Shown here: positions 1 through 64,000 of the stretch, piece after piece
Numbering within the stretch: position 1 is the stretch's first letter
How the letters are laid out: each line of letters begins with the position of its first letter
Source: Candidatus Latescibacterota bacterium
GTDB lineage: Bacteria > Latescibacterota > UBA2968 > UBA8231
Length of the DNA stretch: 64,000 bases
Direction: 5' to 3'
Assembly: GCA_965217585.1 (NCBI GenBank)
Contig: OZ244561.1
Span: 1,760,001-1,824,000, forward strand
Notes under the pieces: generated by a model
What the model was told of the DNA's origin: nothing
What the model saw: only the letters and a program-made list of their open reading frames with translations
Databases searched by the model: none
Position numbers and translations under genes: made by a program

Positions 1-672
1 TTGATAGCCTTCAATCCCATGTAGGTGTTGGCTGAGCACTGTCGCATGTTCAAACTGCGGGTCAATCTTGCAGGGAAGATTCTGGCTTACAATCCGTTTT
101 AGCTCCTCAGCATCAGTCAACTTGAGGTAGTCGCCTTGAAGTCCAAGAAGCTTGACGATCGTGTAGTGGTCGGTCTCCGGGGCTCCATCTGCCTCGATGC
201 GAAAGCGATCGTCAAGTAACTCTTTGATGTTAATGTCTTCATGTACATGTTCGATGATTTTCGCGAAGTCAATCGCAAGACGGTAGCGCTTCCCATCGCC
301 TTCCTTGGTCGTTTCAATCTCCAACCTGTCACACGCCTGAAACCCGGCCCAAATCCCGATCCCGCGAAATCCAGTCATGTTCCCGTCAAGTTCCGACTTC
401 GGTGATACGGCGATTTTCTTACACGCCTTTATCGCCGCTTCATCCATCCCGATTCCGTTGTCTTGGATCGATATCGTAAAGTTGTCCACAACGCGAACGT
501 TGATTGTTGGGTGCTCTGGCAGCGTGTTTAACTCCTGATAGGAGTCACACGCGTTCTGTACGTACTCCCGGAGCACGCCCTCATGTGTGTACATGCCGCG
601 TGCGAGATTCGCGAGCAAACGGGCACCAATGTCGTCGATGGTGAATTCGTCATCTAGTTGTGTCCAAGGCAT
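1..672 (-). CDS. GHKL (Hsp90/HATPase_c-like) ATPase, 3' end outside window
   Basis: Not in ORF track; translated by hand from ATG at 672: MPWTQLDDEFTIDDIGARLLANLARGMYTHEGVLREYVQNACDS...IQDNGIGM...TGFRGIGIWAG. N-box, G1 and G2 motifs present; frame open to position 1. Confidence 0.85.
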   Translation of the reverse strand, partial: MPWTQLDDEFTIDDIGARLLANLARGMYTHEGVLREYVQNACDSYQELNTLPEHPTINVRVVDNFTISIQDNGIGMDEAAIKACKKIAVSPKSELDGNMTGFRGIGIWAGFQACDRLEIETTKEGDGKRYRLAIDFAKIIEHVHEDINIKELLDDRFRIEADGAPETDHYTIVKLLGLQGDYLKLTDAEELKRIVSQNLPCKIDPQFEHATVLSQHLHGIEGYQ

Positions 673-1116
673 CTGGAACTCTCTCCTTTAGCAAACGCGG
701 CGGCGAAACGCCGTAGCAGGCACAGGGCATGGCGTTAATGACTTTAAGGCGTGCGAGTGGCGTCAATTCCGCTGGATCGCCTTTGCAAAAGGGCGTCAGC
801 ATCACATCAGAACAGCCCAGTTCGTTAAGTCGCTCGCGAAACCACATGAAAATCTCCGCCTGACGGTGAGTAGGCAGTCGAATCTTCTTTATGTGTTCCT
901 TACTTCCCTTGGCTTGACGAGCGAGTTCACTTAGTGATATCGTCTCTTCGGGTGCAATCTCACGGGCAAATGCTTCGGCCGCTTCTGGGTATCGTTTCGC
1001 GATGATGGATGCCGTTGTCGGCGCGAATAGTAGGATGTCCAACGTAAGTCGCCAACTAGCTGTGCCAAGTCGCTCTCGGCTCAATTGAAGTAAGTCGGGA
1101 TACTCTTCGATTTGCA
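650..1116 (-). pseudogene. 5'-truncated paralog of the SPL-like radical SAM gene (C-terminal third only)
   Basis: QIEEYPD...RLTLDIL...CSDVMLTPFCKGDP...MPCACYG aligns closely with the C-terminus of 3848..5245; lacks CxxxCxxC; DNA similarity ends at about 1116. Confidence 0.85.
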
Positions 1117-1327
1117 CTATCTGAACGGCAAGTTACTTCCGTTTCTCGACTACAATCATCGCAAGTACACGTCACTTTCGGTTCACAACTACAACTCCAT
1201 TGAGGGGCTGATGTGGCGATTGAATGCGAAAGTTCGCAATGCCAGCTTCAATCTTGGTGGCGAGGGCAGAGTTGCCCAAGCATTTCGCGAGGTATTCCTC
1301 TATCATGCAGAACTGGTCGCAACGTAG
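1112..1327 (+). pseudogene. Possible 3' remnant of an unknown plus-strand gene
   Basis: 71-codon protein-like frame starting at the point where SPL similarity breaks; no evident RBS; stop converges on the stop at 1333. Confidence 0.3.
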
Positions 1328-1332
1328 CAATG

Positions 1333-2169
1333 TCAGTCGAAGATGTTTGGGACTTCCGGTTCCGGCATCATCGCGAATGCGTGCGGAAACTCGTCAAAGT
1401 GAACGTCATCTAGCTTGCGAGAGCTGCCGTCCTTTCGCTCGACTCGGTAGAGCCATAGTCCCATGGGACTTCGACTGTCACGGTACTTGAATTTTCCAAG
1501 CAATTGTGGACTGGGTATTTCTTTCTGACCGAGTTTACGGAGACTACTCTCTCGTCGGCTGAAGCTAATCGCGACGAGTAGGTCAACGTGGTTTCTCCCG
1601 CGAAATTCCTTGTCGAGTCGAGACGGCTGGAAAAACAGTCGGAACGATCGGTCGTACTTCCCCATAATGTTTTGATTGTGAATCACTCGCGGTGTGAGGC
1701 ACGACGTTACTAACAAAAAATCTCCAATTCGCATGAGCCCAGAGTCCAACAGATACTCCAAGTCATTCGCTTCTTTGTCTTTGAATGTGCCCGTATAGTC
1801 GAGAAAGTAAACAAAGGTGCAGTCTGATCGGATTGCTTCCAGCTTCTCTAGTGCCGAGGGAAACTGAGCGGGGATAATGTCTATTGTGATTGTCTTGACC
1901 TTCGATAGTGTTGTGGCGACAGGGCACTCTTGCGAGCGCTGGGCCAAGTCTGTGTCATGTTCATAAGATATGATTCCTATCTCGTGGTCCCGCACATTGA
2001 AGACGCCGACTAGGTCCATCGCGTCATAAAGATCTTCGCCTCCGAACGTGACGTAAGCGAACTTTTGCGGCAGGCCAAAATCCTTGCGAATTAATCGGAA
2101 ACACTGGTTCAACGCCAATCGCTTCTGGATGCGATATGGCTGTGGCACATCGCCATAGGTTGCTGTCAC
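1333..2169 (-). CDS. Putative class I SAM-dependent methyltransferase-fold protein (Methyltransf_35 / 'O-methyltransferase'-like)
   Basis: PYRIQKR start, YVTFGGEDLYD glycine loop, IISYEHD acidic end of strand 2, FVYFLDYTG motif IV-like segment; directly downstream of a GHKL ATPase gene. Confidence 0.6.
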   Translation of the reverse strand: MTATYGDVPQPYRIQKRLALNQCFRLIRKDFGLPQKFAYVTFGGEDLYDAMDLVGVFNVRDHEIGIISYEHDTDLAQRSQECPVATTLSKVKTITIDIIPAQFPSALEKLEAIRSDCTFVYFLDYTGTFKDKEANDLEYLLDSGLMRIGDFLLVTSCLTPRVIHNQNIMGKYDRSFRLFFQPSRLDKEFRGRNHVDLLVAISFSRRESSLRKLGQKEIPSPQLLGKFKYRDSRSPMGLWLYRVERKDGSSRKLDDVHFDEFPHAFAMMPEPEVPNIFD

Positions 2170-2178
2170 AGAAAGACC

Positions 2179-3855
2179 CTACTTTAAGGATTCGATCTTC
2201 TTGAGGAATTGATCGCGAATGGTGTATGAGAGTTTGCCTATGTCACCATCACATTTGAAGACCTTCAAAGCCTTCTCCAACGTCGGAGCAGGAACGGAGA
2301 GCGCGATTCCCGACAACAAGCAGTCGCGAATCGCGCTCGCCATCTCCTCTTCACAGTTAACTGCAAATCGCTCCAGTAATTCGTCGAACTCGACTGGAGT
2401 AAAAGTCAGCGTCACGACTCGCTCATCATCCTCTTCCGTGACCGCCATCTCTGCCTTGGATTCACTGGGTTCTCTCTTGCGGGCATCACCGTTGGTTTCC
2501 GACGTTTTTTTCGGCCGTGAACCAAACGACCATTTCGGCAATGACGAGGTTCCCGGCTGGCTCACGTTGAGCTTTACTTCCGAGACAGACGCCGCACTCT
2601 CGAGAGGTTTTGCCTCTAGTTCGCTTTGACGAAGACCAGTGTCATTCGCAAACTTGCGTCCGATGTCCGCGTACGCTTTGACGATGGGGCGAAGCGTCTG
2701 CCTCAGCCAAATGCTTACTGGGTGATCATGCATGTACTCACGTTTGTGTGTATCCCATGGGATTGCGAAACTGTGCCCAGTGATGATTAGCTCACCTCGG
2801 AACAAGTCGTGCCCCTTGGTTCCCGTCGCGAGCCCCGACGTACCAAATCCGAATTCCGTCTTAAGGAACTTCTCGATCAGACGACCGTTGCCGTATACAT
2901 CCACGCCCCAATCTGGCTGAAGTCCCTCTTTCTTGCTGGGCAGTTTCCGCGTCAAACCACACTTGAAGCCGAAATCAAGCTTGATGTCATTTCCAGACTG
3001 GAGGAAGTCCTTGAATGTGTGTGAAAACGTATAGACACGCGGGCCAGCGTCCCTTGGGTTGGACCAATCAACATCCATTGCAGGTTCAACCTCAACACCG
3101 TTGACCGTGATGACGATTCGGCGACTCACAATTTCTCCAGCCAGCAGCGGTCGGTAAATGATCCCGACACGTTTGATCAACTCGTCGATCTCATCTTGGG
3201 TTGGCGGTGCAAACAACTTGTAGAAATAGATGTGTGTGTTGCCGGCTCCGATCGGTTTCGCACTCCCGTCCATCGTTTCCCAATTTGGCTTCAATTCCCA
3301 CTTTTCTGGAACCTCGCTTGTGGCGGAAAACGTGGCCGCTGTACATGAAACGATCTTGGCACCATCCGTTAATCGGAAAATACCTTTCTTTGCACCCATC
3401 CCAAACGAACCAATTGTGTTTTTTGAGAAGTCTCGATTTGTTGTCTCACCGGGAATGAACACTTTGTAGACATCGCTCTCGTCCACGCCACCTGCATTGT
3501 CAAAGAATGTTCCCGTAAGCAATTCGAGATCGTAATCAATGTCGATCTTGAGGTTACGCTTGGCTCCTTCAGACCTCCATTTGTCGATCGAGTTGTCGAT
3601 CAATTCAAAGTTGGCTTCATAGAAGGAAAGGTCCCGACGGGCACTGACGACAAGGTCTTTTGGCGGATTGTGTGGGATCGCACGCGGCTCGACGGTCTGC
3701 TGTGGCAAGCTCCCGAAGAACTCACGAACGTGCTGAAAGAAATCCATCGCCTTGTCAAAACGGCCCGCAAGTTCATCGTCGTCCAAGTTCTCTAACAGCG
3801 TCACTTGCTCGTCAGTAGCAAGACGCTCCCAAGCCCGTCTTTCCTTCTTAGCCAT
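2179..3855 (-). CDS. MORC-like GHKL ATPase (HATPase_c plus S5/transducer-like domain)
   Basis: FELIDNSID (N-box), FDNAGG (G1), IGSFGMGAKKG (G2), GNT (G3), then WGVDVYGNGRLI...FRGEL...IPWDTHK. Start placed at ATG 3855, overlapping the upstream stop. Confidence 0.85.
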   Translation of the reverse strand: MAKKERRAWERLATDEQVTLLENLDDDELAGRFDKAMDFFQHVREFFGSLPQQTVEPRAIPHNPPKDLVVSARRDLSFYEANFELIDNSIDKWRSEGAKRNLKIDIDYDLELLTGTFFDNAGGVDESDVYKVFIPGETTNRDFSKNTIGSFGMGAKKGIFRLTDGAKIVSCTAATFSATSEVPEKWELKPNWETMDGSAKPIGAGNTHIYFYKLFAPPTQDEIDELIKRVGIIYRPLLAGEIVSRRIVITVNGVEVEPAMDVDWSNPRDAGPRVYTFSHTFKDFLQSGNDIKLDFGFKCGLTRKLPSKKEGLQPDWGVDVYGNGRLIEKFLKTEFGFGTSGLATGTKGHDLFRGELIITGHSFAIPWDTHKREYMHDHPVSIWLRQTLRPIVKAYADIGRKFANDTGLRQSELEAKPLESAASVSEVKLNVSQPGTSSLPKWSFGSRPKKTSETNGDARKREPSESKAEMAVTEEDDERVVTLTFTPVEFDELLERFAVNCEEEMASAIRDCLLSGIALSVPAPTLEKALKVFKCDGDIGKLSYTIRDQFLKKIESLK

Positions 3856-5245
3856 GATTGGTCCTTTGGGGTGGAGTCGTTCCGTAGCATGCACACGGCA
3901 TTGCACTGATTATTTTGAGTCTTGCCAGCGGCGTAAGTTCGTTCGGGTCACCTTTGCACGGCGTCAGCATAACGTCTGAACAGCCCAATTCGTTTAGTTG
4001 TTCGCGAAACCACATGAAAATCTCAGCTTGACGATCAGCCGGGGGACGGATCTTTTTTACGTGTTTCTTGCTTCCCTTGGCTTGGCGAGCGAGTTCTCGC
4101 AGCGACGTGGTTCCGTCAGGTGCAATCTCACGTGCGAATACCTCAGCCGCCTCCGGGTATCGCGTCGCGATGATGGACGCCGTTGTTGGCGTGAATCGGA
4201 GGATGTCGAGTGTCAATCGCCAACCAGTTGTTCCGAGTCGGTCGCGGCACAAGCGGAGAAAATCAGGATACTCTTCAATCTGCTGCCAAACGGCTGTCAT
4301 GCGAATGACCGGATCGATAGCTCCGGCTTCCACTGCCCATGCGAGACTTTCGAGCAATTCTTCGGCGGGCGACCCGTTAGGAGCCACCCAGCGGCGAACT
4401 GACTCCGGCATGAGCGAAATCCCCACTTGAACCTTGCCGTTGAATCTCAGGTACTGCGGATATCGAATCTTGGTGAGGAAGAACGGTGTGACTTCGGCTT
4501 CGTTGCAGGCGTCGATGACGAACTGAATCATTGAGCCGTTTCCATCCTCGTCAGAAAACCATTCGTCGTACTCAACGAGACCGCTGGTTTCGCCAAAGTT
4601 GATTGGGTATTCGTACTGAAACCACTTCTGCCGTAGCTCAGCAGCTAGGTCTTCCCAGTTCAGAGCCACGTCCATGCCGTCCGTGTATGGCATGTTGAGG
4701 TAGCAGTACGGGCATTCCACCGGACAAAAGCCGACGGCGACCGATGCCTTCATGAATCCTTTCGTGATCGTCCCGTCCTTGTTCCGTACCATCGGACGAG
4801 TCCATTCGCCACACGTCGTTCCTTGCCCGCCAAGAAACGGGCTGACGAATTTCGCCTTTCCCGTGCCACCGCGATTCGTGAGATACAGGCTCTGCCTCTT
4901 CGCGGTAAATGGGTCCGCGTCCACAATGAACTCGTTTCTGAATAACTCAACCGCATTTCCGACCGTTTGATTGTGTCCGCCTTGTCGTTTGACGATGAAT
5001 CGTGCGAGGCCCGCAGCCGGCCCAGCTTGAAACCGTTCCGCAGCATCAGCTTCGTCATCATCGTGGACGGCGAGCATCACCAGAGGCGGATCGATACCCC
5101 ACTGTTTGCGAGTCTGAAGTACACGCAGGACACGGGAAGCCTGTGACTTGTTGCAGAGCAGCGGACCAGCGACCGTGATCAAGCGAATCCGATTGAGGTT
5201 CTCACGGACGATTTTCCGCGTTTGATCAGAGGCTACTGTTTCCAT
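3848..5245 (-). CDS. Spore photoproduct lyase (SPL)-like radical SAM protein
   Basis: GFCPVECPYCYL (CxxxCxYC), FGETS, FFLTK, ISLMPE...SPAEELLESL...AG resemble SPL-family motifs; extra C-terminal cysteines (CSD, PCKG, PCAC). Confidence 0.8.
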   Translation of the reverse strand: METVASDQTRKIVRENLNRIRLITVAGPLLCNKSQASRVLRVLQTRKQWGIDPPLVMLAVHDDDEADAAERFQAGPAAGLARFIVKRQGGHNQTVGNAVELFRNEFIVDADPFTAKRQSLYLTNRGGTGKAKFVSPFLGGQGTTCGEWTRPMVRNKDGTITKGFMKASVAVGFCPVECPYCYLNMPYTDGMDVALNWEDLAAELRQKWFQYEYPINFGETSGLVEYDEWFSDEDGNGSMIQFVIDACNEAEVTPFFLTKIRYPQYLRFNGKVQVGISLMPESVRRWVAPNGSPAEELLESLAWAVEAGAIDPVIRMTAVWQQIEEYPDFLRLCRDRLGTTGWRLTLDILRFTPTTASIIATRYPEAAEVFAREIAPDGTTSLRELARQAKGSKKHVKKIRPPADRQAEIFMWFREQLNELGCSDVMLTPCKGDPNELTPLARLKIISAMPCACYGTTPPQRTNHG

Positions 5246-6603
5246 CGCTTCGCCCTTTCCTCAAAACTCTCGACGCGGGTGACGCGGCCGATATTCTCCG
5301 TGACAACATAAGCCCAGCCACGAGGCAATTTCGTCACGACCTCGTAGATGTCGCTGAACGAGTGAGCATTGCGAATCTTCCGGTGTAGTTGCCGCGAGAC
5401 GCTGCTGTTGTCGTCCCCGACCTGAAACACGAGCTTCGTCGCCGTGTTTGCGAACGCAACAGAACTGAAGTCGTCAGGCTGTTGCGACGCAAGAACCACG
5501 CCGACCCCAAACTTTCGGCCTTCGCGAAGCAGCTTCTCGGCCGGTGACCCATTATCGAAAGACAACTTGTGGGCTTCATCCATCACTACAAAGCACCGAA
5601 GCGGTCCCGGACCGAGCGATTCGACATACCCGATGAAGTTCCACAACAGGAACTCAGTCACGGCTTTCTCAAGCGAGTATTCTAGCCCTTTCAGCTTCAC
5701 CACAAATACTCTTCCGTCTGAACGCAGCATATCGCCCCACTGCATGTCCTGTCCGTTTGAACGGAACGTATTGAACACAAACACGGTCGAGATGTGTGAC
5801 GCAACATTCGCAGCGAGTCGCCGATTCGGATGCCCCGGATCATCGGCATAACTTTCAAGCTGATGCTGAAGGTTGAGGAAAGGCGGAGCTTCTTGTCGTT
5901 CCTCGGCATCAGACCCCGGCAGCACATCAAGGACCGCTTGCCGAAGCATCGCGTGCTGTTGGATGCCGATACCTGAATAGATCCGCTTGAACGTGTCTGC
6001 GACTCGTTGGGCGACGCTCACCGGCCCATGTAAGTCAAACGGGTATCCTTGAAGTGGGTTGATGTTGACGCCGTTACGTCCTGCGTCCAGCTCCTCCGGC
6101 TCGCCAAACTGCAGGAACTCTTGTGGTGAATTGTCGAGCGAGAATCCCTGAGAGTAATCGAAAACGATCGATGGAATCCTGCGTTGTGCCAACTCTGTCA
6201 GCAGGCAGGAGACCGCATAGGTCTTACCAAAGCCGCTTTCACCCAGAACGAGCACGTGGGGATTCGCTGACCCACTTGCTGGATCAGGATTCCAGTACAC
6301 CGGCTCTTCGCTTTCCGCGTCAGCCCCAATCAGCACGGGATCGAACGAGGCGTCCGCGCCGTCCAAGTTGCGAGTTTCCTTGAGGATCGCGTCGACTCGT
6401 TCGCGGCTCTGGCGGATCGGTTCTTCGTTGCTGGCACGCGAGGATAGCTCATAAGTACCTATTGTGACGTGAGCGTTGATCGCGGACACCTGAGCCGGCG
6501 TTACGCCGACTCGTGCCGCGATCGTCTTGCGGTCATGGCCCTGCGATAGGAGGTCCAGAACCTCTTCTCGTTGAGACTTACTTATCCTCTTCGCCATTCC
6601 CAT
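5233..6603 (-). CDS. HerA/FtsK-superfamily ATPase (DUF87/DptH-like) with N-terminal HTH
   Basis: NPHVLVLGESGFGKT (Walker A), IVFDY, VVMDEAH (Walker B), LLREGRKFGVGVVLASQ; N-terminal EVLDLLSQGHDRKTIAARVGVTPAQVS is HTH-like. Confidence 0.85.
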   Translation of the reverse strand: MGMAKRISKSQREEVLDLLSQGHDRKTIAARVGVTPAQVSAINAHVTIGTYELSSRASNEEPIRQSRERVDAILKETRNLDGADASFDPVLIGADAESEEPVYWNPDPASGSANPHVLVLGESGFGKTYAVSCLLTELAQRRIPSIVFDYSQGFSLDNSPQEFLQFGEPEELDAGRNGVNINPLQGYPFDLHGPVSVAQRVADTFKRIYSGIGIQQHAMLRQAVLDVLPGSDAEERQEAPPFLNLQHQLESYADDPGHPNRRLAANVASHISTVFVFNTFRSNGQDMQWGDMLRSDGRVFVVKLKGLEYSLEKAVTEFLLWNFIGYVESLGPGPLRCFVVMDEAHKLSFDNGSPAEKLLREGRKFGVGVVLASQQPDDFSSVAFANTATKLVFQVGDDNSSVSRQLHRKIRNAHSFSDIYEVVTKLPRGWAYVVTENIGRVTRVESFEERAKRWKQ

Positions 6604-6967
6604 TCGTTTTCAGCTCCTCAGTCTTCTCCTGGATCAGAGCATTGATTATGGCGGTCCTATCTTGAATCACGCCTGCTGCTTCCAATCGTCGGAAATCATC
6701 CCATAGCTCGCGGTCGATCCGCAGCGTGACCGACACACGATCGCAGTGGCAAGAACCCTTCGGCCGCCCGACCCGGCGATCAGGCATGCTCTCCCACGCC
6801 TTTCGAGCAGCGAGGCTCAGATTGGTAAAATCGTCTGGCGTGGTTTCAAACGTATTGCCGGCAACCTCAGTAAGAATCGTCCGTTTCGTAACTCGGACGA
6901 CGACTCCACGTTCATTCGCGTGGGGAGGGATCTTTAAGCGTACCTTGTCCCCGACTTGAGTCTGCAT
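6578..6967 (-). CDS. Small putative regulator: KOW-like N-terminus plus BrnA-like ribbon-helix-helix
   Basis: QVGDKVRLK...GVVVRV (KOW-like); RRVGRPKG...VSVTLRIDRELWDDFR...IINALI (BrnA/CopG-type RHH). ATG at 6967 preferred to TTG at 7003. Confidence 0.6.
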   Translation of the reverse strand: MQTQVGDKVRLKIPPHANERGVVVRVTKRTILTEVAGNTFETTPDDFTNLSLAARKAWESMPDRRVGRPKGSCHCDRVSVTLRIDRELWDDFRRLEAAGVIQDRTAIINALIQEKTEELKTNGNGEEDK

Positions 6968-6997
6968 GATTGACTGGCTATCGCATGATCTAATAAA

Positions 6998-7037
6998 TTG
7001 CAATAATTAAATTACAACTTGCAACCGGGGTCGTCAA
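6998..7037 (-). promoter_or_regulatory. Putative sigma70 promoter of the island operon with overlapping palindromic operator
   Basis: Minus strand TTGACG (7037-7032), 17 bp, TAATTT (7014-7009); imperfect palindrome TTGCAAT-N6-ATTACAA at 6998-7017. Confidence 0.45.
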
Positions 7038-7077
7038 GGGGTAGTCAAGTAAGGAGTTGGCGATAGGGGAACACGAC

Positions 7078-7129
7078 ATGAGCTACAAGCCGAAGACACT
7101 CTTTCGACCGACTGATCGAAGACATCAAT
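7078..7129 (+). pseudogene. Frameshifted N-terminal relic, possibly of a DUF262/GmrSD-type gene
   Basis: Removing a 4-bp duplication (cgac) gives MSYKPKTLFRLIEDIN, which I recall as similar to DUF262 N-termini; GGGGA RBS-like site upstream. Confidence 0.3.
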
Positions 7130-7309
7130 GGTACCGCTCACGGCGCAGAGAGCGAATCGCGGAGGAGGTCAGGCGGCGAACTCGAACTGTAGCTGAGGTG
7201 GGGCACCACCAGCAGCCCTACGCGAATCAGCGAAACGGGGTACAACTGGCAACCTCTCAGGCCGGTTCATAAACACACCGACCAGCCCCCAATACCCAAC
7301 CCCCGCTTC

Positions 7310-8047
7310 TCAATGCTTACACGCCACATGTCGATCTTCGTATATTCCCTTTAGAAACTTTTCTGGATTGAGTTCTTCGGGCAAATAATGCCATGCCGTA
7401 CTATAGCGCGTGCGATTGCTGTGGTTATCATAAGCACCGTGCAGGAGATTGGCGGAAAACAGAACAACCGTGCCAGCGGGAATGACCAGATCCACAGCCC
7501 GCGATTCATCGACCTCTGTCCAACTGCCATGCCTGCTTGGATTTCTGCGGTGCTCGACAATCTCACCCATCCGGTGGCTGCCGGGCACCACCCGCAAACA
7601 CCCATTCTCCACATCTGAATCTTCCAGATAAATTCCGCAACTGATAATGCGATCCGTATCAGTCCCAAAATAAAAACTGTCCTGATGCCAGCCCGTTGAC
7701 GTGCCGCCGTTGGGCAACTTTGGAAAAAACTTGGTGCCAAACACATCAAAATTTTCACCAATCAATACTGCTACGCGGTCTAAAATCGCCGTTTCACGCG
7801 CCAGTTCCAACACGCGGGCATCGACCACGCAAATACCCTGAATTTTGTGCAACAAACCCGCCCGGGGTTCACCGCACTCGTCCAACTCGAGCGTCCAGTG
7901 CGGCACCTGCTCGGTCAGCTTGCGCCCCTCTGCGACTAGTTCATCAAACACCTGCTTGTAATAGGCCAATCGCTCGCCTTGTATCAGGGCTTCAAAAACA
8001 AGATAGCCATCTTCTCGAAACTGCCGCACCTGTTCGTCTGTCAACAT
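7310..8047 (-). CDS. Phytanoyl-CoA dioxygenase (PhyH) family protein
   Basis: FREDGYLV, WHQD, ENGCLRVVPGSH, LLHG...N...RTR. Confidence 0.92.
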   Translation of the reverse strand: MLTDEQVRQFREDGYLVFEALIQGERLAYYKQVFDELVAEGRKLTEQVPHWTLELDECGEPRAGLLHKIQGICVVDARVLELARETAILDRVAVLIGENFDVFGTKFFPKLPNGGTSTGWHQDSFYFGTDTDRIISCGIYLEDSDVENGCLRVVPGSHRMGEIVEHRRNPSRHGSWTEVDESRAVDLVIPAGTVVLFSANLLHGAYDNHSNRTRYSTAWHYLPEELNPEKFLKGIYEDRHVACKH

Positions 8048-8322
8048 TCTTGTTCCTCCTCAAGGTATAGGAAAAATAAGGCACCGCTATCGGTACTATG
8101 CAATTCGCTGAAAACGTACGCAAGGGTCCAGCAGGGTCCCTGATGAATCGCTTGTCGTCGCACAGAATCGTTCGGGGAATGCTCAAAGCACCGTTGTAAA
8201 GGATTTCGGCGCGTTTCAGGGGTCAACCTGGTACTTCCGACCCGTCCCCGGTAGCAGCGCTACTGCGGAGGGTGGACGCCCGAACGTGCGCCATTTCCCG
8301 AGCCAGATTCCCTTGCCTATGA

Positions 8323-10548
<2,226 letters not shown>

Positions 10549-10593
10549 TCTCAGCAGGGTGCTCGGTAACGGTGGGCTCCGATGCATCTGAGG

Positions 10594-10644
10594 GCCGCCT
10601 TGCGACTCCGTCGATGATGCCCGCCGACGGAGTCGCAAGGCGGC
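10594..10644. terminator. Perfect 20-bp inverted repeat downstream of katG
   Basis: gccgccttgcgactccgtcg (10594-10613), 11-nt loop, cgacggagtcgcaaggcggc (10625-10644); no U-tract. Confidence 0.55.
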
Positions 10645-10718
10645 AACCCAAGGCAAAACAACCGGATACGACGCAAAATTCTTTGGCGGCCCCAAGGTCG
10701 CGCTCTTCGAGTCCCACT

Positions 10719-11807
10719 ATGGCCCATCGTCTCCGCATCCTCTTCCTCGCCCGCCGCTACCCGCCCACCATCGGCGGTATCCAGACCCACTGTCACGCGC
10801 TCTATACCCGACTGGCCAACCAAGCCCAAGTCCGCCTCATCGCGCTGGGCCGCCAGTCGCTTCTGCACCTAATTTGGTTCCTCCCCTATTGCTTTGTGGT
10901 CGCCTTTTGGGCCGTGCTCGGCCGCCGCGTCGATGCCGTGTACTTTGCCGACGGGGTCGCCGCGTCGTTGGCTCCACTCCTGCGCCCTTTGGGTCCGGCG
11001 CGATTTGTCACCACCGTCTATGGCCTCGAAATGACCTACAAAAATCCCCTCGCGCGCGCGCTAATGCACTGGGGAGTCCGCGCCTGCGACAAGGTCGTCG
11101 TCATCAGCGAACACAGCCGCCGCATTACCGCTGCCAGCGGCGTCCCCGAGGCTAAGTTGGAAATCATCTATCTAGGGGTTGAACCCCTGGAGTTGGGACC
11201 AGACGAGTTGGAGGCGGTCAGAACGCGTTTTGAGCAGGAACACGGCCTGCGCTTTGGCCAAGACCGCATCCTACTGCTTTTCGGCCGCCAGGTTCCCCGC
11301 AAGGGCATGGTCGAATTTTTGGCAAAGGGGATGCCCCTGCTCGACGCGGATATTCGCCTCTTGATCTGCGGTCCTCCTGCAAGCGAAACCGCGCGCTTGC
11401 AGGAGTGCTGTCAATCGGGCCTAAAGGACCGCGTCGTCCTGCTCGGGCCAGTCCCCGACGATGTGCTGGCCATGCTGCGCACCAGTTGCGATCTTTTCCT
11501 CATGCCCAACCTCCACATCCCCGGCGATGTCGAAGGTTTCGGCCAGACCCAGCTCGAATGTATGTACGCTGGCACCCCGGCCGTGGCCTTTGCCGTCGAT
11601 GCCCTGACCGAGAGCGTGCGCGAAGGCGGCTTTCTCGTCGCCCCGGAAGATTACCCGGCCTTCGTCGCGCAGATCCATCGCTTCCTCGTCCTCGGCCCGG
11701 CGGAGCGCGCCGATCTAGGCCGCCATTGCCGAGCCTACGTGCGACGAGAATACGCTCAGGAAAGAATCGCCGCCCAATACATGGATCTCTTTACTGGAAA
11801 GGCCTAA
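10719..11807 (+). CDS. Glycosyltransferase family 4 (GT-B)
   Basis: RILFLARRYPPTIGGIQ, GRQVPRKG, DVEGFGQTQLE; start moved to ATG 10719. Confidence 0.9.
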   Translation: MAHRLRILFLARRYPPTIGGIQTHCHALYTRLANQAQVRLIALGRQSLLHLIWFLPYCFVVAFWAVLGRRVDAVYFADGVAASLAPLLRPLGPARFVTTVYGLEMTYKNPLARALMHWGVRACDKVVVISEHSRRITAASGVPEAKLEIIYLGVEPLELGPDELEAVRTRFEQEHGLRFGQDRILLLFGRQVPRKGMVEFLAKGMPLLDADIRLLICGPPASETARLQECCQSGLKDRVVLLGPVPDDVLAMLRTSCDLFLMPNLHIPGDVEGFGQTQLECMYAGTPAVAFAVDALTESVREGGFLVAPEDYPAFVAQIHRFLVLGPAERADLGRHCRAYVRREYAQERIAAQYMDLFTGKA

Positions 11808-11811
11808 CGCC

Positions 11812-12861
11812 GTGCACTTTACCGAACTCGACACCCCCGCCCTCTGCGTCGATCTCGACGTGTTAGAAAAAAACATCCGCGACTTGCAAAACGCCTGCGA
11901 CCAGCTCGAAATTGGCCTGCGCGTCCACACCAAGACCCACAAGACGCCGGCCATTGCGCGTATGCAAGTCGCCGCAGGGGCCATTGGCATCGTCAGCCAG
12001 AAGCTGGGCGAGGCCGAGGCCATGGCCGACGGGGGCATCCAAGACATCCTGATTCCCTACAACATCGTCGGCCAGCCCAAGCTAGCCCGCCTGACGCGCC
12101 TGATCCAAAGCGGCAAGAGCACCCTGACGCTCGCTGCCGACTCCGCGGTCACCGTTGATGGGCTGTCGCAGGCGGCCACGGCTGCTGGTTGCCGCATCCG
12201 CGTAATCGTCGAGATGGACAGCGGCAGCGGCCGCGTCGGCACCCAATCGCCCGCCGCCACCCTCGCGCTGGCCCAACACATCGACCAGCTCCCGGGGCTG
12301 GATTTTACCGGCGTTATGACCTATCCCAGCAGCGAGCGGGCGCGCCCTTTCCTCGACGAAGTGCGCGACCTAACGCACAACAGCGGCCTGCCGCTGCACA
12401 TCATCAGCGGTGGGGGCACCGGCAGCGAAACCATCTCCAAATCCCTCGGCTGCACCGAGACCCGCATCGGCTCGTACGCCTATGAGGGCATGACCCGCGT
12501 GGGCAAGCGCGAAGACCTCGACCCCACTCGCTGCCCATTGCGCTTGGTCGTCACCGTGGTCAGTACCTCCCGCCCGGGGCAAGCCATCGTCGATGCCGGT
12601 CAGAAGGCCTTCACCAGCTACCCGCCGACTCCTTATGGCTACTGCATCGAGCATCCCGAACTTTTCATCAAAGGCATGTCCGTCGAGCACGGCCACGTCG
12701 ATACCACCGCCGCAAATCGTCCCCCTAACGTCGGCGATATACTCTCTTTCATTCCCCTGCACGGCGGGATGACCACCAACCTCCACGACCGCCTCTTCGC
12801 CCTCCGCAACGGCGAGGTCGTCGAAGAATGGGCAGTCGCCGGCCGCGGCCGCGCCCAGTAG
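11812..12861 (+). CDS. PLP-dependent alanine-racemase-fold enzyme (D-threonine aldolase/DSD1 family)
   Basis: LDTPALCVD, RVHTKTHK, SGGGT, DAGQKA, SVEHGH. Confidence 0.88.
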   Translation: MHFTELDTPALCVDLDVLEKNIRDLQNACDQLEIGLRVHTKTHKTPAIARMQVAAGAIGIVSQKLGEAEAMADGGIQDILIPYNIVGQPKLARLTRLIQSGKSTLTLAADSAVTVDGLSQAATAAGCRIRVIVEMDSGSGRVGTQSPAATLALAQHIDQLPGLDFTGVMTYPSSERARPFLDEVRDLTHNSGLPLHIISGGGTGSETISKSLGCTETRIGSYAYEGMTRVGKREDLDPTRCPLRLVVTVVSTSRPGQAIVDAGQKAFTSYPPTPYGYCIEHPELFIKGMSVEHGHVDTTAANRPPNVGDILSFIPLHGGMTTNLHDRLFALRNGEVVEEWAVAGRGRAQ

Positions 12862-12883
12862 GGGCAACCCGCGTGGTTGCCCT
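12858..12883 (+). repeat. GTAG-type REP-like palindrome
   Basis: GTAG-GGGCAACC-CGCGT-GGTTGCCC overlapping the upstream TAG stop. Confidence 0.55.
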
Positions 12884-12934
12884 CCGCCGACTTAGAAGCC
12901 CGACATTACCCCTTTTCCACACCGGAAGGACCCC

Positions 12935-13807
12935 ATGGAAATCCAACCCCAACCACAGATATTCGACGTCGATGAGCAAAACTTTGAAGAGCTGGTCCTT
13001 CAAGGCTCGCAGGAGCGCGTCATCGTCGTCGATTTTTGGGCCCCTTGGTGCGGCCCTTGCAAAACCCTAGGCCCCATCCTCGAAGACGTCGTCGCGGCGC
13101 TTGGCCCCGGCGTGGCTCTAGCCAAGATCAACGTCGATGAAAACCAGCAGCTCGCCACGGCCTTTCGGGTCCAAGGCATTCCCGCGGTCAAAATTGTCAA
13201 GGACGGCCAGCTAGCCCAGGAATTCACCGGCGCTCTGCCGAGGGAGCAGATCGAGGCCATTCTCCGCCCCTTGGTCTTCGATGCGCCCATCCCCGAAGCC
13301 CAAGTGGTTGACCAGGCCGACGACTTAGCGGCCATCGGCGACTTCGACGCGGCCGCGCGCCAGTACGAGAACATGCTTGAGGAAAATCCTACCGACGGCC
13401 CCGCCCTCCTCGGCCTAGCGAAGATCCACCTAGAGCAGGGCCGTTTCGAGACCGTGCAAGAGCTGGTCAATCTAGTCGAGGAAGACACCCCCGAACACCC
13501 GCAGGCCCAGGCGCTGCTCACCCAGATCGAGTTTGCCCACCAATGCCAGCAGGCCGGGGGGCGCGCTGCCTGCGCCCAGCGGATGCTCAGTCAGCCAGAC
13601 GACCAAGAGGCCCGCTACCTATTGGCCTGTTGCGCAGCCTTTGAGGGCGACTACGAAACCGCGTTGCAGGAATGGCTACAGGTCGTGGGGAAAAAACCGC
13701 ACGGCGACCAAGCCAAGGACGCCATGGTCGCCGTTTTCCATCTACTCGGCCGCGACAATCCGCTGGTGGCCGACTATCAGCGCAAGCTCTATCAAACCCT
13801 GTACTGA
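12935..13807 (+). CDS. cnoX: Thioredoxin-TPR chaperedoxin (YbbN/CnoX family)
   Basis: VDFWAPWCGPCK thioredoxin domain, TPR repeats, C-terminal YQRKLYQTLY. Confidence 0.88.
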   Translation: MEIQPQPQIFDVDEQNFEELVLQGSQERVIVVDFWAPWCGPCKTLGPILEDVVAALGPGVALAKINVDENQQLATAFRVQGIPAVKIVKDGQLAQEFTGALPREQIEAILRPLVFDAPIPEAQVVDQADDLAAIGDFDAAARQYENMLEENPTDGPALLGLAKIHLEQGRFETVQELVNLVEEDTPEHPQAQALLTQIEFAHQCQQAGGRAACAQRMLSQPDDQEARYLLACCAAFEGDYETALQEWLQVVGKKPHGDQAKDAMVAVFHLLGRDNPLVADYQRKLYQTLY

Positions 13808-13814
13808 GGACGCC

Positions 13815-14870
13815 ATGCAAATTACCCGCCTCGAACGCACCGTCTGTTGCGTGCCCTTCCTCCCGGGCATCCTGCCCCCGCCCGAGTACGACGAGCCTGC
13901 GCCGGGCTATCCCGAACCGCTCTCGGCGCGGCGTCAAGACGTCCTCAGGATCCACACCGACCAAGGACTAACCGGCCTCGGCATGAGCGGACCGTACTAC
14001 GGCGACCACGCAGAGCAACCGCCCGACCTGATCGGCAAAGACCCCAACACCTTTGAGCCACGCACTTTGCGCGGCGGTAGCTGGAACATTGCCCTCCTCG
14101 ACCTGATCGGCAAAACGATCGGCTGGCCGCTGTGCCGCATTTTCGGCGGCAGGCTACAAGACAAGGTACTGGTTGACTACTGGATCAGTCGGATGAGCAC
14201 CACGGATACCGCCCGCGCGGCCCAACGCGCCGCCGAGCTGGGTTTCCACGGCATCAAAATGAAGTGCAAGTGGGAAGATGCCAATATGGAGGACCGGGTC
14301 CGCGCCAGCCTCGAAGTTGCGCCGCACTTGCGGATGGTCCTAGACTTCAACGAGCGCCTCTACAATCTCAACAACGCGCTCGACCTAGCCCGCCGTCTCG
14401 ACGGACTCGACGTGGTCCTCGAAGATCCCCTCCCCAAAACCGATCTCAACGAATATCGCCGCCTTAAGGGAGAGACCAGCGTCCTCGTCGCCCCGCACTT
14501 CCAGAACCCCCGTCAGATCATCGACGCAGTGCATCTTGAAGCGGTTGACGCCTTCAACGTCGCCCCCTCGGATTGGGATTTTCTCGACATGGCGCGCATC
14601 GCCGCAAGCGGGGACATTCCCGTGTGGCAAGCCTCCAATGTCGATCTGGGGATTTTCGACGCCTTCCGCCTCCACGCCTCGGCCGCCGCGCCCAACTGCA
14701 CCTTTGGCTCCGACCTCTGCGGCAACTTCGTCCACGAGCACAGCCTGCTCAAAGAGCCGCTGGTCCAAGACGGCTACGCCATCGTGCCCACCGGCCCGGG
14801 TTTGGGCGTGGAATTGGACGAGGACGCCGTCGCCCGCTATGCCATCTCCGCGCAGCAGTGGCCCGGCTAG
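13815..14870 (+). CDS. Mandelate racemase/muconate lactonizing enzyme (enolase superfamily)
   Basis: GFHGIKMK, DFNE, LEDP, VPTGPGLGVELDE; ATG 13815 with GAGGA RBS. Confidence 0.88.
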   Translation: MQITRLERTVCCVPFLPGILPPPEYDEPAPGYPEPLSARRQDVLRIHTDQGLTGLGMSGPYYGDHAEQPPDLIGKDPNTFEPRTLRGGSWNIALLDLIGKTIGWPLCRIFGGRLQDKVLVDYWISRMSTTDTARAAQRAAELGFHGIKMKCKWEDANMEDRVRASLEVAPHLRMVLDFNERLYNLNNALDLARRLDGLDVVLEDPLPKTDLNEYRRLKGETSVLVAPHFQNPRQIIDAVHLEAVDAFNVAPSDWDFLDMARIAASGDIPVWQASNVDLGIFDAFRLHASAAAPNCTFGSDLCGNFVHEHSLLKEPLVQDGYAIVPTGPGLGVELDEDAVARYAISAQQWPG

Positions 14871-15637
14871 GCCGGGACCAGCGCCTGTGCGCCAAAGATC
14901 ATCGGATAGCCTGCGCCCGTGTGCACGGAACGCGCGGCCCCGTCCATATAGGCGATGCTAAAGGCGCGGCGCGACTGACCCGTCGGGTTGATTCCCGAGC
15001 GGTGCAGCAGCAGGTTGTTGAGCAAAATCGCCTCGCCGGCCTCGGCTTCGAGGTCGATTTCCGCTCCCGGCGGCGCGCATTCGGCTAGCTGCTCTGCCGA
15101 AGGAAAGTGCCTTTCAGTGATCACCCCGCGCTTGTGGCTGCCGGGCACGATCTGCATACAGCCGTTTGCGACCATCGCCGGGTCGATCGCGGTCCACACC
15201 GTGATCGTCGGATTGTAACCTACGCCCCAACCCACGCCCACATCCTGGTGCCAAGGCAATATCGTGCCCTTTTCCGCCGGCTTGTTCATAAACATCGCCC
15301 GGAAGATCGACACGTCCTCGCCGATATAGCGCCGGGTAATCTGGCGGAAAAGAGGGTGCTGCATGTAGGCGAGATAGACGGGGTCCTGCTCCAAACCCAT
15401 GATCTTGCGGTACTGGAGCGTGGCCCCCTTGTGGCCGGGAGAGACGGTGGGCATCTTCGCGTAGTCGGCGTCCTCCCCGTCGAGTTGAAACTCCATCTCC
15501 GGGTAGGGGATCTCGCCGAGCATGATCTCGTCGATGCGCTGCCGTAATTCCGCCAGTTCCGCCTCGTCGAGTACTTTGCCGAGCCGCGCGTACCCGTGCT
15601 CCTCAAAGTGGGCGTGGTGTTCGTCGCTGTATTTCAT
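14867..15637 (-). CDS. PhyH family dioxygenase
   Basis: FEEHGY, LPWHQD, NGCMQIVPGSH, LLHRS...RRA. Confidence 0.92.
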   Translation of the reverse strand: MKYSDEHHAHFEEHGYARLGKVLDEAELAELRQRIDEIMLGEIPYPEMEFQLDGEDADYAKMPTVSPGHKGATLQYRKIMGLEQDPVYLAYMQHPLFRQITRRYIGEDVSIFRAMFMNKPAEKGTILPWHQDVGVGWGVGYNPTITVWTAIDPAMVANGCMQIVPGSHKRGVITERHFPSAEQLAECAPPGAEIDLEAEAGEAILLNNLLLHRSGINPTGQSRRAFSIAYMDGAARSVHTGAGYPMIFGAQALVPA

Positions 15638-15743
15638 TAGCTACTCCCTTCGTTTCCCTAGAAATCAGCAATGTTCTCCCCTGTGTCAAATTTTCCTACC
15701 TTTCTACCCGCTCGTCCGCTCCGTTCCAAACGAGGAATCCACC

Positions 15744-16580
15744 ATGTCCACAGACCACACGCCCTTTCCCGCGTTGACCCCGTCCCAACGCCTACACCTC
15801 GAAATCTATGGCTATGTCGTCCTCGAAAAGCTCCTGACCGAGGCCGAAGTCGCCGCGCTCCTAGAAGTTATCTACCGGACCGAAGCCGATTTTCAGCGCA
15901 CGGGTCAACTCCCCGGAGCAAACTGCCATTTGTCCAGTTCGACCCAGGAATTTTTCCGCATCGACAACCTTCCCCATCTAGATCCGTGCTTCTACGAATA
16001 TCTGACCCATCCTAGAATTCTGGGGATGGCCGAGGAGATCGTCGGCGGCACGGTCCGCCTAGAGCAATCAGACGCCCATATCCGGCGGCCGGGTGGAGAG
16101 CAAAAGTATGGCTTCCATCGGGGCATCAACCCCGCCTATGCCCACACCGGCAACGGCCTCTATCACTTCTCCTTTGTCAAGACGCTCACCAATCTCACCG
16201 AGCTCGGCCCCGACGACGGCGGCACCACCGTCATCCCCGGAACCCACAAAATCCCCCAAGAAGTTGACAACCAAGCGATCATCGCTGCCGCCTTGGCCGA
16301 CCCCGCGCTCATCCACCAAGTCGAAGCACCGGCTGGATCGACGCTGCTTTTTTACGAATCGCTGATGCACTCCTCCGGCATCATCCGCTCGCAACGGGAC
16401 CGCGTCTTGATCCTCGGCGGCTACACTCCGACGATGTTCCAAGCGTGGAACGGCTACGACCCCGACCCCGAATTCGTCGCCGGCTTACCCGCGGAACGGG
16501 CCGCCTTGCTCACCGGCGGAACCAAATACGGCTGGCAACGCAAACTGCGCGATTTAGCCGTACCCGCGGAGACGGTTTAA
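15744..16580 (+). CDS. PhyH family dioxygenase
   Basis: LEIYGYVVL, FHRG, GGTTVIPGTHK, LMHS; ATG 15744 with GAGGA RBS. Confidence 0.85.
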   Translation: MSTDHTPFPALTPSQRLHLEIYGYVVLEKLLTEAEVAALLEVIYRTEADFQRTGQLPGANCHLSSSTQEFFRIDNLPHLDPCFYEYLTHPRILGMAEEIVGGTVRLEQSDAHIRRPGGEQKYGFHRGINPAYAHTGNGLYHFSFVKTLTNLTELGPDDGGTTVIPGTHKIPQEVDNQAIIAAALADPALIHQVEAPAGSTLLFYESLMHSSGIIRSQRDRVLILGGYTPTMFQAWNGYDPDPEFVAGLPAERAALLTGGTKYGWQRKLRDLAVPAETV

Positions 16581-16597
16581 ACGGCGAAGGAATTCAC

Positions 16598-18346
16598 ATG
16601 CGATACGGAAGCCAAACGCGGATTTGGTGCTCTTGGTTTTGTTGCGCTTTGCTCTTAGCGTGCGGTGGTGCCGAAGACCAAGCACAACAAGAGCTAAGTG
16701 TGCGGCAAGTCCCGCGCGACCGGACGCTGATCCTCGGACTGACCCAGATGCTGGACTACGACGCCTTCAACCCCTATATCCCCGGCACGGGGTCTGCGAC
16801 AGGAACCAATTTCCTCTTCGAGCCGCTCTATTACTACAATGCCTATCGCGAAGAAAACAATCTCATCCCCTGGATCGCGAAGAGCCACCAATACAACGAG
16901 GACTACACCGAAGTCACCATCAAAATCCGCGACGGGGTCCAGTGGAGCGACGGCATGCCGTGGACGGCGCGCGACTTGGTCTTCACCATCAATATGCTCA
17001 AGGCCAACGCGCCGGAGTTGCTGCTGTCCACCGACATGGAAACCTGGGTCGCCGAGGCTGTGGCCGTGGACGAGCTGACAGCGCGCATCACACTGCGGGC
17101 ATCCAATCCAAGATTTCTGTTTTCGTACTTCACCGATTGTTTCGGCAATGGGGCCCGCATCGTCCCCGAGCACATCTGGAAAGACCAAGACCCCAAGACC
17201 TTCAAAAACCTCGATCTAGCCAAGGACTGGCCAGTGGTCAGCGGGCCTTATCGCCTGGCGATCGCCGCTCCCGAACAGCGGGTTTGGGATCTGCGGCCGG
17301 ACTGGTGGGCGGTTGGATTGGGATTCCAGAGACTACCCAAGGTGGAGCGCATCATCTACCTGCCCTTCGGCAATGAAGCCAAGTGGTCCCAGCAACTCTT
17401 GGCCAACGAGATCGATTCGAGCATCGACTTGCGCCCCGTCAACATCAAAACCGTTCTCGAGCAAAACCCCAACATCTCCACTTGGACAGGCAGAGAAGCA
17501 CCGTACGGCTATCTGGATTGGTGGCCGTTGTCTTTGGGTTTCAACAATCTCGAAGAACCCTTCAGCGACCCGGAAATTCGCTGGGCCATCAACTACGCGA
17601 TCAATCGCGCCCAAGTAGTGGACGTAGGTTGGCAGGGGGCGGGCACGTTCACGCTCCATCCCTATCCCGAATTTCCCCCGCTGATGCGCTATATCGACCA
17701 GATCCAAGATCTTTTCGCTCAATATCAGCTAAATACCTACGACCCGGCCCGCACGGCGGAGATCATGCAGCGCAAGGGGTGGCACAAGGACGAGGACGGG
17801 TTTTGGAGCAAGGACGGGACGCGCCTTAAGATAGTGGTCGATGTCTTTCCCAACCTTTTCCAGGACTTCACGCCGGTGCTGATCGAACAATTGCGCCAAG
17901 CCGGTTTTGACGCCAGCTTCCGCGCCACCAACGACGCCTATACCCGCATGACCCAAGGCACGGCCCGGGCCTTTGTGATAGGACACGCGGCTTCGGTGCG
18001 AGATCCTTATTTCACCTTGCGCCTCTACCACAGTCGCTTCGTACAGCCGACGGGGACAGCGGCTGAGTACTTCTGGCGTTGGAAAAATGAAGAATTCGAC
18101 GCGATTGTCGATCGCATGGCCGAGGTCGCGCCGGACGACCCGGAGCTAGTCGCGCTCTTTCGCCAGGCGATGGATATCTGGTTCCGCGAACTGCCTTCGA
18201 TCCCCCTGATCCAGTGGTATCACCGGATTCCCCACAACGAAACCTATTGGAAAAATTGGCCCACGGCTGAAAACCCCTACGTCAACAGCGCCTACTGGCA
18301 CCGCACTTGGCTACTTGTCTTACTCAATTTAGAACCCACACAATAA
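16598..18346 (+). CDS. ABC transporter substrate-binding lipoprotein, family 5 (OppA/DppA-like)
   Basis: Lipobox LLAC; IRDGVQWSDGMPWTARDLVFT, SGPY, PFSDPEIRWAINYAINR. Confidence 0.92.
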   Translation: MRYGSQTRIWCSWFCCALLLACGGAEDQAQQELSVRQVPRDRTLILGLTQMLDYDAFNPYIPGTGSATGTNFLFEPLYYYNAYREENNLIPWIAKSHQYNEDYTEVTIKIRDGVQWSDGMPWTARDLVFTINMLKANAPELLLSTDMETWVAEAVAVDELTARITLRASNPRFLFSYFTDCFGNGARIVPEHIWKDQDPKTFKNLDLAKDWPVVSGPYRLAIAAPEQRVWDLRPDWWAVGLGFQRLPKVERIIYLPFGNEAKWSQQLLANEIDSSIDLRPVNIKTVLEQNPNISTWTGREAPYGYLDWWPLSLGFNNLEEPFSDPEIRWAINYAINRAQVVDVGWQGAGTFTLHPYPEFPPLMRYIDQIQDLFAQYQLNTYDPARTAEIMQRKGWHKDEDGFWSKDGTRLKIVVDVFPNLFQDFTPVLIEQLRQAGFDASFRATNDAYTRMTQGTARAFVIGHAASVRDPYFTLRLYHSRFVQPTGTAAEYFWRWKNEEFDAIVDRMAEVAPDDPELVALFRQAMDIWFRELPSIPLIQWYHRIPHNETYWKNWPTAENPYVNSAYWHRTWLLVLLNLEPTQ

Positions 18347-20592
18347 GGCCCGGATGTTCAAACGCCGCCTAGCATTGCCTTGGATTGCAAGTCCAACTAC
18401 ATCTGTTTACATTATTCGCAATATAAACATTGCAAAGAGTTACGTAGAACACCCCAACCTCGCAGTATTGGTTGCGACCGTCCACACAAATACGTACTTT
18501 CAGGCTGGAGAAGTAATACTTGGCGACCATTACCCGAACCAATTGTTCGGGTACAAGCAGATATATGACATGGGGAAATGCATCTTCCAAGCGCTACGCC
18601 ACCATATTCTACGGTTTTTAATCTTTAATTTAAAGTTTATCTGGCACAAATCTGACCCTATGTCAACACAAGCTAAACTGAAAGAGTGGATTATTAGATG
18701 ATCACATCAATAGAAATGACAAATTTCAAAGCATTTGATTATGCTTCGCTTGGTCTTGGATCAGTAAATATTCTCTTAGGACCAAACAATAGTGGTAAAT
18801 CATCTGTTATTGCCGCTCCAAGGATGCTAGTTCAAACCTTAGAGAGTTATGATAATGGAGCACCACTACTTCTTAATGGTGTCATGGGAGACTTTGGTAC
18901 TTTCAAAGATATTGTTCACGGAAACCACCGTGCGCGTCGAATTGAGCTAGGGTTGCAGTTGTCTCGAGAACCTTTGGATCCTGAAGAGGGTACTGAACAA
19001 GCTAATCAGAATCAGGACATTACACTCTCTCTCGCATACAAGTACAGAACTCAAAGGCGTGAATTAGTACTACAAGAGTTAAAAATGCTAGAAGGAAGCA
19101 GCAGCCTTTTAGAAACACACTATGGCCCTGACTCAGAACGACAATTGATTGATAGTGTCGGCGGTCGGCGAGTGCCTAATGCCCTAAAATCATCACTCTC
19201 AACGGGTCTGAGGCTTCATAATTTTATTCCTCATGTCTATACTTTTATGCTACGCAGAGCTGAAGAAGGACGTCTTGCCGAGTTTATAACAAAAACTACC
19301 GAGGATAAAATTCGGCGGATTAATATAATTGGCCGTTTTGTATATCAGCAACTTTCCAACTGCGAATATATGGGAGCACTAAGAACTCCTCCTGACCGCA
19401 CATATTTGATAACTGGTGAACGCAGAGGCAGAGTGGGTGCTGCTGGTGAGTATGCTTCTAATATACTAGCTCTTGACGCGATGCGTGGTAAAGGTCGAAA
19501 GCGGCAAATTAAGCAAATTTCCGAGTGGTTTATCAAGGCAGGTATGGCCACTGACATAGCTATCGTGGCCTTATCTGATCGACACTACGAGATCCGTTTT
19601 CAACACCCGATTACTCGTGAATATCAAAACTTTGCTGATGTGGGATATGGTCATAGTCAAGTATTACCCGTTCTAGTTGGAGGGTACAATGTCCGTCCTG
19701 GTTCAACTTATTTTATTGAGCAGCCTGAAATACACCTGCATCCTCGTGCCCAAGCTGAGCTAGGCGATTTTTTAGTAGATCTCAAGGAACGCAGGGTTCA
19801 AACTATAGTTGAAACTCATAGTGAGCATCTAGTTCTCAGATTACAGCAGCACGTAGCTTCAGGGCTTATATCGCCACAAGATATCAGATTTTTCTATGTT
19901 CATGCTAAGAACAAACGCAAATCCACACAAGAAATGTCTATCGATGAAAGAGGCGTCTTTGAGAATGATTGGCCAGAAGGTTTTTTCCCTGAGCGCCTTG
20001 CTGAAGCTACGGCAATTGCAAAACAACGTGCAAAACGGGATACTGAAGAATGACACAGATGCACGCAGTCATAGATGCAAACGTAGTTGTTGGTTATTTC
20101 AAAGAAACTGTTAAAGATGACACAAACGACTTAACGGCTTCCCCGACTTCATTATTTGAGAGCCTTGGTAGTCTTGTAATTTGTTATGTTGATGATGGTC
20201 GTCTTATTGAAGCTGAATGGCGTGGATCTGTTGACCCTGAGTGGTTTGATGCCTGGTATGGTGGTCTATTGATAGATGACAGCATTCGAACCACAAAGAC
20301 AGATAATTGCCGCGATCTAAAAGCACAACTCGCAGATTTAGGATTTCCTACAACTACTAGAGATTTCTGGTATTGCCGTGTAGGTGTAGCCGTATCAAAA
20401 AAAAATGAAAAAGCGCATCTTATAACCGAAGATCTTGACTTCTATGAACCGAGAGAAAAGGAATGTGGAGATGCCCGCCGCAAAAAATTGTTGTACCACT
20501 CTGCCGGTCAAGTTGCCAAACATTTGCGCCGAAAATCAGATATTGAGGTGATATGCGTAGATAATGCTTGCTCACTCTTAACTCAAATAAGG
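18342..20592. mobile_element. AT-rich inserted cassette bounded by 7-bp direct repeats (AATAAGG)
   Basis: AATAAGG at 18342-18348 and 20586-20592; sequence between them is abruptly AT-rich; no integrase inside. Confidence 0.6.
18698..20053 (+). CDS. ABC-type ATPase (AAA_15/AAA_21) with C-terminal DUF3696
   Basis: GPNNSGKSS, DVGYGHSQVLPVL, IEQPEIHLHP, ETHSEH, C-terminal IDERG...WPEGFF. Confidence 0.88.
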   Translation: MITSIEMTNFKAFDYASLGLGSVNILLGPNNSGKSSVIAAPRMLVQTLESYDNGAPLLLNGVMGDFGTFKDIVHGNHRARRIELGLQLSREPLDPEEGTEQANQNQDITLSLAYKYRTQRRELVLQELKMLEGSSSLLETHYGPDSERQLIDSVGGRRVPNALKSSLSTGLRLHNFIPHVYTFMLRRAEEGRLAEFITKTTEDKIRRINIIGRFVYQQLSNCEYMGALRTPPDRTYLITGERRGRVGAAGEYASNILALDAMRGKGRKRQIKQISEWFIKAGMATDIAIVALSDRHYEIRFQHPITREYQNFADVGYGHSQVLPVLVGGYNVRPGSTYFIEQPEIHLHPRAQAELGDFLVDLKERRVQTIVETHSEHLVLRLQQHVASGLISPQDIRFFYVHAKNKRKSTQEMSIDERGVFENDWPEGFFPERLAEATAIAKQRAKRDTEE

Positions 20593-20598
20593 ACTCCC
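20050..20598 (+). CDS. PIN-domain putative ribonuclease (no stop codon; in frame with downstream gene)
   Basis: AVIDANV, IEAEW, RDFWY, LITEDLDF form a PIN-like acidic set; ATGA overlap with the ATPase stop. Confidence 0.65.
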
Positions 20599-21669
20599 AT
20601 GAAGACATCCGATCCATTTGAAAAGGGCCTCGCAGCCGGTGAGGCCGCGGCTTCTGCCGCCGGAGGCGCATCACAAACATCGGCGAACGGCGGGCGTATG
20701 TATGTGCGCACACAGAGTTTTGGCTCAACCGATGCCGAGTTGCGCTTTTTGCAGCGCTGTGGCGTGCGCCACAAGGCCGCCAACTTTCCCTTCCACCCCG
20801 ACCGTGGCTGGGATCTCGACGAGTTGCTCCGAGAAAGAGAGCACCACGAGGCCTTCGGGCTGACATTGGATATGAGCCTGCTACCCATATATGGGCATTT
20901 TCCCAACATTATCTATTTTGGCAAAAGCCCGGAGCGCGACCGGGAAATCGACCTCGTATGCGAAATGATCCGAACCGCTTCGCGCGCCGGCATCAATTCT
21001 CTGCGCTATAACACTTGCATCCTGTCCATCGACCGTACCGAACGAGAAGAAGGTCGCGGCGGCTACTACCACACTGCGTTCCGCCTAGACAAGGTCCCGG
21101 CAGAAGAACAGGCCAAGCTGACTGAGGCCGGGCGCGTCACGGCAGACATGCGCTGGGAACGGATTGAGTATCTGCTCGAACGCATGATTCCGGTGGCAGA
21201 AGAATTCAAGGTTCGAATGGGCAATTCTCAGGAAGACCCTGCCACACCCCTCGGTTATAAGGGCGTTGACAAAGTTCTCAATGAATTTGAGGGCATGAAG
21301 CGTTTCATCGAGATTCAGCGCAGTCCGTATCACGGCTGGAACTTCTGTGTCGGCTCCATCGCTGAAGGGCTCGAAGATCCGGCCAATGAAATCTACCCCA
21401 TCATAGAATACTTTGGCAGCCGTAATACGATCTTCCTGGTTCACTATCGCAACCTCCTCGGGGGGCGCTACAGCTTCCGCGAGGCTCTGCCCGATGAAGG
21501 AGATATGGACTTCCACCGGGTATTAAAGGCCCTCAAGGACACAGGCTACTGTTACGGCATTGATCCCGACCACGTCCCGAGCACCGACGACGATCCGCAG
21601 GGCTACTATCAGTCCTATGCTTACTGCTTCGGCTACATCAATGCCATGATTCAGGCGGTCTACGGTTAA
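20599..21669 (+). CDS. Mannonate dehydratase (UxuA)-like sugar acid dehydratase
   Basis: PERDREIDLVCEMIR, YLLERMIPVAEEFKVRM...EDP, NFCVGS, VHYRN, PDEGDMD, PDHVP; own AAGGA RBS and ATG at 20599. Confidence 0.8.
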   Translation: MKTSDPFEKGLAAGEAAASAAGGASQTSANGGRMYVRTQSFGSTDAELRFLQRCGVRHKAANFPFHPDRGWDLDELLREREHHEAFGLTLDMSLLPIYGHFPNIIYFGKSPERDREIDLVCEMIRTASRAGINSLRYNTCILSIDRTEREEGRGGYYHTAFRLDKVPAEEQAKLTEAGRVTADMRWERIEYLLERMIPVAEEFKVRMGNSQEDPATPLGYKGVDKVLNEFEGMKRFIEIQRSPYHGWNFCVGSIAEGLEDPANEIYPIIEYFGSRNTIFLVHYRNLLGGRYSFREALPDEGDMDFHRVLKALKDTGYCYGIDPDHVPSTDDDPQGYYQSYAYCFGYINAMIQAVYG

Positions 21670-21697
21670 TCCATAGGTAGGTGGTAATGGTTCAGAT

Positions 21698-23110
21698 ATG
21701 AAGAACCTCAATCGACCCAACATCGTCTTCATCCTCAGCGACGACCAAGGCCCTTGGGCCGCCGGCTGTTATGGCAACGCGGAAATCCGCACCCCGGCGA
21801 TTGACCGCATCGCCCAAACGGGCATGCGCTTTGACAATTTCTTCGTCGCAACGCCGGTCTGCTCACCAAGTCGCGCAACCTTTTTGACCGGGCGGATCCC
21901 CTCGCAGCACGGGGTCCACGACTGGATCCGCGAGGGCAATGTCGGCGAGTCCGCAGCCGCCTATCTCGACGGCGAGGTGGCTTATACCGACATCCTCGCT
22001 GAAAATGGCTGGAACTGCGGCCTAAGCGGCAAGTGGCACCTCGGGCACAGCCAACTCGCGCAGCACGGCTTTGCGCATTGGTACGTGCATCAGCAGGGCG
22101 GCGGGCAGTACAACAACGCGCCCATGATCCGCGACGGCGAGTTAATCACCGAGCCGGGCTACGTGACGACAGCGATCACCGACGACGCGCTGGCGTTTAT
22201 CGATCGGCACGCTGACGGCGATGCGCCCTTTTACCTAGGGGTACACTACACCGCGCCGCACAGTCCGTGGACTGGTCACCCGCAGGAAATCGTCGATTCC
22301 TACGACAACTGCGCGTTCGACTCCTGTCCGCAGGAAGCGATTCACCCTTGGGCGGTGGGCCACCCGCTGAGCGAGAACTGCTTGGGCAACCGCGAGATGC
22401 TCAAGGGCTATTTCGCGGCGGTGACGGCCATGGACCGCGACATTGGGCGGATCCTCGACAAGCTGGAAGAACGGGGGCTGCGCGAGGACACGCTCGTTGT
22501 CTTCGTCAGCGACAATGGCTTTAGCTGCGGCCACCACGGCTTCTGGGGTAAGGGCAACGGCACCTATCCGCCGAACATGTACGAGAATTCGATCAAGGTG
22601 CCCTTCGTCGTCAGCCACCCCGGCCGCATACCTGCGGGGAGCATCCAAGCGGCCATGGTCAGCGCCTACGACTTTATGCCGACCTTGCTCGACTATCTAG
22701 GGCTGCCGCTGCCCGAGCGCCTCGACTTGCCCGGACAGAGCGTGCTACCGCTGTTGTTGGGAGCGGGCGACACCGGTCGGCAGGAGGTGGTGATCTACGA
22801 TGAGTACGGGGCGACGCGGATGATGCGCACCGAGGAGTGGAAATACGTCCACCGCTATCCAGATGGGCCGCACGAACTCTACGACCTAGTCAACGACCCG
22901 GACGAACGCGCCAATCTGGCGGACGATCCCAACCAAGCCGAGCGAATCGGCGACCTGAAGCGGCGGTTGGAGGCGTGGTACGAACGCTACGTAGTGCCCG
23001 ATCGCGACGGTCGCAACTTCGCAGTGACCGGCAAGGGACAGCTCAGACCGGTGGGCGGTCAGTGGGAAAACCCCGCGACCAGCACAAATCAACCATTCGC
23101 TCAGGAGTAG
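21698..23110 (+). CDS. Formylglycine-dependent sulfatase
   Basis: RPNIVFILSDD, CSPSRA, GKWHLG, SDNG. Confidence 0.95.
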   Translation: MKNLNRPNIVFILSDDQGPWAAGCYGNAEIRTPAIDRIAQTGMRFDNFFVATPVCSPSRATFLTGRIPSQHGVHDWIREGNVGESAAAYLDGEVAYTDILAENGWNCGLSGKWHLGHSQLAQHGFAHWYVHQQGGGQYNNAPMIRDGELITEPGYVTTAITDDALAFIDRHADGDAPFYLGVHYTAPHSPWTGHPQEIVDSYDNCAFDSCPQEAIHPWAVGHPLSENCLGNREMLKGYFAAVTAMDRDIGRILDKLEERGLREDTLVVFVSDNGFSCGHHGFWGKGNGTYPPNMYENSIKVPFVVSHPGRIPAGSIQAAMVSAYDFMPTLLDYLGLPLPERLDLPGQSVLPLLLGAGDTGRQEVVIYDEYGATRMMRTEEWKYVHRYPDGPHELYDLVNDPDERANLADDPNQAERIGDLKRRLEAWYERYVVPDRDGRNFAVTGKGQLRPVGGQWENPATSTNQPFAQE

Positions 23111-23133
23111 CCAATGGCAGGCGCGTCACGCAT

Positions 23134-23979
23134 TCACTCCGGCAACACACTCCGCGCCGGCACAAATCCCAACTCCGCTTTAATCCGCGCAATATCATAC
23201 ACCGGATCCCGCTCGTGCCCCGCCCGCTCATAATGCGCCATGTCGATCCTCTCAGCATCCGCCCCATACCAAATCCGCATCAACTCCGGCACTGTACAGG
23301 CCACGCAGGCCTGCGTCCCCACCGCGTTCAAAATCCGCACCCCCGCCTCGTGCGCGCTCTCGGCCGCCAGCCGGAAGCACCGCACCGCATCGCTCAAATA
23401 CATGCACGAAATCGCCCCCATCCCCCACTGTCCCACCGGCCCCGGCTGCCGTGGCGCAGCTACCCTGTCCTCGGGCCAAATCGAAGCCAGCCTAATATTG
23501 ATGAAGTCTAGGTCCTCCCGCTGCCGCGCCAGATAGCGGGTCGTCTCCTCCATCATGTATTTGGAAAAACCGTAGCCGTCGCGGTCGAGACACGGATGTT
23601 CATCCGACATCGGCAGTTCGAGCGGCCGAAAATGCACCGACTGCATCCCGACCGCCGCGATCGACGAGGCCAATGCGAATTTGCCGCAACCCCGATCGAT
23701 CAGATAGCGCAACAAGCCGTAGGACCCCATGACATTGGCCCGCATGAGATCCGCTTCGGTGCCCGCGCCCGTCACCGCCCCCAGATGGACCAGCGCGTCG
23801 AAATCCCACCGGTCCAACCGCTGCAGATCCTCCACCCGCGAAAAATCTCCAACCACCACCGCCACCCCCGCGACCTCCGTCGGCTGGCGCGACAGACAGA
23901 CCACCTCGTGGTCCGCGGCCATATCCGCGGCCAACGCCCGGCCGATAAAACCGCTGGTTCCCGTAATCAATACGCGCAT
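23134..23979 (-). CDS. NAD-dependent epimerase/dehydratase (extended SDR)
   Basis: MRVLITGTSGFIG, ASSIA, YGFSK. Confidence 0.9.
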   Translation of the reverse strand: MRVLITGTSGFIGRALAADMAADHEVVCLSRQPTEVAGVAVVVGDFSRVEDLQRLDRWDFDALVHLGAVTGAGTEADLMRANVMGSYGLLRYLIDRGCGKFALASSIAAVGMQSVHFRPLELPMSDEHPCLDRDGYGFSKYMMEETTRYLARQREDLDFINIRLASIWPEDRVAAPRQPGPVGQWGMGAISCMYLSDAVRCFRLAAESAHEAGVRILNAVGTQACVACTVPELMRIWYGADAERIDMAHYERAGHERDPVYDIARIKAELGFVPARSVLPE

Positions 23980-23980
23980 C

Positions 23981-25552
23981 TCAACCTCCCCGCGGGGCGA
24001 TCCGTTCCAGCACCAAGCCTTCGGGGCGCACAAAATCCTTGTAGCGGGCCAGGATTTCCCCCCCATTAATACTGCGGGCAAAACCTGCCCGCGCCTCCAG
24101 TTTCTTCACCTCGATCTCAACCCGATTGGCCCCGCGCCTTACCTCCTCCGGTGCCAGGCGAAAGCGGAACCAGTGCGCCGAAAAACCCAACGGGGCCTGC
24201 ACCGCCATACTGCCGGCGAGCTGAACGGGAATGGTCAACGCGCGCTCGTCGCTGATTTCGGCTTCGGCGCGGGACAGGACCCGGCCATTAAAGCGCATTT
24301 CGATGTCGTCCTCAATGCAGAAAAAGGCAAAGCGCAGCGTCAAGATGGCCGGGCGCATCTCGCCGTCGCGCCGGGCGCTCTCCACATCGTCGGCCACCCA
24401 AATGTCGAGCGCGACCGTCTCGCCCTCCAAGAGCTGTTCCGGCACTTGGCGCTCCGGTGTAGAAGTCTCCTCACCCAACACTCCCTCACGCGGCTGTAAC
24501 AAGTAGCGCTTGTCGCGCCGGGCGTGTACCTGCGGATAGCCGACCTCGCGCAGGATCTGGTACTCGCGCTCGGCAAGGGGCCAAGGCAGATAGCCCAAAT
24601 ACATCCCGGCGTAGCCCTGCCAAGCGAGGGTCTGACCGAGCGCGCGGTACATCTCAATACTCGGCAACCCCACCCGCTCGTCGTAGATCCGCCGCGGCGG
24701 CCGATAATACGCCGCAGCATCGGCATTCTCGGCCACTTCGGCCAGCCACGGTGCCTGAATGCTTGGGTCAACCAGCGCGTTCTCGTCCTGGCCGACGACC
24801 CAGTCGAGGCTTCCCGCTTTGAGCCAAGCCGCCACGTCCAACCCCACCGCGAGATTGTCTTCCTCGTGCAGATGCACCCGCGCCATCAGCGGAATTTCGC
24901 GGCCCTGCCGTGCGCCGATTTCCTCGGCCAACGCCCGCACCTTGGCCACAAACTCGCTCATCAGCGGCGTGTTTTTTTGGATTTCGTCCTGTTTGAAATA
25001 GAAGTTGTCAAAGCAAAAATCCAGTTCCAGCCCATCGGCTCGGTAGCCTTCCAGCACTTCGCCGATGATGGCCAGCTTGTTCTCCTGCACCGCCTCCTGC
25101 GCGTAGTCGTAACACCACTCGGCCCGCCCCGCGTCGCCAATGCACACCGCGGCCCCGCGCTGTTCCTTGAGCCGCCCCGAGCGCTCGTATCCCGGGCGGG
25201 CAGAGTCCTGGAGCTTGAGGCTGGGAAAGACCTGCAACCCCGTCTCCCGGCCGCGCTCAATGACGGCCCGCAATTGGTCAGTGCCCAGTTCCTTGGCCAC
25301 CTCGACCATCCGCATAATCCGCCAGTCGATGTAGTTTTCCCACACCTCCTTGCCCTGCCCCACCACGCGGCCGACCGCGCTCTGATGGAAGAAGACGTCG
25401 CTATAACCCAATCCCAAAACCAGCAAATCCACGCCCGTGCCCAATACCTCATCTACCGGCCAGTTCAGGAGGTGCCGACTGGCTGGTGGTTCGAGTCGCT
25501 TGGCGTGGAAGTGGTGTGCGTCGTTGTAGTGAATCAAACGGGGGTGGTCCAT
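23981..25552 (-). CDS. Hypothetical glycoside-hydrolase-like TIM-barrel protein (GHL10/DUF187-like)
   Basis: RLIHYND, YDYAQEAV, EVLEGYRADGLELDF; beta-rich C-terminal domain. Confidence 0.5.
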   Translation of the reverse strand: MDHPRLIHYNDAHHFHAKRLEPPASRHLLNWPVDEVLGTGVDLLVLGLGYSDVFFHQSAVGRVVGQGKEVWENYIDWRIMRMVEVAKELGTDQLRAVIERGRETGLQVFPSLKLQDSARPGYERSGRLKEQRGAAVCIGDAGRAEWCYDYAQEAVQENKLAIIGEVLEGYRADGLELDFCFDNFYFKQDEIQKNTPLMSEFVAKVRALAEEIGARQGREIPLMARVHLHEEDNLAVGLDVAAWLKAGSLDWVVGQDENALVDPSIQAPWLAEVAENADAAAYYRPPRRIYDERVGLPSIEMYRALGQTLAWQGYAGMYLGYLPWPLAEREYQILREVGYPQVHARRDKRYLLQPREGVLGEETSTPERQVPEQLLEGETVALDIWVADDVESARRDGEMRPAILTLRFAFFCIEDDIEMRFNGRVLSRAEAEISDERALTIPVQLAGSMAVQAPLGFSAHWFRFRLAPEEVRRGANRVEIEVKKLEARAGFARSINGGEILARYKDFVRPEGLVLERIAPRGG

Positions 25553-25606
25553 GGCTAAGCTCCTAATTTTTACAGGCCCATCGGCCTCATAGTGGTTTCG
25601 TACACC

Positions 25607-26722
25607 TTAGTCCTTTTTGTGCGATAAAACCTGATCCATGTACTTTTCGCGGCCGAAGATCGGCTTTTTGTTGTACATCCGCGAGGGGTTGGGAATGAGG
25701 CGCAGGCTGCGGTCGGTCAGCGGCAGCGCCACGGGCGCACAGCCCTGCCGGTGCGACTCGCGCACCGCGATGGCCATTTCGAGGACCTTGACGCCGTTCT
25801 CGCCGCTGCCCGGCGGGTCCTCGCCTCGCTCCAGCGCGTCAACAATGGCCTTGCAGCTAGCCACGTTGCGGTCCCCAGGCCAGCGCCAGCCCTCGGCGTC
25901 GTACCCGCGTTTGGCGCCGTAGATCGGCCCTTCCGGCAAGACGCCCTCGATTTTTTCCAACTTCTCCCAACTCGCTCCGTCGCCTTCGACGTACCGGTAC
26001 AAGCCGGCGAGATTGTCGTCTGAGTAGAATATCCCGTCCTCACATGCCACCTCGTAGCCGCGGCCCCGCGCATCCTTGTCCCGGTAGGTAAACGCCTCGA
26101 TCCCATTGGTGAAGCGCACGTACCCGGCCCCGCCTTGGTCGTGGTCGCTCAGGGGATCGTCGCTGACCCAGCCCGATACCCACGCCACCTCAGCGCACCC
26201 AGCGAAATGGCGCATCAAGGTAAAGCGCTGACAGCCACCACCCGACATCTCCGTACCCGACCCGCCGAGCAACGTGATGCGCTTGACCGCCCCTAGCTCG
26301 CCCGCACCAATGAACTCCAGCGCCTTTTGGTAGGCCGGCAGGTTGACGTCCAAGTCGCCCGCGCCAAAGGGGATGCGCCGGCGCTTGCACTCGGCGACCA
26401 TGCGGTCGGCCTCTGCGAGTGAGGCCGCGATCGGCTTTTCGCAGAGGATGGCCTTGACCCCAGCTTGAGCGCAGTCGATGACGACCTCCGGGTTGACGCC
26501 GACCGGCAAAATCGGCGCGGCAATGTCGAGCGCTTCTTTTTCTAGCATCTGGCGATAATCGGCATAGCCGGGCACGCCCGTGCGTTTTTGAAACAACGCC
26601 AAATTCTCCGGGTCTCCATCGGCCACGGCCACCAACTCAGTGCGCTCGTCGAGCATATAGGCGCGCGCGTGCTGCGTGCCTTTGCGCCCGGCCCCGATCA
26701 ACCCCACGCGATATTTAGCCAT
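25607..26722 (-). CDS. Gfo/Idh/MocA family oxidoreductase
   Basis: RVGLIGAGRKG, ILCEKPIA. Confidence 0.88.
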   Translation of the reverse strand: MAKYRVGLIGAGRKGTQHARAYMLDERTELVAVADGDPENLALFQKRTGVPGYADYRQMLEKEALDIAAPILPVGVNPEVVIDCAQAGVKAILCEKPIAASLAEADRMVAECKRRRIPFGAGDLDVNLPAYQKALEFIGAGELGAVKRITLLGGSGTEMSGGGCQRFTLMRHFAGCAEVAWVSGWVSDDPLSDHDQGGAGYVRFTNGIEAFTYRDKDARGRGYEVACEDGIFYSDDNLAGLYRYVEGDGASWEKLEKIEGVLPEGPIYGAKRGYDAEGWRWPGDRNVASCKAIVDALERGEDPPGSGENGVKVLEMAIAVRESHRQGCAPVALPLTDRSLRLIPNPSRMYNKKPIFGREKYMDQVLSHKKD

Positions 26723-26774
26723 CGTCGAAACCCTCCTTATTATGTATAGCAACCCTGAATATTGTGAATACTAT

Positions 26775-26801
26775 TCTGCGTCCATCTGCGTCCATCTGCG
26801 G
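26775..26801. repeat. Short intergenic 10-nt tandem repeat (TCCATCTGCG)
   Basis: tctgcg tccatctgcg tccatctgcg g. Confidence 0.6.
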
Positions 26802-26807
26802 ATCTCG

Positions 26808-27971
26808 TCAGCCGCTCCGGCCCGCCCGCACCCACAACAACCCTAGCGTCACCGCCACCATCACCAAAAAGGGCACCGCCAAGTGATTGAGCTGGTCCCA
26901 ACCCAGTATCCCCTCCAAAGGTGCCGCCCCGAAGCTAGTCAGCACTATCAGACCAAAGACCAAAAAGTCATTGCAGGATTGCACCCGCGCCTTTTCCTCG
27001 GGCCGGTGCGTCATCGCCAAGAGCGAAGTTGACCCTACGAAAAGAAAATTCCACCCCACGCCCAATAGCGCCAACCCGATTGTATAGTGATAGAGCCCAA
27101 TACCACTCAAATTGACCGCGATAGAGCACCCGAGCAACGCGAGGCCGGCGAACATGATCCGATGCTCGCCCCAACGCGAGATCAGGTGCCCGGTAAAAAA
27201 AGACGGCACGTACATGCCCAGCACATGCCACTGAATCACCCAGGCCGTATCGGCAAAGGAATGCAAATGCCGCTTCATCGCCAGCGGCGTGGCATTCATC
27301 AACAGCGACATCAGCCCCCAAGCAGCCACTGCCCCAATCACTGCCAGCGCAAAATCCGACTGCTGGGCGATCTCCCTGAGCGAACGCCCACCCGCCCGCT
27401 GCTCCTCGGCGCTAGGCGTGGGAAAGGAGACAAAACAGAGCACCGGCAAAACCAGCGCATGAACCGCGGCAATCCCCAAAAAAGAGCCGGCGAATAGATA
27501 ATCGGGAAACCACTCCCGCGACCACGCCGCCAGATTGGAGCCTGATACTGCGGCAATGACGCCCCCGGCCATCACCAGCGAAATGGCGCGACTGCGAAAA
27601 TCCTCGGCCACCACCTCGCCGGCCGCAAAGCGATAATAAGTGGCAAAGCCGTTGACCGCACCAATGCCCAACCCACCCAAACAAAGCAGCGCGAAATTGC
27701 CCTGGTACACGGCCAAGCACCCCACCAAACCCCCGACGATGCCCAACGCAGCACCCAGCGCAAAACCCAGCTTGCGACCTCGCCGCTGCATTAGCTGCGC
27801 CGCGGGCACCGTCATCAGCATCGTGGCTACCGGTGCCAGTGCCAGCGGCAGAGTCGCCAGCGCGGGATTCGGCGTCAACCGCTGGCCGATGAGCGCCATG
27901 CTCGACAGCATGACGATACTGGCAGTGCGCGAGAGGGCCTCGCACAAAAAGAGCAGCGAAAGATTTTTCAA
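26808..27971 (-). CDS. MFS transporter
   Basis: About 12 hydrophobic segments; YRFAAGE, VIQWHVLGMYVPSFFTG, GWNFLF. Confidence 0.9.
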   Translation of the reverse strand: MKNLSLLFLCEALSRTASIVMLSSMALIGQRLTPNPALATLPLALAPVATMLMTVPAAQLMQRRGRKLGFALGAALGIVGGLVGCLAVYQGNFALLCLGGLGIGAVNGFATYYRFAAGEVVAEDFRSRAISLVMAGGVIAAVSGSNLAAWSREWFPDYLFAGSFLGIAAVHALVLPVLCFVSFPTPSAEEQRAGGRSLREIAQQSDFALAVIGAVAAWGLMSLLMNATPLAMKRHLHSFADTAWVIQWHVLGMYVPSFFTGHLISRWGEHRIMFAGLALLGCSIAVNLSGIGLYHYTIGLALLGVGWNFLFVGSTSLLAMTHRPEEKARVQSCNDFLVFGLIVLTSFGAAPLEGILGWDQLNHLAVPFLVMVAVTLGLLWVRAGRSG

Positions 27972-28001
27972 ATTAGCCCGGCCAGTCGGCCCCGCCGTTT
28001 A

Positions 28002-29063
28002 CTATTTTTTTTGTCGCCGCGTCCCCACCGCCGCGGCCAACTCCTCCAACACCTCCACCGTATCCTCCCACCCAATACAGGCATCGGTAATGCTCTGCCC
28101 ATAAACCAACTCACTACCCGCCTGCTGTTTCTGATTGCCCTCGATTAGGTGGCTTTCCAGCATCACCCCAAAAATATCCTCCGCGCCCCCTGCCACCTGC
28201 GCGGTGATCGCGCGTGCAACAGCCGGCTGGCGCTTGTAATCCTTGGCGCTGTTGCCGTGGCTGCAATCGATCATCACGCGATGCGGCAAGGCCGCTTCCT
28301 TGAGCCGGGCCGCAGCAGCGTCGACGCTGCCGTGATCGTAGTTGGTCCCGTCGCTGCCACCGCGCAAAATAAGATGACAACTCGCATTGCCCGCAGTCCC
28401 GACAATCGCCGCAATGCCCTGCTTGGTCACCGAGAGAAAGTGATGCGGATGCCGGGCGGCACCGATGGCGTCGAGGGCGATCTGCACATTGCCCGCAGTC
28501 CCGTTCTTAAAGCCAACGGGCATCGACAGGCCCGAAGCCAATTCGCGGTGAACCTGACTTTCGGTAGTGCGAGCGCCAATAGCGCCCCAAGCAATCAAGT
28601 CGGCGATAAATTGCGGCGTAATGGTATCGAGGAATTCAGACCCGGTCGGCAAGCCCATATCCCCCAACTGCACCAGCAAGCCGCGCGCAGCGCGCAAGCC
28701 GCTGTTGATGGCAAAGCTATCGTCCAAATGCGGGTCGTTGATCAACCCCTTCCAGCCGACGGTCGTGCGCGGCTTCTCGAAATACACGCGCATCACCACG
28801 TACAACGCGTCGCTTAGGGCCGCGGCCTTTTTCTTGAGCCGTTCTGCGTATTCGAGCGCGGCTTGGGGGTCGTGGATCGAACACGGCCCGACCACCACCA
28901 CTAACCGGTCGTCCTCTCCGGCTAGTATCGCGTCCAATGTGCGCCGGCCCGCAGCCACAGTGTGGGAGGCCGCTTCTGAAATGGGCAACTCTTCCATCAA
29001 AATCGCCGGCGGGATCAGCGGTTTGAGTTGGGCAATGCGCAGATCGTCAGTTGATTCGAACAA
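28002..29063 (-). CDS. aroG: 3-deoxy-7-phosphoheptulonate (DAHP) synthase, class I alpha
   Basis: GPCSIHD, RVYFEKPRTTVGWKG, IGARTTESQVHR, DCSHGNS, YGQSITDAC; isozyme (aroF/G/H) not resolvable. Confidence 0.95.
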   Translation of the reverse strand: MFESTDDLRIAQLKPLIPPAILMEELPISEAASHTVAAGRRTLDAILAGEDDRLVVVVGPCSIHDPQAALEYAERLKKKAAALSDALYVVMRVYFEKPRTTVGWKGLINDPHLDDSFAINSGLRAARGLLVQLGDMGLPTGSEFLDTITPQFIADLIAWGAIGARTTESQVHRELASGLSMPVGFKNGTAGNVQIALDAIGAARHPHHFLSVTKQGIAAIVGTAGNASCHLILRGGSDGTNYDHGSVDAAAARLKEAALPHRVMIDCSHGNSAKDYKRQPAVARAITAQVAGGAEDIFGVMLESHLIEGNQKQQAGSELVYGQSITDACIGWEDTVEVLEELAAAVGTRRQKK

Positions 29064-29120
29064 GTCTTTCTACTCCTTTAGTAGCAGTTATAAATTCTTA
29101 TCGTCTAAACACTATTCACC

Positions 29121-30344
29121 CTAACCACCAGGCACCCAACCCAAAGCCGCAAAGTTCCTGCCGGTGAGACTCCGCATAAAGCGCGCCCGCTCGCGAGCGG
29201 CCTGTAGCTCCTCCCGCAGGTCCTCCGGCCGATGCACCCGGCCCCGGCGCACGGTCAATACCGGCTCGATTTTGCGATCGCCCTGCTCGCGCCGGCCGCG
29301 CACATCGCTAAACTCAAACGTCCCTTCCAGCACCTCAAACGCCGCCAGATCCGCCACCGTACCCTTCCGCAAGGTACCCAACTCCTCGCCGCGCCCGATG
29401 GCATTCGCGGCCGCGGCCGTGCTCTGCTGCACGACGCGTTCGAGCGGCACGCCCAGATTGAGCAGCTTCGACGCGGTCTCCGGCATACTCTCGATCGGGC
29501 TATCCCAGCTATGCGCGTGCAAATCAGTGCTGATCACGTCGGCGACAAAGCCGTCGGCCAGCGCCTGTATTGCGATCCCGTAGTCGAAACTGCCGCCGCC
29601 GTGCCCCACATCGAAGAGCACGCCCCGCTCCCGCGCGGCCCACACCTGCGGCACCACCGTCCCCGATTCGTCAACCACGCAGTCTCCCGTACCTTGATAA
29701 CAATGAGTGACTATATCACCGGGCCGCAGCAGGGCAAGCACCTCCACAATCGGCACCCCCCGAGCGATGTGTACCATCACTGGCACCCCCGCCCACTCGG
29801 CCGCCTGCACCGCCAACTGCAAGGGCTTGGTCCCATTCTCGCCAACTTGGAAACCGCCCTGCCGCACCTTGACGCCGACGCAGTGCTCCTGCCAGTGGTG
29901 GGCCACAAAAGCCGTGCGCTCTGGATCGCCGTACTGCAAATCGATCATCTCCCCCACCGGCCCACAAGTCAGGCCAATCGCCGAAATGTGCACGTACCCC
30001 AAAACCTGGGTCCGCGCTGGCTCAATGACATAATCGACAAATCCCTCGAAGTTCGCCCATCCCGCGCTTCCAGCATCGACGATTGTCGTCACACCCGTGG
30101 CCAAGCACAGCGCATCACCGCGGATGCCCCAAGTCGTGCATCCCGCGTAGAGGTGCGCGTGAATATCGATCCAACCCGGCGTCAGAATCTTGCCGGACAG
30201 ATCTATCGTCTCCGCTGCCGGAGCCGTTATCGTCTCGGCCACTGCGGCGATCTTCTCCCCGACGATCCCCACGTCGCGGATCCCATCCACGCCCTGCGCC
30301 GGGTCCATCACCCGCGCGCCCTTTAACAACAGATCGTAGGACAT
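29121..30344 (-). CDS. Amidohydrolase/deacetylase family metallohydrolase (dihydroorotase-like)
   Basis: PGWIDIHAH, GVTTIVDAGSAG, DVGHGGGSF, ISTDLH. Confidence 0.88.
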   Translation of the reverse strand: MSYDLLLKGARVMDPAQGVDGIRDVGIVGEKIAAVAETITAPAAETIDLSGKILTPGWIDIHAHLYAGCTTWGIRGDALCLATGVTTIVDAGSAGWANFEGFVDYVIEPARTQVLGYVHISAIGLTCGPVGEMIDLQYGDPERTAFVAHHWQEHCVGVKVRQGGFQVGENGTKPLQLAVQAAEWAGVPVMVHIARGVPIVEVLALLRPGDIVTHCYQGTGDCVVDESGTVVPQVWAARERGVLFDVGHGGGSFDYGIAIQALADGFVADVISTDLHAHSWDSPIESMPETASKLLNLGVPLERVVQQSTAAAANAIGRGEELGTLRKGTVADLAAFEVLEGTFEFSDVRGRREQGDRKIEPVLTVRRGRVHRPEDLREELQAARERARFMRSLTGRNFAALGWVPGG

Positions 30345-30386
30345 TTCCCGTCCCTCCATTATCCTATTAAAAACCTCTGCGGCTTC

Positions 30387-30418
30387 TTGACACGACTAGG
30401 CCCAACCCCGTATATAAT
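30387..30418 (+). promoter_or_regulatory. Putative sigma70 promoter
   Basis: TTGACA (30387-30392) with TATATA or TATAAT at 18 or 20 bp spacing, upstream of ATG 30450. Confidence 0.4.
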
Positions 30419-30449
30419 TCGCTTTTTTTACTCCAACCAGAGAGCTATC

Positions 30450-31448
30450 ATGGGAAACACTCCACCTGCCGAAGGCATCCGCGTCCCAGCCGCTGCCTTG
30501 CGCCAACTCACCGCCGACTTTTTCCAAAAAGCTGGCACTAATCCCACAGATGCCCAGCTCCTCGCCGACCTTTTGACTGCCACCGACCTGCGCGGCGTCA
30601 ATAGTCATGGTACCTGGCAGCTCCCCGGGTACGTGCATATGATGCTCGAAGGCCGCGTCAATCCCCGCCCTAATATAAAGGTGACCAGTTCAACCACCAC
30701 TGCCCGCGTCTATGACGGCGGTGGCGGCATGGGGCACTTTCCCTGCCACCAAGCCATGACTTGGGTAGCCGAGACGGCCGCGGCGTACGGCACGGCTGCG
30801 GCGACCACCCGCAACCACTTCCACTTTGGCAGCGCCGGCAAGTATTCGCGGATCGCCGCGGCGGCTGGCTGCGTGGGGATATCTATCTCCTCGCACCGCT
30901 ACGATCTGCCGTCGGAATCGCTAGTCAAAGGCGTCAACGCCACATCGCCGATCAGCATAGCCTTCCCCAACGGGGAGCAACCGCCCCTCGTACTCGACAT
31001 GGGCGCACACATGCTGCCCTGGGGCGAGGAACTCTTCGCGCAAATCCCCTTCGCCTTCTTCAAGGAGCTAGGCATCGGCGCGGTCAACCGGGCGCTGGGC
31101 GGCGTGCTGGCCGGGATATACTTGCCGCAATTTATCCCGCCGACATCGCCTTGGGAATCCAATCAAGGGGCCTTCCTCGCCGCCTTTGACGTGCGCGCTT
31201 TTATGCCTTTAGAAGAATTCCAAGCGCAGATGGACGCGTTCGTCGCCGCCGCGCGCAACATGCAGCCCTTTCCCGGCCTCGACCGCGCCGAGCTGCCCGG
31301 CAATCTGGAGTGGCAACGGGAGCACGAGTACACCCGCGACGGCGTTCCCATCGGCCCCCAACACCAGCAGAACCTTCAGGACCTAGCCGACGAACTGGGA
31401 GTAGCCACTCCCTTCGCCGCCTACGAACACACCCGCTTCACTGCCTAA
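30450..31448 (+). CDS. Ldh_2 family (type 2 malate/L-lactate) oxidoreductase
   Basis: DLRGVNSHG, DGGGGMGH, RNHFHFG, LVLDM. Confidence 0.88.
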   Translation: MGNTPPAEGIRVPAAALRQLTADFFQKAGTNPTDAQLLADLLTATDLRGVNSHGTWQLPGYVHMMLEGRVNPRPNIKVTSSTTTARVYDGGGGMGHFPCHQAMTWVAETAAAYGTAAATTRNHFHFGSAGKYSRIAAAAGCVGISISSHRYDLPSESLVKGVNATSPISIAFPNGEQPPLVLDMGAHMLPWGEELFAQIPFAFFKELGIGAVNRALGGVLAGIYLPQFIPPTSPWESNQGAFLAAFDVRAFMPLEEFQAQMDAFVAAARNMQPFPGLDRAELPGNLEWQREHEYTRDGVPIGPQHQQNLQDLADELGVATPFAAYEHTRFTA

Positions 31449-31465
31449 TAGAAGAAGAGGAAGAG

Positions 31466-32464
31466 ATGACTCAACCCCGCATCCTGTCCAGCGTCGAGAT
31501 CGAGTTCCAAGACCAAAGCAAAGCCCGCGAGCTTATTGAACGCGCCGGCTTCGCCGTTGAGGTCCGGCACCCCCAACCCGGCTGGCTCGACGAGGAAACG
31601 CGCGCGAAGCTGGACGGCTTCGACGCCCTGCTGGCCGGTGGCGAAAACCTCAACGCCAACACCATGGACCAAGCAGACAACCTCAAAATCATCGCCCGCA
31701 ACGGCGTCGGCTTCGACAAGGTTGACCTCGATTACTGCACCCAGCGCGGCATCGTCGTCACCAATACCCCCGGCGCCATGGCCGACGCAGTGGCCGACCT
31801 GACCTTCGCCCTGCTCCTCGGGATGGTGCGCTCACTCAGATTAGGCGACCACCGAGTCAAAGCGGCAGACACCTACGACGTTCCCGTCGGCGAAGACCTC
31901 TGCGCCATGACCTTAGGGCTAGTCGGCTGTGGCCGCATCGGTGCCGAGGTCGTGCACCGCGCCCGCGGCTTCAAGATGCGAGTTCTCGTCCACGACCCCT
32001 ATATCAACGACGCGCAAATCCGCGCCCTCGGTGCCGAGCCTGCCGACCGCGCCACCCTGCTGTCCCAAGCCGACGCCATTACCTTGCACCTGCCGCTGAC
32101 CGAAGAAAACCACCAACTCGTCAATGCCGAATTCCTCAGCCTTATGAAAGAGGGAGCTTACCTGATTAACACCGCTCGCGGCGGTTTAGTTGACGAAGCC
32201 GCCCTGATCGCGGCGCTCGACAGCGGCCATCTAGGCGGAGCGGGCCTCGACTGTCAAGCCACTGAGCCGCCGCAAGGCCAATCCCTCGAACTGGTCCGCC
32301 GCGACAAGGTGCTGGCCCTGCCCCACACCGGCTCCAGGACCCTAAGCGCCCGCAAGCGCATGGCCCTCGTCGCCGCGCAGAGCATCGTCGCGCTATTGCA
32401 GGGCAAAGTCCCCGATCACGTGGTCAACAAAGAAGTGCTGGATAGGTTGGATTTGGCGGGGTAG
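31466..32464 (+). CDS. D-2-hydroxyacid dehydrogenase (phosphoglycerate dehydrogenase-like)
   Basis: ARNGVGFDKVD, GLVGCGRIG, LINTARGGLVDE, PHTG. Confidence 0.92.
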   Translation: MTQPRILSSVEIEFQDQSKARELIERAGFAVEVRHPQPGWLDEETRAKLDGFDALLAGGENLNANTMDQADNLKIIARNGVGFDKVDLDYCTQRGIVVTNTPGAMADAVADLTFALLLGMVRSLRLGDHRVKAADTYDVPVGEDLCAMTLGLVGCGRIGAEVVHRARGFKMRVLVHDPYINDAQIRALGAEPADRATLLSQADAITLHLPLTEENHQLVNAEFLSLMKEGAYLINTARGGLVDEAALIAALDSGHLGGAGLDCQATEPPQGQSLELVRRDKVLALPHTGSRTLSARKRMALVAAQSIVALLQGKVPDHVVNKEVLDRLDLAG

Positions 32465-32506
32465 TGGGCAACGGCGAGGGCGAGATGATAGCGTCGAGTC
32501 GAAGTA

Positions 32507-33766
32507 TCACCCACCGGCCGCGTAAATCGTCAGCAGCAGTTCCGTATCGTCGAGCAACCTGTATTCCGGCTCCTTGCCGGACAGTCTTTCGCTATTGCTC
32601 AAGATAATAGGCACTCCCTCGCCGCGTTTGTCCATCAGGGTTCGGCGCTCTGTCGTCAGCCAAGGCGCATCGGGCACAGCACATTTGGCCAGCAAGCTGC
32701 AAACCGCCTCATTCCGCGCCGACTGACGAAATGCCAAGCTCTCGATGGTCATGGTATTCGGGAGCATCCCCGGCGAATACAGTTCCAGTCGATTCCCAAA
32801 CAGACGTAGCCTGATTTTGGAGCCGTATATCGAATAATCCCGGTGCGATACTGCATTAACGACCGCCTCGAACACCGCCGTCAGATCGAATTGCGGCACA
32901 TCTCGCCGTCCTTGGTCCTTGAAGGCCGCGGTCTTCATGTTTCGGGCAACGAACCGGCAGGCTTCCTCTACCTGGCTGTCGAGTGGGCCAACAATGTCGG
33001 CCGCGTCAAGCTGGTAACCGCCGGGCGCGTCCGACTGGATTCGGTCGCCACGGTAGGCAACGGCCTGGATGTAGGCATTGGGTAGCCAACGGCGAGGATC
33101 AGCCGAGGCCATCAACACACCGGCAACTGTCGGTCTGATCGTACCATCGTCATCCGCACTCGCAATGCCCAGCTTGTGGAGTAACACTTCGCGGTCATCG
33201 TCTGAGCGCGGCGTGCGAAATCGCTCCCAGAAATCTGGCGATAAATCATCCAGCCCGGCCATTGATACGGGTTGTTCGTCGAAACGAATAAGGCACGTCT
33301 GGCTGCGTTGCTGAAACAGTCGGGCGAGGTACTCGGACGACATCGGCCGCTTTGCATTCGCCGTGCGGTGTAGAAATCCGCCGGGGCTTCTATGCACGAA
33401 TAGACTACGCGGAACCTCCACCTTGACAACAGCCAACTCCTCCCCAGTGCTTGTGGGCAACCACAGTCGATCGAGGACAACGCTCTCAATAGGCGGGTCA
33501 ATAGAGTCTATGCACACCTCCCGGACGAAATCCACCACCGCATCAAGGCGGTCCATGGGGATGCCGACGACCTCGTGGGTCTGGTCCTCAACCCCAAGGA
33601 CGAACACTCCCCCGCGGCTGTTTGCAAAAGCGGCAAGCCCATCGGCGAGCGAATTCCGGTTAGGACCTCTGACCTTTCCACCAGCAAAACGCACTTCCTT
33701 GAATTCGAGGAATGTGCTTTCACCCAGCCGAATTTTGTCGAGGAGTTCTTGCGGATTATCAAACAT
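32507..33766 (-). CDS. AlbA_2 (Schlafen-like) domain plus HATPase_c_4 protein
   Basis: GESTFLEFKE, AAFANSRGGVFVLGVED; EAVVNAVSHRDY, SPG, RNE, DKRGEG. Confidence 0.88.
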   Translation of the reverse strand: MFDNPQELLDKIRLGESTFLEFKEVRFAGGKVRGPNRNSLADGLAAFANSRGGVFVLGVEDQTHEVVGIPMDRLDAVVDFVREVCIDSIDPPIESVVLDRLWLPTSTGEELAVVKVEVPRSLFVHRSPGGFLHRTANAKRPMSSEYLARLFQQRSQTCLIRFDEQPVSMAGLDDLSPDFWERFRTPRSDDDREVLLHKLGIASADDDGTIRPTVAGVLMASADPRRWLPNAYIQAVAYRGDRIQSDAPGGYQLDAADIVGPLDSQVEEACRFVARNMKTAAFKDQGRRDVPQFDLTAVFEAVVNAVSHRDYSIYGSKIRLRLFGNRLELYSPGMLPNTMTIESLAFRQSARNEAVCSLLAKCAVPDAPWLTTERRTLMDKRGEGVPIILSNSERLSGKEPEYRLLDDTELLLTIYAAGG

Positions 33767-33777
33767 GACTTGTGCCG

Positions 33778-34513
33778 CTAGCGATAGAGCCTCTGATAAG
33801 TCCACTCAGATCGAAACCCCTGTTGTTTTGCAATTGACATCAGGGGCTTCAACGTTCTGCGATAGGCAAATTTTAATTTATCACGATCCAGCAAATCCTC
33901 AGGCTGATCAATGTACAGATCCGTAGTATAAGACTCTACTTTCTTTTTCCACTTGTCGTTGCTAGACCTATCCCGGACTATGGACAGAGCAGTACGCTGG
34001 GTTTCAGCTAAGCGATCAATGTATCTTTCAGCGGGAAGCTGATCACTCTTGGAGCTATTTGCACCGGGATCGACAGGAATCAGATTCCACAACTGATTAT
34101 GAGTAACAAAACGCCACGGCAAGAAATGATCTAATTCATAATCGCCACAGATCTTTCTGTCTGTGTATATGCATCGGATCTCTCCTTGATCAATTACAGA
34201 GTTCCAGAATTTCCGCTGTTCATTAAGAGATTCTCTCTGATCGGGAGGAAACAATTTTCGCGTCACAGCAGGGATATTAGGATTACGTCGCTGCATATAA
34301 TCGGCCCAGTGCCACAGTTGGATACCAAGCGGTAACCAGCATCTCAATCTCCAGATCTTTCAACAGAATACCTTTATCAATATCGAAATTTCTTTCCTTT
34401 ATCAAAGTCAAAAGTGAGAGGAAAAATAGATACTTATAAGAATTTGTCGTATGCCTGAACAATCCACTCAGGGCTGAGATATCAAGTCGATCTGAATCGG
34501 GTAAATAGGGCAT
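33778..34513 (-). pseudogene. HNH endonuclease gene with frameshift and probable internal deletion
   Basis: N-part (TTNSYKYLFFLSLL...AWYP) and C-part (WADYMQRRNPNIP...CIY...LDHFLPW...LWNLIP...NSSKSD) lie in different frames joined at about 34318; AT-rich. Confidence 0.75.
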
Positions 34514-34592
34514 GAGACTGGTTTAGCTATTTTTTTATGTATGGACCATTGCGATAGGTACAGTACGCGATGCACCGCTCTGGTCAATGCCC

Positions 34593-35366
34593 CTAAGAAT
34601 CCAACCCCATCCCCGGCGGCATAAAAAACTCATACTGCTCCGGCGTGCCGTAGCCATCCATCTCCGTCAGCCGCACCCCCGTGCTGTTGAGCGCCGCCTC
34701 GACGATCCGCTTGTTGAAGGCGCTGACATTCTCATCAGCCAGATACTCGGCCACCGGCATCCACAGACACTCGGCGATCTCGTCCTCCTGGATGCGGATC
34801 TCCGTGCTCAGTGGGCGCAGGCGGCAGACGAAGTAAATATCCGACTTGCCGAAGCGGTAGCCGTGCCAGTGGCGAAAGCAGACTAGTGCGTCGAACTCAG
34901 CCTCGACTCCGGTTTCTTCGGCGACTTCGCGCACCACAGCTTCGGCCAAGTGCTCGCCCGCGTGCAGCGCGCCGCCGGGCAGCTTGTAGCGCGGTGGGCC
35001 AGACGCGCGCCGATGGTATTTTTCACTAACCACCAACAGTTCCCGCGCCTCGTTGAGCACCACTCCACCCGCGCCGATATAGTGCGAGGCGTGGGCCGGC
35101 ACATAAGCGCCTTCTTCCAGTTGCAAGGTCATCATTAGATAGCCGTCGCCGCTGTGGTGGAATACAAACCCAGCTTCCACCGCTACCGGGACCAACACCG
35201 CCTTGGCAATCGAGACCTCCAGCCACACGACCCGGTAGCCTTCGTCCTTCCAAGCCGCCAGCGAAACGCGCAGCCGCTCGGCAAACGCCGCCGAATCTGA
35301 GTCGAGAGCCTCTGGTTTGGGAATGATGCCGCCGAATGGATTAGTCGTTGCCGCAATAGGTTCCAT
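34593..35366 (-). CDS. Nudix hydrolase (NUDT6-like, with N-terminal pre-Nudix domain)
   Basis: GFVFHH; Nudix box LPGGALHAGEHLAEAVVREVAEETGV; FGKSDIYF. Confidence 0.92.
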   Translation of the reverse strand: MEPIAATTNPFGGIIPKPEALDSDSAAFAERLRVSLAAWKDEGYRVVWLEVSIAKAVLVPVAVEAGFVFHHSGDGYLMMTLQLEEGAYVPAHASHYIGAGGVVLNEARELLVVSEKYHRRASGPPRYKLPGGALHAGEHLAEAVVREVAEETGVEAEFDALVCFRHWHGYRFGKSDIYFVCRLRPLSTEIRIQEDEIAECLWMPVAEYLADENVSAFNKRIVEAALNSTGVRLTEMDGYGTPEQYEFFMPPGMGLDS

Positions 35367-35391
35367 ATCCCGCCTCCCTCAATGGCCGCTA

Positions 35392-35459
35392 GTGATAGCA
35401 AACCCCGCCTAGCATGTCAACCCGCCAGCTTGGCCCGCTGCCAAGCCGTACCCTATACT
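35392..35459. promoter_or_regulatory. Putative divergent sigma70 promoters
   Basis: Minus: TTGACA, 17 bp ending TGc, TATCAC (35420-35392). Plus: TTGGCC, 18 bp, TATACT (35430-35459). Confidence 0.35.
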
Positions 35460-35491
35460 ATCGCCCGACACAAAAATATGAGGACTTGCCC

Positions 35492-37330
35492 ATGCAACGC
35501 GCACTGCACAGAAAGCTCATCGGCCTCAAGGCCCAGCGCCAACTCCTCGCCTTCCTCGGCGAGCACCTGCCCCACTTCACGCCCCCCACTTCGGCCGCAG
35601 CTTGGCGCAATCAAGCCCCGGCCCTGCGCGCCCAAGTCCTCGACCTGTTCTTCCGCGGCCATCCCGCCGGCCTCCTCGCGGAAGAGCCGCAAGTCCACTG
35701 GGGCGACCACATCGAGACGGGTGCTGGCTACACCATCCGCAAGCTGCGCTACGAGGGCTACCCCGGCCTCTGGGTCCCGGCCCTGCTCTACGAGCCTGAC
35801 CAGCTTGGGGAAAAGGCCCCGGCCGTCCTCAACCCCAACGGCCACCACGCTGGCGGCAAGGCCATGGACTACAAACAGGCCCGCTGCATCAACCTCGCCA
35901 AGCGCGGGATGCTGGCGCTCAACACCGAATTTCTTGGGATGGGCGAACTGCGCGCCGACGTCGACCACAATCGCATCGGCCACCTCGACCTGTGCGGCAT
36001 CGCCGGCATCGGCGTGTTCTATCTCTTGATGAAACGCGGCCTCGACGTGCTGCTCGCCCACCCCAAGGCCGATCCCGAGCGCATCGGGATGACCGGCCTG
36101 TCGGGCGGCGGCTGGCAGACGGCTCTGCTGACGGCCCTCGACGAGCGGGTCAAAGTCATCGTCCCGGTCGCCGGTCATTCGGCCGTCTGGCAGCGCCGGG
36201 GCTGCATCGAGGACATTGGCGACCAAGAGCAATGCCCGGCTGACCTCTGCATGGTCGCCGACTACGACGCGCTCTCCGCGCTCTTTGCGCCGCGGCCGAC
36301 CTTGCTCATCTACAACCGCCACGACGACTGCTGCTTCCAGACGCGGCGGGCGCGCAAATCCATCTACGAACCCATCCGGCCCGTCTTCGCGCTCCTCGGT
36401 GCCCGCGACAACATCGCCCTCCACGACAACACCGACCCCGGCACCCACAACTACGAGCGCGACAACCGCCGCCAGCTCTACAAATTTCTCAACCGACATT
36501 GGGGATTGGAAACACCAGACGACGACCTGCCCTATCGCGACGAATTGCACACCGAAGAAACCCTCGCCGTCGGCCTGCCCTCCGACAACGCCACCCTGCT
36601 CTCCATCGCGCAGGCAGCTCTTTGCAAGCTCCGGGAGCGCAAAAGAAAAGCGCGCGATCCGGCCGCCGCGCGCCAAGCACTCGCCTCATTACTCAAGCTG
36701 CCGCAGTGGAAGAATAGGTCCCTACAAGAAGTCGGCACCGCGCAAAAGCGCAAAGACGGCACCATCCAACACTACCTACTGCACCTCGACGATACCTGGA
36801 CCCTGCCGCTGACCGAATACACGCCACCGCGCCCCCGAGGCATTGAACTGGTCATCGCCGATGGCGGGCGCGGTGCGCTCGCTGGCCCACTGGCCACCGC
36901 CCTCGCGCAAGGCCGCCGGGTGCTCGTCGCCGACATCTTCGCTACCGGCGAGCTCCACACCGGTCCGCGCCACCAAATGCTGGTCGCCACCGCTGGCCAG
37001 CGTCCGCTCGGCATCCAGGTCGGCCAAGTGCTCGCACTGCTGGCGACAGCAAGTCAAAAGAGCCGGACGCTACACCTAACGGCCCACGGCCGCGTCTGCC
37101 CGGTCGTCGCGCTGATCGCCGCCGCGCTAAAACCCCAAGCCATCGCCTCGCTAACAACCAACACCCTGCTCGACTCTCTTGGCCGCCTCATCGACTGGCC
37201 GCTGTCCTACGACGCCGCCCCATCTCTTTACTGCTTTGGCCTATTGGCCGAATTCGACATCCCCGATCTGATCGCGCTCTCAGCGCCCGTGCCGCTCGCC
37301 GACCCCAATCGCGGGCCGCTGCGCCGCTGA
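35492..37330 (+). CDS. Two-domain alpha/beta hydrolase (acetylxylan esterase-like)
   Basis: VLNPNGHH, RIGMTGLSGGG nucleophile elbow, APRP...DDCCF, GTHNY. Confidence 0.8.
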   Translation: MQRALHRKLIGLKAQRQLLAFLGEHLPHFTPPTSAAAWRNQAPALRAQVLDLFFRGHPAGLLAEEPQVHWGDHIETGAGYTIRKLRYEGYPGLWVPALLYEPDQLGEKAPAVLNPNGHHAGGKAMDYKQARCINLAKRGMLALNTEFLGMGELRADVDHNRIGHLDLCGIAGIGVFYLLMKRGLDVLLAHPKADPERIGMTGLSGGGWQTALLTALDERVKVIVPVAGHSAVWQRRGCIEDIGDQEQCPADLCMVADYDALSALFAPRPTLLIYNRHDDCCFQTRRARKSIYEPIRPVFALLGARDNIALHDNTDPGTHNYERDNRRQLYKFLNRHWGLETPDDDLPYRDELHTEETLAVGLPSDNATLLSIAQAALCKLRERKRKARDPAAARQALASLLKLPQWKNRSLQEVGTAQKRKDGTIQHYLLHLDDTWTLPLTEYTPPRPRGIELVIADGGRGALAGPLATALAQGRRVLVADIFATGELHTGPRHQMLVATAGQRPLGIQVGQVLALLATASQKSRTLHLTAHGRVCPVVALIAAALKPQAIASLTTNTLLDSLGRLIDWPLSYDAAPSLYCFGLLAEFDIPDLIALSAPVPLADPNRGPLRR

Positions 37331-37343
37331 GGGCACCGCTACC

Positions 37344-37388
37344 GTCCGCTGCCGTGGCGATATGTTCGACGATTGTCATGGGCTGTCG
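37344..37388 (-). pseudogene. 45-bp relic of a Uma2 gene start
   Basis: Encodes MTIVEHIATAAD; 40/45 nt identical to 39783-39827. Confidence 0.7.
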
Positions 37389-37392
37389 CTCC

Positions 37393-38469
37393 CTAGCCAT
37401 ATTTTTCCCGGAGGCACCGCGCCGCCTCCACCTCGTTTTTGAGCTTGCTATAAACCTCGTCGATATCGACTTTCGCCGCCGATCCGGGGGCGAAACCGCA
37501 GTCCGGGTTGAGCACCACCCGCTCGGGCGCTAAGTACTCCAACGCCTGTTCCACCCGCCCGATGATCGTCTCCGGCTCGTCAACCTCGCCCGGATGCACC
37601 CCCACACAACCCAAGCCGATCTCCAAATCTTCGCGCAGCGCCTTAAACACCTCCGCATCCCCTGCGCCCGGACTGGTAAATTCCATAGTCAGATGGTGTA
37701 CCTTCAGGCGATTGAGATGGGCGATGATCGGGCCATAGCCGCCGGTGTGACATGCCTCGCCCCGGACCCGGGCACCCGCGCGGCGGCACAAATGCACGGC
37801 CAAGCGCACCCCTGTGGCTCCCTCCACCACCGCATTGGTCATCGCCACCGCAAAGTCGGCCTCGGCCTCGGGGTCGTCATATCCGGCTCGCACCTCGTCA
37901 TCGACGAGCAGGCATAGATGCGGATCGTCGATCTGCACGATATCGGCACCGGCCTCACACAATAGCGCCAACTCGCGGCGCAGAATCGGCACACAAGCCT
38001 CGACGAATCCATTGCGGGTCGGATAGGCTCCGCGCGATTGTTCCGCATCCCACATCCGCTCGCCCAATAGCGCCGGCGCCGGCAAGGTGGCCTTGATTTT
38101 GCGCGAGCTAACCTGCTTGAGAAATTCTATTTCCCGCGCGATAAACCCCTCGTCTTTCGGCACCAACTCGCCCGTGACGATGGTCCACGGCCTGCCGTCC
38201 GTATTCCGGCCCAACTCGAAGCCATGCGCCAATTCGGCGATTACGCCGATATACGAGGCGCGCCGCCATTCACCATCGGTGATCACGTCCAACCCCGCCT
38301 CCTCCTGCAACGCCACCGCATAGGCCACCGCCGCGTCCATCACCTGCCCCAGCCGTTCAGCGTCCATTGGCCGCTCACCCATCACCGCCTCGCGCACGAA
38401 ATCCGGTCGCGGCAGCGAGCCGACCACCGCCGCCGGAAAGAGCGTCCCGTAGTGTTGACGTGTCGACAT
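37393..38469 (-). CDS. Cobalamin-independent methionine synthase II family (MetE C-terminal-like) protein
   Basis: VVGSLPRP, ITDGEWRR, QIDDP, VHLCR, MEF, NPDCGF. Confidence 0.88.
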   Translation of the reverse strand: MSTRQHYGTLFPAAVVGSLPRPDFVREAVMGERPMDAERLGQVMDAAVAYAVALQEEAGLDVITDGEWRRASYIGVIAELAHGFELGRNTDGRPWTIVTGELVPKDEGFIAREIEFLKQVSSRKIKATLPAPALLGERMWDAEQSRGAYPTRNGFVEACVPILRRELALLCEAGADIVQIDDPHLCLLVDDEVRAGYDDPEAEADFAVAMTNAVVEGATGVRLAVHLCRRAGARVRGEACHTGGYGPIIAHLNRLKVHHLTMEFTSPGAGDAEVFKALREDLEIGLGCVGVHPGEVDEPETIIGRVEQALEYLAPERVVLNPDCGFAPGSAAKVDIDEVYSKLKNEVEAARCLREKYG

Positions 38470-38470
38470 A

Positions 38471-39235
38471 TTAGCCGCCGTATTCGTCTGACCAACGCGC
38501 ATTGGCCAGCGCGAAGTCCTCTTCAGTGTCAATTTCCATATACTCGCCATCGGTGGGCACCATGTGCAAGGCCAATCCTGCGTCCAACATTTCTTGGAAG
38601 AGATGAATCAGATAAGCCTTTTCGAATGGCGTGCCGTCCTTCCAAGTCTGCCCGGCGTACTCCGCCTTCATCCGCCGATAATGCGCCCGCAAAGACCGCG
38701 CGCCCGCCACACTGAACCGCGCCACGCCGATATACTCGCCGCTGGCCGCTGGCGCAGGAATGGCGCGGTTGACCTCCACGACCCGATCGCCCTCGGCCAC
38801 GATCTTTTCGGCATCGTCTTCTGGGTGCTGGCTGCGATCTGCATAGCGCGTACGCCAGTCCGTATCAACGCAGAGCGCGATATCGCCCTCGTGCTCCAGC
38901 GCTCGACGCACGACCGTGGGACGGTAGAGAATATCGGCATAGGAACAGACAAAACCATCGGCCATATACTCCTCGGCGCAAAAGAGCGAGGCCAAGATAT
39001 TGTTGTGCTGCCAGTCGACGTTATGGCAATAAGTGAGATGCGGGTAGTCGGCCTCGATCTGCTCGATGCGATAGCCGCCGACAAAGACCGGCGTCTCTAA
39101 CCCGGCCGCGGCCAGCGCCTCGAGCATCCAGTCGAGGATCCGCCGCCCGCCGATGGGCACATAGCATTTAGGCTGTCCGTCGGTCAGGGCGTTGAGCCGG
39201 CGGCCGCGGCCGGCGCCGATGATGATGGGGCGCAC
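38471..39235 (-). CDS. Nucleotidyltransferase (LicC/phosphocholine cytidylyltransferase-like)
   Basis: IIIGAGRGRRL...PKC, NNILASL, YADI, GEYIG, EIDT; GTG start with GAGGAG RBS. Confidence 0.85.
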   Translation of the reverse strand: MRPIIIGAGRGRRLNALTDGQPKCYVPIGGRRILDWMLEALAAAGLETPVFVGGYRIEQIEADYPHLTYCHNVDWQHNNILASLFCAEEYMADGFVCSYADILYRPTVVRRALEHEGDIALCVDTDWRTRYADRSQHPEDDAEKIVAEGDRVVEVNRAIPAPAASGEYIGVARFSVAGARSLRAHYRRMKAEYAGQTWKDGTPFEKAYLIHLFQEMLDAGLALHMVPTDGEYMEIDTEEDFALANARWSDEYGG

Positions 39236-39266
39236 TGGCTCTCCTCTCGTTTTGACGCTAACTGCA

Positions 39267-39818
39267 CTAGGCGAACAACGCCGCGACCGACATCTCCCAC
39301 CCCGGCACCACCTCCCCGCCCTCCAGCACATCACCTTCTCGTAATACATCCACAGCGCCCGAAGTTCGATGCACCGCCACCGTCCGCTGCTGCGGCTCAA
39401 CGACGACCACCATCTGCGTCCCTGCCGCCAGCCAATCGGCTACCTTTTCCGCGACCTCCCCATAGCGGTCCCCCGGCGAGACCACCTCCACCACCAAATC
39501 GGGTGCTCCCGGCCAATAGCCCGCTACCGCGCCGACTGCATCCAGCCGCGCTTGGCACACGAAAGCCGCATCCGGTGCCCGCACCGTATCCGGGCTCGAC
39601 GCCAGCCGGAACCCTGTTTCCGCCGCATAGACCGAACCCAGTCGGTTGGCCAGCACGTGCTGTACTAGCGATGCCGTCACTAACGCGGCGATTTTTCCGT
39701 GTTCATTGCCCGCCGGCACCATCTTACGCACCTCCCCGCATACTAATTCGTAGCGAAAACCATCGTCCGGCAGTCGTTCCAAGTCCGCCGCCGTGGCAAT
39801 ATGCTCGACAATTGTCAT
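39267..39818 (-). CDS. Uma2 (DUF820) family endonuclease
   Basis: RYELVCGE, AETGF, RAPDAAFV, PDLVVEVVSP, K..WL..G. Confidence 0.92.
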   Translation of the reverse strand: MTIVEHIATAADLERLPDDGFRYELVCGEVRKMVPAGNEHGKIAALVTASLVQHVLANRLGSVYAAETGFRLASSPDTVRAPDAAFVCQARLDAVGAVAGYWPGAPDLVVEVVSPGDRYGEVAEKVADWLAAGTQMVVVVEPQQRTVAVHRTSGAVDVLREGDVLEGGEVVPGWEMSVAALFA

Positions 39819-39959
39819 GGGCTATCGTCCTCGACCCCTTCAGCTTCAGATACGAAATATTATACGGAATATACCTGCCGCCTTTTACCGCCACAACCTC
39901 AAGTGGAGAGCATTGCCCTAGCACCTTATATTGAGTTATTACATATAGAAAGGATGGAT

Positions 39960-41228
39960 ATGTCCGAAAAACTGCCCCTCGCCATCGTCGGCTGCGGCGG
40001 CATGGGTCACCGTCATCTCTACGGCCTTGCCGAATTGCAAAACGCCGGCCTGTCGCCCTTTGAACTAGTAGGTGCCTGCGACCCCAACCTCGACAACGCC
40101 CACTCGCTCGCCGACCAAGCCGAGGAACGACTGGGCACGCGACCTCAACCCGTCAAAGATCTCGCCGAACTGGCTTCCGTCGCCCCAGTCCAAGCCGTCG
40201 ATATCACCACCCTACCGGCCCATCATCACACCGTGGCCATCGAGGCCATGGAGCGCGGCTGGCACGCGCTGTGCGAAAAACCCATGGGGCTTACGGCCCG
40301 CGCCTGCAAGCAGATGATCGCCAAGGCCCAAGAGACTGGGTGCGTCCTCTCCGTGGCCGAAAATTACCGCCGCGACCCGGTAAACCGCCTCGCCAAGGCC
40401 CTACTCGATGCCGGCATCATTGGGCACCCGCGCCTGATGCAGCAAATTGCCATAGGCGGCGGCGACGGCATGCTCATTTCAGTGTGGCGGCACCAGAAAA
40501 ACGCCAGCGGCGTCCTCCTCGACGTGGGCGTTCACTTTGCCGACATCATGGAGTACTTCCTCGGCGAGGCCGACACGGCCTACGCGCAAACGCGCCTGCA
40601 CGAGCCGACCCGCAAAAATCCCGTAGCCGGTCGCGACGTCAGCAGCGGCTCGCCGGGAGGCGTCTATGAACGCTGGCAAAAAGACATGCCAGCCGAGTTT
40701 GCGGCCACGGCGGACGACGCGGCCTACGCCACCATCCTCTTCAAAAGCGGCGCGGTCGTCCAGTACATCGAAGACCACGCAGCCCACGGCCAAAACCTGC
40801 GGCGGCGCTCCATCCACGGCAGCCTCGGCTCAATGGAACTGCCCGGCGACCGCTCGGGCGACCGCCTCTCACTCCACCTCGACGGCGCAGACCCCATAGA
40901 CGACCAAGCTCTCCTCGACCTAGTGCCCGATCACCGCCTCGACGAAGTCACGGCCGCGCTCTTCGGCGGCGATCGACTTTTCGAGTACCACTTGCCCTTT
41001 CCCGAGACCGACCGCAAGCTAATCGCCGTCGAATACCACGAGCTTGGCACCTGCATTCAACAGGGGCAACAGCCCGAAGTCAATGCCCAGCAAGGCGCGC
41101 GCTCCGTGGGCCTGTCCTACAGCCTGATGGAGTCGCAAGTCGCCGGCCATGCGCTCTCAGTCAATGCTGTCTGCGACGACCAGATCAACGCCTACCAAGC
41201 CGAGATCAACGAGCATCTGGGGCTCTAA
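39960..41228 (+). CDS. Gfo/Idh/MocA family oxidoreductase
   Basis: AIVGCGGMG, CEKPMG, AENYR, LDVGVH. Confidence 0.9.
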   Translation: MSEKLPLAIVGCGGMGHRHLYGLAELQNAGLSPFELVGACDPNLDNAHSLADQAEERLGTRPQPVKDLAELASVAPVQAVDITTLPAHHHTVAIEAMERGWHALCEKPMGLTARACKQMIAKAQETGCVLSVAENYRRDPVNRLAKALLDAGIIGHPRLMQQIAIGGGDGMLISVWRHQKNASGVLLDVGVHFADIMEYFLGEADTAYAQTRLHEPTRKNPVAGRDVSSGSPGGVYERWQKDMPAEFAATADDAAYATILFKSGAVVQYIEDHAAHGQNLRRRSIHGSLGSMELPGDRSGDRLSLHLDGADPIDDQALLDLVPDHRLDEVTAALFGGDRLFEYHLPFPETDRKLIAVEYHELGTCIQQGQQPEVNAQQGARSVGLSYSLMESQVAGHALSVNAVCDDQINAYQAEINEHLGL

Positions 41229-41231
41229 ACA

Positions 41232-42032
41232 ATGGCCGCTATCCTCTGTCCCCGCTGCCACAAACTCGTCAGTGCCGACGCCGAAACCTGCCCCCATTGC
41301 GGCCAGCGCAAACCCGGGCTGTGGGGCGCAACCGCCGCCATGCGCCGGCTTGGCTTGCAATTGAATTTTCCGCACTTAATCACCGTGTTCTGCGGCGTGC
41401 TCTACCTGCTCGCGTTGGCTCTGGATCCATCGGCGATTTTCCAGACGCAGGGCCTGATGCAGATTCTCTCGCCCAGCATCCAAGCCAGCTTTAAACTCGG
41501 CGTTACCGGAACCGTGCCCATCTTCTCTTATAACTTCTGGTGGACTCCGATCACCGCCATCTACCTGCACGGCAGCCTGCTGCACATTTTCTTCAACATG
41601 ATGTGGGTGCGTCAGCTTGGTCCGGTTGTAGAAGAGCTCTTCGGCCCCTTCCGCCTCTTTGCGATCTTTACGATCGCTGGCGTCACCGGCTTTATAGCCT
41701 CGACCCTAGTGGGCCACGCTTTCACGCTGGGTGCCTCCGGCTCGATCTTCGGCCTTTTGGCCGCGGCCATCGCCTACGGTCGGCGCGCCGGTGCCCAGCT
41801 CTTCACCCGGCAATTTCTCCAGTGGGCGGGCTTGCTTTTCATCATGGGCTTTGTGATGCCTGGCGTCGATAACTGGGCGCACGGCGGCGGCTTCATCGGT
41901 GGCTACGCGGCAGCGTATGTCTTCAGCCGCAGCTCAGAGCGCGAGGGCTTGGGAGCTTATCTGGCCGGTGGGTTGTGCCTACTAGCCACGGTCGGCGCGT
42001 TCGCCTTGCAGTTTATCGCCGTGTTTCTCTAG
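41232..42032 (+). CDS. Rhomboid intramembrane serine protease with N-terminal zinc ribbon
   Basis: CPRC...CPHC; HGSLLHIFFNM, GASG, NWAHGGG. Confidence 0.92.
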   Translation: MAAILCPRCHKLVSADAETCPHCGQRKPGLWGATAAMRRLGLQLNFPHLITVFCGVLYLLALALDPSAIFQTQGLMQILSPSIQASFKLGVTGTVPIFSYNFWWTPITAIYLHGSLLHIFFNMMWVRQLGPVVEELFGPFRLFAIFTIAGVTGFIASTLVGHAFTLGASGSIFGLLAAAIAYGRRAGAQLFTRQFLQWAGLLFIMGFVMPGVDNWAHGGGFIGGYAAAYVFSRSSEREGLGAYLAGGLCLLATVGAFALQFIAVFL

Positions 42033-42040
42033 CCCGCTTC

Positions 42041-42700
42041 ATGCCCGACGAACTCATCGCGCTCTTCGATGGCCAAGGTCGTCCCATAGGCAGCAAAAGT
42101 CGCGCGGCTGCGTATGGCGACGGCGACCGCGTCGGCTTGGTCTTCGTCTGGGCGGCTTGGCGCACGTCCTCCGGCGTCGTCCGCACCCTACTCCAAACTC
42201 GCTCGCGCCCCGGCGACCCCTATCTCGGCAGCCTCGACGCTCCAGCCGGCGGCCACATCCGGGCCGGAGAAACGCCCACTGCAGCGGCGCACCGCGAATT
42301 CGCCGAAGAAGTCGGCATCGCCCTGACACCCGCCGAATTGGTCTTCCTCGGACAGCAACCCCTCCAAGACACCGGGCGCTCTGCCATGCAGTTTTTCTAC
42401 CTCTGTATGCGGCCTATCTCACTGGGGAAAACCGTATTCAACGAAGAAGTGGGAGCCTTTGTCGAAGTCGCCCTCGACGATTTCGACTCCTTAGTTTGCG
42501 AACGGGCCGCGTCGATCCAAGGCCAAGCCCGCTACAGGGAAGCACCAAACGAAACGAGGCCACGGGAAGTTACTCCCGCGGCCTTCGCCGCCTATTCCGC
42601 GCCGATCATGGACGCCATCCGCCGCTCAACCAGCGCGGTCCGCGTCTATCTCGATACTGAGCAGATCGACGCGGCTATCTGGACGCACGCGACCGGCTGA
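42041..42700 (+). CDS. Nudix hydrolase (IPP-isomerase-like)
   Basis: AGGHIRAGETPTAAAHREFAEEVGI. Confidence 0.8.
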   Translation: MPDELIALFDGQGRPIGSKSRAAAYGDGDRVGLVFVWAAWRTSSGVVRTLLQTRSRPGDPYLGSLDAPAGGHIRAGETPTAAAHREFAEEVGIALTPAELVFLGQQPLQDTGRSAMQFFYLCMRPISLGKTVFNEEVGAFVEVALDDFDSLVCERAASIQGQARYREAPNETRPREVTPAAFAAYSAPIMDAIRRSTSAVRVYLDTEQIDAAIWTHATG

Positions 42701-44123
42701 CGTAGCGCTCCAGATGCGCCAGCGCCCGGCCGCTATCGACAGCCTCCCGCGCCTCAGCCAATCCCTCTTCAGCACTCGCACTTAGTCCCAGATAGTAGTC
42801 GGTCAATCCCACGTTGAGCACTATGCGGTCGTAAACTGGCCCCTGCTCGCCCTTGAGTGCCGCCAGTCCCATAGCGGCAAAAGCCCGCGCACTCACCTCC
42901 GCAGGACGCGGGCTTTGCTCGTAGTAAAAGCCGTATTCCTCCGGATCCACATCGCAGGCAACCGTCGTCAGTGCACCACCGACGCGGCGGAATCCCTGCA
43001 CGTAGTTGATGGCCTTGCGCCGAGCGTCCGAAGGCTTGCCCAAGCGCAATCCGTAGTGGCTGCTCCCCTCCTCACCCTTGATCACCAGCCCCGCATCCAA
43101 ACCGCGCTCCTGCATCAACCCCAACAGCTTGTCCTCGTATCCGACGTGGTAAAAGCCCGCGATCATGCCGTTCCAAGCCGGGCCGACAAACAACTGCTGG
43201 GCCTTCTCGGTAGTGGCCCAAGGCGGACGTTTGGCGATGTGAGTGCGCAAATGTCGCAAAGCATACGCGCTAGGGGCGTACTCTCGCTGACTCACGTACG
43301 CGAACCCAACGTCCGGGTCTTCAATACAACGGGCCGCCGTCGCCAGCGACAGATCAACCCGCGCACCCAAGGCCGCCAGCACCCCTTCCTCGGTGACTCC
43401 GCGCTTGGGCGGCATTTCAGCGACGCCGTGTAGCACGGTCGCCCGACCCAAGGCCGCGCGCACAGCAGCGACGAAGAGCGTCGGACGAAAGAAGCGCGCC
43501 GCGCCGTCAAAGGGTTGGCCAAAATGCGTCAGCGCCTCCACTTGCAGCGCGGACACCTGCTCTGCGGGGAGCACGGCGTCGAGATGAGCGCGAATTTCTT
43601 CTTTATCTTCGATGTTCATCCGCTGACCGATCAAAAACGCAGCCATCAGCGAGGGACGCACTTCGCCCGCGAGCATGGCTCCGAGCGCACCGCGCACTTC
43701 CTCGTAGCACAAGTGCCCGCCCTGCAAAACCGGGCGCAGAGCCGCAACCATCCGCGCTTCGCCCGCGCCAGCGAAATCCGGTGCCATCCCCAGCAAGAAG
43801 CGCAAATCCTCGGGCATCTTGCTGAACGCGTCCCCATAGCGGTCAAACGCCTCGACCTCCGCCGCGCTCCAACCAGTCTGCACGCCGAAGGTGCGGCGGA
43901 TAGACATCGCCGCGAAAAATGCGCCCATCTGGGCTGGAGAAACTTCCTCTACGCGGGGCAAGGCCCCCTTGAGCGAGGCGAAAATTAGCTCCAGAATGCG
44001 CCCAGGATCTGGGTCGCCCTCTTTTTTGCCCAGCGGGCGGCTCTGGTGCGGCCCTGTACAGACGCGTGCTTGCGCCTCGATTACTTCCTCGTTGGGGCCG
44101 GGATAGGGGTCGGCTTTAGACAC
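42675..44123 (-). CDS. Anthranilate phosphoribosyltransferase-like protein (TrpD-like)
   Basis: AQMGAF, HFGQPFDG, VLHG...MPPKRGVT, KRPPWATTEK, IKGEEG; GTG start with AAGGAG RBS. Confidence 0.7.
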   Translation of the reverse strand: MSKADPYPGPNEEVIEAQARVCTGPHQSRPLGKKEGDPDPGRILELIFASLKGALPRVEEVSPAQMGAFFAAMSIRRTFGVQTGWSAAEVEAFDRYGDAFSKMPEDLRFLLGMAPDFAGAGEARMVAALRPVLQGGHLCYEEVRGALGAMLAGEVRPSLMAAFLIGQRMNIEDKEEIRAHLDAVLPAEQVSALQVEALTHFGQPFDGAARFFRPTLFVAAVRAALGRATVLHGVAEMPPKRGVTEEGVLAALGARVDLSLATAARCIEDPDVGFAYVSQREYAPSAYALRHLRTHIAKRPPWATTEKAQQLFVGPAWNGMIAGFYHVGYEDKLLGLMQERGLDAGLVIKGEEGSSHYGLRLGKPSDARRKAINYVQGFRRVGGALTTVACDVDPEEYGFYYEQSPRPAEVSARAFAAMGLAALKGEQGPVYDRIVLNVGLTDYYLGLSASAEEGLAEAREAVDSGRALAHLERYVSRSRASR

Positions 44124-44256
44124 GATTTTTGCTCCCTTTATGAAGAAAAATATACGATTCCCAGCCAATGCGCGCCCGGGAATCTAACGGCGTAGATTGC
44201 GCGAAATACAGGTTCAACGCAATTTTTGATACACCCTCTTCCGCGAGGAATCCCCA

Positions 44257-44670
44257 ATGCGCTACCTCTCTCGTCTTTTTCTTATAGCCTTCGCCATCGC
44301 GGCTTGTGGCTCGTCCGACCAGGCTTCTCCGGCGCTGGTCCACTACGTCGCGGCTCAAGAAGCCTTGGCCTCCGACGACCTAGACCGGGCGCACCAAGCA
44401 CTGAAAGGCCTGATCCAAAACGCCAGCCCAACGCTCAAGCCGCTGGCGGAAAAAGCCGCAAGCGCTGCCGACCTTGCTGCGGTGCGCGTTGCGTTCAAGC
44501 CGCTGTCCGAAGAAGTGATGAAGGGCCAAATACCCGAAGGCTACGTCGTGGCGTACTGCCCGATGGCCGACGGAGACAAAGGGGCGCACTGGGTTCAAAA
44601 GGACCAACCCCAAATCGCCAATCCCTACTTCGGCGCTTCCATGCTCCGCTGCGGGGTATTCAAGGAGTAG
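44257..44670 (+). CDS. DUF3347-like lipoprotein
   Basis: Lipobox IAAC; YCPMA...GAHW...NPYFG..MLRCG. Confidence 0.75.
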   Translation: MRYLSRLFLIAFAIAACGSSDQASPALVHYVAAQEALASDDLDRAHQALKGLIQNASPTLKPLAEKAASAADLAAVRVAFKPLSEEVMKGQIPEGYVVAYCPMADGDKGAHWVQKDQPQIANPYFGASMLRCGVFKE

Positions 44671-44682
44671 CCGCACCCACAC

Positions 44683-45420
44683 ATGATCCGCGTAGAATCC
44701 GCTACCCGCCGCTACGGCATTTTGACCGCGGTTGACGAAGTCAGCTTCGCCGTTGACCAAGGGGAAATCGTCGGCTTCGTCGGCCCCAATGGTGCCGGCA
44801 AGAGCACCATGCTCAAGATGCTCTCCACCTTTATCCATCCCACGGCCGGCACAATCGCCATCGACGGGCTCGACGTGGTGGAGCACCCGCTCGCCGTGCG
44901 CCGCCGCATCGGCTATCTGTCGGGCGACACCCCGCTCTACCAAGAGATGCGCGTCGATAAGTTCCTCCGCTTCATCGCCCGGGCCCGCGGCCTCGAAGGC
45001 GACGCCTTGCAGCAGGGCCTAGCGCGCGCGGTCGCGCTCTGCGGGCTTGCAGAGGTGCTCACCCAGCGCATCAAGGAGTGCTCCACCGGGTTCCGCCAGC
45101 GCATTGGCCTAGCTACCGCCATGGTCCACGATCCGCCGGTCTTGCTCCTCGACGAGCCAACCCACGGCTTCGACCCCTTGCAGGTCCTAGCCTTCCGCGA
45201 CACCTTGCGCACACTTAGTCAGGACCGGGCGATTCTCTTTAGCACCCACATCATCGGCGACGTCGAAGCCATTGCCGACCGCGTGTTGATCATTCATCAA
45301 GGGCGCTTGCTCGGCGATGGCCGCGTCGAACAGTTGGCCGCAGACGCCGGCATCCCCGGGGCCGGTCTCGAAGCCGTCTTCGCCCACCTAGTCCGCGCCA
45401 CAACCCCTGCCCATGTCTGA
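44683..45420 (+). CDS. ABC transporter ATP-binding protein (GldA-like)
   Basis: GPNGAGKST, STGFRQR, LLLDEPT, STH. Confidence 0.92.
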   Translation: MIRVESATRRYGILTAVDEVSFAVDQGEIVGFVGPNGAGKSTMLKMLSTFIHPTAGTIAIDGLDVVEHPLAVRRRIGYLSGDTPLYQEMRVDKFLRFIARARGLEGDALQQGLARAVALCGLAEVLTQRIKECSTGFRQRIGLATAMVHDPPVLLLDEPTHGFDPLQVLAFRDTLRTLSQDRAILFSTHIIGDVEAIADRVLIIHQGRLLGDGRVEQLAADAGIPGAGLEAVFAHLVRATTPAHV

Positions 45421-46180
45421 CGCCCAACGCCTGTCTGCTGCCGAGTGCCTGCGCGGCACGCGCATCGTCTTCGACCGCGAGCTAGAGGCGTACTTCGACT
45501 CGCCCATTGCCTATGCGTACGCCGCGGTCTTCTTGGTGCTGTCTTGCACCACCTTTATGAACTCCTTTTTTCTCGACGGGGTCGTCGATATGGGACCGTA
45601 CTTCACCGCCCTGCCCTTCCTGCTGATCCCCTTCGTCCCAGCCATTACCATGCGGGCCTGGGCCGAGGAACGCGCCCAGCACACCTTCGAGTTGCTGATG
45701 ACCCTGCCGCTGCACTCCTTGCAGGTCGTGCTGGGCAAATATCTCGCGGCCCTCTGCTTCTACGCTATCGTCCTCGCTGGCAGCCTGCCCATCGTGCTGA
45801 TGCTCCTCTTCCTCGGCGATCCCGATCTCGGGCGCATCTGCGCCAGCTATCTCGGCGCACTGCTGTTGGGTGCTTTCTTCCTGTCCTTCGGCCTGTTTGC
45901 CTCCGGCCTAACCCGCGACCAGATCGTCGCCTTTGTGCTCTCCGCGCTTCTCGGCTTCTTCTTCGTGCTCAGCGGACACGAGAAAGTCGTCGAGGTCCTC
46001 GACGGACTAGCTCCGGCCTATCAGCCGGGCACTTGGCTGTACGAGACCATATCAGTCCTGCCCCATTACGAGGCTTTTGGCCACGGCATAATCGCCCTCA
46101 CCGACCTGCTGTACTTCGCGTTGATGAGCGGCTTTTTCGTCTCGATGAACTATCTCAGCCTCCAGAGATCCAAGTATTGA
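45413..46180 (+). CDS. ABC-2 permease (GldF-like)
   Basis: RELEAYFDSPIAY, PAITMRAWAEER...ELLMTLP, GKYLA. Confidence 0.88.
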   Translation: MSDAQRLSAAECLRGTRIVFDRELEAYFDSPIAYAYAAVFLVLSCTTFMNSFFLDGVVDMGPYFTALPFLLIPFVPAITMRAWAEERAQHTFELLMTLPLHSLQVVLGKYLAALCFYAIVLAGSLPIVLMLLFLGDPDLGRICASYLGALLLGAFFLSFGLFASGLTRDQIVAFVLSALLGFFFVLSGHEKVVEVLDGLAPAYQPGTWLYETISVLPHYEAFGHGIIALTDLLYFALMSGFFVSMNYLSLQRSKY

Positions 46181-49100
46181 AGCGGCACTTCTTGCTCCAA
46201 ATCGCGCTGGCTTTCGCGCTGCTGTTGGGCATCGTCGCTTACGCCGGCCGCCTCCTGCACCTGACGGGGAGTTGGACTTTAGACCTAGCGGGGGACGACA
46301 TCGCCACGCTCGCGCCGGCGACCGAGCGCTACCTCCGCTCCTTAGACACCCCGCTCTCGATCACCTACTTTGCCACCGCCCGCGAAAACATGCCGGCGCA
46401 TCTCAAAGACCTCGAGCCCCAAGTTCGCCGACTCCTGTCAGTGCTGCGCGACCGCGCACCCGAGCGCATCGACTATCGAGTCATTGACCCGGACCAAAGC
46501 GGGCGCACGGGCATCGGCTATGCGGCTAGCAAAAAGGCCTCCTCCTTCAGCGTGCGGCGGGTGTTGCACGACGAGCATTCCGAGCAGAAAATCTGGTCCT
46601 CACTGGTAATCGCGCGTACCAACGCGCCCGCAGTGCTCGTCCAAAGCATTGAGCCAGAGCACCTGCCTTATCTAGAACAGTTCGTCATCGCCCAACTGCA
46701 GGCCGGACGAAAGCCGCCGCAACCTACCATTGGCGTCTCGGCACCGCCGCCCTTCCAGCTTTTGGCGGCCTTTCTCAACGAGGCCGGGCCGGTCGTCGAG
46801 CTGGATCTCAATAGCGATCCTACCATCCCCCCGGAAATCGACGTGCTGTTCTGGATCCAGCCTGAGGTCGCCACGCCCGAACACGTGCGGCAGTTGCTTG
46901 CCTTTCTAGCATCCGGCCGCAGTGCAGTGCTCGCCGGTAGCGCGTACCAGATCGGCTACTCTCCACAGGAGGACGCAATTTCCTATTGGGTACACCACGC
47001 GCCGCCTGCTTGGGCGCAACTGCTCCAGCCCTTTGGCATCCGGCCGGTACCAGACCTGCTCGTCGATAAAAACGCCGGGCCGGTCATCCTCGACATGGGC
47101 GAAGTCGTCGCGCCCTTTCACCTCCGGGTGCTACCCGCTTTTTACAATATGAAGAGCTTTGCCGCACCAGGTCGCGGCGGGCTTAACTTCGTCGCCGCTA
47201 GCGCGCTCGAAGTCGATCCCCAGGCCGTACAAGCCAAGGGCTTCCACGCGGAAATCGTCGGCACCACCACCGAAAGCCCTCGCGTCCTGCCCCTGCCCAC
47301 CGGCTCCTTCACCGACGCCGACTTAACCGGCGGCCTGCCCGTGCCCAAACAAAATTTGCTGGTCCTGCTCAAGCCGGACGATCCTTGGCAGGGGCAGCTA
47401 TTCGTCTTGGCCAGCGCGTCGCCTTTCCAAGACGGCATCATCAATCAGCCCGGCTACGCCCACCGCGTTTTCCTGCAAAACCTCATCCGCACCTACGGCC
47501 AACCGGAGCGCGTATTGCGAGGGCGCGTGGAAAAGGGCGGGGCACAACGGCTCGTTCCGCCCGGCACACTCGCCCGTTTCTTCTGGCGGTTCTTTGCGGT
47601 CTCTTTGGTGCCGCTGGGATTCGTGGGCCTCGGCGTGAGACACTACCTCCGCCACAGTCGCCTAAGCTGGCCAGCCGGCCGTTGGGGCCGCCAGCTCGGC
47701 CTCGCCTGCTTGGTGCTCCTCGTTGGTGCGCTCGTCTGGCGCGGCCGCGGCCCCTACCTCGACCTGACGGCCGACCAGCTCAACACGCCCTCGCCGCTTT
47801 TGGGCCGCTTGTTGCAGGGCACGTCCCTAGCCGCCGAACTGATCGCCACGCACCGGGCCTCCATGCCCCGGCAGCTCAAAGACGCCGAAGATCGCATCCG
47901 CACCCTGTTCGCCGACTGCAACATTCCCCTGCGCGTGATCCGGCCCGACGCGCTGACCCCCGACCAGCGACAGGCGCTCGCCGCCGAGGGGCTGGTGCCC
48001 TTTCCAGCCGAACGAGTCCTCAACGACACCCTCGCCACTCAATACGTATGGAGCGGCCTGCGTCTGCTGGGCAACGCGCACACCATCGCCATGCCGCGAC
48101 TCGACCAACACACCCTGCACCACCTCGAATTCCTCTTGGCCGCGGCCTCCCACAGCCTGCAACAAGGACGCAAAATCCGCGTGGCCATCATCTCCGACTT
48201 GCCGCGCCTCTCGCCGGCCGAAGCCCTCGAAGACTACCAGAAGAAGGGCCTCATCGCCCCAGGCGGCACCGACGTATACAGCAACTTGAAAGCCCTGCTC
48301 GCCGACTATCTCTACGACGTCCACTACATCAATCCCCGCACGCCGAGCATGCCCGCAGACGTAGATGTCTTGTTGTGGCTGCAGCCGCGCCGCGACTCGG
48401 GTCCGATCCTGCTGCTGCTGAGCCAGCATCTCGCACGAGGGGGCAAGGCCGTTGTCGCCATGCAGCACTTCAACATCCAGCAGCGCCAGTACCGCGGCTC
48501 GGGATTTCAAACGGTGTACTGGCCTCAGCCCCAATTCCAAGACCTCGACCGCTACCTCCAACTCTTTGGCGTCGAACAGCTCCGCGAAGTGCTCTTCGAT
48601 CGCACTCAGTCCCACCTCGACCTAGAGACCCAAGTCAACCGCACGGCCGTGCGCGAGTACGACCCGCAAAAAGTCGCCTTGCCGTTCTTGATCCGCGCCG
48701 TCGGCCAGCACTACGACCTTACCTCGCCGGTCACCCGGCACCTCGGCGACCTGCTCTTTATCTGGGGCAATCGCTTTGCCCTGCAACCGGCAGAGCTAAG
48801 CAGTGCGGGAATAACGGCCCAGACCCTGATCTCCACCTCGCCCCAAGCCTGGGCTTACCCATGGCAGGGCGGTTGGCTGCCGCCCGAGGTCTTCGCCCCT
48901 CAGACCTACCTGCCCGGCCCCCAACCCCTCGTCGCGCTGCTTACCGGGCCTTTTCCCGAGGTCGCCTTTACTGAAAGCGAGGATGGCCGCGCCACACTCC
49001 AGCGCGTGGGCGAGCGTCCGCGGCAAACGGGGGCCCTACTCCTGATCGGCTCTTCCGAGATGTTCAAAAACGAGCACCTGTTGGCCCCGGGCTTTCAGCA

Positions 49101-49299
49101 CGATCAATTCTTGCTCAATGCTGTGGCGTACAACACTTACGGCGAGGAGCTAGGCTCCTTACAGGCGCGGCGGCCAACTCCGCGCGGCTTTCCCTTCCAA
49201 AACGCCGAGGCCAAGCGCCTGTGGCGAGTATTCGTGGTGGGCGCGGGACCGCTGCTGTTTTTGGGCTATGCTCTCTATCGCCGCACGAGGCGGGCGTGA
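46177..49299 (+). CDS. Tandem double GldG-like (ABC_transp_aux) protein
   Basis: Two modules (TM-LDL...MP..LK.....R...) separated by TM helices; TTG start overlaps the permease stop. Confidence 0.7.
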   Translation: MKRHFLLQIALAFALLLGIVAYAGRLLHLTGSWTLDLAGDDIATLAPATERYLRSLDTPLSITYFATARENMPAHLKDLEPQVRRLLSVLRDRAPERIDYRVIDPDQSGRTGIGYAASKKASSFSVRRVLHDEHSEQKIWSSLVIARTNAPAVLVQSIEPEHLPYLEQFVIAQLQAGRKPPQPTIGVSAPPPFQLLAAFLNEAGPVVELDLNSDPTIPPEIDVLFWIQPEVATPEHVRQLLAFLASGRSAVLAGSAYQIGYSPQEDAISYWVHHAPPAWAQLLQPFGIRPVPDLLVDKNAGPVILDMGEVVAPFHLRVLPAFYNMKSFAAPGRGGLNFVAASALEVDPQAVQAKGFHAEIVGTTTESPRVLPLPTGSFTDADLTGGLPVPKQNLLVLLKPDDPWQGQLFVLASASPFQDGIINQPGYAHRVFLQNLIRTYGQPERVLRGRVEKGGAQRLVPPGTLARFFWRFFAVSLVPLGFVGLGVRHYLRHSRLSWPAGRWGRQLGLACLVLLVGALVWRGRGPYLDLTADQLNTPSPLLGRLLQGTSLAAELIATHRASMPRQLKDAEDRIRTLFADCNIPLRVIRPDALTPDQRQALAAEGLVPFPAERVLNDTLATQYVWSGLRLLGNAHTIAMPRLDQHTLHHLEFLLAAASHSLQQGRKIRVAIISDLPRLSPAEALEDYQKKGLIAPGGTDVYSNLKALLADYLYDVHYINPRTPSMPADVDVLLWLQPRRDSGPILLLLSQHLARGGKAVVAMQHFNIQQRQYRGSGFQTVYWPQPQFQDLDRYLQLFGVEQLREVLFDRTQSHLDLETQVNRTAVREYDPQKVALPFLIRAVGQHYDLTSPVTRHLGDLLFIWGNRFALQPAELSSAGITAQTLISTSPQAWAYPWQGGWLPPEVFAPQTYLPGPQPLVALLTGPFPEVAFTESEDGRATLQRVGERPRQTGALLLIGSSEMFKNEHLLAPGFQHDQFLLNAVAYNTYGEELGSLQARRPTPRGFPFQNAEAKRLWRVFVVGAGPLLFLGYALYRRTRRA

Positions 49300-50303
49300 T
49301 CCGCTTGCTCTGCGCGCTGGGGGCCCTGCTGGTCCTGTTCGTCCTCGGGGAGAGCACGCTGCGCGAGCACCAGCGCGCTGTGCGCCGCACCGCCGGGGCC
49401 TTGCGCCTCTTGACGCCCGAGTTGGCCTCAGCCGTCGCTCAGATCGAGATCAGCGTGGCCGGACGCCGCTGGCACTACGTCCGGCGCGGGAACACTTGGT
49501 ATTTCCCAGCCTATCACCGCGCCTTTGTCCTCAACCGCCGCGTCGAGTACCTGCTCCAGAGTCTGCTCGCTACCCCGGCGACCTTCGTCTCGACCGAGCC
49601 TGGGGACTTGGCCCGCTATGGCCTCGGCCCGGGTAGCGTCCGCATCCATCTGCTCGATCAACAGGGGCGTCCCTTGCTAAAAGTGCGCCAAGGGCGCGGT
49701 GCCCCCGGGGCCCGCGCTGGGGAATCGTATGTCCAGCGCGTTGGTGCCGACAGCATCTTCCACCTCCACGCCCACCCCGTCCACGCCCTCGACACCGCGC
49801 CGCCCGCTCCCATGCTCGACCGCCGCGTCCTGCCCCAAGCCTTACAGAGCAAGGGCCTCCGGCGCATCGCCTTCGTTGGCGACCCTTCCTACCCGATGCA
49901 GTCCCTCAGCCGCCAGCTAAAAGCCATGACGGCGCCGGGCCCTATGATGCCGACCTACGAGTGGGTCGTCCTCTCTGCGGCTGGCGCGGAGACCTGCCTC
50001 TCAGCGAGTGCAGAAGCCTACGCCGACTTCCTCAAACGCCTGACGTGGTCGGCTTTGCACGATCCGGGTCGCACCGATGCCTTTGCCCAGGCTCGCTACC
50101 TCTATCTCGAAGACGAAGAGGGCGCAATAGACACCCTCGCCATTGGCGCAGCCGACGACCGCGGCCGCTACCTCCGCCTCCACACCACCGGCCACGTCTT
50201 CTCCATAACGCCCGAAAGAGCCGCTCTCCTCTTTCCCACTCGCTCCGCCCTCCTCGACACGCTCTCCCAACCCTCGCCCTACCACCAAGCTGAGCCGTTC
50301 TAG
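49296..50303 (+). CDS. DUF4340 domain protein
   Basis: N-terminal TM anchor; LARYGL, YVQR, TLAIG; usual fourth gene of GldAFG-like operons; GTGA overlap. Confidence 0.65.
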   Translation: MIRLLCALGALLVLFVLGESTLREHQRAVRRTAGALRLLTPELASAVAQIEISVAGRRWHYVRRGNTWYFPAYHRAFVLNRRVEYLLQSLLATPATFVSTEPGDLARYGLGPGSVRIHLLDQQGRPLLKVRQGRGAPGARAGESYVQRVGADSIFHLHAHPVHALDTAPPAPMLDRRVLPQALQSKGLRRIAFVGDPSYPMQSLSRQLKAMTAPGPMMPTYEWVVLSAAGAETCLSASAEAYADFLKRLTWSALHDPGRTDAFAQARYLYLEDEEGAIDTLAIGAADDRGRYLRLHTTGHVFSITPERAALLFPTRSALLDTLSQPSPYHQAEPF

Positions 50304-50312
50304 CCACTAGCC

Positions 50313-50918
50313 ATGCTCTATCGCAACCTGCTGCGCCACCGGTGGAAGGAGTTCATCCGCAACCCCTCTTGGCGTGGCATAAGCGTCGCCTACGCCATTT
50401 TTCTAGTTCTGCTAGTGCTGTACTTCCTGCTCAGCCTCGCCCTCACGGGAGTCTTCATCGGTCATCTGCTAACTAGTCAAGACCCCGCCGCCGATGTCGT
50501 CCGCTTAGTCAATCAGCACCTACTGAGCGTTTTCTTGCTCTTGTTCCTAGCCCGCGTGCTCTTTCAAAACACGCCGCAGCTAAAAATTGGCCCCTATCTT
50601 CACTTACCCGTTTCCCGGCCCGCTCTAGTGCGATTTTTCTCTTTGGCGTCCCTGTTCCACCTGCACAACCTACTACCGCTGGCCTTCTTTATTCCGTTCT
50701 GGATCGGCAATCTAGCGCTGACTTCACATTCCTTCACTATCTTTGGGGCCCATCGGCTGCAAAAGTGCAAGTACCACATGGCGGTCGGTTTTAGGGGGAT
50801 CACCGAGGTCTGCCGCCGGATTGCCGTCATTGAGCGCGGTGTAATCGTGCGCGATATCCGCACGGCCCCGGATACGCTGCGGGAATTGGAGTGCTACTTT
50901 GCCGTCGAGGAAATGTAA
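50313..50918 (+). pseudogene. Probable deletion chimera: DUF5687-like membrane protein N-terminus joined to an ABC ATPase C-terminus
   Basis: RHRWKEFIR...IGPYLHLPV followed by ITEVCRRIAVIERGVIVRDI...LRELECYFAV; no Walker motifs. Confidence 0.6.
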
Positions 50919-50952
50919 ACGGTTCAGTCGCGCTACTTCACCGATAAACACA

Positions 50953-50981
50953 AAATGGGACCTCAAATCGAGGCCCCATTT
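50953..50981. terminator. Hairpin between convergent genes (short-loop copy of a repeated element)
   Basis: aaatgggacctc-aaatc-gaggccccattt. Confidence 0.65.
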
Positions 50982-51005
50982 CGCAAACTCGCTGTGCCGC
51001 GGCTG

Positions 51006-54000
51006 TTACCTGAGCAGCAGCATCTTCTTGACTTCGTGGAACTCTCCGCCCGCCTCCAAGCGATAGAAATACATCCCCGAAGACAAGCTGTGTCCGCTGT
51101 CGTCGGTCGCATCCCACTCCACCGCGTAGCGACCCGCGCTCTGGTACTCGGCAACCAGCGTCCGCACCGCTTGGCCGACTACGTTATACACGGTCAACTC
51201 CACGTCCGCCGCCTGCGGCAGCGCATACTTGATCGTCGTCGTTGGATTGAACGGGTTCGGGAAATTGTCCGCCAAGGCGAACGCTTCCGGCCGCGTTTGA
51301 ACTGCTGCCTTCGCCGCCTCCGCCGCTCCCGATTCACTTATCGTGATCTCTACCTTGTCCCCTTCCAGCCCGTCAATCGTACCGACCAGCCTGATGATCT
51401 CGTCGCCCTCCTCCAAGTTGTCGGCGGCTGGATCGACGTAAAAATTCATCGTCCCTGTTATTGAGCCGGCCGGAATATCAATCATAGGAGTAAATAGCGC
51501 GGCGTAGTCCAAATCGCGCGTCGCTGAGGACGCGTTATCAATGGCCAAATGCACGGTCGCGTCCTCTTCCAACGCCTTGCCGTCCAACGTGGCGGTCACC
51601 GTAATAGTGGTCAAATCGTCATTCTCACTCAACGTGCTCGGATCCGCCGACAGCTCGATGGACGTACTCGGCGTTTCGTCGTCTCTGATCTTGATGTCTG
51701 TCAATAGGGTCTCGCCAGTTGATATGAGCCTAGCCCGCACACCCAAAGCCTTCAAGCCCTCTTCATCATCGTCGTTGACGGGAGTGAGGGTCAGCGTCGT
51801 CGTCCCCTCGGTAGCTCCGGCCGGAATGATGATAAGCGCATTTAGTTTCGCCGTGTAGTCCACATCGCGCACCGCCGCCGTCCCCTCGCTTGGAGCCACG
51901 ATAGAAAACAGCACAATCTCGTTAGCCGCTGCGGCGGCAGTCAAGGTAATAGTCAGCGAGACTTCCGTCGCCTCAGCGTCTTCGCGGATCACCGCAGGCA
52001 CCACCGTCAACTCAGCGGCCGCAGCCCTAGGCGCAGGATTGACCGTGACGGAGAAGGTCAGCGTGGCCGTGGCACTGTTGTCGTCAGTCACTGTGTAGGT
52101 GACTTCAACCGCACCGTCGGTCGCTTCCGTAGGCGTGCCTCCAAGCGTCCGCGTGACCGCGTCGAGCTCCAAGCCCGTAGGCAAAGCCGAGACGCTATAC
52201 GTCAGCTCGCCGTCGCCGCCCGAAGCCTCCGGCAGCACCCAATCGACAATCGCCGTCCCAACCGTGTACGTCTGGTCGTTGATCGAAGCGCCTGCTGCGA
52301 AGACCGGCAGCGTCCCCTCCTCGGCGATTGTAATGGTGAAGGTCAGCGTGGCTGCGTCGTCGCCACTGTCAGTCACTGTGTAGGTGACTGCAGCCGCACC
52401 GTCGGTCGCTTCCGTAGGTGTACCCGCAAGCGTCCGCGTAGCCGCGTCAAACTCCAAGCCCGCCGGCAAGGCCGAAACGCTATACGTCAGCGGAGCGTCG
52501 CCGCCCGAAGCCTCCGGTAGCACCCAATCGGCAATCGCCCTCCCAACCACGTACGTCTGGGCGTCGATGGCAGCGTCCGCAGCAAAGGAAGGCGTACCGC
52601 CCTCGCCGGTGTCTTGCAGCGTTATATCTACAGTGCCGACCGTCAGCTTGACATTGTCTCCGTCAGCATACTGGGCGGTGATTTGGTTGTTGGCGTACGG
52701 CACGGTCACCCTGATTGTCTCGTCGGCCTCCACGCTCTTGTCGTCAACAGGGGTGATAGTGATCGTCGTCGTCCCCGACACCGAGCCGGCCGGAATCGTC
52801 AGACGACGCATTCTTGCCGTATAGTCTATATCGCGCGTCGCCTCAACAACATCCACGACATTGCCGTCAGCGTCCGTATCCTTGGGATCGGAGTCAACGG
52901 TCAAGATCAGGACCACGTCATCGTCGAATACCTTCCCGTCCAACGTTCCGGTCACCGCAATATCGGTCGCACTGGCACCTTCGCTTATCGTGGCCGGATC
53001 CGCCGTCAGTGAGATGTTCATGCTATTCGCGTCGTCGTCGGCGATCACTATCGTTTTAGTCGCCAATACGGCACCGACTGTAACCTGTATATATATCGCC
53101 CCTCGCTGAGCCACAGCAGTGTCGTTCGTGGGGGTGATGGTGAATGTCGTCGTCCCCTCGGTAGCACCGGCCGGAATGATGAACGGCGAACCAAAGACCA
53201 GCGTGTAGTGCACATCGCGTGTCGGAGTGCCCGTCACAGTATCACCAGACGGCAAAACAGCGCCGTTTGGCAAAACAGCGAGCCTCACCGTCTTGTCCTC
53301 AACCAAGGCCTCCGTCAAGGAGACTGTCAGCTCGATCGTCGTCTCACCGGCGTCCTCGCGAATACTCTCTTGACTAAGCGTAATGGCATCGGCCGTGGCA
53401 GCGATTTCCTTCTTTATTTTTATATCTACGGAGCTGAGCGTTAGCCCATCATCTTCAATCTGTATTCCCGGGGCGTCCGCGTCCGTATCATTATCAAGAG
53501 ACTGCACCCGGATCGTGCCAGGCAACCGGTTTTGGGGGGTGATGGTAATCGTCGCCGTCCCCGACACCGAATTGCTCGGAATCGTGAGCGTCGTCAGTGT
53601 CACCGTGTAGTCCAAGTCGCGCTGCGCCTCGCGATTATCCTTCGTCGCATCGGCATCGTCCATATCGCCATCACTATCGGTATCGGTGTTGGGATCATCC
53701 GTCAAGTCGGGATGATCGCCAATGGTCAAGGCGAAGCTCGTCGCCTCGTCTAGAACCTTTCCATCCAAGGTTGCCGTCACTGTGATTTCGGTCGCACCAT
53801 CGAACCGGTTTAGCTCGACAATATCCGCCGACAGGTTGATGTTTTGGCTCTCCTTGTCGTCGTCAATCAGCGTAATCGTCGCCGATTCAACCGTCTTACG
53901 GCCAGCATTGCCGCTGATCACAATGGGAATATCTTCGTCGACGACATCATCATTGATGGGGATGAGGGAGAGGGTCCCCGTTGCCTTTTTCTCGCCAGCC

Positions 54001-55019
54001 AGAATCCTGAGAACGGTCAGCCTTATGTAGAAGCGACTATTAAGCCCCTCATGGGAGACGCCCAAGAGCACATACGTATCCGCCTCCAACGCTGTATCAT
54101 CAGTAACTTCGACGGTCACCTCGATTTCGGTCTCACCGGCATCCTCGCGTACACTCGCAGGATTCACCGACAGTTCCAAGTCCGCCTGCACCGTTGCCTC
54201 GGCGCTGCTCTCCGTTACCTCGTCGGAACTCTCCGTTACCAAGTCCGCCTGCACCGTTGCCTCGGTGCTACTCTCCGTTACCGCTGGCGGCTCCGGTGCC
54301 CATTCGGATAAGATTTCCGATCTTGCCGATCTTACCTGCACTTCATAAATCGCATTGCTGTTCAAGCCGATAACCTCGTAAGGCACAGTAGAGCCGGCAC
54401 CGTCCGCATATGTTATTTCGTTATTATTTTCATCTCTTATTCTTCGTTCTGCTACGACAGGCTTCCAATCCGTAGTCCCCTGCTCCCTGTATTTCACCCG
54501 GTAGGTGTTTTGATCTTGGTTGGTTCCCGTTTGTTCCCAAGTCACGGAAAGCACTCCGTTTACAAGTGTCGCCACCACGTTGGTGGGCGCTACGGGCGGT
54601 CCGGGCACAATCACCGCCAGCCCGCTCGACAGGGCCCGGCCGTCCGCCGTGCATACCGAGCTTGCCGACTCGCAATCCGCAGACGGCGGCAGGGTGATGG
54701 ACACATCCGCGTCCGCCTCCGGCTCGATGGTGATCTGCCAGCCCAAGTTGCTGCCCTGCACCAAGCGCCGCGCACTTTCCACCACGCCGCCGGTCACGTC
54801 GAGCACGTCGTCCCGCATGTTCACGTAGCTGATCTCGATTTCCTCACTGAAGTGAAGCTCGAATGTGAACTCGCTGCCGTCATGCGACGCCGGCAGCGCC
54901 TCAAAGCTCGCCGTCAGCGTCTGCGCCGCAGCCTCCCCGCTCCATCCCAACACCAAACCAGCGACCAACAGCCAAGGCACACGGGCCAATCGCTGCATCA
55001 ACAACTTTATATGTGTCAT
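51006..55019 (-). CDS. Secreted Ig-repeat surface protein (FN3, Calx-beta-like, He_PIG repeats) with FlgD-Ig/T9SS-type CTD
   Basis: Signal peptide; FN3 (YRVKYRE...YEVQVR); LPAGLEFDAATRTLAGTPT repeats; NFPNPFNPTTTIKY...SSGMYFYRL...KKMLLLR. Confidence 0.88.
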   Translation of the reverse strand: MTHIKLLMQRLARVPWLLVAGLVLGWSGEAAAQTLTASFEALPASHDGSEFTFELHFSEEIEISYVNMRDDVLDVTGGVVESARRLVQGSNLGWQITIEPEADADVSITLPPSADCESASSVCTADGRALSSGLAVIVPGPPVAPTNVVATLVNGVLSVTWEQTGTNQDQNTYRVKYREQGTTDWKPVVAERRIRDENNNEITYADGAGSTVPYEVIGLNSNAIYEVQVRSARSEILSEWAPEPPAVTESSTEATVQADLVTESSDEVTESSAEATVQADLELSVNPASVREDAGETEIEVTVEVTDDTALEADTYVLLGVSHEGLNSRFYIRLTVLRILAGEKKATGTLSLIPINDDVVDEDIPIVISGNAGRKTVESATITLIDDDKESQNINLSADIVELNRFDGATEITVTATLDGKVLDEATSFALTIGDHPDLTDDPNTDTDSDGDMDDADATKDNREAQRDLDYTVTLTTLTIPSNSVSGTATITITPQNRLPGTIRVQSLDNDTDADAPGIQIEDDGLTLSSVDIKIKKEIAATADAITLSQESIREDAGETTIELTVSLTEALVEDKTVRLAVLPNGAVLPSGDTVTGTPTRDVHYTLVFGSPFIIPAGATEGTTTFTITPTNDTAVAQRGAIYIQVTVGAVLATKTIVIADDDANSMNISLTADPATISEGASATDIAVTGTLDGKVFDDDVVLILTVDSDPKDTDADGNVVDVVEATRDIDYTARMRRLTIPAGSVSGTTTITITPVDDKSVEADETIRVTVPYANNQITAQYADGDNVKLTVGTVDITLQDTGEGGTPSFAADAAIDAQTYVVGRAIADWVLPEASGGDAPLTYSVSALPAGLEFDAATRTLAGTPTEATDGAAAVTYTVTDSGDDAATLTFTITIAEEGTLPVFAAGASINDQTYTVGTAIVDWVLPEASGGDGELTYSVSALPTGLELDAVTRTLGGTPTEATDGAVEVTYTVTDDNSATATLTFSVTVNPAPRAAAAELTVVPAVIREDAEATEVSLTITLTAAAAANEIVLFSIVAPSEGTAAVRDVDYTAKLNALIIIPAGATEGTTTLTLTPVNDDDEEGLKALGVRARLISTGETLLTDIKIRDDETPSTSIELSADPSTLSENDDLTTITVTATLDGKALEEDATVHLAIDNASSATRDLDYAALFTPMIDIPAGSITGTMNFYVDPAADNLEEGDEIIRLVGTIDGLEGDKVEITISESGAAEAAKAAVQTRPEAFALADNFPNPFNPTTTIKYALPQAADVELTVYNVVGQAVRTLVAEYQSAGRYAVEWDATDDSGHSLSSGMYFYRLEAGGEFHEVKKMLLLR
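54177..54282. repeat. In-frame 63-nt-period duplication in a linker
   Basis: caagtccgcctgcaccgttgcctcgg...ctccgttacc at 54177 and 54240 (TESSxEATVQADL twice). Confidence 0.85.
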
Positions 55020-55074
55020 TACTCAACCTCCCCAGGATAACATCCCAGTTTAAGAGTGATTGCATATTGATATG

Positions 55075-55105
55075 AATGTAAGGAAATAGGGCCTCAAATT
55101 TCAAT
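55075..55105 (-). promoter_or_regulatory. Putative promoter built from half of the repeated hairpin
   Basis: TTGAAA (55104-55099), 18 bp, TACATT (55080-55075). Confidence 0.5.
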
Positions 55106-55147
55106 TTTAAGAGTGTAAGAGTAGTTGCCTGTTGATTTATAATAATA

Positions 55148-55185
55148 GAAATGGGGCCTCAAATTGAAATTCGAGGCCCCATTTC
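55148..55185. terminator. Intrinsic terminator-like hairpin after 55209..60371
   Basis: 13-bp stem gaaatggggcctc / gaggccccatttc, 12-nt loop, AT-rich flanks. Confidence 0.75.
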
Positions 55186-55208
55186 TTTAACGCGCTGTGC
55201 TGCGAGTG

Positions 55209-58200
55209 CTACTTCAGCAACAGCATCTTCTTGACTTCGTGGAACTCTTCTCCCGCCTGCAAGCGGTAGAAATACATCCCCGACGACAAGCTGCGCCCGC
55301 TGTCATCGGTCGCATCCCACTCCACCACGTAGCGACCCGCGCTCTGATGCTCGGCAACCAGCGTCCGAACCACCTGACCAACTACGTTATAGACGGCCAA
55401 CTCCACGTCCGCCGCCTGCGGCAACGCATACTTAATCGTCGTCGCCGGGTTGAACGGGTTCGGGAAGTTGTTCGCCAAGGAGAATGCGGCCGGCAGCGTC
55501 TGCAACGATAGCGACGCGCTCGCGCCATTGGCGTCCGTAACCGTATACGTATATACGAATTCGCCCTCCGCCCTCGGCGTACCCGCAATCGTCCGCGTGG
55601 TCGCGTCAAACGTCAGGCCCGCCGGCAGGGCCGGTGAGAGGCGGTACGTTAGCGGTGCGGTGCCACCTGTGCCCTCCGGCAGCGTGAGGCCCTCCACGCG
55701 TTGGCCAACGACGAATTCGCGGATTGCAGCCAAATCGTGCGAAGCCGTCGGAACGACCTTGCCGGACCCGAACAAGTCGCCAAAACTCAGCCCCGGGTTG
55801 ACCGTGATGGAGAAGGTCAAAAAGGTGGCGGCCCCGCCCTCGTCAGTCACTATGTAGGTGACTTCAACTGCATCGTCGGTCGCGGCCGAAGGCTTGCCCG
55901 AAAGCGTCCGTGTCGCCGCGTCAAACTCCAAGCCCGCTGGCAAACCCACGAGCCTGTACGTCAGGGCACCCGTGCCGCCCGAAGCCTCCGGCAGCACAAG
56001 AGCGTCAATCGGCGTACCAGCCGTGTACTCTTGGTTGTCGATCGCGGCGTTGTCGGCGAAGGCAAGGGACGAACTCAGCCCGACGTTGACCGTGATGGAG
56101 AAGGTCAACACCGCGGCGGCCCCGCCCTCGTCAGTCACTAGGTAGGTGACTTCGACCGCGCCGTCGGTCGCGGCCGAAGGCGTACCCGAAAGCGTCCGCG
56201 TAGCCGCGTCAAACTCCAAGCCCGCGGGCAGGGTGCTCAAGATGCTGTACGTCAGGGCACCTGTGCCGCCCGAAGCGGCCGGCAGCACGAGAGAATCAAT
56301 CGCCGTCCCAGCCGTGTACGTCTGGTCGGCAACCTCGGCAGCGGCGAAGCCAAAGGACGTACTCAGCCCGACGTTGACCGTGATGGAGAAGGTCAACAGG
56401 GCGACAGCCGAGGCTTCGTCTTCCACCGTGTAGAAGACTTCGCCTGCACCGTCGGTGGCCGCCGAAGGCGTGCCCGAAAGCGTCCGCGTAGCCGCATCAA
56501 ACACCAAACCCGCTGGCAAGCCCAATACCCGGTACGTCAGGGCACCCGTGCCGCCTGTAGCTTCTGGCAGCACGAGAGAATCAATCGCCGTCCCAGCCGT
56601 GTACGTCTGGTCGGCAACCTCGGCAGCGGCGAAGCCAAAGGACGACGAACTCAGTGCCGGATTGACCGTGATGGAGAAGGTCAACAGGTCGACAGCCGAG
56701 GCTTCGTCTTCCACCGTGTAGATGACGACGACCGCGCCGTCGGTGGCGGCCGTAGGCGTGCCCGAAAGCGTCCGCGTAGCCGCGTCAAACTCCAAGCCCG
56801 CGGGCAAAACACTCAAGACGCTGTACGTCCGGGTACCTGTGCCGCCCGAAGCAGCCGGCAGCACGAGAGCGTCAATCGCCGTCCCAGCCGTGTACGTCTG
56901 GTCGGCGACCGCGGCGTCGGCGGCGAAGGCAAGGGACGCATCCCCCGGCTCCTCCGGCTCCTCCACCATCGCTGCTTGGTCGGCCAGCGTGATTTCTACC
57001 TCGCCCCCCGTCAGACCTGCCATCAAACTGGTCAGCTTGATGGTCTCGCTGCCCTCCGCTACAGTGTCGTTGATTGGTTGGATCGTAAGCTGAGTGGACC
57101 CCTTTATCGAGCCGGCTGGGATCCGAATCAGCGGATTGAATTCCGCGGAGTAGTCCACATCGCGCGACGCTGTTGACGATGCATCAATGGACACGATCAC
57201 GATTGCGTCCTCTGCCAACGCTTTCCCGTCCAACGTGGCGGTCACCGTGATAGTAGTCTCAGCGATTTCCTCGTTTATCATGTTCGGACTCACCGACAGC
57301 GCGATGGACGTACTCGGCGTTTCGTCGTCGGCGATCTCGATGTCCGTCAATAGCGTCGCACCGGATGCGAACCTAGCCTCCACACCGAACGCTCTCAGGC
57401 CATCCACCGTGGAGTTGTTCATAGGAATGAGGGTGAGGGTCGTCTCCCCAACGGTAGTACCGGCCGGAATGGTGACGACCGCCCTCAGTTTCGCATCGTA
57501 GTCCGCATCGCGCACGGCTGGCTTGCCGTCCGTGCCCTCGCTTGGAGCTACAATCCTAAATGTTATTCTCTCATCCGTGTCTTTGGCAGCCATCAACGAC
57601 ACGGTCAACAAGACTTGCGTCTCCCCAGCGTCCTCGCGGATCGACGAAGGAGTCGCCGTTAGCTGACCGTCGGCAACCGGGGGCGGCACCTCAGCCGCGT
57701 TGACCGTGATAGAGAAGATCAACAAAGTGGCCTGCTTGTCGACGTCACTTACCGTGTAGAAGATGTTGACCGCGCCGTCGGTGGCGGCCGTAGGTGTGCC
57801 CGAAAGCGTCCGCGTAGCCGCGTCAAACTCCAAGCCCGCTGGCAGGCCCAAGGCGGCGTACGTAAGCGGCGCATCGCCGCCTGTAGCTTCTGGCAGCACG
57901 AGAGGATCAATCGCCGTCCCAGCCGTGTACACTTGGTCGGCGATCGCATCGTCGGCGGTGAAGGACGGGATCGCCGGATCCAGAGGCACTGACTCCTCCG
58001 GCTCCTCCTCAGCCTCGTCGACCGTGATGGAGAAGATCAACAAAGCTGCTTGCTTGTCGACGTCACTTACCGTGTAGAAGACGTTGACCGCGCCGTCGGT
58101 GGCGGCCGTAGGTGTGCCCGAAAGCGTCCGCGTGGCCGCGTCAAACTCCAAGCCCGCTGGCAGGCCCAAGGTGCCGTACGTAAGCGGCGCATCGCCACCC

Positions 58201-60371
58201 GTAGCTTCCGGCAGTACGAGAGGGTCAATCGCCGTCCCAACGGTGTACACTTGGTCGGCGATCGCATCGTCGGCGGTGAAGGCCGGGATCGTCGGATCCT
58301 GAGGCTCTGGCTGCGACGAATCCTCCTCGCCGGAATCTTTCAGTGTTATATCCACGGAATTGACCGTCAGCGTTTGGACATCCCCATCTTCATCTAGGGC
58401 TTCGGGAGGATGAGACTCCAGACTTATCAAGCGGATCTTCTCGTCGTTTTCCTTCCCGTCATTGGTAACGGGGGTGATGGTGATCGTCGTCGTCCCTGTT
58501 ATCGAGCCGGCCGGAATCCTCAGAGGGTTCATGTCGTCATCATAGTCTTGATCGCGCGCCGCCATTTCATCGTCGTCAGGGGCCGTGGCGGCAATGCTCA
58601 AGAACACAACCACCTCATCGTCGAACTCCTTCCCGTCCAAAGTGCCGGTCACCGTAATCTCAGTCTCACCCGCGTCCTCGCTTATCGTGTCCGGACTCAC
58701 TTCTAGCGAGATCTGCTCGCTCGTCGAATCGTCGTCGGTAATTAGGATTCCTGCTCTGTGTGAGTCGTCGCCAACCGTCGCAATCACCGTGAACGTCCGG
58801 TTATCATTTCGCTCGCTGTCGTTTTCGACCTCGACGACCATTGTCGTCGTCCCTTTTGTCTCGCCCTGCGAGATGAAGAGAGTCTCCACCGTCGCATCCC
58901 AATGCGTATCGCGTGTCGCATTCTCCACACGGTCGTCGAAAGCCTCACTTAGATTTTCTACATCGTCGACACCGGTCTCAAAATTGAACCGCACCCTCTC
59001 GTCTTTCGACACGGGGTTCCGCAAGGAAACTTCCAGCGTGACCTCCTTCACCCCAGCGTCCTCACGTATCGCGAAAGGCGTCGCTTTTAGCCCTATAATA
59101 TCCTTAGCAGGCAGGGCCGTTAGATGGATAAACGCACGATTAACCTTTATCATACGTCCATCAATTTCCGGGGGATGCTTAACAATCACCCCAATAAGGC
59201 CGTCTCCTTTGTTAAGGGGGCGGATGTTAATCGTCGTCCTTCCCGACACCTTGCCATCTCGAATAGTTATCGAGCCCATATTCGCTTTGTAATCAGTCTC
59301 GCGCTTCGCCGCGTCGTCGTTAGTCTCATACGCGTCATCAATATTCAAGGTAAAACGCAAGTCGTCGTCTAGCACCTCTCCATCCAAGGAGGCCGTCACT
59401 TCGATATCGGTTGCAGGCCCACTTTTGCTTAGATCATCAGGAGAGAACGCGAGATTGATATATCTGCTCACCTTGTCGTCGTCAATCAGAGTAATATCTG
59501 CACTACTGACGCTCTTACCAGAGACAAAACCCTCCATCGTGATAGGAAGATCGCCTTCTTCATCATCTTCATTATCAGTGGGGGTGAAGGTGATCGTCCC
59601 CACGGCCTCTTTCTCGCCCTTCAGAATCCTGAGAGTGCGGGAGTAGTCTATGGAAAAACGATCACTGAACCTCTTGGCGTATTGTGCCAGATCCAAGAGC
59701 ACATTTGTATCATTCTTGTCATCCACCTGGTCATCGCTGCCAACTCTGACTCTCACAGTGATAGTGACCGGATCGTCGATGTCCTCGCGTACGCTAGTAG
59801 GATGCACCGACAGCACATAGTCCGGCTTTAGCACTATCTGCTTAGCAAAATACGTGCTAGGATCAATAGAGCTACCATCCTCGTTACCTTCGGTCTTCAC
59901 CTCTATCCTTACCCAATATTCACCAGTATCAGTAGCATCGTCCTGCCCCCTATAATCAATATCATCACTGGTTAAGGTATAGGTAAAGGGGGCCGCCGTG
60001 ATATCAGAAGGACTGCTTTGGATTGGACTATTACTAACACCGGCAACAATATCGGCAGGATCAACAGGAATTCTACCTGAAAATAAACTCACTGCGTAGC
60101 CCGTGGCAGGCTGCCCATTATCCGCATCATCGAAGCCCCTCGTCCGAGACATACTCCAACTCACAATAATCTCATTGTTACTATGATCTTCTTCATCCAA
60201 CTTAGCCGTCAAAACCATCTTGGGATCGGTGGCATGAAGATGATTGGCACCGTAATAATGAGCGTCGTCGCCACCAGCCACAGCCTCCCCGTTCCACCCC
60301 ATCACCAATCCAACAGCTAACAGCCAAGGCACATAGGCCAATCGCCGCAGCAATAACTTTTTGCGTAGCAT
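55209..60371 (-). CDS. Secreted Ig-repeat surface protein (Calx-beta-like and multiple He_PIG repeats) with FlgD-Ig/T9SS-type CTD
   Basis: Signal peptide similar to that of 51006..55019; repeated DQxYTAGTAIDxLVLP...GLEFDAATRTLSGTP; same CTD. Confidence 0.88.
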   Translation of the reverse strand: MLRKKLLLRRLAYVPWLLAVGLVMGWNGEAVAGGDDAHYYGANHLHATDPKMVLTAKLDEEDHSNNEIIVSWSMSRTRGFDDADNGQPATGYAVSLFSGRIPVDPADIVAGVSNSPIQSSPSDITAAPFTYTLTSDDIDYRGQDDATDTGEYWVRIEVKTEGNEDGSSIDPSTYFAKQIVLKPDYVLSVHPTSVREDIDDPVTITVRVRVGSDDQVDDKNDTNVLLDLAQYAKRFSDRFSIDYSRTLRILKGEKEAVGTITFTPTDNEDDEEGDLPITMEGFVSGKSVSSADITLIDDDKVSRYINLAFSPDDLSKSGPATDIEVTASLDGEVLDDDLRFTLNIDDAYETNDDAAKRETDYKANMGSITIRDGKVSGRTTINIRPLNKGDGLIGVIVKHPPEIDGRMIKVNRAFIHLTALPAKDIIGLKATPFAIREDAGVKEVTLEVSLRNPVSKDERVRFNFETGVDDVENLSEAFDDRVENATRDTHWDATVETLFISQGETKGTTTMVVEVENDSERNDNRTFTVIATVGDDSHRAGILITDDDSTSEQISLEVSPDTISEDAGETEITVTGTLDGKEFDDEVVVFLSIAATAPDDDEMAARDQDYDDDMNPLRIPAGSITGTTTITITPVTNDGKENDEKIRLISLESHPPEALDEDGDVQTLTVNSVDITLKDSGEEDSSQPEPQDPTIPAFTADDAIADQVYTVGTAIDPLVLPEATGGDAPLTYGTLGLPAGLEFDAATRTLSGTPTAATDGAVNVFYTVSDVDKQAALLIFSITVDEAEEEPEESVPLDPAIPSFTADDAIADQVYTAGTAIDPLVLPEATGGDAPLTYAALGLPAGLEFDAATRTLSGTPTAATDGAVNIFYTVSDVDKQATLLIFSITVNAAEVPPPVADGQLTATPSSIREDAGETQVLLTVSLMAAKDTDERITFRIVAPSEGTDGKPAVRDADYDAKLRAVVTIPAGTTVGETTLTLIPMNNSTVDGLRAFGVEARFASGATLLTDIEIADDETPSTSIALSVSPNMINEEIAETTITVTATLDGKALAEDAIVIVSIDASSTASRDVDYSAEFNPLIRIPAGSIKGSTQLTIQPINDTVAEGSETIKLTSLMAGLTGGEVEITLADQAAMVEEPEEPGDASLAFAADAAVADQTYTAGTAIDALVLPAASGGTGTRTYSVLSVLPAGLEFDAATRTLSGTPTAATDGAVVVIYTVEDEASAVDLLTFSITVNPALSSSSFGFAAAEVADQTYTAGTAIDSLVLPEATGGTGALTYRVLGLPAGLVFDAATRTLSGTPSAATDGAGEVFYTVEDEASAVALLTFSITVNVGLSTSFGFAAAEVADQTYTAGTAIDSLVLPAASGGTGALTYSILSTLPAGLEFDAATRTLSGTPSAATDGAVEVTYLVTDEGGAAAVLTFSITVNVGLSSSLAFADNAAIDNQEYTAGTPIDALVLPEASGGTGALTYRLVGLPAGLEFDAATRTLSGKPSAATDDAVEVTYIVTDEGGAATFLTFSITVNPGLSFGDLFGSGKVVPTASHDLAAIREFVVGQRVEGLTLPEGTGGTAPLTYRLSPALPAGLTFDATTRTIAGTPRAEGEFVYTYTVTDANGASASLSLQTLPAAFSLANNFPNPFNPATTIKYALPQAADVELAVYNVVGQVVRTLVAEHQSAGRYVVEWDATDDSGRSLSSGMYFYRLQAGEEFHEVKKMLLLK
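55798..56935. repeat. Four tandem 288-nt He_PIG-encoding units
   Basis: ttgaccgtgatggagaaggtcaa recurs at 55798, 56086, 56374 and 56662. Confidence 0.9.
57700..58290. repeat. Two near-identical He_PIG-encoding units, 318-nt period
   Basis: Units containing gaccgtgat..agaagatcaacaaag begin at about 57700 and 58018. Confidence 0.85.
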
Positions 60372-60414
60372 TACTCTACCTCCCCAAGTTAAGAGTAATT
60401 ATCCACTTGATTCA

Positions 60415-60457
60415 AATATAGCAAATAGGGCCTCAAATTTCAATCTGAGGCCCTATT
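60415..60457 (-). promoter_or_regulatory. Terminator-like hairpin overlapping a putative promoter
   Basis: Stem aatagggcctca / tgaggccctatt (60424-60457); minus strand TTGAAA (60443-60438), 17 bp ending TGc, TATATT (60420-60415). Confidence 0.6.
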
Positions 60458-60481
60458 CACTAACTCTCTGTGCAGTGAGGG

Positions 60482-63196
60482 CTACTTGAGCAGCAGCATC
60501 TTCTTGACCTCGTGGAACTCTCCGCCCGCCGCCAAGCGGTAGAAATACATCCCCGAAGACAAGCTGTGTCCGCTGTCGTTGGTCGCGTCCCACTCCACTA
60601 CGTAGCGACCCGCGCTCTGATGCTCAGCAACCAGCGTCCGAACCGCCTGACCCACTACATTATATACGGTCAGTTCCACGTCCGCCGCCTGCGGCAACGC
60701 ATACTTGATCGTCGTCGCCGGGTTGAACGGGTTCGGATAGTTATTCGCCAACGCGAACGCCTCCGGACGCGTCTGCAACAGCACCGGCGCCGGCAGCGCC
60801 AGACGATTGAAGCCAAACTCGCTATCATACGTCTGGCTGTCGGTGATCTCGATGACCGTGTCCTCGATCTCCGTCCGCGCGCGGAAGACCAAGCTCAGCC
60901 CCACCTCGCCGTCGGAAACTACGTCCCCGTGGGCGACCAGCGCCAACACACCCGCTTCGTCAGAAAGCACCTGCGGGGCGGCCAACTCACTCCCACCCAG
61001 CGGCTGATCGGTCAAAGCCTGGACAAACTCTAGCTGGCTGGCGTCATACTGCACCTGCAAGCCGTAGCCCTTGACCGCGACGAAATCCGCTACGCGCACG
61101 TCGAGGACGAAGTCCTCACCCACGCTGGGCATCGCCGTCCGCGCATCCAGATACATCCGCGCATCGGCGTTGAGGCCCGCGAGCATGGGCACGCGCTTGC
61201 CAGCGCCAGCCGTGCTGCGGCCGAAGTTGTCGGCAAAGACGAAGAAATCGTCGAAGTCGATCATCGCGCTCGGCGCGAGGTCAAACGCGGGATCAAACCC
61301 GGCGTCTTCCGCCGTCAAACCGAAGAGATCGGCTAAGATGAAGAAGTCGTCGAAGCCTACGCGGTTGTCAGCACCGAACAGACCTAAAATCGCGCGACCT
61401 TCGCTATCGAACACGAGGTTGCGAACGGCCATCGCCGTCTGCTCTGCGTCAGAAACAGTCTCGTTGTCCAAGTCGAAGGGCCGCACCTGATAGGTGTAGC
61501 GCACGCTATTGAGCGCCGTCTCATCGACAAAGGACGGAACGCCGGCGTCCACCTGCGCGATCATAACAAACGCGTCTTCGCCCGCAGCGCGGCGATAGAT
61601 GCCGTAGCCATGAACGCCGACAACTGGCTCGGACGCGGCCGGGCCGATGGCCCCGGCAACGACGCCCTGCAAGAGCCGGTCGGACGGCGAGAGCGTCCAC
61701 GTCAGGAGGATGCGGCTGCCCTCGTCGTTAGGTGCGTCCAAGACGCTGAGGGACGGCACGGCCAACGGCGCAATGTTGTCGATAGCGCGAGCCGGCTCTT
61801 CGGTGAGGGTGATCTCCGAATGAGACAGCACCCCTTCGACGAGATTCAGCCTCGGGGCCACGCCTTGGGCGTAAGCGAGGGCTTCCGGCAGCAGCGAGGC
61901 GAACACCGGCGCGTCACCGACTTGAGCCGCCTCTCTACTGGCCAGCAGCGTCTCTGCCATCAGCTCGTAGGGCTGGTTCATGTCTTCGGCGCGGATGAAC
62001 GCGGCCTTAGCGGAAACGCGCGTAGCCGTGCTGGTGCGACCGTCGAGCTCGGCGGCAATGCCCCATTTGGTGAAGGTATTGTCGAGCGTGGCGACGATGG
62101 CGCGACCGACCTGTACCCCCGGCACGGCATCTACCATGGCCCAAGGAATCATCTCGCCGTCCAGCGCGGGAATTTCGCGGAAGATGCGATAGCCGTCCAG
62201 CGAGGCGTGATCGTCCGACAGATCCCAAGTCAGCAGCACGAAGCCGCCTTGGTCTCCGGCACCGTCAGCACCCCTGTAGTCTTCAGCTACCAACTGGTCC
62301 GGTGCATCCAAAGGAGGCAGCACCACTTCAATGGTGAACGGCTGCGACGCGCTGGCATTGGCACCGTCTGTCACTGTGTAGGTATACACGGTGGCAGGAG
62401 AAGCCGCCGTCGGCGTGCCCGAGACCGTCCGCGTGGCCTCGTCAAACGTCAAGCCAGCAGGCAACTCCGGCGTGAGAGAGTACGTCAACGGCGGCGTGCC
62501 GCCCGTAACCAACGGCAACACCAGCGGCTCAATCGCCCAGCCAAGCTCATACGTCTGATCGGAGGGCGGTCCGATAGACGACGCCGCCACCTCGATGCTG
62601 AACAACGGCTGCGACGCGCTAGCATTGGCACCGTCTGTCACTGTGTAGGTATACACGGTGGCCGGGGCCACCGCCGCCGGCGTGCCCGAGATCGTCCGCG
62701 TGGCTGGGTCAAACGTCAAGCCAGCAGGCAACTCCGGCGTGAGAGAGTACGTCAACGGCGGCGTGCCGCCCGTAACCAACGGCAACGTCACCGACTCAAT
62801 CGCCCTGCCAACCTCATACGTGTAAGCGTCGGACAGTTCGATAGACGACGCCGTCACCTCGATGCTGAACAACGGCTGCGACGCGCTGGCATTGGCACCG
62901 TCTGTCACAGTATAGGTGTACACGGTGGCAGGAGAAGCCGCCGCCGGCGTGCCCGAGATCGTCCGCGTGGCTGGGTCAAACGTCAAGCCAGCAGGCAACT
63001 CCGGCGTGAGAGAGTACGTCAACGGCGGCGTGCCGCCCGTAACCGCCGGCAACGTCAGCGGCTCAATCGCCGTACCAACCTCATACGTCTGATCGGTGAT
63101 CCCGTGTTCATCGGCCAAGGCGGTAGGTGTACCGATAAATAGACCGCTTGCTCCCAAAAGGGCTAGCAAAACAACTGTCAACAACTTTCGCTGCAT
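60482..63196 (-). CDS. Secreted protein with three He_PIG repeats, FN3-like, EF-hand/dockerin-like and cohesin-like domains and FlgD-Ig/T9SS-type CTD
   Basis: Signal peptide; LPAGLTFDxATRTxSGTP three times; DNRVGFDDFF...FG and MIDFDDFF...FG; VGEDFVLDV...YGLQVQYD; NYPNPFNP CTD. Confidence 0.85.
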   Translation of the reverse strand: MQRKLLTVVLLALLGASGLFIGTPTALADEHGITDQTYEVGTAIEPLTLPAVTGGTPPLTYSLTPELPAGLTFDPATRTISGTPAAASPATVYTYTVTDGANASASQPLFSIEVTASSIELSDAYTYEVGRAIESVTLPLVTGGTPPLTYSLTPELPAGLTFDPATRTISGTPAAVAPATVYTYTVTDGANASASQPLFSIEVAASSIGPPSDQTYELGWAIEPLVLPLVTGGTPPLTYSLTPELPAGLTFDEATRTVSGTPTAASPATVYTYTVTDGANASASQPFTIEVVLPPLDAPDQLVAEDYRGADGAGDQGGFVLLTWDLSDDHASLDGYRIFREIPALDGEMIPWAMVDAVPGVQVGRAIVATLDNTFTKWGIAAELDGRTSTATRVSAKAAFIRAEDMNQPYELMAETLLASREAAQVGDAPVFASLLPEALAYAQGVAPRLNLVEGVLSHSEITLTEEPARAIDNIAPLAVPSLSVLDAPNDEGSRILLTWTLSPSDRLLQGVVAGAIGPAASEPVVGVHGYGIYRRAAGEDAFVMIAQVDAGVPSFVDETALNSVRYTYQVRPFDLDNETVSDAEQTAMAVRNLVFDSEGRAILGLFGADNRVGFDDFFILADLFGLTAEDAGFDPAFDLAPSAMIDFDDFFVFADNFGRSTAGAGKRVPMLAGLNADARMYLDARTAMPSVGEDFVLDVRVADFVAVKGYGLQVQYDASQLEFVQALTDQPLGGSELAAPQVLSDEAGVLALVAHGDVVSDGEVGLSLVFRARTEIEDTVIEITDSQTYDSEFGFNRLALPAPVLLQTRPEAFALANNYPNPFNPATTIKYALPQAADVELTVYNVVGQAVRTLVAEHQSAGRYVVEWDATNDSGHSLSSGMYFYRLAAGGEFHEVKKMLLLK
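62330..63095. repeat. Three near-identical 267-nt He_PIG-encoding units
   Basis: cgtcaagccagcaggcaactccggcgtgagagagtacg at 62447, 62714 and 62981. Confidence 0.9.
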
Positions 63197-63372
63197 GGTT
63201 TTCTCCTTTCAATGTGATTTAGCGGACACTTGCTCGCCGAAGAGCACCAACAAGCGGCTGGCTCTTGACGACTGCCGCGGGATGCTTTCTTAGTTAATCA
63301 AAAATAACTATAATAACAAGCACTTTGTTAAAGATAATAATATTAAGCACTTTTTCGCAACCTTGCGACCAC

Positions 63373-64000
63373 ATGATCATCGACATCCACAGCCACGCTT
63401 GGCGGTACCCCGAGCATTTCACCGACCAGTTTCGCCAACAAGCTGCCCAAGTGGCCAAAGCCGATGAGTCCCTCGATCTAACCGTGACCTATGCAGCCTA
63501 TCGCGCGGGCGCGCAAAACTGCGATAAAACCATCGTCTTCGGCGGCAAGGCCCGGCGCTCTGGTCTGTGGGTTGATGATCGCTATGTCGCCGATTATGTC
63601 GCCGCTCATCCGGAGTCGCTGATCGGTTTCCTCTCGCTCGACCCCACCCAAGACGGCTGGGAGCAAGAAATGGCTTACGGGCACCAAGAACTCGGCCTCA
63701 AGGGAATCAAGCTGCTCTCCATGTACGCCGGCTTCTATCCGCACGACCAAAGCCTCGACCCGCTGTGGCACTACGCCGCCGAGCACGACCTGCCCGTGCT
63801 GCTGCACACCGGCACCACCTTCGTCGCCCAAGCCCCGCTCGACTGCACCTTGCCGCGCCATCTCGACCCGGTGGCCATCCGCTTCCCGGAGGTCAAAATC
63901 ATCATGGCCCACCTAGCGCATCCCTACGAGGGCGAGTGCTTGGCGGTCATCCGCAAACACCCCAATGTGTACGCCGACGTCAGCGCCCTCCACTATCGGC
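63373..64000 (+). CDS. Amidohydrolase family protein (Amidohydro_2), 3' end outside window
   Basis: Translated by hand: MIIDIHSH...LGLKGIKL...LPVLLHTG...KIIMAHLAHP...HPNVYADVSA. Confidence 0.9.
   Translation, partial: MIIDIHSHAWRYPEHFTDQFRQQAAQVAKADESLDLTVTYAAYRAGAQNCDKTIVFGGKARRSGLWVDDRYVADYVAAHPESLIGFLSLDPTQDGWEQEMAYGHQELGLKGIKLLSMYAGFYPHDQSLDPLWHYAAEHDLPVLLHTGTTFVAQAPLDCTLPRHLDPVAIRFPEVKIIMAHLAHPYEGECLAVIRKHPNVYADVSALHYR

Follow-up and report, generated by a model that had tools for sequence, protein, structure and literature searches.

MORC-type GHKL ATPases and HerA/FtsK translocases recur in restriction-modification and anti-phage loci, SPL-family radical SAM enzymes act on DNA bases, and pairs of a radical SAM enzyme and a methyltransferase-fold protein are known, as in the case of DUF5131 with TcmP. 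SPL and the SPL-like phage M6 gp53 are DNA-acting radical SAM enzymes (PMC8989533). The locus described here brings candidates for each of these components together in the genome of a Candidatus Latescibacterota bacterium (GCA_965217585.1, contig OZ244561.1, positions 1,760,001 to 1,824,000; this 64,000-nt stretch is hereafter the window). A sequence-only reading of its left end had proposed an undescribed operon, with a SAM-dependent base-modifying pair working with two ATP motors, and had noted no named system (Dnd/Ssp, Dpd, BREX, DISARM, Nezha, Sir2-HerA) of this composition. No named system in PADLOC-DB v2 has this composition and none was found in our literature searches, in which one preprint mentioned a PAACC + HSP90 + radical-SAM triad that could not be compared. 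The families are rare, with 60-70 proteins each among 5.8 billion.

Results

The observation of five abutting minus-strand genes followed by a second GHKL gene is confirmed, and the unit proves to be larger than had been reported. Open reading frames on the minus strand were found at 6578-7003, 5233-6603, 3848-5245, 2179-3906, 1333-2169 and 1-672, the last being open at the window edge. The junctions described in the sequence-only reading hold, namely the 6603/6578 and 5245/5233 overlaps, the ATG at 3855 against the stop at 3848, and the 9-nt gap at 2170-2178. Homologues place the real starts at ATG 6967 for the regulator and at ATG 3855 for GHKL1. The features of the window are as follows.

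6991-7037 (-), candidate promoter and operator of the operon, with a -35-like hexamer (7037-7032), a 17-nt spacer, a -10-like hexamer (7014-7009) and an AT-rich block with partial dyad symmetry around TTGCAA (7015-6991)
6578-6967 (-), small regulator of 129 aa from ATG 6967 (the ORF is open from TTG 7003), with an N-terminal beta-rich domain and a C-terminal RHH-like segment
5233-6603 (-), HTH + HerA/FtsK-type P-loop ATPase of 456 aa, with Walker A and B present
3848-5245 (-), radical SAM enzyme of 465 aa, with a predicted photoproduct-lyase-like core, an extra N-terminal alpha/beta domain (about residues 20-125) and a Cys-rich C-terminus
2179-3855 (-), GHKL1, a MORC/MutL-type ATPase of 558 aa from ATG 3855
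1333-2169 (-), MTl1, a 278-aa partner of GHKL1 with a predicted class I methyltransferase fold
1106-1275 (+), scar, a 170-bp fragment of the 3' end of a B12-type radical SAM gene
650-1117 (-), scar, a 155-aa ORF that copies the C-terminal third of the radical SAM, its 3' end keeping the ancestral overlap with the GHKL2 start
1-672 (-), GHKL2, first 224 of 534 aa, the gene continuing left of the window
7004-7278 (no strand), right end of the inserted island, the junction with the resident PhyH gene lying at about 7278/7279

The domain assignments of the sequence-only reading hold, although several only weakly. The HerA protein matched DUF87 (2e-7), TrwB (8e-7) and HTH_7 (6e-4) and, among the PADLOC models, DndH (3.2e-42, profile positions 1335-1650 of 1715, in the DndH C-terminus) and mad8 (2.3e-16), and its best solved relative is the DptH C-terminal domain (7es4, 5.7e-9). 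The radical SAM protein reached only E=0.023 in Pfam and only E=0.02-0.03 in HMM searches, and the SPL family model was missed by a wide margin (13.6 against 437.55 bits), but the CxxxCxxC motif (C174, C178, C181) and C145, C247, C430, C451 and C453 are invariant in 16 of 16 aligned relatives. Its AF2 model (pLDDT 87.7) gave SPL as Foldseek's top hits (4fhc, E=1.4e-9, TM 0.72 on the target). GHKL1 matched HATPase_c_3 at 1.7e-5 (25.3 bits against a cut-off of 25), its Bergerat motifs and a PWDTHKR block are invariant in 27 aligned relatives, its family counts 68 proteins, and its C-terminal half returned no named neighbours. The AF2 model of MTl1 (pLDDT 87.2) gave Trm1 as top hit in Foldseek (3axs, 1.7e-7), followed by O-methyltransferases; G43, G44, E70 and D124 are invariant, Methyltransf_35 scored 7e-4, below cut-off, and the TcmP model was not met. 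GHKL2 matched HATPase_c_3 at 7e-13, while its best NCBIfam hits, HSP90/HtpG-type models, were far below cut-off. For the small regulator, Pfam gave only BrnA_antitoxin at E=0.047; its homologues start at the residue matching M13 and precede the HerA gene in seven of the compared loci (numbered with L or G), namely L005, L006, L014, L015, L017, L021 and L022. The candidate promoter was not called by a simple sigma-70 scan, but its AT-rich block is conserved upstream of the regulator gene in 8 of 8 loci whose flanks are otherwise unalignable, TTGAC being kept in 4 of 8.

The stretch at 650-1330, which the sequence-only reading had missed, is not spacer but a recombination scar holding fragments of both radical SAM genes. 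The 155-aa ORF at 650-1117 is 81% identical to residues 322-460 of the 465-aa radical SAM, and 1106-1275 is 79% identical to L004:15992-16161 (L004 being the sequence that includes the region left of the window), the end of the intact B12-type gene that lies 2 kb left of the window. L005 carries the same B12-gene fragment, whereas in L006 the full radical SAM gene directly precedes GHKL2. The same arrangement, scar included, stands on a 14,185-nt contig of a run from another study, with 239 differences over window 1-7130, and it is therefore not an assembly artefact.

The unit continues 6.9 kb beyond the left edge and comprises ten genes in a 15.46-kb insertion, not five or six: the RHH-like regulator, the HTH-HerA/FtsK, the photoproduct-lyase-fold radical SAM, two pairs of a GHKL and a 280-aa partner, and a convergent GHKL3, inactive B12-like paralog and B12-type radical SAM. 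The full GHKL2 gene lies at L004:17068-18672. The sequence-only reading, which saw no nuclease, had suggested that an effector may lie beyond the left edge; there we found no recognisable nuclease effector, but a second, putatively methyltransferase-like partner (X283), the B12-type radical SAM with its inactive, Cys-less paralog, the third GHKL and an IS605-type TnpB. The B12-binding domain hit is below cut-off (20.5 against 32.1 bits). All three GHKLs keep the Bergerat motifs. GC is 0.48-0.58 over window 1-8500, against 0.60-0.67 (about 0.62) further right and in the left flank. In the sister genomes G136 and G146 the FAD-oxidoreductase gene (L004:8487-9824) is joined directly to PhyH, lying about 13 bp from the sequence that starts at window 7279, so that the insertion is absent from the same site. 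MTl1 is found in 2 of 168 genomes of the phylum and in 1 of 30 other genomes of the genus.

Conservation of gene order had been set beforehand as a test, and the order recurs in other genomes and metagenomes at 42-95% identity. L022, an unrelated metagenome contig, has all ten genes in the same order at 42-71% protein identity, and L006, another MAG, has eight, lacking one cassette. HerA lies directly upstream of the radical SAM in 12 of 26 loci, a further 6 of the 26 having under 400 bp of upstream sequence and being uninformative, and a GHKL gene lies directly downstream in 12 of 26. A GHKL is followed by a 250-286-aa partner in 5 of 5 loci that reach far enough (G000, L005, L006, L021 and L022). 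However, eight loci with at least 2.9 kb upstream lack HerA; six of these have radical SAMs 47-64% identical, and L011 (71%, frameshifted) and L013 (77%, partial) also lack it. The radical SAM family is therefore not tied to this system. The GHKL + partner cassette is likewise a swappable module that also occurs on many contigs without this radical SAM: GHKL1 and MTl1 coincide on contigs matched by size in 19 cases, but with the radical SAM list only 4 and 3 times. L005 keeps 94-96% identity in head genes but only 24-30% in GHKL1/MTl1, and in L021 the place of the B12 arm is taken by an N6_N4 DNA methylase (9e-56). Decayed copies are present in L024 and L030. A complex prediction for GHKL1 and MTl1 gave weak support, with a score of 0.48 against a best control of 0.01; the mark was reached by 58 of 80 solved complexes and 2 of 110 mismatched pairs, but at 0.60 or under by only 7 of those 80 and by both mismatches, while the runs agree in at least 68% of contacts and the partner's pLDDT is at least 80.

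Discussion

The interpretation offered by the sequence-only reading is partly supported. The domain assignments, the co-conserved unit and the lack of a named counterpart hold, and the DUF5131/TcmP analogy gains a direct link, since a 49%-identical relative of the radical SAM sits next to a bona fide TcmP (TIGR04474, 8.5e-43); homology among MTl1, X283 and TcmP is, however, not significant by hhalign (E=0.09-0.5). The base-modifying pair with two motors, and a role in defence, remain inference.

We propose that the window carries the right half of a rare, horizontally acquired, mobile and modular ten-gene island that acts on DNA, most likely a modification-based conflict (defence) system, a reading that we consider about as likely as not. 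The analysis itself establishes the low-GC insertion absent from relatives, the co-conservation of gene order across distant lineages, a fixed head (RHH-like regulator, HTH-HerA/FtsK ATPase and SPL-fold radical SAM), one or two exchangeable cassettes, each a GHKL ATPase plus a protein of about 250-285 aa, of which one partner has a class I SAM-methyltransferase fold in its predicted structure, and usually a convergent arm of GHKL3, B12-like paralog and B12-type radical SAM. The remainder, including function itself, is inferred from sequence and predicted structure alone. It can be hypothesised that the small regulator represses the operon at the conserved AT-rich operator, that each GHKL ATPase acts as an ATP-driven DNA clamp placing its SAM-using partner on DNA, and that the methyltransferase-fold proteins and the two radical SAM enzymes write an unusual mark on host DNA, or check for one. 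The DndH/MAD8-like HerA/FtsK hexamer would then translocate along DNA that lacks the mark and block or destroy it, with an unrecognised nuclease domain (possibly in a GHKL C-terminus) or by radical damage from the SPL-like enzyme, and cassette exchange would change specificity.

This hypothesis is consistent with the DNA-directed affinities of HerA and the radical SAM, the methyltransferase fold predicted for MTl1, the patchy spread, the conserved operator block, the cassette divergence and scar, and conflict-type neighbours, namely GmrSD_N/HEC-05 in L014 and two TCAD9 proteins in L024, as well as a RepB primase beside L022. Nevertheless, no nuclease or other effector was recognised in any of the ten proteins, and apart from HerA no protein matched a PADLOC model better than E=1e-6, with the exception of GHKL3 against a type II REase model (4e-11), a match that covers the ATPase domain only. 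Known defence or conflict genes flank only 2 of the roughly 8 loci with usable flanks, and in the window's own genome the neighbours are metabolic (PhyH, FAD oxidoreductase, KatG).

The modules are separable, and the island may be two or three adjoining systems. In this view, which we regard as unlikely, the head with a cassette, a separate GHKL3 / B12-like / B12 radical SAM module and extra GHKL + methyltransferase-fold pairs, each working alone, would merely share an integration spot. The convergent arms need separate promoters, L021 has the head and one cassette without the B12 arm, and the locus is a variable hotspot in the genus; yet head and B12 arm occur together in G000, L006 and L022, and as remnants in L024, despite 42-90% divergence and different flanks, and the B12-gene fragment inside the cassette junction of L005 and the window shows that the two radical SAM genes faced each other in the donor as well. 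It is slightly less likely that the island serves the mobile element carrying it, as a DNA-modification, anti-restriction, transfer or maintenance module that protects or moves the element's own DNA and does not defend the cell. HerA/FtsK ATPases with HTH domains also act in DNA transfer, and NCBIfam gave weak hits to CedB/CedD, VirB4 and TraB; L022 lies next to the RepB primase and a gene read by eye as TrbL-like, the TnpB gene lies inside the inserted segment, and X283-like clusters include many phage members. However, the conserved ten-gene unit contains no conjugation or replication genes, no relative of the radical SAM or of MTl1 was found in IMG/VR viral contigs or in 72,556 plasmid records, and TnpB is absent from L006 and L022.

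A DNA-damage repair or tolerance module, in which an SPL-like enzyme would reverse a photoproduct-type or crosslink lesion with the help of MutL/MORC-like ATPases and a HerA motor, the methyltransferase-fold proteins being accessory, appears doubtful. The closest structure is the repair enzyme SPL, JGI names some family members 'DNA repair photolyase', the GHKLs hit MutL/PMS1 models weakly, and HerA acts in archaeal break repair according to NCBIfam names. Repair does not explain, however, the fast-diverging, exchangeable cassettes, a tightly conserved repressor-type operator, presence in 1 of 30 other genomes of the genus, pseudogenised copies or the DndH/mad8 affinity of the motor, and the SPL family model is missed as noted above. 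The least likely alternative is a biosynthetic cluster for a small molecule, cofactor or modified peptide using two radical SAM enzymes and methyltransferases. Three GHKL ATPases, an HTH-HerA/FtsK of the DndH clade and an SPL-fold enzyme point to DNA instead, and no precursor peptide, transporter, peptidase or carrier protein was found in the unit. MTl1's structural neighbours do include small-molecule O-methyltransferases, and the best NCBIfam hits of the B12-type enzyme are natural-product enzymes, with PhpK P-methyltransferase at 1.5e-13, HpnJ and AprD4 (6fd2, 7e-8), all of them far below family cut-offs (50 against 600 bits).

Gene organisation of the window's left end

The minus strand of window 1-7003 carries the following open reading frames:
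6578-7003 (-), small regulator, with ATG 6967 as the likely start, as in its homologues
5233-6603 (-), HTH-HerA/FtsK-type ATPase, 456 aa
3848-5245 (-), predicted radical SAM enzyme, 465 aa
2179-3906 (-), GHKL1, with ATG 3855 as the likely start, giving 558 aa
1333-2169 (-), MTl1, 278 aa, with a predicted methyltransferase fold
650-1117 (-), 155-aa ORF, part of a recombination scar
1-672 (-), GHKL2, the first 224 aa of a 534-aa protein

The observation made in the sequence-only reading, a run of co-oriented genes that overlap or nearly abut, is confirmed and enlarged, and the gene junctions that it reported are exact. Its interpretation as an undescribed DNA-modification or defence operon is supported only in part. 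The GC content is 0.48-0.58 here, against 0.60-0.67 beyond window 8500 and in the far left flank. No tRNA gene was detected by scanning window 1-12000 and L004, a stretch of the same genome reaching to the left of the window, so that there is no tRNA integration site, and no Rfam family was found in either stretch at the gathering threshold.

Predicted properties of the encoded proteins

The 456-aa protein has a weak N-terminal HTH match (HTH_7, 6e-4) and a HerA/FtsK P-loop domain (DUF87, 2e-7). Its strongest matches anywhere are the C-terminal motor of DndH (PADLOC model PDLC02684, 3.2e-42, profile positions 1335-1650 of 1715), mad8 of MADS (PDLC04140, 2.3e-16, profile positions 6-287 of 314) and the solved DptH domain 7es4 (5.7e-9). 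The 465-aa protein barely registers as a radical SAM enzyme by HMM (E=0.02-0.03). Even so, its CxxxCxxC motif (C174, C178, C181) is invariant in 16 of 16 aligned relatives, as are five further cysteines, and an AF2 model (pLDDT 87.7) retrieves spore photoproduct lyase (SPL) entries as its six best PDB hits (E=1.4e-9 to 7.6e-9, TM 0.71-0.73 on the target), the next hit being at 7.8e-5. About 125 extra N-terminal residues form an alpha/beta domain in this model.

GHKL1 passes the HATPase_c_3 cut-off by a hair (25.3 against 25 bits), whereas GHKL2 scores 47-49 bits and GHKL3, encoded left of the window, 57.4 bits. The N-box and G-boxes of the Bergerat fold could be read in the sequences, and in GHKL1 the Bergerat motifs are invariant across 27 relatives. 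With respect to an S5-fold transducer domain with a sensor lysine, what was observed, from alignment alone, is an invariant PWDTHKR block about 170 residues after the ATPase domain, in a C-terminal half that matched only unnamed clusters in an atlas look-up. MTl1 is modelled with a pLDDT of 87.2 as a class I SAM methyltransferase and not with a cyclase fold, the top structural hit being the tRNA methyltransferase Trm1, followed by O-methyltransferases. We infer that the conserved G43/G44, E70 and D124 sit where SAM-binding and catalytic motifs lie in that fold. Comparison with PHROGs gave nothing informative beyond generic ATPase and GHKL hits.

A single complex prediction gave weak support for an association between GHKL1 and MTl1. 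The score was 0.48 against a best control of 0.01; the mark was reached by 58 of 80 solved complexes and by 2 of 110 mismatched pairs, but at 0.60 or under it was reached by only 7 of the 80 and by both mismatches. The runs agree in at least 68% of contacts and the pLDDT of the partner is at least 80. This is consistent with the co-varying cassette described below but proves nothing.

A recombination scar between MTl1 and GHKL2

The 155-aa ORF at 650-1117 is 81% identical to residues 322-460 of the 465-aa enzyme. Just upstream of it, on the other strand, window 1106-1275 is 79% identical to the 3' end of a B12-type radical SAM gene that lies 2 kb left of the window. This scar was missed in the sequence-only reading. 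It means that a segment consisting of the 3' part of the radical SAM gene, GHKL1, MTl1 and the tail of a facing B12 gene was recombined in front of an older junction between the radical SAM gene and GHKL2, a junction that is the intact state in L006, a related locus with an eight-gene form of the island. The identities of the 155-aa fragment (81-83% to L006 and to L005, a further related locus) do not decide whether it is the resident or the incoming copy. The same arrangement is present in L005, and also on a 14,185-nt contig from a sequencing run of a different study, with 239 differences over 7,130 bases.

Genes beyond the left edge of the window

To the left of the window (G000:C1:1760001-1824000, G000 being the genome under study) lie the rest of GHKL2 and X283, a 283-aa protein with no Pfam hit and a weak PP_RS20740 match, which groups by language-model features with PP_RS20740 and Methyltransf_35 clusters. 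On the other strand, facing inward, are GHKL3 (700 aa, HATPase_c_3, 2e-15), a 451-aa protein and a 537-aa B12-binding-like radical SAM enzyme. In the latter, compared with class B (cobalamin-dependent) radical SAM methyltransferases, the radical SAM core is well supported (PF04055, 3e-17, 63.7 bits) and the CxxxCxxC motif is present, while the N-terminal B12-binding domain gave only a weak match (PF02310, 4.4e-4, 20.5 bits against a cut-off of 32.1) and all subfamily models score far below cut-off. The 451-aa protein (L004:13318-14673, +) is a 23%-identical paralogue of the 537-aa enzyme that has lost the CxxxCxxC motif but is conserved at 46-88% identity in L006 and in two further loci, L022 and L024; it is presumably a non-catalytic subunit.

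An IS605-type TnpB gene follows (L004:9860-10816; Cas12f1-like_TNB, 6e-23; OrfB_IS605, 1.5e-12), without a TnpA next to it. No nuclease domain other than TnpB was found. TnpB was considered as the missing nuclease, but was rejected since it is an IS605-type gene that is absent from the related islands L006 and L022. It is probably a passenger or the vehicle of the local insertion.

The island is an insertion

In the sister genomes G136 and G146, the FAD-oxidoreductase gene (L004:8487-9824) is about 13 bp from the sequence that begins at window 7279, the PhyH gene. G000 therefore carries 15.46 kb extra (L004:9820 to window 7278). MTl1 is found in 2 of 168 genomes of the phylum and in 1 of 30 other genomes of the genus, the one other carrier being probably the genome of L005.

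Conservation of the unit in other genomes and metagenomes

The radical SAM family is small and isolated. It comprises 70 proteins at E<=0.001 among 8,000 scored candidates of a 5.8-billion-protein collection, all at least 46% identical, and 79 cluster representatives at E<=0.001 among 1.84 billion; 9 loci were found in 185,579 species genomes and 17 in metagenomes. Across these 26 loci, HerA lies directly upstream in 12, six more have under 400 bp of upstream sequence and cannot tell, and eight with at least 2.9 kb upstream lack it. Six of those eight are the divergent branch (47-64% identity), the other two being L011 (frameshifted) and L013 (partial). A GHKL gene of type 1, 2 or 3 lies directly downstream in 12 of the 26. 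L022, a 34-kb contig next to a RepB primase gene, has all ten genes in the same order at 42-71% identity. L021 has the head, one GHKL and a 283-aa partner, followed by a convergent standard N6_N4 DNA methylase (L021:6281-7195, -; PF01555, 9e-56) where other variants have the arm of GHKL3 and the B12-type radical SAM, which hints that the role of this arm may be DNA methylation. L024 and L030 are decayed copies, in which the HerA and radical SAM genes are broken into several frames and GHKL3 is fragmented.

Every GHKL that can be followed is succeeded by a protein of 250-286 aa, in 5 of 5 loci (G000, L005, L006, L021 and L022). Between G000 and L005 the head genes are 94-96% identical, but GHKL1 and MTl1 are only 30% and 24% identical, which is cassette replacement inside a conserved frame. 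The GHKL1 family (68 proteins) and the MTl1 family (60 proteins) share 19 values of longest-contig size with each other, but only 4 and 3 with the radical SAM list; this is a rough proxy, yet it indicates that the pair also lives in other contexts. No significant similarity was found by BLASTP between MTl1 and X283 or between GHKL1 and GHKL2.

A conserved putative promoter and operator

Upstream of the regulator gene, a block at window 7015-6991 is conserved in 8 of 8 loci whose surrounding DNA no longer aligns. A TTGAC-type hexamer lies 16-17 nt before a TAATT-type hexamer in 4 of the 8. We read this as the promoter with an overlapping putative operator for the RHH-like protein, a proposal that rests on conservation, since a sigma-70 consensus scan found no minus-strand promoter upstream of the regulator.

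Relation to TcmP

In the divergent branch of the radical SAM family, locus L012 encodes a true TcmP (TIGR04474, 8.5e-43) convergent with a radical SAM gene whose product is 49% identical to the one described here. TcmP is common in this phylum, with 42 of 168 genomes scoring over the cut-off, and in many it is fused behind an N-terminal domain with a three-Cys motif, giving proteins of about 560 aa, while elsewhere the two are adjacent genes. The three-Cys protein may correspond to DUF5131/Gp37Gp68. The design of an Fe-S/three-Cys enzyme with a methyltransferase-like partner is shared with the island, in which the partners follow radical SAM and GHKL genes in the five loci named above, but here a GHKL gene is inserted between the radical SAM and its partner, and membership of the TcmP family is not shown. 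Neither MTl1 nor X283 gave a hit to the TcmP model at E<=0.1, and G000 has no match genome-wide. Comparisons of the MTl1, X283 and TcmP profiles by hhalign were not significant (E=0.087, 0.51 and 0.18), although the motif order lines up, and a single-sequence comparison gave 0.0038 at 8.8% probability; homology is not claimed. Sequence-only searches of the PDB with profiles of MTl1 and X283 returned no match up to E=10.

Comparison with described systems

Literature searches found no paper describing radical SAM, GHKL and HerA together, and no system in PADLOC-DB v2.0.0 is matched by its defining set of proteins, since only HerA-type models match and the GHKL domains match weakly (TmtA, MzaB, REase_II). 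The motor relates the island to the DndFGH/DptFGH restriction module and to the HerA-FtsK capture systems (PMC10853773), in which such motors are captured by many mobile conflict systems. However, the 456-aa protein consists only of HTH and ATPase domains, without the TRD, inactive-DAM or REase domains of DndH, and no DndF or DndG hits were found among the 12 island ORFs scanned, scar ORF 650-1117 and the window's part of GHKL2 included. None of the capture systems described in that work (D5 helicase, Orc/Cdc6-REase, eukaryotic elements) contains radical SAM or GHKL genes. With MADS (mad1-mad8), in which MAD7/MAD8 form an ATPase-nuclease module (PMC13662399), the island shares a mad8-like ATPase matching nearly the full profile, a large multi-gene operon, a methylation theme and a regulator. 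No mad model other than mad8 is hit by any island protein; MADS uses m6A methylation and OLD/Toprim-type nucleases, and as far as could be established no radical SAM or GHKL enzymes are listed for it.

In prokaryotic MORC/paraMORC restriction-modification operons (PMC2292703), GHKL ATPases of the HATPase_c_3 type are likewise encoded next to SAM-dependent methyltransferase-type genes on mobile islands, but the partners here are non-canonical proteins with a predicted methyltransferase fold and radical SAM enzymes, and not standard DNA methylases with REases or helicases. The predicted fold and the CxxxCxxC cluster of the 465-aa protein are those of SPL and of phage M6 gp53, the SPL-like radical SAM isomerase of thymidine hypermodification, both of which act on DNA (PMC8989533). 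The protein is nevertheless only 15% identical, has the extra N-terminal domain and a Cys-rich C-terminus, and misses the SPL family model (TIGR03886/SplB) with 13.6 bits against a cut-off of 437.55, while a profile search against the PDB sequences of SPL gave E=0.5. No 5-hmdU kinase, aGPT-Pplase or PLP genes are nearby. Ophion (OpnABC; bioRxiv 10.1101/2025.09.30.679545) is a validated defence system that depends on a radical SAM enzyme, but its partners are entirely different (a PHP phosphatase and a phosphoribosyltransferase), and it has no GHKL, HerA or methyltransferase-fold genes. A preprint (bioRxiv 10.64898/2026.10.19.760177) mentions in one line a three-gene conflict-system neighbourhood of PAACC (cNMP-cyclase-like), HSP90 and radical SAM, that is, a radical SAM enzyme, an Hsp90-type GHKL ATPase and a fast-evolving third enzyme. 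This resembles, and may overlap with, the order radical SAM, GHKL2 and X283 found in L006; HerA, the regulator and the B12 arm are not mentioned in it.

Genomic context provides suggestive, not strong, evidence for a role in defence. Flanking genes include GmrSD_N/HEC-05 in locus L014, and two TCAD9-domain proteins and histidine-kinase-type ATPases in L024. No relatives of the radical SAM or MTl1 families were found in IMG/VR viral contigs, in scans that used two peptide patterns for each family and can miss distant relatives, or by tblastn against the plasmid records of PLSDB.

Interpretation and significance

The analysis establishes a real, conserved, mobile and apparently undescribed unit built from DNA-directed parts. 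Its function in DNA marking and policing, the catalytic activities of its enzymes, the binding of the RHH-like protein to the operator, the identity of the effector and whether it represents one system or adjoining modules are inferred. It can be hypothesised, at the speculative end and with little likelihood on present evidence, that it represents a new class of modification-restriction immunity in which radical chemistry writes the self mark. In this view, an SPL-fold radical SAM and a cobalamin-type radical SAM methylase, each delivered by a MORC/Hsp90-like GHKL clamp together with Trm1-like methyltransferase-fold partners, would install on host DNA a carbon-centred (or backbone) modification that ordinary methylases cannot make. 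A DndH-type HerA/FtsK translocase would enforce it against unmarked DNA, and swapping the GHKL and partner cassette would reprogram specificity.

According to the work on thymidine hypermodification (PMC8989533), SPL had until then been the only radical SAM enzyme linked to DNA, and with that work SPL and M6 gp53 were the only ones known to act on it. Here, a cellular, mobile, multi-gene island pairs a predicted SPL-fold enzyme and a B12-type radical SAM with three MORC/Hsp90-like ATPases and a DndH-like motor. If it acts on DNA, it would extend radical chemistry to host DNA marking or policing. It would also give a function to the widespread but uncharacterised design of a Cys-motif enzyme with a TcmP-like methyltransferase-fold partner, and would provide prokaryotic MORC-type ATPases with a defined client. 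The exchangeable cassettes, the conserved putative operator and the clean empty-site comparison make the system experimentally tractable, and even if it proves to be two adjoining systems, each module is undescribed.

Repeated elements and variable regions around the insertion site

The short stretch at window 7131-7290, between the putative promoter of the operon and PhyH, shows a summed contig depth of about 244-298 in three of four sequencing runs, against 2-25 for the island (0 where one run, X6, has no cover); these runs were compared as contigs only, and no RNA run was found. Island contigs end in this stretch. Only one copy was found in G000 at E<=0.001, and its 22-nt core occurs once in the window. 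It may be a community-wide REP-like element. In G146, the variable region next to PhyH carries Metal_CEHH (2e-55) and a Prok-E2_C and ThiF fusion (5e-22, 7e-10) at positions 13640-16234 of G146:C1:172001-191000. This is a ubiquitin-like conjugation conflict module, so that the locus collects accessory cassettes. Finally, a 214-bp element without an Rfam match, with 87% identical copies at window 8143-8355 and L004:11089-11302 and a partial copy at L004:1963-2016, contains a GC-rich hairpin and lies just upstream of plus-strand genes, namely katG, GHKL3 and a 527-aa ORF. G000 has only these three copies, whereas in sister genomes several copies punctuate a variable region of 1.4-14 kb between PhyH and katG, so that the element marks an insertion hotspot or a shared leader.
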